Virus record (IMG/VR): IMGVR_UViG_3300037159_000004
Span: 1-59,180 of that record
Strand: one strand, 5' to 3'
Length of the DNA: 59,180 bases
From: a virus
Taxonomy: Duplodnaviria; Caudoviricetes
Positions within the stretch are counted from its first letter, which is position 1. Each line of letters starts with the position of its first letter. Shown here piece by piece: positions 1 to 59,180 of the stretch. Under the pieces are notes generated by a model. That model searched no databases and was not told the origin of the DNA. It was given only the letters and a program-made list of their open reading frames with translations. The translations under genes were made by a program, and so were the position numbers.

Positions 1-1754
1 AGCAGCAGCAGAACCAGATCCTGCGCGCCCGCATGCCGCTGATCCTATCGAGACTACATGGTCAGACACCCGACGTGGCCGGGGCGGGTGACCAGTCTGG
101 CGTCGACGCTGACGCTAACGAAGACTCGAACACCCCGAAGGGTGTGGCGGCGCAAGATAAGTCGGCGGTCGCCCCCGACCAGAATTTCTATCAACCAGAC
201 AAGATTGCCGCAGGCTACAGAAGCCACTTTTTCGTGCCGGCGGTAACTCCGCAAGAGAGTGACTCGCTTGCTAAAGCGTACGCCGCGGACCCTACCAACC
301 AGTACGGCGTGGGGCCCGCTAGCGTCATGGCGCGACGCGACTTTCGCATCGCGCAACAGACTCAGCAAAGCCAGCTCGGAGCGAACAACGAGTTTGACAA
401 GATGCACGCGGTGACGAACGCACCGGAAGGTGGCGCGATGGGTATCCTAGAGGCGTCGCACCCTGACACCGTCGACGCTATCCGTCGCCAGTTCGCGAAG
501 GATCCAGACGAAGCGATGGACGAAGACGCGGCCGCACGTATGTTCGCCTCGCACGCTGCGGGCGAGGTGCACCAGTACACCGGCCGCAAGGCGGTGGAAG
601 ATAAGGCGGGCGTGTACCGCGACGAGGTGACGCAGATGCCGATCCCCGGCGTCGAGAAGGTTGGTCTCTCGACTGATCAGTATCTCAAGCTCGCGCATGA
701 AGCCATCGCCCCGACACAGATGGACGACGGCAACGGCGGCAAGGTCACCGTCCCCGCATGGAAGGCCGCACAGATCGCTGGCGCAAAAAACATTAATGGC
801 CCCGGCGATTGGATCATGGTGAACGCGTCGAAGAACGGTCTACCGGGCTCCGCCGCGACCTTGAGCCCGAACAGCGCACCGAAGCAAGAGGCGCGCAAGG
901 TCGCGCAGGCCGCGCTTGATAAAGCGCAGGCGCAGCGCGACGCCGCGCCGCCGCCGGTCAACGGCACACCCGCCTCCGCTGCGGGTGGTCTCGGCGTAGC
1001 ACGCAACGCTCAAGGCAACATCGATCCGAAGCTGACCGATGCGTTGAACGATAAGAAGTACGACTACAAGCCGACGAACAACGGCGAACCGTACGATCCG
1101 GCGATTGGTAAAACACCGCCCCCGTCCGTGGCTGAAGACATGAAGAACCAGACTACCGCGCGGAACGGTCTCGCCAAAGATTCGAACCAAGGTGTCGGCG
1201 CCGCCTCCGCCGCGCTCACGATGTACAAGGCTGCACAGGACGTGCTCGCGAAAGGTAACTACAACGGCGGCGCCTGGAACCAGGAGCTGGCGAAGTATTC
1301 GAAGTGGCTGCCGGCAGACTGGCAGAGCCACATGACTGGCGACTACCAAGAGACCGCTAAGTATCTCGGGACCGCGGCCCTGCAGTCTGGCAAAGGAATC
1401 TTTGCGAAGATGACTCAGATGGAAGCGAAGATGCTGATGACTGAGCTTAACCCGTCGGCCGGTATGGACCCTGGCGCACTACGCGACATGATCGGCAAGG
1501 GCTCGAAGATGGCGCAGTACAGCCTCGACTCCGCGAAGCGCGTGCCGGCGTACTTGCACTCTGGTAAGGATGCGAATCAGTTCAACTCGTGGAACCAGGA
1601 GCACTTCCCGATGGAGACGGAGACGCAGCCGCCGACGGCGAAACCGAACGCGGGCGTCAACGCCCCGAAATATAACGATGCACAGGTGAGAGCGTACATG
1701 CAAAAATTTGGACTGAAGGACGAGCAGGCCACACGTAAAGCGTTGGGGCTGTAA
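1..1754 (+). CDS. DNA ejection/internal virion protein (5' part outside the window or continuing from 58184)
   Basis: Frame is open upstream of ATG 33 to the window start; Ala/Gln/Gly-rich helical protein; TAATG-coupled to the giant ORF; position matches the P22-like ejection cluster. Confidence 0.6.
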   Translation, partial: QQQNQILRARMPLILSRLHGQTPDVAGAGDQSGVDADANEDSNTPKGVAAQDKSAVAPDQNFYQPDKIAAGYRSHFFVPAVTPQESDSLAKAYAADPTNQYGVGPASVMARRDFRIAQQTQQSQLGANNEFDKMHAVTNAPEGGAMGILEASHPDTVDAIRRQFAKDPDEAMDEDAAARMFASHAAGEVHQYTGRKAVEDKAGVYRDEVTQMPIPGVEKVGLSTDQYLKLAHEAIAPTQMDDGNGGKVTVPAWKAAQIAGAKNINGPGDWIMVNASKNGLPGSAATLSPNSAPKQEARKVAQAALDKAQAQRDAAPPPVNGTPASAAGGLGVARNAQGNIDPKLTDALNDKKYDYKPTNNGEPYDPAIGKTPPPSVAEDMKNQTTARNGLAKDSNQGVGAASAALTMYKAAQDVLAKGNYNGGAWNQELAKYSKWLPADWQSHMTGDYQETAKYLGTAALQSGKGIFAKMTQMEAKMLMTELNPSAGMDPGALRDMIGKGSKMAQYSLDSAKRVPAYLHSGKDANQFNSWNQEHFPMETETQPPTAKPNAGVNAPKYNDAQVRAYMQKFGLKDEQATRKALGL

Positions 1755-4700
1755 TGGCTGACGATATCGATATCAGCGACATGCCGCACCCGAGCACAGT
1801 CGGGCTAGACCCCGCAACGCAGTCGGACCCTTCCGACGGCATGCCCGGTCCTGAAGACCTTTATCGCAAGTTCTACTTCGGTGGCGGCCTACCGAACGCT
1901 GAAGGGAAGATGGGTCCAACGGGGCCGATCCCGAAAGACGTGCTAGACGGCTTCATGGCGAACCCGCCCTCGTCCAGCGTCAGCGAGAACCTCAAGAAAG
2001 GTGCGTCTGCGCTCACTGGCTTGCCGAAGGTTGCCGCGGTCTGGAACCCGGTGACACCGACCGTGGCCGCCATAGCGGGAGCTGCCGGCGGAGCGAGCGG
2101 TATACTGGACGCCGCCGCCGACGTAGTCAGGAACCCGGACGACCTGCCGAACGTTCTCCCACGAGCGCGCCAGCGCATGCGTGACTGGTCGTCCGGCGTC
2201 TACAATCTGGCGGAGTACCTACCCTCCAAGCTGGCTACCGCCGAAGGTAACAAGGCCGCGGACACCCTCAACGACCTACCGCACCAGATCGGCAAGAATA
2301 TAAACGACAACGCCGTGCGTCCGCTGGTTGGCGATAACGTAGCTGACACCTTCGGCGATGTTGCCGGCGACGTTGGCACGCTGCTCCCTGGACTGCACGC
2401 CCCTGCGTTGGCGCGCGGCGCCGCGGGCGCCGTATCGAAGGCGGCGAAGGCAGGCAAGGCGTTCGTCGCCAGCGAGGCGGCATCAGTGAGCCCGCCGTCC
2501 CCTGAGGCTCCTTCGACCCCTGACGTCGGCACCCCAGTCTCTGCCGACTCGCTGCGCGCTCAACCGAACCCGATACCACCCCCGGACGGCACCGTAGCCG
2601 CTGCCCGGGCGCAAGCACAACCGGCCGCCGTGCCAACTGCAGAAACGGGGGATACGCAGGTAGCGGCCCCCACCTCGAACGCCGCCCCTGAGGCTTCTCC
2701 GTCGGTCGGTTCCGAGCCCACCCCCGCTGAAAATGCGCCGCGTCCCGCTGCCGGCGAGATTCCGCCGACAGGCGCCGCCGACCTCCCCGCCACGGACAAC
2801 GCCCCGCAGGACATGAACCTGTCACCCGACGAGCGGGCGCTGGTACGTGAAGGCGTCGCCGCGCGCCGCCGGGCATCCGATAACGCACCCGACTCCACCC
2901 AATCGCCCGGCGACGCGCAGCGCGGCTCCGTACGCATCTTCAATTCTCCTAAGGACGAGGGCCCGCAGGAGACCCCGCAGCCCGGAGAGCAGAGCGAGCG
3001 CGCGGCGCAGCTTGATGCGCTCGATAAACTCTCCGGCGGCGGTCTACCGTTGCGTCGCGCGTCCGCGATATCTGGTGACTACAACGCGACCGGCAACGAC
3101 TGGCAGGCCGCCAAGACCGGGAACGAGGCCGCACAGAGGCAGCTCGCGAGCGAGAACGACGCGCTCCACGCCGCAACCGACAACGTACACAACAGCACCG
3201 GCTCGCTCTCTGCAGACAGCGTCGACCCGACAACGTTGGGTGACCGTGGACGTACTACCCGCGGCGCTATCCAGGCTATCGAGAAGCACTTCAACGACGC
3301 GACTGACAGTATCTATGATACAGCCCGCGCGCAGAACCAGGGCCGCGCTATGCCGCGACCCGCGCGCATGAGCGCGTACCTGAACGACGACTCGAACTTC
3401 ACGAACGACGCCGAGCAGGGGCTACAGCAAGCCGCGAAGCAGCGGATGGAGAGGCTCTGGACTACCGGCGACCCGGACACTAACTCACCCGCCGGCAGCG
3501 TCAACGGCGCCGAGCGGCTACGTGAGTTTCTGAACGAGAAGGGTAAGAACCCGCAGGCGATGGGCGTCGCGGGTGATCTTAAGAATCATCTCGATATGGA
3601 CGTCGCCGAGCACGGCGGGCCCGGCCTGTTCGAGACCGCGCGCAACATGCGCCGCCATCAGTTCCAGATGCTTGAAGAGCCGGCCGGCATAAAGAAACTT
3701 CTGGCGCCCGGCGACAGCCAGGGCATCAACCACGCGATCCCTGAGCACAAGGTGATGGACTATATCGCCGACCTGCCTAGAGAGCAGCATGAGCACGTCA
3801 TGAACGTGCTACGTGCCGGCGCGCACCTGTCGCCTGAGATAGCAGAGTCGAGCGCGGCCGCGATCCGCGAGGTACAGGCGCACACGATCAGCCGCCTGCA
3901 TGACGCCGCGACCAACGACGGCGGCAAGTGGAACGCCAGAGATTTCTACAACGCCAGCTCCAGGTACGCACGCAACGCGGCGGACACCTTCAAGGACCGG
4001 CCTGACATCCTCAAGAACCTGAAGACGATCAACGACGCCGGCAACGTGCTCCACATGGACAAGAGCTACCCCGGCGCCGTCGGGCAGGCGGCACGTAGCG
4101 GTATACTCACGGGCGCGGTTAAGGGTGTGGGGGCGGTAGCCTCCAGCCTCGCGCACGAGATACCCATGGTCGGCCGTATAGTCGGTCGGGGTATCGAGGG
4201 CGCGACAGAGGCGGCGACCGGCGACATCGGGAAGAGGGCCGCCGAGAAGGCGTTCGAGAAGCGTACCGTCGACAGAAACGGAAAGCAGCGCGGCTCTGTC
4301 CAGCTCTTCAACGACAACGAGCTGAACCGAAAGAACGAGGAGCGGACCACCTTCCACGGGAAGGATGTCAACCCACGGAATGAGCGCAGCGAGCGGACCG
4401 CGAACCAGCAGATGGGTGGCCGGCGCCCGCTCACCGACGAGCAGAACGATGTGCTCGGTCGCCTCATGGGCGGGAAGCAGCGCGGCGCGGTCGGCGACCT
4501 GAGCCAGCGCGATGCGATCACTCACAAGAGCGCACCAGCTCAAGAGAGTGAGGGCGTCACCAACCACCTCTATGGTGTGCCTAACAAAGGCGGCGGGATG
4601 CTTGTGAAAGAGTACCCTGAGCGCGGCGTTAGCCAGGTACAGACGGCGAACGTGAATGATAAGGGTAACGGCTGGGGCACACGTATGCTGCAGCGAGCCG

Positions 4701-6862
4701 CGGACGACGCGCACGCTCGCGGTCAGGTACTGCACAGCGACGCGCAGGTATCAGAAGGTCAGACCGGCGCATATAAAAATCTTTCTCAGCTTGGCTATGA
4801 CGTCAAGATGAAGGACAACGATGTCCACGGCGGTGCCCGGCACGCTGTTGGCGATCACGTCTTCGAGGTGAAGCCCGGGAAAGGTTACCAGGCCCCTAAG
4901 GAGCTGGAGGACTTCATCAAGAAGAGTGCCCCAGCTCACCGCGTTGATGAGAACGGTCCCTCGAACTGGGAGGAGCTGCAGGCTCGCCGGAACGAGAAGG
5001 TGATGCCGATCAACCCGCAGGGCGGCGAGAATAGCATCTACAAAGATACCCCAACCAACATGGCGTTCCGTGCCTGGCACGACAAGACGCACCTCGACGT
5101 GAACGGTGGGTTCGATCACGACGGTGAGCTACGCACAGCTCAAGAGCAGCTGCGGCAAGCTAAGGCCGCAGGCCTGAGCGAAGAGTCACAGAAGGCTCTC
5201 TGGGCTGACACCTACGAGACCTTCAAGCACCACGAAGAGAACGGCGAGTTCCCGAAGGACCCGCGCCAGTTCGTTGCGCAGCGGATGAAAGACAAGACAC
5301 CGCTCGCTGACCGTATGCCGAAGCAGCGCGGCTCCGTGCAAGTGATGAACGATGAGGCTCCCCGCACCGCGGAGGAGGGCTCGCAGCTCAACATTGGATT
5401 GCACCAGGGACAGGAAGGCGACAAGAACTTCCGCAAGATGAGCAAGCAGGAGGCGCAGGCCGCAGTCGAGTCGACGGGCGCGAAGGTCACCAAGACCTCC
5501 ATCCTCACACCGAAGCAGCACGGCGTCTCCGAGCCGACCGCTGTGATGAGCACCGACCGTCCGCTGACTGACCATGAAATGAACGGCGTGCTCGCGAAGA
5601 CGAAGCAGTCAGCGATACCGCAGCGTACCGGTCAGGGCGATGAGTCGATGCACGTCGCGCCGGGCCACGAAGAGATCGCGAAGAAAGAGGGCTGGGACCA
5701 ATTCAACCGCGACTACTTCCGCGAGCACGATGGGCGCACCGCCGCTGAGACGGAAGCGAACCCGTCCGCTCCGAGCGCTCACCCGCCGAGCCCGAACGCT
5801 ACCGTCAAGGACGCGAAGCAGTCAAAGTTCCCGGGAATCTACGATGACCCGAAAGAGATCATGCAACGTCTCGGGGCCGGGCAGCCTGAGTCGCCGCACC
5901 TCAAAGAGATCTTCGGCAAGACCCGCAAGGATCTGCACGACGACGCGATTGCGCGCGGCGACGTTGAACCGAAGACACCGATCCCCGGGATAGCGCCGAA
6001 GGGTAAGGGGTCCGCCCACGCGAGCCAGGTGACGACACCTGAGAACGCCGAGCGGCTCCGCAACACCATCAGCGCCTACAAAGAGCACGACCTCAGCGGT
6101 TACCACGGGATGGTGGGCTGGTATGAGATGGACCCGATGTATCATTCGATCAAGAAGATACTCGGCGGGAACGAGGAGGCTGCGGGCAAGGTCTACCACA
6201 ACCTGAACAGCTACACCTCCTACGCGTCGCCGATGTCGTCCGTCGGGCCAGAGATCAGGCGCGGGAGCGCCGCCGCTACGATGGCGGCCGAAGGGAACTT
6301 CGACAAGTTCGCATCGCACGGCGGTCTCCCGCAAGACAAGGTACCGTCAGCCTTGAAGTCGAAGAACTTCGAGCTGGGGAACGAGGGCCACGCGATGCAC
6401 TCGACCGCTCACGCTGGCGCGATGTCGCGCTTCAATGAGACGGGGCAGGAAGCGAACGCGGTCAAGACCGGCACCTACCGGCGCTCGTCCGACTCACCCT
6501 CGCGTGAGGGTAGTGACCACCAGAACACGGTACCGGTCGGTGACTCGCACTGGGCTCGCGGGGTAGGTCTCGCCGACGTACGCGGCGCGAAGATGTCCGA
6601 CGGGTCCGCTGAGGGTACGGAGATGAAGGTGCTCGCGCCCTGGTACCACGACGAGGTTGCGCGTCACCACGACATCAACCTCCCATCTACATCTGCGCAG
6701 GCGGTGCAGTGGGGTGCGCTCAGTAAAGAGACCGGGGTCAACTCACCCATCGGCGCACCGAAGCTGGAGATATGGGCAGACGAGATCGCTGAGGCAGCGA
6801 AGAGAGAAGGTGTCGCCCCGAAGGCGATGTGGGAAAGGATCGTTAAGAGGTTAGCAAAATGA
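1754..6862 (+). CDS. Large ejection-type polyvalent protein (GNAT-like, HDxxH, SAM-lyase-like and HhH-GPD-like modules)
   Basis: 1702 aa between ejection and tail genes; motifs KGNGWGTRML, NMAFRAWHDKTH, LNIGL..EPTAV..KQSAI..GWDQFNRDYF, GWY..SP..K..VGDSH..QAVQW. Confidence 0.65.
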   Translation: MADDIDISDMPHPSTVGLDPATQSDPSDGMPGPEDLYRKFYFGGGLPNAEGKMGPTGPIPKDVLDGFMANPPSSSVSENLKKGASALTGLPKVAAVWNPVTPTVAAIAGAAGGASGILDAAADVVRNPDDLPNVLPRARQRMRDWSSGVYNLAEYLPSKLATAEGNKAADTLNDLPHQIGKNINDNAVRPLVGDNVADTFGDVAGDVGTLLPGLHAPALARGAAGAVSKAAKAGKAFVASEAASVSPPSPEAPSTPDVGTPVSADSLRAQPNPIPPPDGTVAAARAQAQPAAVPTAETGDTQVAAPTSNAAPEASPSVGSEPTPAENAPRPAAGEIPPTGAADLPATDNAPQDMNLSPDERALVREGVAARRRASDNAPDSTQSPGDAQRGSVRIFNSPKDEGPQETPQPGEQSERAAQLDALDKLSGGGLPLRRASAISGDYNATGNDWQAAKTGNEAAQRQLASENDALHAATDNVHNSTGSLSADSVDPTTLGDRGRTTRGAIQAIEKHFNDATDSIYDTARAQNQGRAMPRPARMSAYLNDDSNFTNDAEQGLQQAAKQRMERLWTTGDPDTNSPAGSVNGAERLREFLNEKGKNPQAMGVAGDLKNHLDMDVAEHGGPGLFETARNMRRHQFQMLEEPAGIKKLLAPGDSQGINHAIPEHKVMDYIADLPREQHEHVMNVLRAGAHLSPEIAESSAAAIREVQAHTISRLHDAATNDGGKWNARDFYNASSRYARNAADTFKDRPDILKNLKTINDAGNVLHMDKSYPGAVGQAARSGILTGAVKGVGAVASSLAHEIPMVGRIVGRGIEGATEAATGDIGKRAAEKAFEKRTVDRNGKQRGSVQLFNDNELNRKNEERTTFHGKDVNPRNERSERTANQQMGGRRPLTDEQNDVLGRLMGGKQRGAVGDLSQRDAITHKSAPAQESEGVTNHLYGVPNKGGGMLVKEYPERGVSQVQTANVNDKGNGWGTRMLQRAADDAHARGQVLHSDAQVSEGQTGAYKNLSQLGYDVKMKDNDVHGGARHAVGDHVFEVKPGKGYQAPKELEDFIKKSAPAHRVDENGPSNWEELQARRNEKVMPINPQGGENSIYKDTPTNMAFRAWHDKTHLDVNGGFDHDGELRTAQEQLRQAKAAGLSEESQKALWADTYETFKHHEENGEFPKDPRQFVAQRMKDKTPLADRMPKQRGSVQVMNDEAPRTAEEGSQLNIGLHQGQEGDKNFRKMSKQEAQAAVESTGAKVTKTSILTPKQHGVSEPTAVMSTDRPLTDHEMNGVLAKTKQSAIPQRTGQGDESMHVAPGHEEIAKKEGWDQFNRDYFREHDGRTAAETEANPSAPSAHPPSPNATVKDAKQSKFPGIYDDPKEIMQRLGAGQPESPHLKEIFGKTRKDLHDDAIARGDVEPKTPIPGIAPKGKGSAHASQVTTPENAERLRNTISAYKEHDLSGYHGMVGWYEMDPMYHSIKKILGGNEEAAGKVYHNLNSYTSYASPMSSVGPEIRRGSAAATMAAEGNFDKFASHGGLPQDKVPSALKSKNFELGNEGHAMHSTAHAGAMSRFNETGQEANAVKTGTYRRSSDSPSREGSDHQNTVPVGDSHWARGVGLADVRGAKMSDGSAEGTEMKVLAPWYHDEVARHHDINLPSTSAQAVQWGALSKETGVNSPIGAPKLEIWADEIAEAAKREGVAPKAMWERIVKRLAK

Positions 6863-7023
6863 GTGGAATGAAGGGCGCGCAGCCGACAGTACCGACCGGT
6901 CCTACACCGAACAAACCTATCCCGAAGACGGAGGTAGGTGACATGGAGCACTTCCACAAGATGGCGACCTCAGGCGCGCTCGCTGACATGCTCTTTAAGC
7001 TCGGTGGAACCAGGAAGAAATAA
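6859..7023 (+). CDS. Small hypothetical protein (54 aa)
   Basis: ATGA overlap with the upstream stop and TAATG overlap downstream; MSGMKGAQP...GGTRKK. Confidence 0.6.
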   Translation: MSGMKGAQPTVPTGPTPNKPIPKTEVGDMEHFHKMATSGALADMLFKLGGTRKK

Positions 7024-7649
7024 TGACTACTAATACCGGTCAACTCTTCTACGACCCCATCGCGCGCCCGCTCTCCGCGCTCGGCGTCTCGATGCCAGGC
7101 GCGTACTACAATTTCTACGTGTCCGGCACGACGAACCCTGCGCCTGTGTTTCAGGACGCGGGCCAAACGCTGCCGTTCCCCGCCGCGTCACTGAACGGCT
7201 CGAACCCACTCTTCACCGTGATCCAGGCGGACGGTACCGGCGCGATGCCACCGATGTTCTTGAACCCCGAGATAATCTATCGGGTGCAGCTCTACAACTC
7301 CACCTGGAGTCTGATCGAAGACGTCGACCCGTACGTGCCGTCGATGCCTATCACTGGGAACGGCCAGCTGCAGATCGATGCGCAGGGAGAGGTGACAATC
7401 AACTCGCCGGTCCCTGGCGGCACGGGCGTCACGCTGTCGGTCGATGCGCGCACGAGCGGCACCGCGCTGTCGCTTAACGGCTCCGGCGTCGGTGCGCCTG
7501 CGATAATCGCGAACACGACCGTGGTCGCCGGGTCGCAGACCGCAACGTTCGTGGCGACAAACAAGCCAGGGTCTGCCACGACAGCACCCACGAAGTGGTT
7601 GCCGATCACCTGCGACGGCGCGACCTACTACATCCCACTCTGGCAGTAA
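7023..7649 (+). CDS. Tail fibre/tailspike adaptor with head-binding-like N-terminal domain
   Basis: FYVSGTTNPAPVFQDA...ADGTG...YRVQLYNS...DP pattern resembles podovirus fibre anchor domains; paralogous to the N-terminus of the next gene. Confidence 0.65.
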   Translation: MTTNTGQLFYDPIARPLSALGVSMPGAYYNFYVSGTTNPAPVFQDAGQTLPFPAASLNGSNPLFTVIQADGTGAMPPMFLNPEIIYRVQLYNSTWSLIEDVDPYVPSMPITGNGQLQIDAQGEVTINSPVPGGTGVTLSVDARTSGTALSLNGSGVGAPAIIANTTVVAGSQTATFVATNKPGSATTAPTKWLPITCDGATYYIPLWQ

Positions 7650-7650
7650 C

Positions 7651-9930
7651 GTGAGTTATCCGACAGTATCAGGCGACGCAGTTGAAGGTTTACCGATGCT
7701 TGAGCCGCAGAGCTGCCTCGGGCCGGCGTTCGCGAACTCGACCTACCAGTTCTTACTGTCTGGTACGTCGACGCCCGCCAACGTCTACCAGGACGGCGCG
7801 CTGACGAACCCGTTCCCGATCACGGGCTACGTCACCTCGGACAACTTCGGCCGGTTCCCACCGATCTATCTCGACACATCAATCATCTACCGCGTGCAGT
7901 TCTTCAACAGCGCGAACGTGCAACAGTGGCAGGTAGACCCGTACACGCCGCCGCTGGCGACGACGGGCACCTCCACGAACGTATCGTACGGTATAGGTAT
8001 AGATGTTACGGGAGAATTTATCTTCGCCGCGCCAGCCGCTGGCGGTACAGGTATCACGCTCACGCTGAACGCGGGGGCGCTCGGCACGGAAGCGTTAGCG
8101 GTCATTGGTACGTTGGCTGGAAACTCGGCAATCGCCGTCAACAACTCGGCGACGACCGGCGCGCACACCGCTACGTTTACTGCAAGCAACAAGCCGGGCA
8201 CAGCGACCTCTGCGCCGGCCGGCTGGCTCCCGATCACTTGCGACGGTGTGCAGTATTACACACCGATCTGGCACGGGAACCCCTTCACGCCGTACGTTGT
8301 GAACCCGTCAGCGCTCGGTGAGGTGATCAACGCATCGAGCGTTACGTTCACCGGCACCGGCCTCACGACCGTCGTCGGCGGTACGGCTGTGCCGGTCAAC
8401 TGGTTCTCGCCGACATCGACCGGTATCGGTGCCGGCTACTACATCAACATCACGAAGACCGGCGGACTCTCTGGTCTCGCGTTCAGTGCTGCGCAGGGTG
8501 CGTGGACCAACATCGGCGCTGGCGGTCTGACGATTACCAGCAACGCCTCGTCTGAGATTCTCGGTACGTACCAGATATCGACCAGCGTCACAGGCTCGCC
8601 CGTCGTCGCTACCGGCGTCATCAACCTCTCGGGTAATGCTGGCGTACAGAGTTTCGACATCAACGGCGTGACGCCGTTCGTTCTCGCCGGCAACGGGACC
8701 TCGACACTTGGCGGCGCAGGCTTCGCGAACTGGTTTACGCCGACCACCTCGAACGTTGGCTCAAGCTACTGGATCAAGATCATACAGACGGGCGGCACGT
8801 CGGGGTACAGCTTCAGTGCAGCGTCCGGCGCGTGGACCAACATAACCAACGGCGGTATCACTATCGGTATCAGCGGGACGGGTCAAACCTCCTTCAACGT
8901 CTCCGGCGCGTATTACATCGCGAGCGATTCGGCCGGCGCGCATATACTCGGCGATGGCTTGATCACGTTGTCCGGCACGTCAGGCGCCGGCTCGTCCGTG
9001 CAGTCACCTAACTGGAGCGGGACGACACCGCTGAACCTCGCCGGTAACGGCTCTGCTACGCTGAACGGCGCTAGTACATCGAGCTGGTTCTCGCCTAACG
9101 TCGCGAACTCCGGCAGCGGCTACTACATCAACGTCACGCGCACGAGCGGCACGGCTGGCGTGAACTTCTCCGCGGCGCAGGGGTCGTGGACCAACATCAC
9201 GAACAGCGGCCTGTCTATCGACATGACCGGATACACGGGCGACGTCGGTACCGTCTCCGTCGGCGGTACGTGGCAGATATCCAGCAGCGTCAGCGGTCTG
9301 CCAGTGCTCGGTAGCGGCACGATCTCGCTGAGCGTCAACGCCGGCACCGTGACGCGCACCTATACGACGGGGACGGCCGCTACAGAGACGGCACCGACCG
9401 GCGCGACGACGGTAGTCATAGAAGAGTGGGGTGGCCCAGCCGGCGGCGGCGGCGGCGTCGCAACCGCGTTCGCGCCGCCGGCCAATACCGGGGGCGGTGG
9501 CGGTGGTCCCGGCTACAGCCGTAGCTCGTATACAACATCGGGCGGGAAGACGGTGATCTACACCGTTGGCGCGAAGGGGTTAGGGGGTGCCATCGGTACG
9601 AACGGGACGGCCGGCACCGCGAGCAGTGTCAGCTCGGGCACGCTCGCCGTTACCACGATGACAGCCAACGGCGGCGCGTTAGGTGTAGGCGCGAGCGCAG
9701 GGTCGGGCAACAGCGGCCCGGGCGGGGCTGGCGGCACCGCGGCGGGCGGTAATCAGGCTAACACTTCGGGCAGCGCTGGGACGGCCGGCACCCCCGGTAG
9801 CCCGGGCTCAGGGGGCAGCGCTCCGGCCGGCGTGAACGGTTCTGGCTCGTCCGGCGGAGGCGGAGGTTCTGTAAACACCGCCGGATCCAACGGGGTCGGT
9901 ACCGGTAAGATAGTGTTCAAGTACTCATAA
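7651..9930 (+). CDS. Tail fibre / receptor-binding protein with three internal repeats and a Gly-rich C-terminus
   Basis: Anchor domain, three repeats of WF[ST]P..YYI..T.TGG..FSAA.G.WTNI, then a glycine-rich domain. Confidence 0.75.
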   Translation: MSYPTVSGDAVEGLPMLEPQSCLGPAFANSTYQFLLSGTSTPANVYQDGALTNPFPITGYVTSDNFGRFPPIYLDTSIIYRVQFFNSANVQQWQVDPYTPPLATTGTSTNVSYGIGIDVTGEFIFAAPAAGGTGITLTLNAGALGTEALAVIGTLAGNSAIAVNNSATTGAHTATFTASNKPGTATSAPAGWLPITCDGVQYYTPIWHGNPFTPYVVNPSALGEVINASSVTFTGTGLTTVVGGTAVPVNWFSPTSTGIGAGYYINITKTGGLSGLAFSAAQGAWTNIGAGGLTITSNASSEILGTYQISTSVTGSPVVATGVINLSGNAGVQSFDINGVTPFVLAGNGTSTLGGAGFANWFTPTTSNVGSSYWIKIIQTGGTSGYSFSAASGAWTNITNGGITIGISGTGQTSFNVSGAYYIASDSAGAHILGDGLITLSGTSGAGSSVQSPNWSGTTPLNLAGNGSATLNGASTSSWFSPNVANSGSGYYINVTRTSGTAGVNFSAAQGSWTNITNSGLSIDMTGYTGDVGTVSVGGTWQISSSVSGLPVLGSGTISLSVNAGTVTRTYTTGTAATETAPTGATTVVIEEWGGPAGGGGGVATAFAPPANTGGGGGGPGYSRSSYTTSGGKTVIYTVGAKGLGGAIGTNGTAGTASSVSSGTLAVTTMTANGGALGVGASAGSGNSGPGGAGGTAAGGNQANTSGSAGTAGTPGSPGSGGSAPAGVNGSGSSGGGGGSVNTAGSNGVGTGKIVFKYS

Positions 9931-9954
9931 AAAGAGGGGCGCCGAAGCGCCCCC
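9929..9954 (-). terminator. Rho-independent terminator at the convergence of the two arms
   Basis: Minus strand GGGGCGC-TTCG-GCGCCCC-TCTTTTT (cUUCGg loop plus U tract). Confidence 0.85.
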
Positions 9955-9978
9955 AAGGTCTCACCCTCACCGCTCAAG

Positions 9979-10506
9979 CTAGTGCTGCGTGTGCCCGCTC
10001 AAGGACACACGTAGATTCTTTACGGGCGCGACCCCGGTCAGCTGCACCAGCTGAATTTCCACCCCCCACTTCCAGCCGCGCTTGCGGCACGCCGCGGTCA
10101 GCTCCTCGACCGTATCGCCGTGGACGATATCTGCCCACGACCTGTTGCTCAGTTCGGTACCGATGATGCCGGCGCAGCTGTCCGCAATGGCATCCTTCAG
10201 GTCGTGCACTTCTAGAATCGCTTTCTGAACGTCAGAGATGCGGTACGTGATCACCGCATCGAACCCGATAGCCTTACCGTCGCCCGTCGTCGTCGCGAGG
10301 CCAGTCAGCCGCTCCGTCCGCGGCACGATGAAGTCTTCGATCACGTTATCCACGAACGGAATCTTCCAGTACCAACCCCCGCTGTCGAGCACGCGCAGCA
10401 ACTTCCCCATGCGCAGCTGGACACCGCCAGAATACGGCGGCATCACCTTGATGGGCTCCAGCTCGTGCCAGATACTCGCCAGAAAATCTAGCAGTTTGTC
10501 CAGCAC
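9979..10506 (-). CDS. SPFH/band-7 domain protein
   Basis: GVQLRMGK..GWYWKIPFVD, TTGDGKAIGFDAVITYRI, WGVEIQLVQL. Confidence 0.8.
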   Translation of the reverse strand: MLDKLLDFLASIWHELEPIKVMPPYSGGVQLRMGKLLRVLDSGGWYWKIPFVDNVIEDFIVPRTERLTGLATTTGDGKAIGFDAVITYRISDVQKAILEVHDLKDAIADSCAGIIGTELSNRSWADIVHGDTVEELTAACRKRGWKWGVEIQLVQLTGVAPVKNLRVSLSGHTQH

Positions 10507-10510
10507 GTTA

Positions 10511-10987
10511 CTACTCCCGGTTCAGCTTGATGGCCATCGGCAGGAACCCGCTGTCGATATCCCAGCTCGCGTTCTCGTCTTTCGGTTTCTCTGGCCCAGC
10601 CTCGCGAGCGCCAGGCGCCAGCGGCGCGTCGCCGTACCGCTCGTGCAGCTCCTGTGACCAGAGAGCTGCGCGCCACACCAGCTGGCTCGCCTCGTTCAGG
10701 AGTGAGTCTACGGTCGTGACCCACTCTTTGGTGCCAGGCGTTATAGGTTCGCGCGCCAGCAGCGCCTCGATGTCGGCAACGTCGACGGCGTGCCGCACGA
10801 TGCAGTCGGGGTGATCGTTAGATTTACCGCGCGCATGGTGTAGTGGCTGGCCGGGGTTATGCTTGTCGTTCCCCGACTTAGAGATGCGCGCCATCCCAGC
10901 GAGCGCCGCCGGGGCGTACTTGAGGACGCCGGAGAAGAGCGGGACGTTCTTACGTTCCGCGCTGTCGGTTGGTAGGGTCATCTTCAT
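10511..10987 (-). CDS. DUF5664-like dATP/dGTP diphosphohydrolase domain protein
   Basis: P..LAGMARIS..GNDKH..HHARGKS.DHPDCIVRH..WRA pattern. Confidence 0.65.
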   Translation of the reverse strand: MKMTLPTDSAERKNVPLFSGVLKYAPAALAGMARISKSGNDKHNPGQPLHHARGKSNDHPDCIVRHAVDVADIEALLAREPITPGTKEWVTTVDSLLNEASQLVWRAALWSQELHERYGDAPLAPGAREAGPEKPKDENASWDIDSGFLPMAIKLNRE

Positions 10988-10988
10988 A

Positions 10989-11228
10989 TCAGCCTCCCGC
11001 TGGCTTGCTGTCGTGACCAAACTTCAGGCCATTGAACCAGCGCCGGAGCACGTAGCTTCGCACGAGGCTGATGACGGTGAATACGAGCCCTATCTCGAAC
11101 GCGGTCCCGCCGCTCAGCTTGAAGCCGAACATCGGAAGGATAACCATGTTCGCGACCCAGTTGATCGAGAAGCCGACGAAGATGTTCGCCCACGCCTCGG
11201 CAAAAGATCCAAGTTTTGTCTGTGCCAT
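10989..11228 (-). CDS. Small two-TM phage membrane protein
   Basis: MAQTKLGSFAEAWANIFVGF...FTVISLVRSYVLRRWFN, a recurrent phage family pattern. Confidence 0.75.
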   Translation of the reverse strand: MAQTKLGSFAEAWANIFVGFSINWVANMVILPMFGFKLSGGTAFEIGLVFTVISLVRSYVLRRWFNGLKFGHDSKPAGG

Positions 11229-11231
11229 TAC

Positions 11232-11384
11232 TTACTCCATGCTACAGTGCCAGCGCACCGCGTCGTTGTGAGCGGGAAGCGCCCCGCCTGCGATTTCACA
11301 CGTAGCTTCGGTCGGGTACACCTCACGATGTATCACCTGCGTGTGTCCTGGATGAATAAACCACCAAATTAAAATCCACCTCAT
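11232..11384 (-). CDS. Small hypothetical protein (50 aa)
   Basis: MRWILIWWFIHPG...TCE...WHCSME; ATGA-coupled to the upstream gene and fills the gap. Confidence 0.55.
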   Translation of the reverse strand: MRWILIWWFIHPGHTQVIHREVYPTEATCEIAGGALPAHNDAVRWHCSME

Positions 11385-12160
11385 GCGTATCGCCTCCGTA
11401 GGTAGTCCATCGAGAGCGGCATGATATCATAGGTGCCGTCGCCGCGCACCTCATTAAGCACGACGATGCCGCGCCACTCGCCGTTGCTCTGCACGTCCCG
11501 GTACACCTCGTCGTGCAGGTAGAAGCTGCCGGCGACCAGACCGTGACGGACCAGCTTGCCGGGGTACTGCTGGCACCCGTACAGGAACCCTTGCTGGTGC
11601 CCCTGGACGAAGCTCTGCCCGATCTTGTTCAGCCGGTTCGGTATCGTGCCCCCGACCGGACGACCGCTCAGCGTGTTGCTGAAGTAGTGCGAGTACCAGA
11701 TACCGTCGATGGGGACAATCTCTAAGAACTCGTGTCGCTCGAAGCCGGGCGTTAGCATGTCGTCGCGGGTCAGCATACCCTCCAGCTTCGGCTCTTCGCT
11801 GACGGCACGGTCGACGCGGAACTCGTGGTTGCCGAACGTGAACACCTTGCGCGGGTTCCACTTCTTGTATTTGCGTCGTGCCTGCTCCGCCTCCATCGGC
11901 GCCACCAGCGTACGGAACGCTTCGTTACCGACCTCGATGTCCGCCTTGAACCGTGCGCCCTCAGTCTCCTTGGAGCCGGGCAGGTTGTGCTTGGAGCAGG
12001 AGGGCATGTCCCACCAGTCGCCAATGACAACGATCACGTCCGGCTTGTAGTCAACGATGGCCTGCGCGGCCCAGCCGATATGTTCGAGCGGTACCCCGGG
12101 CCGGATCTGTGTGTCCGGTATGATCATGTGCCGCCGGGCGGTTGAGTGAGATTTCGTCAT
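11381..12160 (-). CDS. Calcineurin-like metallophosphoesterase
   Basis: IIPDTQ, IGDWWD, FGNHE, SHY, QGHQQ motifs. Confidence 0.85.
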   Translation of the reverse strand: MTKSHSTARRHMIIPDTQIRPGVPLEHIGWAAQAIVDYKPDVIVVIGDWWDMPSCSKHNLPGSKETEGARFKADIEVGNEAFRTLVAPMEAEQARRKYKKWNPRKVFTFGNHEFRVDRAVSEEPKLEGMLTRDDMLTPGFERHEFLEIVPIDGIWYSHYFSNTLSGRPVGGTIPNRLNKIGQSFVQGHQQGFLYGCQQYPGKLVRHGLVAGSFYLHDEVYRDVQSNGEWRGIVVLNEVRGDGTYDIMPLSMDYLRRRYA

Positions 12161-12537
12161 TGCGTTCTGCTCCGTTTTAAATAATTAATAGCTAGTGAGA
12201 GGGTATCCTCAGAATCTCCGAACAGTCCTATGCCTTGATTACACGGGCCGCAAAGCCAGCCACGAAACTCGCCGGTCAAGTGGCAGTGGTCTAGGTGCAT
12301 GCCGTTTTTCCTGGGAGGATTACCGCAGCACTCACATGTGTTCGGCTTAGGTCTAGTCGGCTCCGGCTGCTTCCGTGCTTTTCGTTTACGCTCAGGGTAA
12401 TCGATGCGCGCCTGCTTTTCTCTGGCTTTAACCTTATCCGCGTTGAGAGCGTACCATTTACGGTACATGTCACGAACCTTATCTCGGTTCTTGGCCGCCC
12501 ACCTCCGACTAGCCGCCTTATGTGCTTCAGTGCTCAT
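12157..12537 (-). CDS. Endonuclease VII-family (HNH) homing endonuclease
   Basis: CECCG..HLDHCHLTGEFRGWLCGPCNQGIG. Confidence 0.85.
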   Translation of the reverse strand: MSTEAHKAASRRWAAKNRDKVRDMYRKWYALNADKVKAREKQARIDYPERKRKARKQPEPTRPKPNTCECCGNPPRKNGMHLDHCHLTGEFRGWLCGPCNQGIGLFGDSEDTLSLAINYLKRSRTQ

Positions 12538-13945
12538 GACGTACTCTGGATCTGGCGCGCTTCAAAGCGTCCTCGATGGATATTTTACGAAAGTTGCTGT
12601 CTATCACGTCGCCGTCCAAAGTGTTCTTTGCCTTTGCGTACCATACACGAACCGCCGCCTTTTTACCAGCCTGAGCTTGCCGAGCTGGGCCAACCCTTTC
12701 GAGCATCTGAACCCAAAGTTCCGCTGACCACGTATACGAATAATGTAAAATATCGCGGCATGGCTCGTGTAGGTTCAGCCCGAACGCGCTCTGCTCCTGC
12801 AGCAGCATAACACGGTACCTCCTGGCGTTCCAGTCGCTCTCGTCCTGCTTGCCAGAGTAGGTACGTGCTGAGATACCACGCTTCTTGAGGTGCGCCATTA
12901 TGCGTGGCGGGTCGCTCTTCCACCAGTAGCTCACCAGAAGAGACTCAGGCTCTATCTGGTCAAGGACATCGTCAAGAGCTTCGAGGCGAGCCTCGTGAAC
13001 AGCGTGCGTCTGCTCGGTGGCAGTATCGATAATACTGCCAGCACAAATCTGAAGCAGCTTGGAAGACTTAATCGCAGCAGTGCCAGCTTCAATTTGCGCA
13101 TCGTCCACCTCCAAGAAGAATTCTTTTTCCATCCGCTTGTATTGTGCGCGAGCCGCTGGCGGCAGCTCGAACTCGACGGGCAGCAGCTGGGGCTTCGTGA
13201 TGTCGAGCCAGTCCTCTGCTCTATACGCAACCAAAACATCCTTCACCGCCTCCTGGATCGCCTCGGCCGCGCCGCTCTGCAGGACAATCTTCCTTGTGTA
13301 CCGATTCTCCATCAGGTAGGCCTCGGAGAACGCGGTATAGCTCCTCTTCAATCGCTCGCCGAAGTCGACGAAGTACATTTGCCCCCATAAATCGGAAAGT
13401 CCATTGGGCGCTGGTGTGCCTGTGAGGTTCCACCAGCGACCAGTGAATTGCGCTATATCCGACAGCGCCGATGCTCGCACTGTACCCTTGCTCAATCGGA
13501 ACCCTTTGAGCCTCGAACACTCGTCGGCAATAACTATTCTGAAAGGCCACCGCTCTTGCGGCCACAGCGTCACCAGCCACGGTACCAGCTCGTAGTTGAT
13601 GATGTAGATGTCGGCAGTTGGCCGCCGCAAAATATCTAAGCGCTCTTGCAACGTGCCAGTTATCTGAACCACGTTCAGGTGCTGAAAACTGGACCATTTA
13701 TCTTTCTCCCCAGACCAGACGACGTCGGCTACTCGCTTTGGCGCAAGAACGAGCGCCGGGAAAAAGTTCGAGCCGATTAACTTCAGCATGTCCAGGGCCA
13801 AAAGGCTCGTCCCCGTTTTTCCCAGGCCAGGGTCCGCCACCAACATGGAGCGGGGGCGGTCCATTAGGAATAGCGCCGCTTCCGACTGGTAGTCGCGGGG
13901 GTTGAAGGCCGGCAAAATCAATGAGCTGAGCGATGTGTCGATCAC
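12527..13945 (-). CDS. SNF2-family DNA helicase
   Basis: PRDYQ, DPGLGKT, IADECS, LTGTPAPN, GLNL motifs. Confidence 0.9.
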   Translation of the reverse strand: MIDTSLSSLILPAFNPRDYQSEAALFLMDRPRSMLVADPGLGKTGTSLLALDMLKLIGSNFFPALVLAPKRVADVVWSGEKDKWSSFQHLNVVQITGTLQERLDILRRPTADIYIINYELVPWLVTLWPQERWPFRIVIADECSRLKGFRLSKGTVRASALSDIAQFTGRWWNLTGTPAPNGLSDLWGQMYFVDFGERLKRSYTAFSEAYLMENRYTRKIVLQSGAAEAIQEAVKDVLVAYRAEDWLDITKPQLLPVEFELPPAARAQYKRMEKEFFLEVDDAQIEAGTAAIKSSKLLQICAGSIIDTATEQTHAVHEARLEALDDVLDQIEPESLLVSYWWKSDPPRIMAHLKKRGISARTYSGKQDESDWNARRYRVMLLQEQSAFGLNLHEPCRDILHYSYTWSAELWVQMLERVGPARQAQAGKKAAVRVWYAKAKNTLDGDVIDSNFRKISIEDALKRARSRVRHEH

Positions 13946-14204
13946 AGCCGATCACCCACACGTCCATGCCGCGCTTACGCCAGAACCCGTGCCGGCGCAG
14001 CTGGTGCTGCTCCGGCTCGACATCCTCTGCCCACTTCGTTTCCGCCAGGCACACGTACCCGTTCGGGAAGCTGCAGAGACGGTCAGGGTCGCCCCTGACC
14101 GTGGTGATGTGTTTCTCGCACGCACCCCCTAGCTCCTCAATTCGCTCTCTCAGTGGTGTCTCCACTGATGATTCGCGGCGCGTCTTCTGCCAGCTTCTCG
14201 GCAT
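13698..14204 (-). CDS. VRR-NUC domain nuclease
   Basis: ESSVE..GDPDRL..LAETK..Q..H motif; C-terminal extension overlaps the helicase. Confidence 0.8.
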   Translation of the reverse strand: MPRSWQKTRRESSVETPLRERIEELGGACEKHITTVRGDPDRLCSFPNGYVCLAETKWAEDVEPEQHQLRRHGFWRKRGMDVWVIGCDRHIAQLIDFAGLQPPRLPVGSGAIPNGPPPLHVGGGPWPGKNGDEPFGPGHAEVNRLELFPGARSCAKASSRRRLVWGER

Positions 14205-14478
14205 CGCTCTTCTCCTGGTTCATGATCACCGCACCCTTCACTGCGCGGCCGAAGACCTTGCTCGCCTGCACCCAGGCCTGCGCCTCGTCCACGCCGAAGA
14301 AGGTCGCCGCCCACACGCGCCGGTCCGTCATCATGTCGCGGCCGTAGACCGCGTACATCGGGATCGTTGCGCCGTTCATCGGCATCAGCTGCGTCTCAGC
14401 GGTCAGCGTCTTCGGGAGAGCGAAAGATGTTTCAACTTCCGCCTTCAGTTCGTACTTTGTCTTGTCTTTCTCAGCCAT
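14137..14478 (-). CDS. Hypothetical protein
   Basis: GGAG RBS upstream of MAEKDK; lies in the operon. Confidence 0.6.
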   Translation of the reverse strand: MAEKDKTKYELKAEVETSFALPKTLTAETQLMPMNGATIPMYAVYGRDMMTDRRVWAATFFGVDEAQAWVQASKVFGRAVKGAVIMNQEKSDAEKLAEDAPRIISGDTTERAN

Positions 14479-14479
14479 T

Positions 14480-14695
14480 TTATTTCTCCGATTTAAAACT
14501 TGCACGGCTGCCGGATAGCGCGGCCCCCAGTATACCAAGCTGCCATGATTGGAACCACGTCAGCTTACTGACATTGAACACGGTGCTAATTACGGCGTTC
14601 CACGTCCACTCTATAAGGAACGCATTGATAAAAACAAGTAATGCGAGCGTCAGAACGAACACAATACCGGCGTTAAAAAGTTTCCATCCGTCCAT
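14480..14695 (-). CDS. Small membrane protein
   Basis: Hydrophobic 71 aa with GAGG RBS. Confidence 0.65.
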   Translation of the reverse strand: MDGWKLFNAGIVFVLTLALLVFINAFLIEWTWNAVISTVFNVSKLTWFQSWQLGILGAALSGSRASFKSEK

Positions 14696-14698
14696 AAA

Positions 14699-16948
14699 TC
14701 ACCTCTTTCCGTAACGAAAATTAGTCCACAAGTCGGCTGCAATGGGCAGCCCCTCCATCCATTTCTCCAACTTTTTGATCACCGCCAGGAACCGCTCCTC
14801 GGGATACGAACCCTTCGGCACATCCAATCCGATTTCATCATGAACGTGCAGCGAGATCGCGGTGCGTGCGTACGGCTCCAGCGTGTTCAGGTACGCGACT
14901 ATCTCGGGCACCTTCATCGTGTCGTCGTGCACTCGGAGCATCGCGGCGCGCAGCACATCGTTCGCGATGGCCTGCACAATATTCTCAACGAAGAGCCCCG
15001 ACCAGGCGCGCTCGCGGCGCCAGCTGCGTCCGCGTACCGTTGAGTAGGTGACGTACCGCGAGCGCCACGCGCGCCCGCCGAGCACGTCCTCGATCTCTTC
15101 TGTCTTCAGCTGCGGGGCCGCGTACAGGAGACGCCGACCGCTCGGGAGCTGGATCACCAGGAACGAGGCGTTGCACCAGACCTGGCACCGGCCGACGTTG
15201 TAGACGGTCCCGTTCTTGTCGGCGACCGCTTCGAGGATCGCGGTGTGCAGGTCGTAGCGCAGCTTGTTGATCGCGGGGTTCGCGGTCCGGAACGATTGCT
15301 TCAGGATGTCGCACGCCATATAGACGTTGCGCTCCAGCTCGAAGTCTTCGCCCTTGAGGAACGCGCGCTCCCAGGCCGTGTTCGCTTTCTCTAGCTGCTC
15401 AGGTGTCGCGCCCGGGAGCACAACGAACTGTAGCGGCTCCAGGTCCATCTGGTAGGCGATGGCCATGTTGACGAGCGCCGCGACGCCGCCACCGAAACCG
15501 AACGCGAGGATACAGACCTTACCCATCTGCCGCTCAGACTCGTTCACTTCCTCGGGCGGCTTCCCTAGCATCTTGCCGGCGATGATCCGGTACGGATCCT
15601 TCGACTTGTCTTTCGGGTTCTCGAAGAGATTGTTGAAGGCGGTGAGCACTGATGTCTCGCCGGCAACCCAGGCCGTGATGACGGTCTCGACGTTCTTGAA
15701 GTCGGCGACGACCAGCTCGTTCCCCTGCGCGGCGATGATGCCGTGACGGACAGCGATAGCGACCGCCTCAAACGGCCCGCCGTAGACTAGTGGGTTGTTG
15801 AGTGCAGCGGCAGAATAGATCCCTGGGATGATGACATCATCGATAACGCTCGCTTTAACAGGGTCCAGTTCAATTCGTCCGGCGCGAGGGTGTCCCGGAG
15901 GGCGCCGGACGGTGATAGCCGGGCGTGCCATGTTATGCGGCTGGTATCCGCGAGCCGCGTGACGACCTGTACGACCCGCACCTGACCAACGGCACCAGTG
16001 GCGGATGCGACTCTCGGGGCCAACCAGCACAAGTCCCCGCTTGAATTTAGTACCAGCACTTTTTCCGGCTTCGAGCCGCTCTTCGAGAACAGTGCGAAGA
16101 ATTGGGTCCAGGTCGTCACTTTCGAGGTAGTCACGTACGTCTCCTGCTCTTAGGGATTCGATGTCGATGTCGTAGCGGTTACGGATGTACGCGAGCAGCC
16201 GCTTCGCCTGCGTCGCGGAACCGATCTGATCTTCGGTGTTGGCGCGCATCACCTTGCGCGACGCCTCGCGCGCTTGGTCAAGGAAGTCGGATGCCGCGGC
16301 CGCGAGTTTCACATCGAAGCCGAACCCGCGCTCGTTCACGAGCTGGTCCAGCATCCAGCTCCGTAGGTTCACGCCGGCATAGTTGACGTGCGGCATCCGG
16401 TTGAAGATCGTGCGCAGCGCCTCAGTGTCTCGGATCGCGTACGCGCAGAAGCGCGCCCACTCCTCGGGTGCCTCGTGCGGCTCGATGAAGCGACCGAGCG
16501 CCGGCTGTATCGTGCAGAAGGTGTCGATCAGCTTCTTGTCGTCGACCAGCTTCGCTTCGTCTTCGTTGAGCCCACACACCTTCCCGAGCCCTTCGAGAGA
16601 TCCCTGGAGCCCGTGCGCGCTCGCGCCGGCCATCGTGCACCGCCATCGCGAGACCGACGTGATCAGCTTGACCGCACGCGCCAGGATCAGTCTGTCGAAG
16701 GCTGCGTTGTGCGCGACGATCAGGAACTCAGGGTCATCGAGCGCGTCACGCAGATCCTTCGGGCACGGCTCCCCAAAGATGGGGAGCCATATCTTCACGG
16801 CGCCGGTCGCGAACCCGTACGTCACGATCATGCACTCGGCCGCCCGCGTGTAGCGGTCCGTCCCGACAGAGATGTCGAGACGGTTCCGCGTCTCCGTGTC
16901 CAGGAAGAGGATCTTCAAAACGGTATCGCCGACGCGGCCCTTCGCCAC
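14699..16948 (-). CDS. Family A DNA polymerase (APSE-type) with 3'-5' exonuclease
   Basis: Exo motifs LDTET, AHNAAFD, YAIRD; motif A VVADFKNVE; motif B RQMGK..LAFGFGG; motif C HVHDEI. Confidence 0.92.
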   Translation of the reverse strand: MAKGRVGDTVLKILFLDTETRNRLDISVGTDRYTRAAECMIVTYGFATGAVKIWLPIFGEPCPKDLRDALDDPEFLIVAHNAAFDRLILARAVKLITSVSRWRCTMAGASAHGLQGSLEGLGKVCGLNEDEAKLVDDKKLIDTFCTIQPALGRFIEPHEAPEEWARFCAYAIRDTEALRTIFNRMPHVNYAGVNLRSWMLDQLVNERGFGFDVKLAAAASDFLDQAREASRKVMRANTEDQIGSATQAKRLLAYIRNRYDIDIESLRAGDVRDYLESDDLDPILRTVLEERLEAGKSAGTKFKRGLVLVGPESRIRHWCRWSGAGRTGRHAARGYQPHNMARPAITVRRPPGHPRAGRIELDPVKASVIDDVIIPGIYSAAALNNPLVYGGPFEAVAIAVRHGIIAAQGNELVVADFKNVETVITAWVAGETSVLTAFNNLFENPKDKSKDPYRIIAGKMLGKPPEEVNESERQMGKVCILAFGFGGGVAALVNMAIAYQMDLEPLQFVVLPGATPEQLEKANTAWERAFLKGEDFELERNVYMACDILKQSFRTANPAINKLRYDLHTAILEAVADKNGTVYNVGRCQVWCNASFLVIQLPSGRRLLYAAPQLKTEEIEDVLGGRAWRSRYVTYSTVRGRSWRRERAWSGLFVENIVQAIANDVLRAAMLRVHDDTMKVPEIVAYLNTLEPYARTAISLHVHDEIGLDVPKGSYPEERFLAVIKKLEKWMEGLPIAADLWTNFRYGKR

Positions 16949-17056
16949 GCCTCATACGCGGCCGCGGGCGTGTGCCCGAACCCGTGGACAGGGTACGCGT
17001 CGTTGCTAAGCCTCTCCCGCTTTATGCGGCACACCCACGTTATCGTGCCGGGCAGC

Positions 17057-17419
17057 TTACTGATCTTCGGTTTCGTCAGCGATGACAATCGGCGACGGTT
17101 GGCTTGCAGCTTCTGGAACTCCAAGAACATGAGGCGTGACGACCGGAGGGGTGGTGAGTCTTGCGTATTCATTGAGCACCTGTTGAAAGTATCGGTTTTT
17201 GGCGAGCATCCCCTGCCGGGATTTTCGGATCTGGTTCATGCGGTCAGCGAGGTCGTGGAGCCCACGCTCCGCGAAGAAGCGGCGCATGTTCTTACGCTGC
17301 GTGCGCAGGTACCGCGCCAGCAGCTTGTTCACTACCGGGCCGACCGGCTCGTAGCCCATGCTGGCGAAAGGCTTCTGTTGCGTGTTCACAGCTTCACCTC
17401 GTCGTACTCGATACGCCAC
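17057..17419 (-). CDS. Hypothetical protein
   Basis: ORF in the replication operon; start probably the internal GTG (VNTQQ). Confidence 0.5.
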   Translation of the reverse strand: MAYRVRRGEAVNTQQKPFASMGYEPVGPVVNKLLARYLRTQRKNMRRFFAERGLHDLADRMNQIRKSRQGMLAKNRYFQQVLNEYARLTTPPVVTPHVLGVPEAASQPSPIVIADETEDQ

Positions 17420-17589
17420 ACGCGAATCTTCGGCTTACGCACCGCGATGTCCGGGAACATCTCCAGGTACTCGCGCCATTCCTTACGTACCTCCGCCTTC
17501 GTCTTGCAGCGGGCGTGACGCGCCAGGTCCGGTACCCCTGTCGCGTGCTTATCGCTCGTGTCTTCCCAATCGTAAAACGCTTCCGACAT
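17386..17589 (-). CDS. Hypothetical protein
   Basis: Strong RBS GAAACTAGGAG upstream. Confidence 0.65.
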   Translation of the reverse strand: MSEAFYDWEDTSDKHATGVPDLARHARCKTKAEVRKEWREYLEMFPDIAVRKPKIRVWRIEYDEVKL

Positions 17590-17708
17590 TTCAGTCTCCT
17601 AGTTTCAGCCCATCTCCCGCGCGACGCCAGTGCCATCAGATGCACCAACTTAATTTGCCAGCTTTTATTGACTGGACGGCGGCGCGCGGGCGGGACTCGG
17701 TTACAACC

Positions 17709-18374
17709 TCAGATCAACCCAGCGCCGCCGGTCGGTGCCGTGGCGCCTGCCGGCGCTGCGTCAGCGTCCTGCGGGACCAGACCGAACTCGCTGCCGCTCG
17801 CGACCGAGCTGCCGCGCAACCGCTCACCGTGCTTCGCGAACTGCACGCCGAGCACGCTGCAACCTAACCCGGGAGAGTTGCCGTAGAGGTAGGTGTAGAA
17901 CTCCAACAGGACGTTGGCGTAGCTGCCCTCGTAGGGCCAGCACGGGTGGCTCGGGGTCAGGATCACGGGCGTGTTCCTGTTCGAGATGTTCACGCCGTTC
18001 TCGGTCACCAGGATCGTGGGCTGATCCTTGTTACCTGCGGAGAGATAGAGCTGGCCCGCGTAGGCCGGCTTCCCCGGGCGGTACTGGTCACCGCGCTGTA
18101 GCGGGAACCGCTGATTGTTTCCCTTGATCATGTCCAGCGTCTGCTGGGTCTGCTCTTTCCACTTCGCCGTCGCGACGTCGCGGATCAGCTGCTGCAGCTG
18201 GGGGAACTGCGGGTGGGTCGGCGGGAACACCGCATCGATGTGGAACTTCCCGTCCGCCTTGCCGGTGGTCGGATCAATCTTCGCGTCGCGGCCGACGTAC
18301 GCTTTGGTCAACGACACGCGCAGAAGGCGCACGTTGTCCAGCTTGATCTGACGGTTTACCATTTCTGTCGACAT
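17709..18374 (-). CDS. ssDNA-binding protein (DUF2815 / gp2.5-like)
   Basis: IKLDNVRL, LQRGD, YEGSYAN, GLGCSVLGVQFAKHGERL; synteny with exonuclease and PolA. Confidence 0.85.
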   Translation of the reverse strand: MSTEMVNRQIKLDNVRLLRVSLTKAYVGRDAKIDPTTGKADGKFHIDAVFPPTHPQFPQLQQLIRDVATAKWKEQTQQTLDMIKGNNQRFPLQRGDQYRPGKPAYAGQLYLSAGNKDQPTILVTENGVNISNRNTPVILTPSHPCWPYEGSYANVLLEFYTYLYGNSPGLGCSVLGVQFAKHGERLRGSSVASGSEFGLVPQDADAAPAGATAPTGGAGLI

Positions 18375-18397
18375 CTTCGATTCTCCTGTTACTAACT

Positions 18398-19618
18398 TTA
18401 GATCAGTCCCGGCTCTTGCGTCGGGATAAATTGGATCGGCGTCACCGCCTCTCCCTTATGGGTCAGCGGCACGAGCCGGAGCTGAGGCTCCGACTGTGTA
18501 ACCAGCCCCTCGTCTGCGAGCGCTCTGTACTCGCCCTTCAGAATCTTTTCAGCCTGGGTCGGCGAGACGATCTCGCGCGGCTCGTAGATCTTGTCCGGGT
18601 CCGCCAGCAGCTGCATCATCGACTCAGCCTTCGCCTTGTCGACCCACACACGCTTGCCCTTGTTCCCGTAGATCATCTTCTGGCCGTCGATGACGACGCC
18701 CAGCTTCGCGCGGCGCAGCGCCTCAGCTCGAAAGTCGGTGATGGCCGCCGAGATTTCATCCAGCTGCGCGTACACGACACCGAGCGAGCTGTCGTCCAGC
18801 TCGTGCCGCTTCACCAGCGGCTCGAACATGCTCATGATCCGCTTCGCTCGCGCGACGCAGCGCCCGCGCACCTCGCAGTAGGTGCACTGCTCTTCGCCGG
18901 CCACCAGGTGCAGCTGCGGGTCGAACGGTACGTTCTCGTGGTAGATGTCGTACGCCAGCTTCGCGACAGGGCGGATCAGCGCCATGAAGGTTTCCAGCTC
19001 GGCGCGGGTGTAGGTCCACTCGTCGTAGTGGTTCAGCTTCGGCTGGTGGATGCAGAACCGGAACGCGTTGAAGTCACCGATCAGCATGAACTCAAGCATC
19101 GCGGCGCAGAGATAGATCAGGCCCTGCGTGTTGTCTTTCGCGTTGACGAGCAGGTACCCATCCTTGTAGTCGTGCACGCTCAGGACGCCCTTGTAGAGCT
19201 GATCGCGGATGACGGCCCCGCCCTCAGGGTACAGCTTGATGATGTCGCTGTGCCCCTGCTGGTCAGGCACGCCCAGGACCGGGGTCGTGTCGAGCCGGTG
19301 CTCGACCAGCATCTCGCCCGGCTCGCGGTTGATCACCTTCACGCACGAGCGGACGCGGTCGAGCCGCTCCTCGTCGACCTTGAACGTGAAGGGCGGGTTC
19401 TCACCGAACGTCAGCTCCTTCCCGAGCCAGCTATCGAGATCGAGCGCTGGGTTCTCCAGCTGCCACTGCAGGAGCCAGTGCGAGCAGGTTCCGCTGGCGC
19501 TGTGCTCTTTGTCGGGGTCCGGCACACCGCGCGACAGATAGAGCGCGCCGACGCAGCGCAGCCAGCGCGAGGAGCCGGAAGGCGCAAGGATTGAGTGCGT
19601 ACCGCTCACTGGAACCAC
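18398..19618 (-). CDS. DUF2800 Cas4-like PD-(D/E)XK exonuclease
   Basis: HSILAPSGSSRWLRC, GT.SH, GHSD, DYKDG, N.QG.IY, C.YC...C. Confidence 0.85.
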   Translation of the reverse strand: MVPVSGTHSILAPSGSSRWLRCVGALYLSRGVPDPDKEHSASGTCSHWLLQWQLENPALDLDSWLGKELTFGENPPFTFKVDEERLDRVRSCVKVINREPGEMLVEHRLDTTPVLGVPDQQGHSDIIKLYPEGGAVIRDQLYKGVLSVHDYKDGYLLVNAKDNTQGLIYLCAAMLEFMLIGDFNAFRFCIHQPKLNHYDEWTYTRAELETFMALIRPVAKLAYDIYHENVPFDPQLHLVAGEEQCTYCEVRGRCVARAKRIMSMFEPLVKRHELDDSSLGVVYAQLDEISAAITDFRAEALRRAKLGVVIDGQKMIYGNKGKRVWVDKAKAESMMQLLADPDKIYEPREIVSPTQAEKILKGEYRALADEGLVTQSEPQLRLVPLTHKGEAVTPIQFIPTQEPGLI

Positions 19619-19968
19619 CCCAGGTCGTATACCCCATAGAGTGTAGTCTTCATCCGTTGATTCTCTGCCCTAAGATCCTGGCACTCTTTCACCAGCTCCG
19701 CGTAATCGGCGTCGAGCGCCGTGAACTTGCGAACCCACACGCTCTCATCGAGCGGGGACCGCTGCAGGGTCGAGCACTTCCGCTCATACTCGCGCCGCAG
19801 ATCCTCTAACGGCTTCGCGGCGTCGTGCTTGGGGAACAGTAGACGGAACAGCCAATTCTTCATAGCGCGACGCTCAGCGCCAGCGCGACGGTCGCGCCGA
19901 TCCAGTGGCCGGTGCTGTACAGTACGATGGAGGTTATCAATAGTCCCTGGCAGATATTCATCTTGCAA
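19606..19968 (-). CDS. Hypothetical coiled-coil protein (start may be 19863)
   Basis: ORF in the operon. Confidence 0.5.
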   Translation of the reverse strand: MQDEYLPGTIDNLHRTVQHRPLDRRDRRAGAERRAMKNWLFRLLFPKHDAAKPLEDLRREYERKCSTLQRSPLDESVWVRKFTALDADYAELVKECQDLRAENQRMKTTLYGVYDLGWFQ

Positions 19969-20368
19969 TCTCCCGTTGTAGATCCTTCAGCGCCTGCTGC
20001 ACGGTCCGCGGCGGCTGATAGTTGTAGAGCGGCGCCACCAGGCGCAACGCCGTACGCATCAGCAGCGCGGCGCCGAAGTTCCGATCATTGCCGGACCTTT
20101 GCGTCTTGAACTCGGCGGCGTGCGCCAGCAGCTCCTCGTTGTAGCGAAACTCGGAGTCGGTGAGATACTTCTCCCACCAGTAGTTGGCGCCGACGTGGCG
20201 CTGCTCGCGAAGGTGTACCTCCTCGTGCGCGATCAGTGCCGGCGGAATGGCGGCGCCACTCGGGTTGTAAATATGCCCGTCATACGCGAACAGCACGCCG
20301 GGGTCTTCCGCCTTCGGGAACGCGGCCTTGATCTGTTCGAAGTTCGGCGGCCGCTGCAGGATGATCAT
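19958..20368 (-). CDS. Putative HExxH metallopeptidase-like protein
   Basis: LIAHEEVHLREQ with downstream E residues (NEELLAH). Confidence 0.55.
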   Translation of the reverse strand: MIILQRPPNFEQIKAAFPKAEDPGVLFAYDGHIYNPSGAAIPPALIAHEEVHLREQRHVGANYWWEKYLTDSEFRYNEELLAHAAEFKTQRSGNDRNFGAALLMRTALRLVAPLYNYQPPRTVQQALKDLQREIAR

Positions 20369-20775
20369 ACGAGTGCCACGAACGGATCGTCGGCCAGCTC
20401 GTCATCGTAATCTGAGTCAGCAGCCTCTGCAGCGTCGTGAATCATCAGGTCCACCTGACGACCCTGGTACCGCATCTTGTACACGCGACCGGTGATGCGG
20501 ACAGGCTCCATCTTGAGTTGATCGACAAGCGCCGCCACCAACCCTGCGCGGTCGATCTCCTTCACCCTACCGCCGTGCCGATAGATGACGAGGTTAAGGT
20601 CTTTGCGCTTCCCTTCGCGATATAGCACGCCACCAGACAACGCGACGTGTGCGCCGTAGGTCGGCGCAATCGCTTCGAGTTTGATGCAGAACTCGACCGC
20701 GATGTCTCGCATCCATGCCAGGTCTGTCATGCACTCACCAACGCACTTAGCCCCATTACAGTGTTTGCAACTCAT
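20365..20775 (-). CDS. Minimal nucleotidyltransferase-like protein
   Basis: HVALSGGVLYREGKRKDLNL...VDLM resembles the GG..KDxD Pol-beta-type motif, with the second Asp replaced by Asn. Confidence 0.55.
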   Translation of the reverse strand: MSCKHCNGAKCVGECMTDLAWMRDIAVEFCIKLEAIAPTYGAHVALSGGVLYREGKRKDLNLVIYRHGGRVKEIDRAGLVAALVDQLKMEPVRITGRVYKMRYQGRQVDLMIHDAAEAADSDYDDELADDPFVALV

Positions 20776-20878
20776 AGCTTCAGCCCTCTCCGGTTACCAC
20801 GATCCGGTGCGCTTTGACGTCTCTTGTCCCGCTGTACGCGGAAGACCGAGAGCGCGGTGCCCCTTGCGGGAACTCAGT

Positions 20879-21286
20879 TTAGACCAGTGACGCCTGCTGG
20901 ACCTGCACAGCGGCAGCGTCCTGTCGCGCGATCTCTTCCTCGAACGCGTCGTACACCGCCTGCCACTGCTCTTGCGGCAGCGTCACGGTGTTCGTCGCGC
21001 CGAAGCGCTTGAGGATCGCTTCGGCTGCGTCCCGGCTCTTCGCCGCCACCTTGAGCACGAGCGCGTTCACTTGTGCCTTGGTGATGGACGGGACGACGGG
21101 GGCGGGCTCAGCGGGCGCCACAACGGCAGGTGCCTGCACTACCGGAGCAGATGCAGCGGGCTCGGCCACTGCCTTGGCTTTTCCCTTGGCGGGCTTCCCG
21201 GTCACCGCCTGCTCGACAGCTTCTACATCCGCCAGGAAGGCGTCGGCGAGCGCGTGGAGCGCGGCCGCAATCTTTGCGTGGTTCAT
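20879..21286 (-). CDS. Hypothetical protein with Ala/Pro linker
   Basis: GAGGAG RBS; C-terminal ILKRFGA..TLPQEQW pattern seen in this type of replication module. Confidence 0.65.
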   Translation of the reverse strand: MNHAKIAAALHALADAFLADVEAVEQAVTGKPAKGKAKAVAEPAASAPVVQAPAVVAPAEPAPVVPSITKAQVNALVLKVAAKSRDAAEAILKRFGATNTVTLPQEQWQAVYDAFEEEIARQDAAAVQVQQASLV

Positions 21287-21323
21287 CGGTTTCAGTCTCC
21301 TCAGTTGTAAAACACAGTGTCTA

Positions 21324-21360
21324 CAGTTCCAGCAATAACCCGGATACGGCCGGGTGTCAA
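21324..21360 (-). promoter_or_regulatory. Early promoter, copy 1
   Basis: TTGACA-17 nt-TATTGC-TGGAACTG. Confidence 0.75.
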
Positions 21361-21629
21361 GGCACCTCGAATTGTTGTTTGAAGGATCGGTTGTTGGACG
21401 AATCTTCGTCCCTGAGACCTTGCATACTCTCAGCGAAGTCTTGGGTCGCGGCAGCGTGCCGGCTGTTGGGCGCCCTCGTCTCGTTGACGTACGCGCGCTC
21501 CGCTCGCTCGATGGCTTGCCGCTCCTCCGGCGGTAGGTTGGCAAGGTGGGCGGCGAACCGCGCGCCACGGTTGATGGCTACACCATCGAGCGTGGGCGCC
21601 AGTCGCCAGGGGTGATTTAACTTCGGCAT
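21357..21629 (-). CDS. Hypothetical protein
   Basis: ORF with GGGG RBS. Confidence 0.5.
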   Translation of the reverse strand: MPKLNHPWRLAPTLDGVAINRGARFAAHLANLPPEERQAIERAERAYVNETRAPNSRHAAATQDFAESMQGLRDEDSSNNRSFKQQFEVP

Positions 21630-21744
21630 CTTCGAGTCCCCTGTTTAGATTTTGCGTGATCGTACTTGTCGCCCATCGCCTTACGCACGCGCACCTGCGC
21701 GGCGTAGAGACGGGCCTGCTGATATCGTTCGGCGAATGTTAGAG

Positions 21745-22245
21745 TCATGACAACCTCGCGAGATTGTTCCAGCTGCTGAACTTGCCCCACACCGACGCGC
21801 TCCTCTCAGGGCGCGCGTTGGCGTCTACCTCGTACCAGCCAGCCGGCGCCGTGTGGTACTCGTAGGCGCCGACCAGCTCGTGCGGTACCGTGACGAACGA
21901 GTCGATGGCGTCGCGGCACGCGCGGAAGGTCTCCCCGCTCGACGTGAAGTCGTCCAGGAAGATCCACTTGCGGCCGAAGGTTCCCTCGATGATCGACCAC
22001 GAGTGACTGTTCTCGTTTGGCTTGCGCACGATCAGGAAGTTGCGCGACATCGCGCGGGCGAGGAGCGGCGCCACCAGTATCCCGGAGAGCCCGCGCGCCA
22101 CGAAGGTGTCGAACTCGATCCCCTGCAGGTTCCGGTAGGCCGCCGTGATGATGCCGGCGGGGTCGGTGTAGGCCCAGTCGCTGTACTGCTGCCCGTGGCG
22201 GCTCACCACCATCTCGGGCGGGTTCAGCGGTGCCACGGCGTTCAT
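21745..22245 (-). CDS. Type I phosphoribosyltransferase-like protein
   Basis: ARGLSGI..IVRK..WIFLDDFTSSGET PRPP-binding loop. Confidence 0.85.
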   Translation of the reverse strand: MNAVAPLNPPEMVVSRHGQQYSDWAYTDPAGIITAAYRNLQGIEFDTFVARGLSGILVAPLLARAMSRNFLIVRKPNENSHSWSIIEGTFGRKWIFLDDFTSSGETFRACRDAIDSFVTVPHELVGAYEYHTAPAGWYEVDANARPERSASVWGKFSSWNNLARLS

Positions 22246-22826
22246 CGCGTCACCTGCCACACGTTCTCGACGCGGGTCCGGCGGTGCGGCGCCTTCGCGA
22301 TGCTCACCCACTCGCCGCGGGTGCCGGTGTCGACGAACTTGCGGCCGACGATTAGCACGTAGTGGCCGGTCACGTTGATGACGTAGGTGCCGGCGCGGTC
22401 CGGCCGCTGGCGGAGCCAGGCGGCGAGCGTGCACCCGACCAGCTTGACCGGGGTCATGGCGCTCCCGCCCATGTCTAGCCCGCTCGGCGGGCGCCACGCC
22501 TGCATACCGCTCTGCTTGTCGCCCCTCCACCAGGTATTGGAGACGTACTCGACAGCGTCTTCGACGGTCTCACCGACCCGGCGCCGGGCCTGGTAGTGCT
22601 TCGGCACCTCGATCTGCTTCACGTCGAAGCCGCCGACCCTGACCAGGGTCTTCAGCATCTCGTTGTTGCTCATGCCCTTGACGGCGCGGTCGCTGTTGGT
22701 CGCGAGCCGGACCTTGGCGGCAGCCTCAGAGGTGCTGCACCCGAGCAGCGCCGCGAGCACGAGCGGCCCGCAGTAGCGGTTACCATCCCGTTTCACGCTC
22801 TGGTGGGTAATTCGTCTGTTGTTCAT
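22242..22826 (-). CDS. Putative papain/C39-like cysteine peptidase fold protein
   Basis: RYCGPLVLAA near the N-terminus; GHYVLI...FVD near the C-terminus. Confidence 0.5.
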   Translation of the reverse strand: MNNRRITHQSVKRDGNRYCGPLVLAALLGCSTSEAAAKVRLATNSDRAVKGMSNNEMLKTLVRVGGFDVKQIEVPKHYQARRRVGETVEDAVEYVSNTWWRGDKQSGMQAWRPPSGLDMGGSAMTPVKLVGCTLAAWLRQRPDRAGTYVINVTGHYVLIVGRKFVDTGTRGEWVSIAKAPHRRTRVENVWQVTR

Positions 22827-22848
22827 CGTCAGCTCCTAGTTTCAGTTT

Positions 22849-23376
22849 TCAGGCGGGAACTAAATTAGCACGGATCCTGGCCCACTTCAAGCGGTTCGCC
22901 TCGTTGCCGGCGTGCGGGTTCGGGTGCTTGGGGCCCAGCTTCACGCCCCGGGCCTTCAGGGCGGCCAGGGCCGCCTTGGTGCGCTGCGATATCATGGCGC
23001 GCTCTTTCTCCGCCAGCGCGGCGAAGAGGTGGAGCATGAAGTTATCCACATCTTTGCCCAGCTCAGTCACTATAAAATGGACCTTATGCACCATAAGACC
23101 GCTTATAGTGTGCACGTCCCTGGATAGGCGGTCCAGCTTGGACACAATTACTGGCCCCCCGAGCACCTGCGCCGCCGCCAGGGCGGCGATCAGCTGGGGC
23201 CGCTCCGTCAGGCCGTCCGAGACGCGTTTCCCGCTCTGAACTTCTGAGAAGGTCTCCTGTAGCTCGATACCTTCCCTGGCGCAGAACTGTTCTATGGCAG
23301 CCCTCTGAGCCTCCAACCCTAGGCCAGACTTCCCTTGTTCGTTGGTGGAGACGCGAACGTACGCTACAGCTCTCAT
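22849..23376 (-). CDS. Small serine recombinase (resolvase/invertase family)
   Basis: [30 protein letters not shown]. Confidence 0.92.
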
Positions 23377-23837
23377 ACATGCCTCCAGGTACGGCGCTCA
23401 CGTACCGACTTGATGACAGGTCGGGATACCTCGAAACGCCTCGCCAGCGCGCTGATGTTGTCAGCGGATGCACGAATGGCGACGACTTTGGCGTCATCCA
23501 GCTTCGCCAGTCCGTGCCGCGCGCCGTGGGCGGTTGTTCCGTGCCGCTGCTTGTCGCCGTGGTTCGCCTGCCTGGTCTTCCAGGCTAGATTCAGAATCCG
23601 GTCGTCGGTCTTGTCTCCGTTCTCGTGCGCCGCCTCATATCCAGGCGGGCACGGACCGCGAAAGGTCAGGAGCACTACACGAGATAGTCTCAGCGTTTTA
23701 CGCGCGCCGCGACCGTCATAGATTGTCACGCGAGAGTATCCGCTTCCGGTACAGCCGATAGACATCTTACCACGCGGACCGAACATCTCTCCGCGCCCGT
23801 TGACGTGATACGCCGGGAATCCCGGTATCTGCTTCAC
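23373..23837 (-). CDS. HNH homing endonuclease with NUMOD4-like N-terminus and C-terminal HTH
   Basis: [40 protein letters not shown]. Confidence 0.85.
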
Positions 23838-24063
23838 GGGCGCCGCTCCGGGACCAGCTCGAACCCGAACCGGGTGGATCGTACGCGGGTCCGGCCGCGG
23901 GGGAGGATCGCGGGCAGTAGCGCCCGGCTGTCACCCTCCTCAAGCGCCAGCGTCAGCGCGCTGTCGGCGCCGACGGAGAGCGTGATCTCTTCGGTGTAGG
24001 TGCCGTTCGGCTGGATGGTGCAGGTCGTCTCGACCTTGCAGCCCTGCGAGGTGAAGCGGACGG

Positions 24064-24282
24064 TCACAGCGTCACCGAGAGACCGACCAGCATCAGTACC
24101 AGGTGACCGAGCTGGATGTCCAGGACACGAACCCACAGCTCGCAACCCTTCACGAACTCTTGCTCGTCGCGGATCGCGCTCAGCCAGTCGTACCAGGCAG
24201 TGATCGACTCGCGCGTCGGCTCCACCGACCGCTTCATGTCGTTAATCTCTTCCAGAATCTGCTTAATCTGCTTAATCGTCAT
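24064..24282 (-). CDS. Hypothetical protein
   Basis: AGGAG RBS. Confidence 0.55.
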   Translation of the reverse strand: MTIKQIKQILEEINDMKRSVEPTRESITAWYDWLSAIRDEQEFVKGCELWVRVLDIQLGHLVLMLVGLSVTL

Positions 24283-24283
24283 T

Positions 24284-24499
24284 TTACTCTCCTACTAAAT
24301 CCAAGTTTCCAGTTTCAGGTTCCGATCTCTCCAGCAGATTCTGAAGCATGTTCACGAAGTTGTCAAGTTCGCACTCCAGGGGCTCGCTGCCGGTGTGCCC
24401 GCGGTCTAGACAGTACGATACGATGCACTCCATCGCCAGCCGCGACAGGTCTATGACCAGCTCCTTCTGCGTGAGGATATTGAAGCGGGGCGCGGTCAT
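24284..24499 (-). CDS. Hypothetical protein
   Basis: Coupled small ORF (MTAPRF...). Confidence 0.5.
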   Translation of the reverse strand: MTAPRFNILTQKELVIDLSRLAMECIVSYCLDRGHTGSEPLECELDNFVNMLQNLLERSEPETGNLDLVGE

Positions 24500-24705
24500 A
24501 GACAGTCCGCGTAGTACGCGGCCCACTGGTCGTTCCAATATTCATCGTTGTCTTCGCGACACGGTGCGCAGAGCGCAACCCAGTTGAGTGTCGCATCGAC
24601 ATACGCGGTGCGCTGGTGATACCAGAATGCACCCTCACGCTCGCAGCGCTGGCACTTCACCAGCAGTCCAGCGTACAGATCAGCTTCGACCATCTTCCGT
24701 GTCAT
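24496..24705 (-). CDS. Small Zn-finger-like protein
   Basis: CQRC...CAPC. Confidence 0.55.
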   Translation of the reverse strand: MTRKMVEADLYAGLLVKCQRCEREGAFWYHQRTAYVDATLNWVALCAPCREDNDEYWNDQWAAYYADCL

Positions 24706-24891
24706 GGCTTGATCCCCGCGGCCTCGAACTGAGTGTAGGTGACGAAGAGCTGGTTCAGGCCGCGCGCAAACTCTACGTCGTCCAGGTAGTACAGGTCCGG
24801 CACCGAGCCCGTGATCGAGTTGCCGATGATCTGCGCGAGCCGTAGGTTGGGGAAACGCTCGGCGAGTAGCCCGAGCGTCTCCACCGTGTTC

Positions 24892-25125
24892 TTACGCAGC
24901 TGCTTGCTGTCCACGGAGGAACTCCTCGTGCTGCTCATGGTAGTAACGGTGCCGCGAGCGCACCAACTGCTGGTGATGCTTCGCCTGCATCGGGAGCCCG
25001 GCCCCGAGCAGCTGCACCACCTTGGCCCGGTCCTGCCTGTCGAGCCGGTGCGCGCGGCGCTTCGCTCGGTTGACTCCGATGTCGAGCGGCTTCCCGCCCT
25101 CCTTGCTGACGTAGATGTATCGCAT
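24892..25125 (-). CDS. Hypothetical basic protein
   Basis: GAGGT RBS. Confidence 0.5.
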   Translation of the reverse strand: MRYIYVSKEGGKPLDIGVNRAKRRAHRLDRQDRAKVVQLLGAGLPMQAKHHQQLVRSRHRYYHEQHEEFLRGQQAAA

Positions 25126-25367
25126 GTTACCTCACATTCTTGGGTGGTGAAGGGATCAGGATCAGCTCCGACTTCGCGCGGGTCGCGGCGACGTACCGGA
25201 GATTTTTCTCTTGCTGCATCTGCCAGGGCTGCCGGGCCCACTTGCTGACGAAGTCGTAGTTGAGCCAGAAGACTCGGTTCGCTTCCAGGCCCTTCGCCTT
25301 GTGCACCGTCGCGAGGACGATGGCGTCGGCCTTGTTCTGGAAGAGGCGCTCGATGATGCGGATCAGC

Positions 25368-25598
25368 TCAGGTATCGATCCGCCGCACCTCTTTCGCGAT
25401 CTTCAACGCGAGCGCAGTCTCGTACTCCTCGATGCGCTGAATGACCAGCTCCGCCGCGTGCTTCAGGTTGATCTCGCCCGTGACGTTCAGGAAGAACGGG
25501 TTCGGGTGACTGTTCACGCTCGACCCCGGGCCGCCGGACGTCTGCAGCGACTGCTTGATCGCTGAGACTACCGTCATTATCTTTGCATCGACTGACAT
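25368..25598 (-). CDS. Hypothetical protein
   Basis: AGGAG RBS. Confidence 0.6.
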   Translation of the reverse strand: MSVDAKIMTVVSAIKQSLQTSGGPGSSVNSHPNPFFLNVTGEINLKHAAELVIQRIEEYETALALKIAKEVRRIDT

Positions 25599-25607
25599 GA
25601 ATTTCTC

Positions 25608-25811
25608 CTATGAAGTAAACACGCCAGCGACTACTGGCTTCTCGCTGTCGTGGTGATCCCAACCTTGGGCGTTGAAGTCGACGATGTCGGAAACACTCCA
25701 CGCCTCTGCCTGAGTGATGGCGTCGTGCAGGGATTCGGCCTTGATGTCGATGCCGACACTCAACTTTAGGTCCACCATCACATTAAAAGATTTTTGCTTT
25801 GACTTAGCCAT
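25608..25811 (-). CDS. Hypothetical protein
   Basis: Coupled to the sigma gene. Confidence 0.6.
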   Translation of the reverse strand: MAKSKQKSFNVMVDLKLSVGIDIKAESLHDAITQAEAWSVSDIVDFNAQGWDHHDSEKPVVAGVFTS

Positions 25812-26568
25812 GTCCGTAATCCCTCACTTGTTGTGCAATCTCGATCTTGCGCGACTCGGTGCTCTTCACCGCCTCGCGCACCTCTAGGTCTTCGATGTCC
25901 ATCCGCGTCGAGCGCTTGTCCGCGGGCATGAAGCCCTCGAACCACATGCAGCGCCAGCAGGGAGGGCAGTCTTTGCCGGCGGGAGGTGCGAAGTCTAGCT
26001 GCTCCAGCGCCATATCGATCTCCGACAGCTTATCGTTAGCGTCGTCCGACGACGTTGTGGCGGCTGTCTGCACCAGCCGCTTTGAGCGGGACTCGTCAGG
26101 CACCAGCCGCGACAGCTGCTTTATACGCGCTCTAGCGAAATAGACCGCGTCATGAGAGAACCCTCTCTCCATTATCTCTTCCCGCGTGAACCCTCTCATG
26201 ATCAACAGTGCGATCTTTTTGTCTACGGGGGTCAGCGCGTTGATCAGTGCGTTGGCAGACGATTCGGCGGCGACGATGTCGTACGTTGGGTCTCCCTCAC
26301 CCATGTTCTCTATCGATTCGTCCGACGTCGGCAGCTCGTTGCGTCGCAGATCCTGGTACGCGTTGCGTACTGTGTTCATGAACCATGTCTCCAGCGTTGT
26401 CGTCAGGCTGTAGTTCGCCCGATTCTCCCAGCACCACAAGAGCGCTGCCGATATCACGTCGTCCCGGTCCGCCTTCTGTAGGCCCCGGCCGTGTAGAAAT
26501 TTGTTGGCCTGCTTCCCGGCGGCGCGCGCCAGCTGCATCGTGAAAACCTCTGACGCGTTCTGCGACAT
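25804..26568 (-). CDS. ECF-type sigma-70 factor with a C-terminal Cys-rich extension
   Basis: Region 2 (DRDDVIS..LW..W..TW...VRN..D..R); region 4 (LTPVDKKI...GFTREEI); CPPCWRC tail. Confidence 0.75.
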   Translation of the reverse strand: MSQNASEVFTMQLARAAGKQANKFLHGRGLQKADRDDVISAALLWCWENRANYSLTTTLETWFMNTVRNAYQDLRRNELPTSDESIENMGEGDPTYDIVAAESSANALINALTPVDKKIALLIMRGFTREEIMERGFSHDAVYFARARIKQLSRLVPDESRSKRLVQTAATTSSDDANDKLSEIDMALEQLDFAPPAGKDCPPCWRCMWFEGFMPADKRSTRMDIEDLEVREAVKSTESRKIEIAQQVRDYGHG

Positions 26569-26900
26569 CAGAGGGACCCCTTCGTGATGGTCGTCATCGC
26601 GATCCGCTTCGCGAGCGTCTCTGTCTCAAGGTCCGTGATCGCCTGCGCCTTCAGGATGATGGACGCGATCTGTGCCTGCAGCGGCTCGGGCAGCTCGCGC
26701 AGCTCGGGCATCTGCATCAGCTCGCGCATCCCGGTCCACAGATTCTTCGCCAGCTTCGCTTGGACTGAGTAGGCGTTGCAGAGCGCGGTCAGATCCCGCG
26801 ATCCGTCCCCTACCCAGTTGAGGCGCAGGTCGTGGCGCCCGGCCTGCAGCTGTATCAGGCGGGAGAGCGCGTCCCCGCTGTTTGCAATTAGATCAGCCAT
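26568..26900 (-). CDS. Hypothetical protein
   Basis: Translationally coupled ORF. Confidence 0.6.
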   Translation of the reverse strand: MADLIANSGDALSRLIQLQAGRHDLRLNWVGDGSRDLTALCNAYSVQAKLAKNLWTGMRELMQMPELRELPEPLQAQIASIILKAQAITDLETETLAKRIAMTTITKGSL

Positions 26901-29478
26901 TGGTCAAGTCCCCGTTCGTGCGTTGCAGTTTCCACCTCACGCCGAACCTGTTGTGTCCGTCGTGCATCAGCTTCAGGTTGCTCCCGATCTTATCCTTCGC
27001 GGCGCGCAGCCAGTACCCGACCTTGATCGGGTTGTTCGGCTCCGCGCACCCCATCTGCATCAGCGCGTCACTCATCTCGTTGTTAGGGTCCGAGAGGCTC
27101 CCTACAACGCGCGACATGTCGCCAGCGGTGAATGGTCGATCACCAAAGTTTGCTACCAGCTTCTCGAAGAGTGGCCCAACGTTCTTAGTTTCGTCGTCAG
27201 TCTCGTTGATCTGCGTGATGACCGGGTCCGCCATACCGAGCCAGATCAACGGATCGCGCGTGAGCCTCGACCATCGCTCGAAGCTGGGCAGCGTGACCGG
27301 CATCTTCTCTTTGCCGTCGGTGGCAATGTACGCCTTGATGATCGTGAGCGCATCGACCAGCAGCTGCGCCCGGCGGGCCATGACGTACGATCTCGGCTCC
27401 GCGATCCTGAAGACGCGGTCGCGTAGGTTCTCGGTGTTGGCGTCGAGCCGCACCACAATACTACGACGCGCCAGGTCCGAGACCGGCGTCATGTTGTTGC
27501 CTGACGCGACCAGCACCGTCTTGTTCGGTATCGCGCTGGTCACGCTCTCCCCTAGCTTGCGATCCTTCCAGACAGCGCTCGTGATGAACGCGGAGAGTGT
27601 TGGGGACCGTACCTTCACACCGTCGGGCACGTTGTCGAACCATATCGAGCGGTCGCCTGCCATGAGGCACGCGTAGATCGACTTGCGTAGCTCGTCTTCG
27701 TCGGCCACCCAGGGCCGCATCGCGGGCTCGGTGCCGTGCACGATCCGCGCGGCCATCTCTTGTAGCGTCGACTTGCCGGTCCCCTGCATCGGTGCGTCGT
27801 AGAAGTACATCGGGCACCGGTCCATCGCGAGCCGTGCGGCCTCGGCCAGGATGTGAGACACGAACGCGCTCTCCGATGCTTCCTCTTTCCAAGGGAACTC
27901 GTTGAACGGTTCGCGCAGCCGTTCGAGTGCGGCGAGCGCATCGTCACGGGTTGGGCTCTCGGGTATTGGTGGAAACTCGATGCTCGGCACGTACAGCGTG
28001 CGGCTCATAGGGTCGTAGCCCGGCGTGTCGCAGATGCTACCATCTAGCCGTAGGAACGGCGAGCGGGCGATGGCGTCGAGCGGCCTCAGCCTGGTCCAGC
28101 CGCCGCGGTCCATGAACGCGCTGATGTGCTCTACGCTCGGTGCGGTTGGCACCCAATCTTTTGCTCTGCCGTCATACCTGACGAAGTCACACAGCTCACC
28201 GAACCTGGTCCGCACCCAGCCCTGCGTCGCGGGGATCAGCATCACAGCGTCAGCGTTGCGTTGTATCGCGCCGTCGTCGTGCGCCTCGCTCGTGCGTACC
28301 AGGTGCGAGCCCTGCGTATATACGTGCGGGGTGAGTATCTGCTCCAGCTGCTTCACGATGTTCGAGAACTCGGCGCCACTCAGGTGGATCAGCGGACGTG
28401 CGCCGCTGTCATGTACCGCGGGCGGTACGACGTCGACCAGGTCGCTGTGCGGCTCGGACTCGGGGACGGGCGTGAACGCGTTGACGTCCGCGACCCGCAG
28501 CATGCCGCGCTGCCGGGCCATGTTGAAGATGTGCCGGTAGTCGGTACGGGGTACCTGATTGATGTGGGCGTCCCACCACAGGGCTGCGGCGTTGGGCTCA
28601 TAGCCGACAGCCTTGCGGCTGAAGTCCCGCCATAGCTGCTCTGCGGGCCGGTCGCTGTTATGAAGCGACAGCAGTCCGTAGCCTATCTCGCTCCAGGTAT
28701 CATTGTCGGACGCCTTGTCGAGCATGAAACGCAGGCAGGCGAGTAGGTGTTGCCAGTTGTCTTCGCTGATCGTCATCAACACTTCCGTCGTCACGTCCGC
28801 CGACGCCTTCGCCAGTGCAGTCTGGATTACGGGCGTCGTGCCAGTCTTCGCATAGTTGGTAGTCAGTGTCGACCAAATCTGATCCAGCTGAGCCAGCGTG
28901 ATGGTCGGTATCGTCGAAGGCAGCTCGGGCGTCCATCGGTAGCGCACACCAGAGGAGTGCGTACCACACGCAACGAACTGCTGGCCGTCGGCTAAAAGTT
29001 CTATCGCTGGGCCGCGCGGATTGTCGTCGAGTTTGATCTTGCGTTTCTTGCATGGTTCCTCCATCCGAAACATCATCAGAACTTTGCTGCTGTTCTCGCG
29101 CTTACGTATTGCCAGCGTGTCGAAGGCGCCAGCAATAATATACGCCACGCTGGCCGCTATACGCGGATCCTCGATGTCGATGTCGAACGCGTAGATGCCG
29201 CTAACGGGCCCGGTCCGTACGCACAGGTTCAGGCGCCGGTCGCTCGACCAGTACGCTATCTCGCTCGGCGCTATCTCACGCTTCTGCCATCCCGTCAGCC
29301 CGTGCGCCTCACCGCGCCCGTTGAACATGGAGGGGATCTTGCCTATCTTACCCTGGAGCGCGGACCCCGCCTGCACAGCGACGTCCAGCGATGCCGGCAC
29401 GCACGGCAGCAGATTCGCACCGAGCCCCAATACGAAGTCGAAGTGACTCCATTCATCCAATGTTGCGCCGAGTGACAT
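26893..29478 (-). CDS. Prim-pol primase / PriCT / P-loop helicase fusion
   Basis: N.CVRTG..AFDID, QFVACGTHSSG (prim-pol); PriCT-like W.E.G..L..W.DFS; GTGKST and FDNV in the helicase domain. Confidence 0.85.
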   Translation of the reverse strand: MSLGATLDEWSHFDFVLGLGANLLPCVPASLDVAVQAGSALQGKIGKIPSMFNGRGEAHGLTGWQKREIAPSEIAYWSSDRRLNLCVRTGPVSGIYAFDIDIEDPRIAASVAYIIAGAFDTLAIRKRENSSKVLMMFRMEEPCKKRKIKLDDNPRGPAIELLADGQQFVACGTHSSGVRYRWTPELPSTIPTITLAQLDQIWSTLTTNYAKTGTTPVIQTALAKASADVTTEVLMTISEDNWQHLLACLRFMLDKASDNDTWSEIGYGLLSLHNSDRPAEQLWRDFSRKAVGYEPNAAALWWDAHINQVPRTDYRHIFNMARQRGMLRVADVNAFTPVPESEPHSDLVDVVPPAVHDSGARPLIHLSGAEFSNIVKQLEQILTPHVYTQGSHLVRTSEAHDDGAIQRNADAVMLIPATQGWVRTRFGELCDFVRYDGRAKDWVPTAPSVEHISAFMDRGGWTRLRPLDAIARSPFLRLDGSICDTPGYDPMSRTLYVPSIEFPPIPESPTRDDALAALERLREPFNEFPWKEEASESAFVSHILAEAARLAMDRCPMYFYDAPMQGTGKSTLQEMAARIVHGTEPAMRPWVADEDELRKSIYACLMAGDRSIWFDNVPDGVKVRSPTLSAFITSAVWKDRKLGESVTSAIPNKTVLVASGNNMTPVSDLARRSIVVRLDANTENLRDRVFRIAEPRSYVMARRAQLLVDALTIIKAYIATDGKEKMPVTLPSFERWSRLTRDPLIWLGMADPVITQINETDDETKNVGPLFEKLVANFGDRPFTAGDMSRVVGSLSDPNNEMSDALMQMGCAEPNNPIKVGYWLRAAKDKIGSNLKLMHDGHNRFGVRWKLQRTNGDLTNG

Positions 29479-30194
29479 TAGTTTGCCTGGTGCGGTGTCG
29501 TGAACTTGCCAACGATCCAGCCCGGGGTCGACCATGGGGCGCTGTCATCTTCGGCTAGGTGGGTGACGTCAACCTTGTCGCCGGGCTTGAACTGGTGAAC
29601 CAGCCCCGTGCATAGGTCCCCCATGAATATAGGACGATGAAAGAAGATCGGCTCACTCAAATCGGCGGGCGAGAAGAGATGGTGCGCGAACCGTGCGTTG
29701 CATACGTGCGTGTGATAGCTGCCGACCACGTTGCCGGGCTGATCATCGATATGGACGTGCTGGGCGGCGAAGCTGGTGTTTGGTGGCAGCGCTACGTAGC
29801 CGTTCGTGGTTTTGATGATCTCACCACCCCACTCGTACCAGTTGGCGGTCGGCTTCAGCGCGATTGCTTTAAGACCCTCGATGGCCGCCTCCTCGATGGT
29901 CGGGTAGCCAGGCTGCGTAGAGTGCGCCACATCGTCCGAGGATGGTGCTGGGGTAGGGTCCACCCCCTGGCACTGTACCAGCTCACCGTGCGGCGCGACG
30001 AAGACTGCGGTCGGACAGCCTGCATCGTTTCGCTTGAGGTTGTCTTGTGCCCAGTTCAGGTCCCCACCGTGCGCCCGTGCCTTGGTCTGCGCTAACTGGA
30101 CCTTGCCGATCATATAGAGCGCGGTCTCTCTGATGGATAGCCCGGCGAGGAGTAGCGCGGCGAGGAGCAGCGCGGGGAGAAAGAGTTTCTTCAA
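29478..30194 (-). CDS. Signal/TM-anchored DUF4329 (JAB-like) protein
   Basis: MKKLFLPALLLAALLL; TIEEAA..EWGGEI..GSYHTH..FSPADL. Confidence 0.7.
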   Translation of the reverse strand: MKKLFLPALLLAALLLAGLSIRETALYMIGKVQLAQTKARAHGGDLNWAQDNLKRNDAGCPTAVFVAPHGELVQCQGVDPTPAPSSDDVAHSTQPGYPTIEEAAIEGLKAIALKPTANWYEWGGEIIKTTNGYVALPPNTSFAAQHVHIDDQPGNVVGSYHTHVCNARFAHHLFSPADLSEPIFFHRPIFMGDLCTGLVHQFKPGDKVDVTHLAEDDSAPWSTPGWIVGKFTTPHQAN

Positions 30195-30227
30195 GGTGAT
30201 CTCCTGTGTTTGAAAACACTGTCGTTA

Positions 30228-30264
30228 CAGTTCCAGCAATAACCCGGATCCTGGATATTGTCAA
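30228..30264 (-). promoter_or_regulatory. Early promoter, copy 2
   Basis: TTGACA-17 nt-TATTGC-TGGAACTG, upstream of the DUF4329 and primase genes. Confidence 0.75.
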
Positions 30265-30367
30265 GATCCGCAGGCCGGCAACCTTCAATGGAGACCGTTC
30301 GGGGTATCTCCTCCAGTTGCCGGCCCACTTCCGGGTGCGGCTTGTACTTCGCCCACCCAGCTTGACT

Positions 30368-30625
30368 CTACCCTCCCTCGGCATCACCAGCAGTGCTTGC
30401 CGCAATCAGTGCGGCTTGAGCTTCATCGCCTGCCGGATACGTTTGATCTTGCCATTGCGCACCGTCTGCGGGTCTGCGGCAAACGGCGCTTAAGCGCTCC
30501 TCAAGGTATTCGATTCTATCGCAGCGATCATCCTCGGTAGTTTGATATGGAGGCTCAGGACGACTGCCATCGTACGTACCGTATGAATCCTTCATGGTTG
30601 TTCTCCTGTGGATGGTAATGCACAA
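30368..30625 (-). CDS. Hypothetical protein (start probably MKDSY)
   Basis: AGGAG RBS. Confidence 0.5.
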   Translation of the reverse strand: MCITIHRRTTMKDSYGTYDGSRPEPPYQTTEDDRCDRIEYLEERLSAVCRRPADGAQWQDQTYPAGDEAQAALIAASTAGDAEGG

Positions 30626-30631
30626 GGGTTT

Positions 30632-30973
30632 TTAGCCCGCCGCGGGCTTCGTTGCGGCATCAGAGGTGGAACATCCGGGCGTCATGCAGACCTTTGCGTA
30701 TTGGTGCAACGTCATGCGACCGCAGTCGGGGCACCACCCAGCATCCTCGCCAGCCTGTAACTCAGGCGAGCAATTGTGCGTCTTGATGTTCTCGGCGTAC
30801 CGCTCGGCTTGCGTCTCGTAGCCATACGGGTTGAACGCCCGCGACCAGCAACGCTCACAACTTGCCATGTTCCACTCCGGTGTCATTAGGTGAGCAGAGA
30901 CAACTGATTGCGTCGGGCCGCTGCTTTCGCGCGACGCTGCTCGGCGGTGCGCTCCTTGTGGCAGCGCGTACAC
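30632..30973 (-). CDS. Small Cys-rich (Zn-finger-like) protein; start probably MASCERC
   Basis: CERC, CPDC, C..GC. Confidence 0.5.
   Translation of the reverse strand: MYALPQGAHRRAASRESSGPTQSVVSAHLMTPEWNMASCERCWSRAFNPYGYETQAERYAENIKTHNCSPELQAGEDAGWCPDCGRMTLHQYAKVCMTPGCSTSDAATKPAAG
30636..30664. repeat. 29-bp direct repeat, copy 1
   Basis: CCCGCCGCGGGCTTCGTTGCGGCATCAGA, identical at 31436-31464. Confidence 0.9.
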
Positions 30974-31389
30974 AGAAGCCGCAGATTGGCCGGATCATCG
31001 GTGCCGCCGTCCTCGACCGCCACAATGTGGTCAACGTCCCAGCCGCGCGTAAGGACGGTCTGGGGGATGCGCGACGGATAGCGAGGATCGGCCTTGATCT
31101 CGTGGTCGCGGTGGTAGCGCTGATGGCCGCACATCTGACAAACCTTGTCCCGCTTGATGATCTTGTCGCGAATGTGGTTCCAGTCGCCGCGCTCGCGCCA
31201 CTCATCGACGCACTTCTTGCTGCACCAACTTTTGCGACCCTTGGGCACCGGTTGATCGCACCAGCGGCATAGCGCACGGCCCTCCGCGTCCTTTCGGTAT
31301 CCGGGGAGCGATATGTTGCCGCGTTGTCCATAGGGTCGATCCATGTTCTCAATCGGTTTTCGGTTCGTATCGCATCTTAATTTCCGCAA
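30886..31389 (-). CDS. HNH endonuclease
   Basis: CRWC..CSKKC, RD.VCQMC, VDHIVAVEDGG.DD..NLRLLCTRCH. Confidence 0.85.
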   Translation of the reverse strand: MRKLRCDTNRKPIENMDRPYGQRGNISLPGYRKDAEGRALCRWCDQPVPKGRKSWCSKKCVDEWRERGDWNHIRDKIIKRDKVCQMCGHQRYHRDHEIKADPRYPSRIPQTVLTRGWDVDHIVAVEDGGTDDPANLRLLCTRCHKERTAEQRRAKAAARRNQLSLLT

Positions 31390-31401
31390 GGCGTGCTGGC
31401 G

Positions 31402-31707
31402 TCACTTCGCTTCTCCATCGTCATGTGAGCCCGTACCCGCCGCGGGCTTCGTTGCGGCATCAGACTGAAAGTCAAAATGGGTCGCGCTGCGCTTCTCCTC
31501 CCAAGGGTCGGCCTCGGCAAGTTCGGCATCGACACGCTCTTTCATCATTCCCATGAAGTCCTTGATGGTATCGTCCCCGGTCGAGAATCCGCTCGTGGCT
31601 TCGTAGCCGTCGCTCTGGCGGAAAATGCTGTAGTAGACCAGCACGTCCCCGCCCATTGACCGCTCGCGATGCACGTCAATGTCGTAGCCACGGTAGGACG
31701 CTTTCAT
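31402..31707 (-). CDS. Hypothetical protein
   Basis: Coupled ORF. Confidence 0.6.
   Translation of the reverse strand: MKASYRGYDIDVHRERSMGGDVLVYYSIFRQSDGYEATSGFSTGDDTIKDFMGMMKERVDAELAEADPWEEKRSATHFDFQSDAATKPAAGTGSHDDGEAK
31436..31464. repeat. 29-bp direct repeat, copy 2
   Basis: Identical to 30636-30664. Confidence 0.9.
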
Positions 31708-31898
31708 TTACCCATTTCTCCGCTGGACGTAGAACACTCGACCAGATCCCGGTTGACGTGCGAGCACGACAAGACCGCGGCGGCGTGCCGCATGACGAAC
31801 TTGATCTCGTGCTCCTGGCACATCTTCGAGACCTCCTCGCGCTCGCGCACGTGGATGTACTCACACCCGCACGCGAGCCTGACCTTGTTGGTGCTCAT
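31704..31898 (-). CDS. Small Cys/His-containing hypothetical protein
   Basis: ATGA-coupled on both sides. Confidence 0.55.
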   Translation of the reverse strand: MSTNKVRLACGCEYIHVREREEVSKMCQEHEIKFVMRHAAAVLSCSHVNRDLVECSTSSGEMGK

Positions 31899-32233
31899 CG
31901 CTTGAAGCTCTCGGGCCAGCGAGCCATCGCGTACTCCAGCGAGTACGGGCTGAACTTATCCCATGGCCGCGACGGTGCTTCAGGTGCGCCATATTCGACT
32001 TCATCCAGTACGTCGACCGACTCATACGGAATAGGGCGTGGGCGGGTCACGATTTTGTCGACCCGCAGGAACGACATCAGCTCGGCCCGGCCGTTCAGCT
32101 GCGGGATACCGTGCTCCGGCGCCGCCTTCGCCTGCGCGATGGCTTCGTCAATGCTGCCGCTGAACACTACGCCCATGTAGGCGACGTTCGCGCTGGTCCC
32201 TCTCACATCTCCACCGTTCTCTGCGTACTTCAT
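31895..32233 (-). CDS. Hypothetical protein
   Basis: GAAACTAGGAG RBS. Confidence 0.6.
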   Translation of the reverse strand: MKYAENGGDVRGTSANVAYMGVVFSGSIDEAIAQAKAAPEHGIPQLNGRAELMSFLRVDKIVTRPRPIPYESVDVLDEVEYGAPEAPSRPWDKFSPYSLEYAMARWPESFKR

Positions 32234-32411
32234 GATCAGCTCCTAGTTTCTGGATCCGAGTCTGGATCCTTGTGTGGGTATTGTACACCGAACCGCTGCA
32301 GTTGCAAGTCAGTGAAGATCACGTTCCGGATCCGCTGCTGGGCCGCGTACTGCGCCCACTCGGGCAGCTCACTCAGCGCGTCGACGTAGTCGTCCCAGCT
32401 CCTGATCTGGC

Positions 32412-33116
32412 TCACGGGTCGAGCCCCTTGCCGCTGTCGCCCTGCTCCGGGAGATCGCAGTGGTAGCGCACGCGCGTGAGGTGATTACGGGCGTTGATGA
32501 GGCGATTAGCCTGCATCGCGATGAACTCTTCGTTCACCTTGGCGGTGGCCCGCAGATTCTGCAGCTCGCTCTCGTGCTTGGCGAGCGCGGCCTGGCCCAC
32601 GTAGTTGTCGAGCGGACCCTTCATCTCGTCCAGCTCAGTCAGAGCGCGTGCGGCTGTGAGGCGCATCTTGATCTCGGCGGCCTCCGCGTTCACACACCGC
32701 TCCATCAGCTTCTTGGTGCGGATGTTCGTAGCCCACTCACTGAACGTCATCTTCGGTAGATTCTGAAAGTTGCCTGGGCCGCCGGACATGCGGTACCGCG
32801 GCGGGCAGCTCACCCATACCTTGCTGTGCTCGCGCCGGCCGTACTCCACCTCGATGGAGTCCCACGACATCGCTGGTGGGATAGCAGACTGAGGGAAGAT
32901 CGACTCGCTCACCAGGTCGCCGCGGACCATCTTGCGCGGCGGTTGCTTGAGCGGCTCGACATAGAGCCCCTTCGCGGCCTGATTGTCGTACGCTTGCTGC
33001 ATGCTCGCACCGAACTCGGTCGTGCGGCAGGTGTTGCAGCGCTGGTCGGTGTTGTTGCCGCTGAACCATTGGAATGGCTGCTTGCATCTCGAACAAGGAA
33101 CTGTGTAGAGACCCAT
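32412..33116 (-). CDS. Hypothetical protein with N-terminal Zn ribbon and coiled coil
   Basis: CSRC...CNTC. Confidence 0.6.
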   Translation of the reverse strand: MGLYTVPCSRCKQPFQWFSGNNTDQRCNTCRTTEFGASMQQAYDNQAAKGLYVEPLKQPPRKMVRGDLVSESIFPQSAIPPAMSWDSIEVEYGRREHSKVWVSCPPRYRMSGGPGNFQNLPKMTFSEWATNIRTKKLMERCVNAEAAEIKMRLTAARALTELDEMKGPLDNYVGQAALAKHESELQNLRATAKVNEEFIAMQANRLINARNHLTRVRYHCDLPEQGDSGKGLDP

Positions 33117-33117
33117 G

Positions 33118-33597
33118 TTATATAAACCTCGCGTCTTTGATGTTTCGTGGAAGTTCTAGCTTGAAGTGTATCGAGCCCGGGGTGCCGCCGCGCCTGCGCA
33201 TCGTGCTCTCCAGCACAGAGCGCGCAAAGTCGTCCTGGTGCTGCAGCGTCGCGGGATCGTCGGTGTAGATCTCCGACTCGACGCTGTGCTGCTCCTGCTC
33301 GCCAGTGTCTTTGATTGTCCAGGTCGCATCGTAGCGCACCAGCTCGTGCGGGTCGATGTACGCGCCGTTCTCGCCGACGGAGGTGACCACGAACTGCTTG
33401 CAGCGACGTATCACGAGCGGGTCGTGTACTCTCTCGAACGTGAGCACGTCCCCCACGTTGAGCCCTGGCTCAGCGCCTAGCGTCCAGCCGGCGCGCGGCG
33501 GTAGGAAGAACCTGCGCGCAACGTCCGGCACGATGATGCCGGCCGCCGTGACAGCTGCAGCTGCGCCTAGCAGCTTGAATAGATCACGACGGTTCAT
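33118..33597 (-). CDS. Protein with a twin-arginine (Tat)-like signal peptide
   Basis: MNRRDLFKLLGAAAAVTAAG. Confidence 0.65.
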   Translation of the reverse strand: MNRRDLFKLLGAAAAVTAAGIIVPDVARRFFLPPRAGWTLGAEPGLNVGDVLTFERVHDPLVIRRCKQFVVTSVGENGAYIDPHELVRYDATWTIKDTGEQEQHSVESEIYTDDPATLQHQDDFARSVLESTMRRRGGTPGSIHFKLELPRNIKDARFI

Positions 33598-33908
33598 TGC
33601 GCTTATCTCCGAGCCTGCGGCTCACCTTGGCTAGCTCAGCCTTGCAGCTCACCAGCTGCGCCTCAAGCAACGCCGACCGTGCGCGCTCGCGTACCGCCTG
33701 GCTTATTTGTTGTTTGAAGGTAGCGATTCGCTTGTTGCGCTCACCCAGCTCGATGGTCAGCTGCCGGCACATCTCTTTCCAGTCGACCAGCTCGTCGCTC
33801 ATAGGAGGCCGTCGATGTAGCCGTCGCGCCACTTTTGGGGCCAGTGCATGAACGGGCGCGCGTACCGGTTCCGGTCGTAGCGGCCAAGCCAATAGAATAT
33901 CCAGTAGC

Positions 33909-34382
33909 TCATTTGACACCCCTCGGGGTGTAGGTGATGATTGTCCCGGACCGGACCACCCCGATGAATGACCTGACACGCATGCTGTTCGCTGTCTGGC
34001 GGTCCATCTCTGAGACCAGCCCCGACTCATCGTTCGTCAGGCTCCTCGGGTGCGTGTGGTAGAGCGCGACCAGCGTCGCGTTCCCCGGTATCCGTAGCGT
34101 GAAGGTCCGGATCTCCCGGTCGCTCCCTGAGCTGACCGGGGCCGTGTAGAAGTAGGCGCCAGCGCGCAGGTAGATCCCGCCACCGTACTCGAACACGATT
34201 GAGCGGTCCTCGCTGTCACGGATCGCGGCCTGGGCGGCCTGGGCGGCGTTACTGTAACCCTCCGGCGCCTCATCGGCGCGGGCGGGCTCGAAGAGTGCGA
34301 GCATCAGCCACACGAACAGCGCCCACATGATCAGGCTGACCGGTAGCGCGAACTTGAGGCCCTCGAAGAATTTGTTGCTCAT
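33909..34382 (-). CDS. Second signal/TM-anchored DUF4329 (JAB-like) protein
   Basis: Hydrophobic N-terminus ending in ARA; AA.AA..EYGGGIY..ALYHTHP..SEMD. Confidence 0.7.
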   Translation of the reverse strand: MSNKFFEGLKFALPVSLIMWALFVWLMLALFEPARADEAPEGYSNAAQAAQAAIRDSEDRSIVFEYGGGIYLRAGAYFYTAPVSSGSDREIRTFTLRIPGNATLVALYHTHPRSLTNDESGLVSEMDRQTANSMRVRSFIGVVRSGTIITYTPRGVK

Positions 34383-34668
34383 GTCAGTCTCCAGTATCAG
34401 GTTTAAGATCGTAGGCGTCTGCGCTGTTGGTCGGGTGACTCGAACATACTGCCCTTGTGCACCACGTCGTCGCAGGCGGCGCGTGCATCCTCCCACGCCT
34501 CGGCTGTCGCCTGCGCGGTCTGTACCGATACGGGGCGTGACACGATCCGGCCTGCCATCGGGTCGGCGGGCTTGCGGCGCATTAGCGCCCTGAGGGCGAG
34601 GATGGCGAGGGCGGCGAGGATGAGGGTGTGCATCTGGGTGTGTCCGTGTGGCTGTCTGTGGCTGAACT

Positions 34669-34977
34669 CTACAGCATCCTCGGCTGCATCGCGTTGCGGT
34701 AAGCTACAATATGATCGGACAATTTGCGGGTACGCGCGCTGTCGTAGGCTAACAAATCCCCGTTCGGTGCTGCGCGCCATACTTGGACTAGTTCCTTAGT
34801 TAGGGCGGCGTGCTTGACGCCAGCGGCGTACATTTTGCGCGCCTGGCTAGCCAGCCAACGGCCGCCGATATCGCCTGAGCGGTCTGTGATTGCGTAGAGG
34901 CTGTCTTTCATCTCAATCTCCCGATCAGTTGTTGGTGAGTGCAAGGCTATTATCGGATTTAATTTAGGGGGCTGCAA
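34669..34977 (-). CDS. Hypothetical protein (start probably MKDSLY)
   Basis: GGGAG RBS downstream of a promoter. Confidence 0.5.
   Translation of the reverse strand: MQPPKLNPIIALHSPTTDREIEMKDSLYAITDRSGDIGGRWLASQARKMYAAGVKHAALTKELVQVWRAAPNGDLLAYDSARTRKLSDHIVAYRNAMQPRML
34949..34977 (-). promoter_or_regulatory. Sigma70-like promoter
   Basis: TTGCAG-17 nt-GATAAT in an AT-rich tract. Confidence 0.6.
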
Positions 34978-35063
34978 TAGTGTAACGAGACTTGCGTCAC
35001 AGATCGTTGAAATATTCCCAACCGATCACTTCGCCTAGACAACGTTACAAATGACAGCGTAGA

Positions 35064-35753
35064 TCATGACAATAGCTCCTTGAACTTAGCGTCTACTGCT
35101 GCCTGCAGCCGATCACGGCTTGATTGTTCGTGTTTCGATCTAGCGTCGGCGGCGTGGGCGACGACGGCGTCGGCGGCGGCGGCGTCGGCGGCGGCGGCAG
35201 CGGCGGAGGCGGCGGCGGCGTGGGCGGCGTCGGAGGCGGCGGCGGCGGCGGCGGCGTCGGCGGCGGAGGCGGCGTAGGCGGCGTCGGCGGCGGCGTCGGC
35301 GTAGGCGTAGGCGGCGGCGTAGGTGGCGGCGTCGACGGCGACGGCGCGGGCGCCGTCGTAGGCGTAGGCGGCGGCCCTAGCCTTTACCCTAATCGACTCA
35401 TCCCCTGTTTCCAGATATCGCTTGACGACATCTGGCGCTTTCCATAGGTGAATCACCGACAGCGCCGAGGCTCGAGCATCTGCTCGCAGCAAGTCAGTTG
35501 CATCGAATCGCGCGACAATGCGGCGCTTAGTCGCACAGAGTTTGTCCGATTGTTCGACGATATCACCATCGATATCGACCAAGCAGAGCGTAGCGCCTGG
35601 CGCGAAGCGAACCGCATCCGCTACATGCTTGGACGCATGGTAGCCTTGGACACAGCAAATCGGCTCGCCCTTGAAGATCAGCCATTCGCCGTCCGTGGGG
35701 ATCGGTGACCCATCACGTAAGGTGGATGAGACAAAGTGATATGCGCGGATCAT
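35064..35753 (-). CDS. Phage protein with a poly-Ala low-complexity tract
   Basis: C..GYHAS N-terminal domain followed by an A(Y/D/S)A-rich tract built from GCC-type codons. Confidence 0.75.
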   Translation of the reverse strand: MIRAYHFVSSTLRDGSPIPTDGEWLIFKGEPICCVQGYHASKHVADAVRFAPGATLCLVDIDGDIVEQSDKLCATKRRIVARFDATDLLRADARASALSVIHLWKAPDVVKRYLETGDESIRVKARAAAYAYDGARAVAVDAATYAAAYAYADAAADAAYAASAADAAAAAAASDAAHAAAASAAAAAADAAAADAVVAHAADARSKHEQSSRDRLQAAVDAKFKELLS

Positions 35754-36091
35754 GACGCGTACAACCAGCTCGTGCTATAGGCGGCCACATCAAAGGCCGC
35801 GCCCGGCTTGAAGTACGGGTGCTGCTCACCCACCACCGCATCGACCGTGGCGCGCACACCCTTGGCCGGCGCCTTGAAGCCTGCGGCCTTGTAGATGTTG
35901 CCCTCGGCGTCGACGAACGCGTAGACGCTGCCCGTCATCTCACCGTAGCCGCTGAGGAGGATGACCTTGGCATACTTCGGGCCCTGACGCAGTACGAAGT
36001 TCACGCGGTTCGGGCCGAACTGACGCTCGTTGTAGCCGGTCCGCGCGATGCGAGCGTTCAGGTAATCGACTAACTCTTGCGCCTTGCTCAT
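35750..36091 (-). CDS. Conserved phage hypothetical protein
   Basis: GPKYAKV..SVYAFVD..GNIYKAA.FKAPAKGVR, a recurrent early-phage pattern. Confidence 0.7.
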   Translation of the reverse strand: MSKAQELVDYLNARIARTGYNERQFGPNRVNFVLRQGPKYAKVILLSGYGEMTGSVYAFVDAEGNIYKAAGFKAPAKGVRATVDAVVGEQHPYFKPGAAFDVAAYSTSWLYAS

Positions 36092-36112
36092 ACCTTCATC
36101 TCCTTGGGCCTT

Positions 36113-36149
36113 CAGTTCCAGCAATAACTCGGTTCAGGTCTGGCGTCAA
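36113..36149 (-). promoter_or_regulatory. Early promoter, copy 3
   Basis: TTGACG-17 nt-TATTGC-TGGAACTG. Confidence 0.7.
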
Positions 36150-36175
36150 CAGTATACCGAGCCAGCGGCCCGTGA

Positions 36176-36191
36176 TGTGATGCGCGTCACA
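36176..36191. promoter_or_regulatory. CRP/Clp-like palindrome
   Basis: TGTGA-TGCGCG-TCACA, a perfect core. Confidence 0.45.
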
Positions 36192-36369
36192 GTTCTTGGT
36201 TGCGGTCTCTGCGTCCAGCGGCCGCACGCCGCGCCTTGGCGCGCCGCGCCCGATACCACAGCCGATGCTGCTCGGTCACGTACGCGCCTTGATCGAGCGG
36301 GCTTGCGACCGCCGCCTCAGTCTGCCAGCTGGCTACTAGCCGGCGCCCTGGATGTCTCTGTGTGCTCAT
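36187..36369 (-). CDS. First early gene, small basic hypothetical protein
   Basis: Directly downstream of promoter copy 4. Confidence 0.45.
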   Translation of the reverse strand: MSTQRHPGRRLVASWQTEAAVASPLDQGAYVTEQHRLWYRARRAKARRAAAGRRDRNQEL

Positions 36370-36394
36370 CTCTCGCCCCTGTTAGTTGGGTGTA

Positions 36395-36431
36395 CAGTTC
36401 CAGCAATAACACACCCACCAGCCCGTGGCCA
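36395..36431 (-). promoter_or_regulatory. Early promoter, copy 4
   Basis: TGGCCA-17 nt-TATTGC-TGGAACTG. Confidence 0.55.
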
Positions 36432-36671
36432 GCCTCTAGCGGTCGCGTGGTGATGGAGCCGATAGAGGTGATGTTTTCCTTATGGACCTCTCAGCTGTCA
36501 CACACCTCTATCTGATATATCTGCCATCTGTCTCGCGTTGGAGGAAACAATCACCATCATCACATCACATGATCGGCGCCCCCGTAGGGCCCGGCGGGTG
36601 CGCGGAGTGGTGATGGCTGGCAGCGCGTGCACCCTGCCGCACGCCTCGCTCCGTGCGCGAGCCCCCCACGG

Positions 36672-36722
36672 CCTAGCCGCTGCTCCCCCATCCTAGCCGC
36701 TGCTCCCCCATCCTAGCCGCTG
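36672..36722. repeat. 20-bp tandem repeat, 2.5 copies
   Basis: CCTAGCCGCTGCTCCCCCAT. Confidence 0.9.
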
Positions 36723-37022
36723 GGGCTACCCACTCGGACCACGGGAGTGCCCTAGCTCGCGACCGTGCTGCACTGCGGTCAGAGATCAGGTGATTCAATT
36801 CATGCTCACCGTCGTTTACATGAGCTGGATTCATGATGCACAGCAGCATCGACCACGATACGGTCCTATCGTGGTCCAGCCGAGCGCCTGGTCGCTGGCT
36901 GCTGGATATGTCCATTGACATAACGCTGCGTGGGCCAGGTCGGGCGGCGGCACGCTGGCATAGAACCTCAAAACCCCCACGCGATCCCACTGTAACGGTA
37001 ACCCCCGCATCGTCGCGGCGAG

Positions 37023-37154
37023 GGTCGAAACTGTTTAGGGTACCCCAGCGGCCAGGAAGTATCACCATCATCACCACCCCAGCGGTAGCTCGCCAGATAC
37101 GGGCGGCCGGTCGCAAACTGTTTAGGTCGGCCGGGAAGTATCACCACCATCACC
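37023..37154. repeat. Imperfect ~50-bp direct repeat pair
   Basis: AAACTGTTTAGG...CGGCC(A/G)GGAAGTATCACCA(T/C)CATCACC twice. Confidence 0.85.
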
Positions 37155-37223
37155 TCATCCCGACTTCTCGTTTTTTGCACTAACAGGGGCGGAGGGGACT
37201 TCAACTTCACCCCGGTGAGAACC

Positions 37224-37433
37224 ATGACAGAGCAGGCGGCTACGATGTATACCCGAGAGAACCTGACGGTGCTCTTCAAGTGCAGCCACGGCGAGCTGGG
37301 GCGACTCCTCGCGCGCAAGATGGCGCCGCTCCCTGTCCGGATCGACGGCCAGATCCTCTGGTACATCGACGAGGTGCAGAACGCGACCGCGACCGTGCAG
37401 CGCACCCTCGAACGATGGAAGACCCGCCGATGA
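37224..37433 (+). CDS. AlpA/excisionase-like HTH regulator
   Basis: L..LF..S...L.R......P.PVRIDG..LW..DEV. Confidence 0.7.
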   Translation: MTEQAATMYTRENLTVLFKCSHGELGRLLARKMAPLPVRIDGQILWYIDEVQNATATVQRTLERWKTRR

Positions 37434-37637
37434 ACCGCAAGCGCTGGCGTAGATACTCCAGACGCCGCCGGCTACTCGCGCGGCTGCTGGCGCTCCTGTG
37501 AACGGGCGCGTGAAGCTGCAGGTGCAGAACGAGCGAGGGCGCTGGCGCACCGCCTACTGCCTCGTCACGATGCTGCACGAGAACCTAATTCACCTCAAGG
37601 CCTTCGGCTTTAAGGTACGCGTCGGCGGGAGATCGCA

Positions 37638-37919
37638 ATGGGAATGAAGCCACGCGAGCCGTTCCATATCTGCGTCTACAACGTCGGGCTCGACGGGTGC
37701 CCGCTCTGCATCGCGGAGCGCGAGGCGGGGCCGGCGTTCCAGAAATATTGGCGCTGCGCTCACTACCCGAGCGCGATGACGAATTTTTTCTCCACCCGCC
37801 AGACGTGCGAGTGGGACTGTCACACGACGGAGCTGCAGTGGCACCACAGCGGATTCAATCCGATGCCGAAGAGTTGGGGCACCCCCGCGCAGGTCGCTGA
37901 CAAAATTTTTGGCGTGTAG
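37638..37919 (+). CDS. Hypothetical Cys/His-rich protein
   Basis: GGAG RBS; its stop overlaps the tRNA 5' end. Confidence 0.5.
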   Translation: MGMKPREPFHICVYNVGLDGCPLCIAEREAGPAFQKYWRCAHYPSAMTNFFSTRQTCEWDCHTTELQWHHSGFNPMPKSWGTPAQVADKIFGV

Positions 37920-37984
37920 CTCAGCGGCAGAGCAGCGTGCTGTTAACGCGTTGGTCGTTGGTTCGAATCCAACCTCGCCAGCCA
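37910..37984 (+). tRNA. tRNA-Asn (GTT)
   Basis: Cloverleaf: TAGCTCAG D arm, CT-GTT-AA loop, GTTGG-TTCGAAT-CCAAC T arm, G discriminator and encoded CCA; one T-T mismatch in the acceptor stem. Confidence 0.92.
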
Positions 37985-46385: not shown

Positions 46386-47158
46386 GTCGGGCCGCCATCT
46401 TTTTAGACATGGATGATGTTCCTCACCTAGGTGAGAAAGAAAAGAAGCAGATCCTTGCAGGCGTGCCGTCGTGGCAGTTGCAGGCGAGAAAGTCCGGCAT
46501 CCCAGGTCACGGCACCGGAGCGATCTACCCGATCCCCGAAGACGTGATGAAGATCCCGCCCTTCGACCTCCCGGCGCACTGGCCGCGCTCGTACGGGATG
46601 GACCCGGGCTGGAACTGCACCGCGGTTATCTGGTTCGCGTGGGATATCGACAACGGTTTCAGAGACGCCAGCGGCCAGCAACGGTACCCGGCGGTAGCGT
46701 ACGACGAGTACTATCGCGGGCAGGCTGACCCAGCCGTCCACGCCGCGGCGATCATGCGCCGAGGCCCGTGGATACCAGGCGTCATCGACCCGGCCGCGCA
46801 GAAAGCGCGCGGGCCCGACGGCGAGCTACTGATCGACGCATACTGCCGGCTCGGGCTGAAGGTCAGCAAGGCTGATAACACTGTCGTGTCTGGTCTGGTC
46901 CAGACCTGGGACATGCTCTCGACGCAGCAGCTGCGCGTGTTCGACACGCTGACGAACTGGTTCAAAGAAGTCCGACTGTACCGTCGCGACGAGAAAGGTA
47001 ACGTCATCAAGAAGAACGATCACATTATGGACGCCACACGCTACAACGTGATGAGCGGGTTCGATGTGGCGAAGGCCCCGCCAGCGAGCGAGGGTGGACT
47101 TCCCTGGTTCTCCTGGGATCCGGCGATGGCGACGAACGGTGGCGTGTGGAGTGGGTGA
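46382..47158 (+). CDS. Terminase large subunit, nuclease half
   Basis: DDVPHL..AR..GIP..G.IYP, GMDPGW, YRRDEKG..K.NDH.MDATRY; TTG start with GAGGAG RBS. Confidence 0.88.
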   Translation: MSRAAIFLDMDDVPHLGEKEKKQILAGVPSWQLQARKSGIPGHGTGAIYPIPEDVMKIPPFDLPAHWPRSYGMDPGWNCTAVIWFAWDIDNGFRDASGQQRYPAVAYDEYYRGQADPAVHAAAIMRRGPWIPGVIDPAAQKARGPDGELLIDAYCRLGLKVSKADNTVVSGLVQTWDMLSTQQLRVFDTLTNWFKEVRLYRRDEKGNVIKKNDHIMDATRYNVMSGFDVAKAPPASEGGLPWFSWDPAMATNGGVWSG

Positions 47159-47361
47159 AACCCATCGGTGAGATTGAGGCAGGTTTCCGTAAGCGCGGCG
47201 CGTTCGTGTTGGTCGATGTGAAGAGTCGAAAGTTGTGGTTCTTCCACTATTCGAAAGACTCAAACTACATCAAGCAGATGATGGACGTACTGAAAGGGCG
47301 GCAGACTGAGATGGTAGATTTTTTAATCGCACGAGCGTGCATAAGGGGTGAGACCAAATGA
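47146..47361 (+). CDS. Hypothetical protein
   Basis: Coupled ORF. Confidence 0.5.
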   Translation: MEWVKPIGEIEAGFRKRGAFVLVDVKSRKLWFFHYSKDSNYIKQMMDVLKGRQTEMVDFLIARACIRGETK

Positions 47362-47828
47362 GCGTTACATTGAAGTTAGTACACGAAGAGGGGGTCCGCC
47401 TGCGACAGCAAGCGGCCCACAAGGATTCGCTGACGCAGACCGTTGATTGGCGGTTCGTGAAGCGGCCGGCATCCGACGGCAAGGTCGTCGAAGAGTGTCA
47501 GCAGGACGAGGACGCTCGGCGCGTCGACTCGAACGGCCGCAAGCTGCAGCTCGGCACGTACACCATACACGTCACGCACGGAGCGAATAATCTGGTCGTC
47601 GAGCGCAAGGGGAAAGTCTCTTCGTTCGACTTCAAGAACAATTCGATCCGCAACCAGGTCCGTGTCCAGTATCAAAAGCTGACCGACAGCGGCCGAAAAA
47701 CAAAGGATCAAAAACCCGTGCACGAGTGGAAGAACGATGGGGCGGCCCAGTACATACTGCCTAACACATTCGCGGGCGTGTTCGTCGGTGACGGACAGCG
47801 CGCTATCGTGGACGAGATGCCAACGTAA
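47358..47828 (+). CDS. Hypothetical protein
   Basis: Coupled ORF before the portal. Confidence 0.65.
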   Translation: MSVTLKLVHEEGVRLRQQAAHKDSLTQTVDWRFVKRPASDGKVVEECQQDEDARRVDSNGRKLQLGTYTIHVTHGANNLVVERKGKVSSFDFKNNSIRNQVRVQYQKLTDSGRKTKDQKPVHEWKNDGAAQYILPNTFAGVFVGDGQRAIVDEMPT

Positions 47829-50303
47829 ATGGGCAGCAACGCAGGCGACAACTGGGATCTGATTGGGAAAGTGCCGGGACAGTCCGGCACCCTCCCGCAT
47901 TCGCCTGGGTTCGAGATTGAGGATGAGGGCGCGCTCATGTCGCGCATCCATACGTTTTATGATGACGGTGTAGGCGCCTGGGAAGAGAACCGCCGCATGC
48001 ACTCCGAAGATTTGAACTTCATCTACAACGCGGAGGCGATGGGTCAGTGGGATCCGGTCGTACTCCAGAACAGGCGCGGCAAACCGTGCTACACGTTCAA
48101 CCGGTGCCTGCAGCCCGTGAACATGGTGGTCGCAGACATGCGCCAGACCCGCCCCGCAGGAAAGTGCCGGCCCGCATCTGACGGAGCCTCTGAGGCTGTT
48201 GCTGATATCTTCGGCGGACTGTGCCGAGACATCGAGAAGTGCAGCCGCGCTGACCAGATCTACAAAGAGCAGTTCAAGTTCTCCGTCGCTGGCGGTTTCG
48301 GTGCGTGGCGCATCATGCCGACCTACATGCAGGACGACGGTGACGGCGCCTTCGATCAGGTGCTGCGCGTCCTGAACATCGCGAACCCGCAGACAGTGGT
48401 ATGGGATCCGCAGTGCGCCGACGCGTGCGCCGCCGACGCCAACCGCTGCATCGTCGCGGAACGCATCTCTGACGATGTTTATGACCAATTGTACACAAGT
48501 GGTGAGAACCCTGTCGGCAACCGATCCAGCTTCAACATGTCGCGCGACAGCTACGGCTGGTTCACCGACAAAGAAGTTCGGATCGCTGAATACTTCGAGC
48601 GCATCCCGCGCGAGAAGATGATCGCCAAGATGACCGACGGCAGCGTGCGAGAGTACGATGCCGACCTAAGGGCGACAGAGAAGCACCTCGATGATCACGG
48701 GCTCACGTTCGAGAAGAGCGGCGTCACCCGGATCGCTACGAACAAGAAGACCGGCACCAAGATGATCCGCAAGACCATCAAGTGGCAGGTCATGTGGGTG
48801 AAGGTCGACGGCTCGAACGTACTCGACGGCCCCTACTACTATGACTGGAAGCGTATCCCGGTCGTGCGTTGCCCCGGCCGCTACATCAACATCGAGGGCC
48901 GCAAGAAATTCCAGTCGCTGATCCGTCACTCCAAGGACGCGCAGCGCAGCTACAACTCCCGTGCCTCGGACATGATAGAGCGCAGCGCGCTCCTGCCGAA
49001 GGCGCCGTACCTCGTCACTGAGGCGATGATCAAGGGCTACGAGATCGAGTGGAACCAGGCGAACGTCGCCTCGCGCCCGTACCTACCCTACAACGTCGAC
49101 AAGAACGCTGAGGGCGGGATGCCGTTCCGCACTCCGCCGCTCGACCTGCCGCAGGGTGCGATGGCGCTCGCGCAGATGTCGATCCAAGATATTCAGGCCA
49201 CGATAGGGTACTTCGACCCTGCGCTCGGTAACTCGGAAGATATGAACCGCGTCTCAGGTAAGGCGCTCGTGCAGCACACGAAGCGGTCCGACCTGGGCAG
49301 CTTCGAGTTTATCGACGGGTACGGGTCAGCGATGCAGCTCACCTGGGAGATGATGGTCGACATGATCCCGACCGTTATGGACTCGGAGCGCGTCACGCGC
49401 ATCATCGGTCACGACGGGATCGAGAAGATGATCACCGTCAACAAGGAAGACCCGAACTCTAACGACATCATCAACGACCTCTCGAAGGGGTCGTACGACG
49501 TTGAGGTTACCATCGGGCCGTCCTTCCAGTCTGCCAGACAGGAAGCGCTCGACACGCTGATATCGTTCGCCGAGGCGATGCCGCAGAACGCTCCAATGAT
49601 CGCGGACCTGATCGCGAAGAACGTCGACTCGCCGGACGCGCAAGAGATGTCGAAACGTCTACGGATCCCGCTGATACAGCAGGGTATCATCCAGCCGACC
49701 GCTGCGGAAAAAGAAGCCGGCGTCGGCGCGCAGAAGAACCAACAGCAGCAGATGCAGGAGCAGCAGCAGCAGCTTGAGATGCAGCTGCTGCAGGGCAAGA
49801 CCACGAAGATGACGGCGGACGCGCAGATCGCGCAGTCCCGCGCCCAGTCGAGCCCGATGGAGCAGCAAAAGATCCAGTACGAGACCGCCGGCAAGCACCT
49901 GGCGAACATCAAGCTGGCGCACGAGATCGGCGCCGACGGCAAACAGCAGCAGAACGACCTGCAGTCCGCACAGATGGATCTCGCCGCCAAGCACGTTGGC
50001 AACCTGCAAGACATGACGCACGCCGCCCAACAGCAGCAGCAAGACCAGCAGCAGCAGGTGGCGCAGCATCAGCACGATCAAACGATAGCGCAGGCGCAGG
50101 CGCAGGCTGAAGCGCAGCGCGCACAGCAGGCGCACGAGCTGGAGATGACCCGCGCCGCCCAACAGCACGAGGCCGAGATGCAGCGCATGCACGCAAAGCA
50201 CTCGCTGACGATGAAACATACCCAGGAGTTGAACGAGCAGAAGGTCGCCGCCGCGAAGGCGATGGCCGCTGCCAAACCGAAGAAGCCCAAAAAGGCTGCT
50301 TAG
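47829..50303 (+). CDS. Portal protein (P22 gp1-like) with a long Gln-rich C-terminal coil
   Basis: GQW..R.KP..TFN, IRHSKDAQR.YN, SGKA, G.YDV.V..GPS..S.RQE. Confidence 0.92.
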   Translation: MGSNAGDNWDLIGKVPGQSGTLPHSPGFEIEDEGALMSRIHTFYDDGVGAWEENRRMHSEDLNFIYNAEAMGQWDPVVLQNRRGKPCYTFNRCLQPVNMVVADMRQTRPAGKCRPASDGASEAVADIFGGLCRDIEKCSRADQIYKEQFKFSVAGGFGAWRIMPTYMQDDGDGAFDQVLRVLNIANPQTVVWDPQCADACAADANRCIVAERISDDVYDQLYTSGENPVGNRSSFNMSRDSYGWFTDKEVRIAEYFERIPREKMIAKMTDGSVREYDADLRATEKHLDDHGLTFEKSGVTRIATNKKTGTKMIRKTIKWQVMWVKVDGSNVLDGPYYYDWKRIPVVRCPGRYINIEGRKKFQSLIRHSKDAQRSYNSRASDMIERSALLPKAPYLVTEAMIKGYEIEWNQANVASRPYLPYNVDKNAEGGMPFRTPPLDLPQGAMALAQMSIQDIQATIGYFDPALGNSEDMNRVSGKALVQHTKRSDLGSFEFIDGYGSAMQLTWEMMVDMIPTVMDSERVTRIIGHDGIEKMITVNKEDPNSNDIINDLSKGSYDVEVTIGPSFQSARQEALDTLISFAEAMPQNAPMIADLIAKNVDSPDAQEMSKRLRIPLIQQGIIQPTAAEKEAGVGAQKNQQQQMQEQQQQLEMQLLQGKTTKMTADAQIAQSRAQSSPMEQQKIQYETAGKHLANIKLAHEIGADGKQQQNDLQSAQMDLAAKHVGNLQDMTHAAQQQQQDQQQQVAQHQHDQTIAQAQAQAEAQRAQQAHELEMTRAAQQHEAEMQRMHAKHSLTMKHTQELNEQKVAAAKAMAAAKPKKPKKAA

Positions 50304-50360
50304 TCGATCTGTGTGAGAACCGCCCCGCTGCAGCGCATCGCAGTGTATTAGGAGATCTGT

Positions 50361-51575
50361 ATGGCCTTTACCCGTGACGATTTAGAGAATTATGAAAAGC
50401 AGACGCAGAAGCAGGTTGACGACAAGGTCAACCCGTTCCGCGGTGCTACACCCGCCCGAGCCGCAGACCCGGCAGCGTTAGCTGCTGTCGCCTCGGGACA
50501 AGTTGATGCCACCACGGACGCCTCCCTAAAACAGGTAGTCCAAGGCGACCCGCTAGTCGACGACGATGCCCCTATCGTTGACGAAGACGGAACACTCGGC
50601 GACCAGACCGATTCTGGTGAAGGGACTTCGGACGATAACTCGGACTCGTCCACCGACACCGTCGACCTCAGCGATGACACAGACCCCAACACGGACTTGA
50701 CCGGAGAAGATGACGGCGTAGAGGCGCCGACAGCTCGTCCGGCCCCGAAGAAAGGTTCTGCTGAGGAACGCATAGTAGAGCTGAATGATCTGTCGGAAGG
50801 CTACAAGATATTTGGCAAGCAAATGCAGGGCCAGCTGAAGGATGCTTTAGCTGAGCTGGAACGGCTCAAGGCCGGCGGTAAACCTACCGCCGCACAGACC
50901 GTCGCTGCAGTTGCACCTCCTGTTGTTGAAGACGCACCTATGCCGGACCTAGCCGACGAGGATGTGGCCTTCGACAACGACAAGTATCGTGCGAAGATGC
51001 AGAAGTGGTCGAAGGATCAGGCCAAGATCGCCGCCCGCGAACTAATTCGCGAGATGACGGGTGCAGATGAGGCGGCAAAGCGCCGAGCTGCAGTCGAAGA
51101 GAGAGTCAGTGAGTTTAAGAAAACTCATAAAGATTACGATGCGGTCGTTACCAAGAACCCGGTATTGGGCGCGAGAGAGAATCAGCTCGCGTTCGACGCT
51201 GGTGTCGCTGTCGCTCAGTCGGAGCACGTCGGTCGATTGTTGTATGAGTTTGGGAAGGATACTGCGATGGCGGTTCGAACCGCCAGACAGACGCCAGCCC
51301 AGCAGCTCATAACCATCGGCAAGATGATCGCGAAGATTGAGGCAGAGACCACTTCAGGATCCAGGCAGAACGGCTCTAAGCCCAACGCGCAACAAGGGCA
51401 ACAGAAGTCCATCACCAAGGCGCCTCCTCCCCCCACCCCGACACGGGGCGGCGGACGTGCACAGCCTCGCGACCAGGTCGACCCTAACATGTCGATGGAT
51501 GAGTTCGCGCGGCAGCACAGAGGAAGCAAACAGTCAGCCCGAGAGCAGCATCGCAAGATGCGCGGACTGAACTAA
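50361..51575 (+). CDS. Scaffolding protein
   Basis: Between portal and coat; acidic N-terminus, helical core, TKAPPP...MSMDEF C-terminus. Confidence 0.8.
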   Translation: MAFTRDDLENYEKQTQKQVDDKVNPFRGATPARAADPAALAAVASGQVDATTDASLKQVVQGDPLVDDDAPIVDEDGTLGDQTDSGEGTSDDNSDSSTDTVDLSDDTDPNTDLTGEDDGVEAPTARPAPKKGSAEERIVELNDLSEGYKIFGKQMQGQLKDALAELERLKAGGKPTAAQTVAAVAPPVVEDAPMPDLADEDVAFDNDKYRAKMQKWSKDQAKIAARELIREMTGADEAAKRRAAVEERVSEFKKTHKDYDAVVTKNPVLGARENQLAFDAGVAVAQSEHVGRLLYEFGKDTAMAVRTARQTPAQQLITIGKMIAKIEAETTSGSRQNGSKPNAQQGQQKSITKAPPPPTPTRGGGRAQPRDQVDPNMSMDEFARQHRGSKQSAREQHRKMRGLN

Positions 51576-51594
51576 ATAAAATCGGAAAGGAATA

Positions 51595-52878
51595 ATGGCT
51601 AACTCACTAATCACCGCTCAATGGGTCGCACGCAAGGCACTGGTCTTGTTGCACGCCAAGAGCAACTTCACGGGTCGTACGAACCGTGACTATCAGAGCT
51701 TGCTGCCCGGCCCCATCAACGGGGTCATCTTGGGTCAACAGCTCTCGATCCGTCTGCCGTTCCAGTACACTCTGCGTACTGGCCCTCAGATGAACGCACA
51801 GAACTCGGTTCAGCGTTTCGCCACCCTGCTGGTCAACCAGCAGCTCGGCGTCGACATCAACTTCACTTCGGTGGAGCGAGCGATGTTGCTGAATAACTTC
51901 GAAGAGCAAGTGCTCGAACCTGCAATGGCGCGTCTGGCGGCCGGCATCGAGAACTTCACCACGGGACAAGTCAACAACGTTCCGAAGTTCACTGGCGCCT
52001 TCAACACCACCGCGACCTACGATCAGCTGCTCCAGAACGAGCAGTACCTGACGGAAGCGTTGGCCCCTGAGGACGACCGGCGTACTTTCACGGCGACCCC
52101 GCAAACCTCGCGGTATTTCGTTCGTGACAACAAGGGTCTCTTCAACCCCGAGTCCACGATCTCTGACCAATGGTTAGAGGGCGTGATCGCGGATAAGGCC
52201 GCTGGCTACGTCTGCTTCCGTAACACGAAGCTCCCGACGCACGTCATCGGAACCTTCAGCACGACCTCGGCCCCCGCTGTGAACGGCGCCGGTCAGTCGA
52301 ACCCCGGCGCGGGTAACGCGTTCGTCTCCACCTTCACGCTTGTCACCAACGGCTGGGCTGCGGGTCTCACGACCTTGAACGCTGGCGACGTGATCAGCAT
52401 CGCGGGTGTGAACGAGGTCGATCCCGAGACGAAGGCGTCCCTGGGCCGTCCCAAGCAGTTCGTTGTGACTGCGACCATCAGCGACACCGCTGGTGCGATC
52501 TCGATCCCGATTGCTCCCGGCATCATCACCGGTGGCGCATACCAGAACGTGGACAACGTTCCGGCCACGGGCGCTCTTATCAGCGTCTTCGGTCAGAGCG
52601 GTGCGGCTGCCCTCGCGTCCTTGAACGGCGCGTTGATCAAGCAGTCACTCGGCTGGTACCGTGACGCGATTGTGTTTGCGAACCCCCCGATGCTCGACCT
52701 CAGCCCCCTCGTCAAGATGACGGCTGCGGAATCGTTCGAAGGGTACAACATCCGCTTCGCTCAACAGTGGGATCCGTCTAACGACGTGCTCCCGGCTCGT
52801 CTCGACTCGATTGTCGGTGCAGTGCTCGCTTACCCCGAGCTGGCTGTGCGGAACATTGAAGTCGCGTCGGCTGCCTAA
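51595..52878 (+). CDS. Major capsid protein (P22 coat-like)
   Basis: MANSL.T, IRLP, VLEPAM..LA, AGDVISIAGV..V.P, RLD...G..YPE. Confidence 0.92.
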   Translation: MANSLITAQWVARKALVLLHAKSNFTGRTNRDYQSLLPGPINGVILGQQLSIRLPFQYTLRTGPQMNAQNSVQRFATLLVNQQLGVDINFTSVERAMLLNNFEEQVLEPAMARLAAGIENFTTGQVNNVPKFTGAFNTTATYDQLLQNEQYLTEALAPEDDRRTFTATPQTSRYFVRDNKGLFNPESTISDQWLEGVIADKAAGYVCFRNTKLPTHVIGTFSTTSAPAVNGAGQSNPGAGNAFVSTFTLVTNGWAAGLTTLNAGDVISIAGVNEVDPETKASLGRPKQFVVTATISDTAGAISIPIAPGIITGGAYQNVDNVPATGALISVFGQSGAAALASLNGALIKQSLGWYRDAIVFANPPMLDLSPLVKMTAAESFEGYNIRFAQQWDPSNDVLPARLDSIVGAVLAYPELAVRNIEVASAA

Positions 52879-52902
52879 TCCATAACCTAAAAGGAAACGA
52901 AA

Positions 52903-53313
52903 ATGGCTAACGTACAAGTGGGTTACGGTCACGGCGACGTGGTTGGAATCCCGTTTGACTTCTATGGTGGCGCGACCCTGGTTACAGGTTCGACCATCAC
53001 CATGCAGACCGGCATCCTGGTCGTGGCGCCCCCGGCCACGATTGCGGCGCTGACGGTCAACCTTCCGCTGAATCCGGTGGATGGTGCGATTGCTGAGATT
53101 TCGGTTGCAGGGGCCGCGGTGAACGTCACCGCGCTCACTGTCGCCGCGAATACCGGCGACTCGCTGCTCGGTGCGGCTGGTAACACTGTCACGGCGCTCG
53201 CGGCCGGTGCCGGTGCCGCCACCTCCACGTTGCGGTACCGCTACTCGTTGAACGGCTTCCAGCCGGCGTCGGGAGCGGCAGTGAACCCGCGTACTTGGTT
53301 CCGCGTGCAGTAA
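52903..53313 (+). CDS. Capsid decoration/accessory protein
   Basis: P.ATIAALTV.LP.NP.DG..TWFR pattern, immediately after the coat gene. Confidence 0.6.
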   Translation: MANVQVGYGHGDVVGIPFDFYGGATLVTGSTITMQTGILVVAPPATIAALTVNLPLNPVDGAIAEISVAGAAVNVTALTVAANTGDSLLGAAGNTVTALAAGAGAATSTLRYRYSLNGFQPASGAAVNPRTWFRVQ

Positions 53314-53435
53314 AAGAAGAAATAGCGCCGCCGCCCTCACCCGGTAGGTGCTAGTGGTGAACGTCCACCCGTTTAAGAAGACGTGACTTTCGGCCTCTTT
53401 CAGAGTAAAGGGTCCACATATTTTAGAGAGGCGAC

Positions 53436-53870
53436 GTGGCTCAGACAAACCAGCAGATCATCACCGAATCTTTCCAGATTCTTGGCGTCGTACGCGAGGG
53501 GCGAGCACCTACGCCCACGCAGTCCGCCAACGGGATGACTATCCTCAACGACAACCTTCTGACGCAGATGCGCGACGGTTGGGGGAACATAGGCTGGTAC
53601 CCGCAGACAATTGCGCAGCTGAACAGCATAGCGCCTCTCAAAGACGAAGACATCGCCGACGTGAAGTACGCGTTGGCGGGCTGGATCTCTGTACGCTACG
53701 GCGTGACGATCCCGCCGTCGCCGGACCCGTTGAACGGGTTCGATCTCGGCGCCCTGATCTTTCAGGCCATGCGCCGACTGACGAAGCGGTACCTACGGTA
53801 CACGGAGTGTGATCTCGGAGAACTCTCGCGGGCCAACGGCGGCCTCTGGGGCGGGTCTTACTGGTTCTGA
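53436..53870 (+). CDS. Head-tail adaptor (P22 gp4-like)
   Basis: T..QII..S...LGV..G..P..LN..L pattern plus synteny. Confidence 0.7.
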   Translation: MAQTNQQIITESFQILGVVREGRAPTPTQSANGMTILNDNLLTQMRDGWGNIGWYPQTIAQLNSIAPLKDEDIADVKYALAGWISVRYGVTIPPSPDPLNGFDLGALIFQAMRRLTKRYLRYTECDLGELSRANGGLWGGSYWF

Positions 53871-53871
53871 C

Positions 53872-55416
53872 ATGGGGCAGGCGCAACCGCAAACTATACC
53901 GCTGCCGCTCGCTTCGTACCAGCTCGCCGACCTGCGAGCCGGCTCGAAGCGTTTGATTGGCTGCTACCCGGAGCCTGCACCGCAGACGCAGCCTGACGAC
54001 GAGAAGTCTCAGCAGCCCGCGAGCCTGCGTCGCTGGCCAGGCCTCTCGACGTTCACGCCGAGCGGCCTGATCAACCCGCTGCGCGGACTGTGGGAGATGG
54101 CCGGGACGGTGTACGCTGTCGTAGGGTTCGATCTCTATACGGTGAGCACCGCCGGCATGTTCACCATCGTCCCGAGCTCGGCCAGCGGCATCATCGGGTC
54201 AGGGTTCGTGCGGATGACAGACAACGGTGCGTGTCTTGTTGTGTTGGTGCCGGGCACCGACGTCTGCTACACGTACACACCGTTCTCTGGCGGCGGCGGC
54301 GTGCAACAGCTCACCAGCGCCTTCTTTCTGGCGCTCGGTGGCGCCATCGATGTATGGTTCGTCGACAGCTATATCGTGTTCCTGGCGAACAACAACGGCG
54401 GTAACGGATCGTACACATTCTTCAACGACGACGGTCGGCAGGTATCTGGCAACGCGCAGATCACCTTCACCACCGCCGCATCGTTCAATCGGCAGTTCGG
54501 CACGGACCCGTTCTATGGGATGTGTGTCGACCACCGCGAAATTTTGATGTTCGGCTCACGCTCGTCGGAAGGTTTCGTGAATACCGGCAACCCGACTGGG
54601 ACACCCTTCAGCGCGGCCTCCGACACCTATATGCCCTACGGCGTGCACCCGCAGTGCCCCTACAGCATCGCGCTGCAGGACAATTCGGTGATGTGGGTCT
54701 GCAATGACCTCACTGTGAGGCGTCGCGAGGGTCAGACGCCGACACGTATATCGACGGCGGGCGTTGAGGCTGTACTCTCGAACGCGAACAAGCAGGGGCT
54801 GCTGGCTGGCACGTACGCGCTGTCATCCCCGGCCGGCGGCCCGACCTGGAACGGGCACCCGTTCTACATTCTGACTATACCGCTCGCCGAGCGCACGCTC
54901 GTTTATGATTGCGTGACACAGCAGTGGTTCGATCTGGTGTCGGTGCTCAACGGCCAGGAGGTGCAGTACCGTGGCCTGTGCTACCTGAACGCGTTCGGGA
55001 AGCAGCTTGTCGGCGACTCAGAGAGCGGTACCGTCGGGTACCTGGACGACACCGTACAGACAGAGTTTGGTAACACGAGCGCGCCGGTCGTGTGCGCGTT
55101 CACGACGCAGCCGCTCTACAACGCGAACAACCGGCAGATCGTGCGCCGTGTTGAGGCGGTGGTGACGGCCGGCGCCGGACCGACGCCAGGCGTCGCACCG
55201 CGGATCAGTCTACTGCTATCGGATAACTGGGGCGAGACCTTTGACGTGTCGGGAGATGACTCGCAGACGCTCGGTGTGCCGGGCGACACCGCGAACCGTG
55301 CGGTCTGGTGGAACCTTGGACAGTACTACAGCCTGGTGCTGCAGTTCAGGGTGACGGACGCGTCTCCAACCTTCACGGTCGACGTGACCGCGATGGTTGA
55401 ACCCTGCAAGTGGTAG
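53872..55416 (+). CDS. Tail hub / DNA stabilisation protein (P22 gp10-like)
   Basis: LRRWPGL, RG.W, M.DNG, FG..S.E, GH.FY.L, T.VYD, S.N.G.TF, W..LG. Confidence 0.85.
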   Translation: MGQAQPQTIPLPLASYQLADLRAGSKRLIGCYPEPAPQTQPDDEKSQQPASLRRWPGLSTFTPSGLINPLRGLWEMAGTVYAVVGFDLYTVSTAGMFTIVPSSASGIIGSGFVRMTDNGACLVVLVPGTDVCYTYTPFSGGGGVQQLTSAFFLALGGAIDVWFVDSYIVFLANNNGGNGSYTFFNDDGRQVSGNAQITFTTAASFNRQFGTDPFYGMCVDHREILMFGSRSSEGFVNTGNPTGTPFSAASDTYMPYGVHPQCPYSIALQDNSVMWVCNDLTVRRREGQTPTRISTAGVEAVLSNANKQGLLAGTYALSSPAGGPTWNGHPFYILTIPLAERTLVYDCVTQQWFDLVSVLNGQEVQYRGLCYLNAFGKQLVGDSESGTVGYLDDTVQTEFGNTSAPVVCAFTTQPLYNANNRQIVRRVEAVVTAGAGPTPGVAPRISLLLSDNWGETFDVSGDDSQTLGVPGDTANRAVWWNLGQYYSLVLQFRVTDASPTFTVDVTAMVEPCKW

Positions 55417-55417
55417 C

Positions 55418-56242
55418 ATGACGATTATCCTTGCTACGAAGCCGGGCATCAACGGCGCGAACACGTTGTCGATCCCGAAGGATTGGGACTCGACCTGGTT
55501 CCGCAAGTTCATCGCCAACTCGCTGAAGGGTGCGGACGTCCGCAACGCGATAGGCGCGAACGGCATCACGATCACCGGCAACATCTCCAGCCCGTACGCG
55601 ACGATATCTCTCGGCGGCGGTCCGATAACACTCCAGCCGGGCGCGGGCGGTACGATAACTCTGACGATTGACGGGGCCGCCAACAATTACAGCGAGTCGA
55701 TCATCGGCTCTAATACGACGGGCCAATCGTACGGCGAAATTATAACGGCGGGCACCAACGCGTCGGACGTGTCGTTTCTTGTCCGCAGCGCGTCCCTAGT
55801 TCCTTACTTCGAGGTGAGGGGAGACGGCAAAATTTTAGGCGACGGCCCGACCGCTGGCGTGCTCGTGGACATGACCCCGGACCGTGGCACGTTCACGCTG
55901 ACCCACACCGGATTCACCACGGGCGTCACGAGCACCGCGACCTGGTACCGTATCGGCAACATCGTCATATTGAATACCGGCACCGGCTCGGGCACGAGCA
56001 ACGCAACTACGTGGACCGCGACCGGCGTCCCCGCCGCGATACAGCCTACACTAACGCAGACGATCATCATAGGAGATGTGGTAGATAACGGCGCCGGCAC
56101 CGCCGCAACGGTAGGGCTGTCGTCCGGGTCCGGCACCCTCACGTTCGGTAAAGGGTTCGTGAACGGCGGCGCGTTCACTAACTCCGGAGCCAAAGGGTTC
56201 AATAATACTGGCGGCACAACGTTCGTCTACATTTTAGGATAG
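55418..56242 (+). CDS. Tail needle/fibre-like virion protein
   Basis: After gp10; W..F N-terminal motif and Thr/Gly-rich beta C-terminus (WYRIGNIV). Confidence 0.6.
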   Translation: MTIILATKPGINGANTLSIPKDWDSTWFRKFIANSLKGADVRNAIGANGITITGNISSPYATISLGGGPITLQPGAGGTITLTIDGAANNYSESIIGSNTTGQSYGEIITAGTNASDVSFLVRSASLVPYFEVRGDGKILGDGPTAGVLVDMTPDRGTFTLTHTGFTTGVTSTATWYRIGNIVILNTGTGSGTSNATTWTATGVPAAIQPTLTQTIIIGDVVDNGAGTAATVGLSSGSGTLTFGKGFVNGGAFTNSGAKGFNNTGGTTFVYILG

Positions 56243-56248
56243 TGCCTA

Positions 56249-56608
56249 ATGAGTACCCTAAGCTGGAAACTTTCAACTAACCCCGCGCAGGCGCCAGAGT
56301 ACTGGCTACTGTTCGTCGACAGCAACGCGTGCACTGCGCTCGTCAATCAGGCGCCGTACGTCGGGCCCGGCGACTACAGCGTCGACCTGACGAAGCTCGA
56401 TACAGGGTCGCCGGTACCGACCGACGGCGCTGCGCATACCTACAGCGTAGCGCTCGTAGGTAACGGTACCATAGGACCGCAGTCCGCTGCCGTACTGATC
56501 ACGCTACCCGCCCCCGTACTCGTCGCCACAGCTGGCGCGATTGCGAGTGGCGTGCAGCAAGAAGCGCCAGACGTGTGGCCAACAGCCGACACGCTGGCTT
56601 TAACTTAA
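56249..56608 (+). CDS. Hypothetical Ig/FN3-like virion protein
   Basis: LSW...HTYSVALVG..GPQS pattern. Confidence 0.5.
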   Translation: MSTLSWKLSTNPAQAPEYWLLFVDSNACTALVNQAPYVGPGDYSVDLTKLDTGSPVPTDGAAHTYSVALVGNGTIGPQSAAVLITLPAPVLVATAGAIASGVQQEAPDVWPTADTLALT

Positions 56609-56621
56609 GAGATGAGATGAG

Positions 56622-59180: not shown

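What the first reader, a model, noticed from the sequence alone, without database searches (positions are those of the whole stretch)
1754..6862. Giant ejection protein built as a polyprotein punctuated by a repeated QRG[S/A]V motif
Seen: four copies of the motif, AQRGSVRIFN (2918), KQRGSVQLFN (4286), KQRGAVGDL (4478) and KQRGSVQVMN (5324). Each lies at an apparent domain boundary: before the helical core, twice after it (the second just before the GNAT-like module), and just before the SAM-lyase-like module. Established: phage polyvalent proteins are injected with the DNA and carry counter-defence enzymes. Inference: the motif is a proteolytic release or cargo-attachment signal, so one ejected protein delivers several effectors.
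Basis: partly seen in the sequence, partly recalled or inferred. Interest (0 to 1): 0.8.

Follow-up and report, generated by a model that had tools for sequence, protein, structure and literature searches.

The report
Junction motif in modular phage ejection protein
A 1702-residue protein that this uncultured phage probably injects with its DNA is a string of swappable enzyme modules joined by one conserved short peptide (Gln-Arg-Gly plus a small residue), most likely a cutting site that frees the modules, although no cleavage and no protease have been shown.

Summary
ORF 1754-6862 encodes 1702 aa with QRG[SA]V at aa 389, 845, 909 and 1191. Composition predicts 0.007 copies, and no other frame of the window holds one.

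- **Family-wide:** among 215 family proteins the motif (QRG + S/A/G) occurs in 96 of 111 proteins of at least 900 aa, against 4 of 94 under 820 aa.
- **Module joints:** cutting at the motif yields modules that recur in different orders and combinations. Similarity breakpoints lie within 10 aa of a motif in 36.7% of cases against 5.0% at random.
- **Linkers:** in AlphaFold models all four copies sit in low-confidence linkers between confident domains.
- **Modules:** a helical core shared with phage "injection"/transglycosylase proteins, a GNAT fold, and an HhH-glycosylase-like C-terminal domain. The "SAM-lyase-like" label has no support.
- **Context:** the head genes are P22-like and the gene sits in the ejection-protein slot.
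- **No protease:** no peptidase family was found in 63 window ORFs.

Best reading (0.45): a processing site for a trans-acting, possibly host, protease. The main rival is an uncut hinge or docking handle. I rate it a new variant of a known kind, interest about 0.6.

The parts
1754..6862 (+). Giant modular gene, 1702 aa (P0001), in the ejection-protein slot of a P22-like head/tail gene order
   Evidence: ORF list and translation. 77 homologues of 941-2091 aa. The portal is P22-like. Portal, scaffold and coat lie upstream.
1754..2926 (+). N-terminal module c1 (aa 1-391): conserved N-terminal part, then an Ala/Pro-rich low-complexity stretch ending in motif 1
   Evidence: Cluster c1 has 46 members. 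This module was not modelled.
2918..2944 (+). Motif copy 1, QRGSVRIFN (aa 389-397)
   Evidence: pLDDT is below 50 at model residues 1-12. More distant homologues lose QRG here but keep the (L/I)F..P..EGPQETP that starts the core.
2927..4294 (+). Core module c0 (aa 392-847): confident all-alpha domain (about aa 400-785), then a Gly/Ala-rich hydrophobic low-confidence stretch (about aa 785-819) and a long helix
   Evidence: AF2 mean pLDDT 80.5. 417 representative proteins match at E<=1e-3. BFVD matches reach E 6.5e-16 and include proteins named LT_GEWL, Peptidase M15B, SLT, 'Injection protein' and LPD. No convincing PDB match.
4286..4312 (+). Motif copy 2, QRGSVQLFN (aa 845-853)
   Evidence: It is directly followed by a segment with pLDDT below 50 (model 469-476). 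DNA similarity to five related loci ends 13-14 nt after its first base.
4295..4486 (+). Mini-module c3 (aa 848-911), 64 hydrophilic residues flanked by motifs on both sides
   Evidence: Cluster c3 has 42 members. The alignment shows conserved F.NDN.LNR ... ERN.R.E..AN.Q ... L(T/S).EQ..IL.RL.G. pLDDT is about 50-67.
4478..4504 (+). Motif copy 3, QRGAVGDLS (aa 909-917)
   Evidence: pLDDT is below 50 at model-2 residues 1-10. DNA similarity to four loci starts 9-12 nt before it.
4496..4879 (+). GNAT-fold domain (aa ~915-1042)
   Evidence: Foldseek against PDB gives GNATs at probability 1.00. VIA gives Z 9-10.4, for example 2g3a_A at Z 10.4, rmsd 2.4, 97 aligned, and AcrVA5 6iuf_B at Z 9.7. The profile hits acetyltransferase 7ypu at E 0.028 over the RG.G.G acetyl-CoA motif. 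Pfam is below threshold.
4898..5314 (+). Mostly helical domain D2 (aa ~1049-1187), function unknown
   Evidence: phrog_7806 at E 1.1e-13 and phrog_33646 at E 1.4e-10. tblastn hits to hypothetical proteins of Xanthomonas, Marinomonas and Vibrio phages.
5324..5350 (+). Motif copy 4, QRGSVQVMN (aa 1191-1199)
   Evidence: It lies inside a linker with pLDDT below 50 (model 290-307). DNA similarity to L008, L014 and L015 starts within 3 nt of it.
5375..5758 (+).
   Evidence: Model. It is shared by the c4 and c5 terminal modules and by 14 of the 15 loci at DNA level. No hit in Pfam, PHROGs, PDB sequences, NCBIfam or the Atlas.
5831..6859 (+). All-alpha C-terminal domain D4 (aa ~1360-1702)
   Evidence: VIA: 3n0u_A, an 8-oxoguanine DNA glycosylase, at Z 11.4, rmsd 3.3, 185 of 209 aligned, model 530-770. 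This is borderline for a helical fold. The search with aa 1184-1702 returned 113 proteins of 285-909 aa; most match about 65-70% of the query (the D4 part), and some carry LPD23, DUF6782/M78, ART-PolyVal or DUF6321.
58184..59179 (+). Upstream neighbour, first part. It continues in frame across the window ends into 3..1754, about 916 aa in all
   Evidence: Both ORFs are open-ended and the frame arithmetic joins them. The C-terminal 573 aa are conserved in 15 of 15 loci, the N-terminal part in 1 of 15.
47829..52878 (+). Portal, scaffold and major head protein genes that set the P22-like context
   Evidence: phrog_156, phrog_8865 and phrog_283. tblastn of the portal finds 237 phage records, led by Salmonella (95) and Escherichia (28) phage records, with Vibrio and Shewanella podophages as the best rows.

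Best explanation
Shown: the gene encodes a modular virion-internal protein with a fixed front end and a variable rear. The front end is an N-terminal module plus a helical core carrying Gly/Ala-rich hydrophobic stretches. The rear is a train of cargo cassettes: a GNAT acetyltransferase fold, an unknown helical domain, an unknown alpha/beta domain and an HhH-glycosylase-like domain. Each cassette is joined to the next by the peptide [G][G/K/S]-Q-R-G followed by a small residue (S, A or G). Inferred: the front end loads the chain into the procapsid and later contributes to the trans-envelope conduit, as N-terminal parts of P22 ejection proteins do. The QRG joints would then be site-specific processing sites for a protease acting in trans, so that one packaged chain yields several free proteins. 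The protease would be a host enzyme, as OpdA is for P22 gp7, or an unrecognised phage protein. The cut is most simply placed after Gly, or between Arg and Gly. Whether it happens before packaging, in the capsid or after ejection is unknown.
For: - **Non-random and exclusive.** Four copies occur against 0.007 expected, none elsewhere in six frames. In 15 related loci the strict motif is in frame only in the giant ORF.
- **Tracks appended cargo.** It occurs in 96 of 111 proteins of at least 900 aa against 4 of 94 under 820 aa, among 215 family proteins. Many proteins of about 650-780 aa end right after the core and lack the motif.
- **Delimits units.** Pieces cut at QRG fall into recurring clusters that are re-ordered and recombined, for example P0026 c1|c3|c0|c4 and P0006 with seven sites. 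36.7% of 13,552 internal similarity endpoints lie within 10 aa of a motif against 5.0% of random positions. The median distance is 24 against 156 aa.
- **Accessible.** All four copies lie in low-pLDDT linkers between confident domains.
- **Site-like logo.** The invariant part is QRG with G/K/S upstream and a small residue at the next position. The residues after that come in flavours that go with the following module: SVRLFN before the core, AVGDLSQRD before GNAT, SVRVMNE.P before D3, SFSFQNDN before c3, and GPKF in distant relatives. Ala and Gly at that position argue against Ser-driven self-cleavage and for an enzyme acting in trans.
- **Selection on the protein.** QRG is kept through synonymous changes (CGG, CGA and CGT 5 of 45; GGA, GGT and GGG 10 of 45), and neighbouring Ser and Val codons vary freely.
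- **Shuffling does not need the motif.** The mosaic boundaries GNAT|D2 (aa ~1043) and D3|D4 (aa ~1327) lack it. The motif is therefore not simply a recombination scar.
- **Precedent.** P22 gp7 is matured by the host protease OpdA, and N-terminal fragments of gp7 and gp20 suffice for assembly into particles (passages of PMC8402733; gp7* in passages of 10.64898/2026.09.03.749273). Release of domains from polyvalent proteins by peptidases was proposed by Iyer et al. (passages of PMC5512222).
Against: - No cleavage product has been observed for any member, and the family is known only from metagenomes.
- No peptidase family was found in the 63 window ORFs scanned with Pfam. Portal and coat were scanned with PHROGs only, and many ORFs under 100 aa were not scanned at all. 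PHROGs scans of the giant protein and nine structural-region ORFs also gave none.
- P22-like heads normally lack a prohead protease (recalled).
- No module other than c1 and c0 is universal among motif-bearing proteins: complete genes end after GNAT, c3 or D3. An embedded protease is therefore unlikely, and c0 shows no protease-like conserved residues.
- Motif 1 has decayed to MRG, QSG or unrelated residues in several lineages that keep their other motifs. That cut, at least, would be dispensable.
- The residues after the motif are more conserved than a pure non-prime-side site requires.
- In crAss001 a cargo protein is seen uncut, bound in both capsid and tail, and the paper holds no mention of cleavage (passages of PMC10172136).
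- Codons at QRG are biased beyond background: CAG 45 of 45 against 82%, CGC 40 of 45 against 49%, GGC 35 of 45 against 51%. A DNA-level role may coexist. The 45 sites are related by descent and are not independent.
Confidence: 0.45

Rival explanations
1. Uncut hinge or docking handle. The chain stays whole. The QRG peptides are short linear motifs that bind a repeated site inside the particle (portal barrel, tail lumen, scaffold or coat interior). Alternatively they bind the translocation channel, ordering the unfolded cassettes for storage and threading.
For: The motif has conserved residues on both sides and a strand-like S-V-x-hydrophobic-hydrophobic-N pattern. The residues after motif 1 (LF..P..EGPQETP) belong to the conserved start of the core even in proteins without QRG, so the look-alike copies could dock in a similar way. 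crAss001 cargo protein C1 is resolved as short segments bound to portal and tail barrel, with no cleavage reported (passages of PMC10172136). P22 E proteins are stored mainly in the portal and tail lumina (figure legend in 10.64898/2026.09.03.749273). No protease was found.
Against: In the monomer models the motif segments dock on none of the domains modelled with them: core, c3, GNAT, D2, D3 or D4. A handle need not sit at every cassette joint, nor be absent from cargo-less short forms. P22 data place the assembly determinants in N-terminal parts, not along the chain. An invariant tripeptide followed by any small residue looks more like an enzyme site than an interface.
Confidence: 0.3
2. Recombination joint only. 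The conserved 9-14 nt (AAG)CAGCGCGGC(TC) is a microhomology at which related phages exchange cassettes in frame. The peptide is a tolerated by-product without a function of its own.
For: DNA similarity blocks between the window and related loci start or stop within about 13 nt of the motifs. Codons at QRG are more uniform than the gene background. Modules carry their own tails ending in QRG and their own heads starting after it.
Against: QRG is kept at the protein level through synonymous changes and across relatives with only about 30% core identity. Those relatives use a different continuation, GPKF. Nine to 14 nt is short for homologous exchange. Exchange also happens at boundaries without the motif, at aa ~1043 and ~1327. 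The 9-mer is not otherwise notable in the genome: 5 further copies, against 2.65 expected for the whole window.
Confidence: 0.08
3. Another kind of short linear motif. Candidates are a modification or recognition site (for example Arg ADP-ribosylation, Gln or Ser modification), a chaperone or secretion-machinery tag, or a decoy for a host defence protease.
For: Some homologues carry ART-PolyVal, GNAT or zeta-kinase-like modules that modify proteins. The phage also encodes a Cpn10-like and an SPFH protein. The motif is strongly conserved but has no identified reader.
Against: No modifying module is universal among motif-bearing proteins. Nothing ties the motif to any one of these activities. 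The strict placement at cassette joints is not explained.
Confidence: 0.1

Closest known systems
Polyvalent proteins of phages and conjugative elements (Iyer, Burroughs, Anand, de Souza, Aravind 2017, PMC5512222; passages read)
   Same: Both are very large multi-domain phage proteins predicted to travel with the DNA and carry enzymes such as GNAT and ART. Both show extensive domain shuffling. Relatives of this protein carry ART-PolyVal, and relatives of its C-terminal domain carry LPD23 and a DUF6782/M78 metallopeptidase. Release of domains by proteolysis was proposed there.
   Different: That proposal rests on embedded peptidases (zincin-like MPTase, assemblin-like). This protein and its close relatives show none. 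The passages I read describe no conserved inter-cassette peptide. I searched only for cleavage and peptidase terms and did not read the whole text or its supplements.
Phage P22 ejection proteins gp7, gp20 and gp16
   Same: The gene lies after the head and tail-hub genes and before the tail-fibre or tailspike gene, next to a P22-like portal. P22 gp7 is matured by a host protease (OpdA). N-terminal parts of gp7 and gp20 suffice for incorporation. gp16 reaches across the cytoplasmic membrane.
   Different: No sequence similarity to P22 proteins was found (one search lists 10 records, none P22-like). The core has no solved-structure match. P22 E proteins are 229-609 aa (recalled) and carry no enzyme cargo or repeated joint motif.
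T4 internal proteins and Alt (capsid-targeting sequence cut by prohead protease gp21), and phiKZ/SPN3US head proteins cut at A/S/G-x-E
   Same: Cargo is loaded into the head and freed by cleavage at a short conserved motif. Enzymes are delivered with the DNA (T4 capsid-targeting sequence mentioned in PMC8402733; SPN3US listings only).
   Different: Those phages encode the prohead protease that defines the motif. Here none was found, and the head type normally has none. The motifs differ (x-x-E against Q-R-G). Here many cassettes sit in one chain.
MARTX multi-effector toxins and junction motifs of polymorphic toxins (VENN, DPxGL) - recalled, not tested
   Same: A constant delivery part is followed by variable effector modules. 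Short conserved peptides mark the joints where modules are exchanged and, in several systems, released.
   Different: Those are bacterial toxins with a built-in cysteine or aspartyl protease. There is no homology, and this chain has no built-in protease.
Cargo proteins C1 and C2 of crAss001 (Bayfield et al. 2023, PMC10172136; passages read), with junction motifs noted by this scan in crAss-like phages
   Same: These are virion-stored, ejected proteins. Earlier unchecked notes of this scan describe modular cargo joined by [K/Q]-x-G-G-like peptides. That resembles the Q-R-G-G(PKF) flavour of distant relatives here.
   Different: It is a different phage order with different folds. crAss001 C1 appears uncut. 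The likeness of the motifs is a lead that I did not test.

Membership tests
Polyvalent proteins (Iyer et al. 2017) | Large phage or plasmid protein combining several unrelated domains in one chain | tested here: met
   Five motif-delimited modules and at least six folded domains in 1702 aa.
Polyvalent proteins (Iyer et al. 2017) | Signature domains (LPDs, ART-PolyVal, MPTase and others) | tested here: inconclusive
   None in P0001 itself (Pfam). ART-PolyVal is present in homologue P0018 (E 2.2e-17). LPD23 and DUF6782/M78 are present in relatives of the C-terminal domain.
Polyvalent proteins (Iyer et al. 2017) | Embedded peptidase proposed to release the domains | tested here: not met
   No peptidase family in P0001 or in the eight homologues scanned.
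P22-type ejection (E) proteins | Gene position between tail-hub/needle genes and the tail-fibre gene in a P22-like late operon | tested here: met
   The order is portal, scaffold, coat, phrog_578, small ORFs, 916-aa ORF, 1702-aa ORF, 208-aa ORF, 759-aa ORF. The portal is P22-like.
P22-type ejection (E) proteins | Sequence or fold homology to gp7, gp20 or gp16 | tested here: inconclusive
   No P22-like record among the tblastn hits. No PDB fold match for the core. BFVD matches include a protein named 'Injection protein (Fragment)' and transglycosylase-bearing phage proteins.
P22-type ejection (E) proteins | Present in virions and ejected into the cell | not testable with these tools
   The phage is uncultured and no proteome is available.
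GNAT acetyltransferases | GNAT fold with the acetyl-CoA motif R/Q-x-x-G-x-G/A | tested here: met
   Fold Z 9-10.4 over aa ~915-1042. Foldseek probability 1.00. The profile alignment to 7ypu covers the RGkGwGtrml motif. Pfam's threshold was not reached. Activity is untested.
SAM lyase (T3 gp0.3 type) | Sequence or fold similarity of aa ~1208-1335 to a SAM lyase | tested here: inconclusive
   No hit in Pfam, PHROGs, the phage tblastn, the PDB profile search, the Atlas or NCBIfam. The fold lists were filled by other domains, so the fold itself was not tested.
HhH-GPD DNA glycosylases | HhH-GPD fold with a catalytic Asp after the hairpin | tested here: inconclusive
   3n0u_A at Z 11.4, rmsd 3.3, 185 of 209 aligned, which is below the tool's caution line for helical folds. 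Conserved G-D-x-H-x-x-R-G-x-G-L-x-D-V-R exists, but catalytic residues were not mapped.
Prohead-protease-processed head cargo (T4 IP/Alt type) | Phage encodes a prohead protease whose site matches the joints | tested here: not met
   No peptidase family in 63 ORFs by Pfam. Nine structural-region ORFs scanned with PHROGs gave portal, scaffold, head and connector families only. An unrecognised protease cannot be excluded.

The most novel reading that the evidence does not exclude
QRG followed by a small residue is the cutting signal of a conserved bacterial protease, or of an unrecognised phage protease. These podophages would use it to turn one packaged chain into a MARTX-like volley of free effectors on entry. 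It would also be one instance of a wider, undescribed convention of Q-x-G-[G/S/A] junction tags shared by unrelated phage lineages, crAss-like phages among them. Appended cargo could then be read off, and engineered into, ejection proteins by this tag alone.
Probability: 0.15. Interest if true: 0.85.

Novelty: new variant of a known kind. Interest (0 to 1): 0.6.

Why it matters
How tailed phages load and deliver extra enzymes with their DNA is poorly understood outside T4 and the jumbo phages. Here a single invariant tripeptide marks every cassette joint in a large, entirely uncultured family. The family holds at least 417 representative clusters of the core, and its long forms carry the tag.

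- **Annotation rule:** cut at QRG+S/A/G to find the cargo modules. Most of those modules have no known family.
- **Sharp experiment:** express one chain, mutate the tripeptide, and look for neo-termini.
- **If cleavage is confirmed:** this would be a polyprotein strategy in a phage type that has no head protease. It would point to a host or novel protease and give a portable tag for loading foreign proteins into capsids.
- **If the chain is uncut:** the motif is a new docking or threading signal for protein ejection.

Tried and rejected
- **Protease hunt.** Pfam on 63 window ORFs gave no peptidase. PHROGs on the giant protein and nine structural-region ORFs also gave none. A motif scan found one HExxH, in a 136-aa ORF (19958-20368, minus strand) that matches no Pfam family. 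I rate that chance-level. It also found a GDSQG in the helical core, which is not conserved in short-form relatives. The conserved 208-aa downstream neighbour looks like a beta-rich tail-fibre part from its sequence and has no family hit.
- **Self-cleavage by Ser N-to-O shift.** Set aside, because Ala or Gly replaces Ser in many copies.
- **Double-glycine or LxGG-type site upstream.** Set aside, because the spacing between the helix/GG and QRG varies and many sites lack GG.
- **Chi-like genome signal for CAGCGCGGC.** Five copies outside the gene, against 2.65 expected for the whole window; unremarkable.
- **Core fold.** Foldseek against PDB gave no hit at E<=0.001. VIA wide gave a best Z of 7.7, which is meaningless for a helical model.
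- **D3 function.** The Atlas gave no usable hit, NCBIfam nothing, and PHROGs on ten short-form relatives nothing.
- **Complex prediction.** Portal plus the c3 segment with two motifs returned 'no answer' (score 0.00), which is no evidence either way.
- **A natural C-terminus at QRG.** P0086 ends exactly in ...KKQRG. Its locus could not be fetched from viral or metagenome contigs, so a contig-end truncation cannot be excluded. Apparent stand-alone D3-D4 proteins that closely match this gene sit on contigs of 1-4 kb and are gene-call fragments.
- **Host.** The only genome-collection hit is one MAG contig.
- **Literature.** Four full-text searches found no paper describing this motif.
- **Earlier scan notes.** Nothing for this genome or this sequence.
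Full report
**1. The observation**

The window is a complete 59,180-nt IMG/VR virus record, rated 100% complete by CheckV. Its two ends join in frame across an ORF. ORF 1754..6862 on the plus strand encodes 1702 aa. The protein's composition predicts 0.007 copies, and no other copy exists in any of the six frames of the window. A repeat search recovers the four copies as the top direct-repeat family of the gene. All four use CAG CGC GGC, while the next two codons differ between copies.

**2. Conservation in relatives**

A word-indexed search returned 77 homologues of 941-2091 aa. All are metagenomic and several sit on contigs of 56-62 kb. Their precomputed Pfam domains differ: ParB-like, DUF7178, ART-PolyVal, GNAT, zeta toxin and Hydrolase_2. 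QRG occurs up to seven times per protein.

The logo over 246 sites is [G/S][K/G/S]-Q-R-G, then S (186), A (46) or G (14), then V or F, then x-hydrophobic-hydrophobic-N.

An exhaustive phmmer search with the core (aa 380-860) against 1.84 billion representatives gave 417 proteins at E<=1e-3. Many are 650-780 aa long and end right after the core.

Across the 215 proteins then in hand, I defined the motif as QRG followed by GP, S[VIFAT] or A[VL]G. It occurs in 96 of 111 proteins of at least 900 aa and in 4 of 94 proteins under 820 aa. The 10 proteins of 820-899 aa were not counted. Relatives with only about 30% core identity use GGKQRG-GPKF(E/T)P.

The universal element is therefore QRG plus a small residue. 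What follows it comes in flavours that go with the next module:
- SVRLFN before the core
- AVGDLSQRD before the GNAT domain
- SVRVMNE.P before domain D3
- S[VF][QS][LF][FQ]NDN before the mini-module c3

**3. The motif delimits mobile units**

Cutting the 78 proteins after QRG and clustering the pieces gave 44 clusters. The criteria were BLASTP E<=1e-5 and at least 60% coverage both ways. The main clusters are:
- c1, N-terminal module (46 members)
- c0, core (69)
- c2, GNAT (43)
- c3, a mini-module of about 64 aa (42)
- c6, the window's GNAT plus D2 (5)
- the terminal modules c4 (26) and c5 (21, with DUF7178)
- many singletons

The order varies. P0026 reads c1|c3|c0|c4, and P0006 carries eight pieces.

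A test that does not depend on that cutting used internal endpoints of pairwise BLASTP alignments. Of 13,552 endpoints, 36.7% lie within 10 aa of a motif, against 5.0% of random positions. The median distance is 24 against 156 aa.

At DNA level, similarity blocks between the window and 15 related loci start or stop within about 13 nt of motifs 1-4. They also stop at two boundaries that lack the motif: the end of the GNAT domain (aa ~1043) and the end of D3 (aa ~1327). Cassette exchange therefore does not require the motif.

In every locus the strict motif is in frame only in the giant ORF. The seven other regex matches are QRGG[GS] or QRGSA strings in ORFs of 52-270 aa in other reading frames; the two in the window lie antisense to the portal and coat genes.

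**4. Structure**

Two AlphaFold2 models were made with family alignments.

| Feature | Model 1 | Model 2 |
|---|---|---|
| Residues | aa 380-920 | aa 901-1702 |
| Sequences in alignment | 53 | 26 |
| Mean pLDDT | 80.5 | 84.1 |
| Stretches with pLDDT below 50 | model residues 1-12, 406-440, 469-476, 509-511, 527-537, 539-541 | model residues 1-10, 290-307, 636-650 |
| Motif copies covered by those stretches | 1, 2, 3 | 3, 4 |

Motif 1 lies inside segment 1-12, and motif 3 lies inside 527-537 of model 1 and 1-10 of model 2. Motif 2 (model residues 466-468) is directly followed by segment 469-476. Motif 4 lies inside 290-307.

- **Core (aa ~400-785).** It is all-alpha with no convincing solved relative: Foldseek found nothing at E<=0.001 and the best VIA Z was 7.7. 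In BFVD it matches 43 viral proteins at E<=0.001, the best at E 6.5e-16 with TM 0.61. Among them are proteins named LT_GEWL, Peptidase M15B, SLT domain (Escherichia phage C130_2), 'Injection protein (Fragment)' and 'Large polyvalent protein associated domain'.
- **aa ~915-1042.** This is a GNAT fold. Foldseek probability is 1.00. VIA Z is 9-10.4 and includes the anti-CRISPR acetyltransferase AcrVA5 at Z 9.7. A profile alignment covers the acetyl-CoA motif.
- **aa ~1049-1187.** It matches phrog_7806 and phrog_33646, both of unknown function.
- **aa ~1208-1335 (D3).** It has no hit anywhere, and its fold could not be searched alone. The label is unsupported.
- **aa ~1430-1670.** It aligns with an HhH-GPD 8-oxoguanine glycosylase, 3n0u_A, at Z 11.4, rmsd 3.3, 185 of 209 residues. 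That is borderline for a helical domain. A search with aa 1184-1702 returned 113 phage proteins of 285-909 aa, most matching only the D4 part. Most lack QRG, and some carry LPD23, DUF6782/M78 metallopeptidase, ART-PolyVal or DUF6321. This ties the family to the 'polyvalent protein' world.

**5. Context**

Portal, scaffold and coat lie upstream. The portal's phage relatives are P22-like podophages. The gene order runs portal, scaffold, coat, phrog_578 protein, small ORFs, the 916-aa ORF, the 1702-aa ORF, the 208-aa ORF and the 759-aa ORF. This places the giant gene where P22 has genes 7, 20 and 16. That P22 gene order is recalled, not taken from a call.

Published P22 work, read as passages, makes three relevant points:
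- gp7 is matured by the host protease OpdA.
- N-terminal parts of gp7 and gp20 suffice for incorporation into particles (PMC8402733).
- gp7*, gp20 and gp16 build the trans-envelope channel, with gp16 crossing the cytoplasmic membrane (10.64898/2026.09.03.749273).

**6. Mechanism**

- **Shown:** a fixed front end (c1 plus c0) followed by a variable train of cassettes, joined by an invariant, accessible tripeptide that is under protein-level selection.
- **Inferred:** the front end loads the chain and later acts in the conduit, and the joints are processing sites that free the cassettes.

For cleavage:
- The motif tracks appended cargo.
- The site-like logo has a small residue after Gly.
- The joints lie in linkers.
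- P22 gives a precedent for host-protease maturation.
- Iyer et al. proposed that polyvalent proteins are released by peptidases (PMC5512222).

Against cleavage:
- No product has ever been seen.
- No peptidase family was found in the 63 ORFs scanned.
- No cargo module is universal, so an embedded protease is unlikely.
- Motif 1 has decayed in some lineages.
- The residues after the motif are strongly conserved.
- crAss001 cargo is seen uncut and bound in portal and tail (PMC10172136).

Ala or Gly after QRG excludes Ser-driven self-cleavage as a general mechanism. The scissile bond (G|S or R|G) cannot be told from sequence. I give cleavage 0.45, an uncut hinge or docking handle 0.30, another kind of motif 0.10, and a pure recombination joint 0.08.

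**7. The codon observation**

At 45 motif sites in 15 genes, codon use is more uniform than in the rest of the same genes:

| Residue | Codon | At the motif | Rest of the genes |
|---|---|---|---|
| Gln | CAG | 45 of 45 | 82% |
| Arg | CGC | 40 of 45 | 49% |
| Gly | GGC | 35 of 45 | 51% |

The neighbouring Ser and Val codons vary. The sites are related by descent and are not independent. This may reflect accuracy selection at critical residues, homogenisation by exchange at the joints, or a DNA-level role that coexists with the protein-level one. It remains unexplained.

**8. Comparison and novelty**

The closest known kinds are these:
- polyvalent proteins (same logic, but here without an embedded peptidase and with a defined joint tag)
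- P22 E proteins (same slot, no detectable homology)
- T4 and jumbo-phage head cargo (same idea, but with a dedicated head protease)
- MARTX and polymorphic-toxin junction motifs (analogy only, recalled)

Earlier unchecked notes of this scan describe junction peptides in cargo proteins of other phages. Some of them, in crAss-like phages, are of the [K/Q]-x-G-G type and resemble the Q-R-G-G flavour here. That is a lead, not evidence.

Four literature searches found no description of this motif. Supplementary files could not be read. I rate the finding a new variant of a known kind, with interest 0.6.

Noticed in passing
window 44555-47158 (+): The large terminase appears split. Terminase_6N is in ORF 45471-46385 and Terminase_6C in ORF 46382-47158, in a different frame with a 4-nt overlap. 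A further overlapping ORF, 44555-45673, has no family. This could be a frameshift, a sequencing error or a real split.
   Followed up: no
window 58184-59179 and 3-1754 (+): The open-ended ORFs at the two window ends join in frame into an ORF of about 916 aa, directly upstream of the giant gene. Its last 573 aa are conserved in 15 of 15 related loci. Its first 332 aa match only 1 of 15, so it has a variable N-terminal part.
   Followed up: partly
window 9979-10506 (-) and 43347-43634 (+): The phage encodes an SPFH/Band 7 protein (E 1.4e-14), conserved at 75-80% in 8 related loci, and a Cpn10/GroES-like protein (E 1.1e-07).
   Followed up: partly
window 4106-4210 (aa ~785-819 of the giant protein): A Gly/Ala-rich hydrophobic stretch at the end of the helical core has low model confidence. 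A similar stretch lies in the N-terminal module around aa 100-125. These may be membrane-active segments.
   Followed up: no
L003:8897-12508: A complete 1204-aa relative lacks D3 and D4. It still ends in the same tail of about 30 residues (AAKR.GV.PK.MW.RIV.RL) as the window's protein, joined directly to the c3 module without a QRG. The extreme C-terminus may have a role of its own.
   Followed up: no
L006:8987-14494: The giant ORF of this 60.6-kb relative stops 62 residues after its last motif, in Arg/Ser/Thr/Pro-rich sequence. About 1.65 kb separate that stop from the conserved 208-aa neighbour. This is probably a frameshift or an assembly error in the terminal module.
   Followed up: partly
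window 2918-5332 and 15 related genes: Codons of the QRG tripeptide are far more uniform (CAG 45/45, CGC 40/45, GGC 35/45) than the same residues elsewhere in these genes (82%, 49%, 51%). Adjacent codons vary. Unexplained.
   Followed up: partly
window 19958-20368 (-): A 136-aa ORF holds the only HExxH in the ORFs scanned and matches no Pfam family. One such match is about what chance gives.
   Followed up: partly
window 14699-37405 (-): The minus-strand block encodes family A DNA polymerase with exonuclease, SNF2 helicase, Enc34-type SSB, DUF2800, a PD-(D/E)XK nuclease, a resolvase-type recombinase and at least three HNH endonuclease families. Only the polymerase (14699-16948) and SNF2 (12527-13945) were mapped to ORFs.
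   Followed up: no
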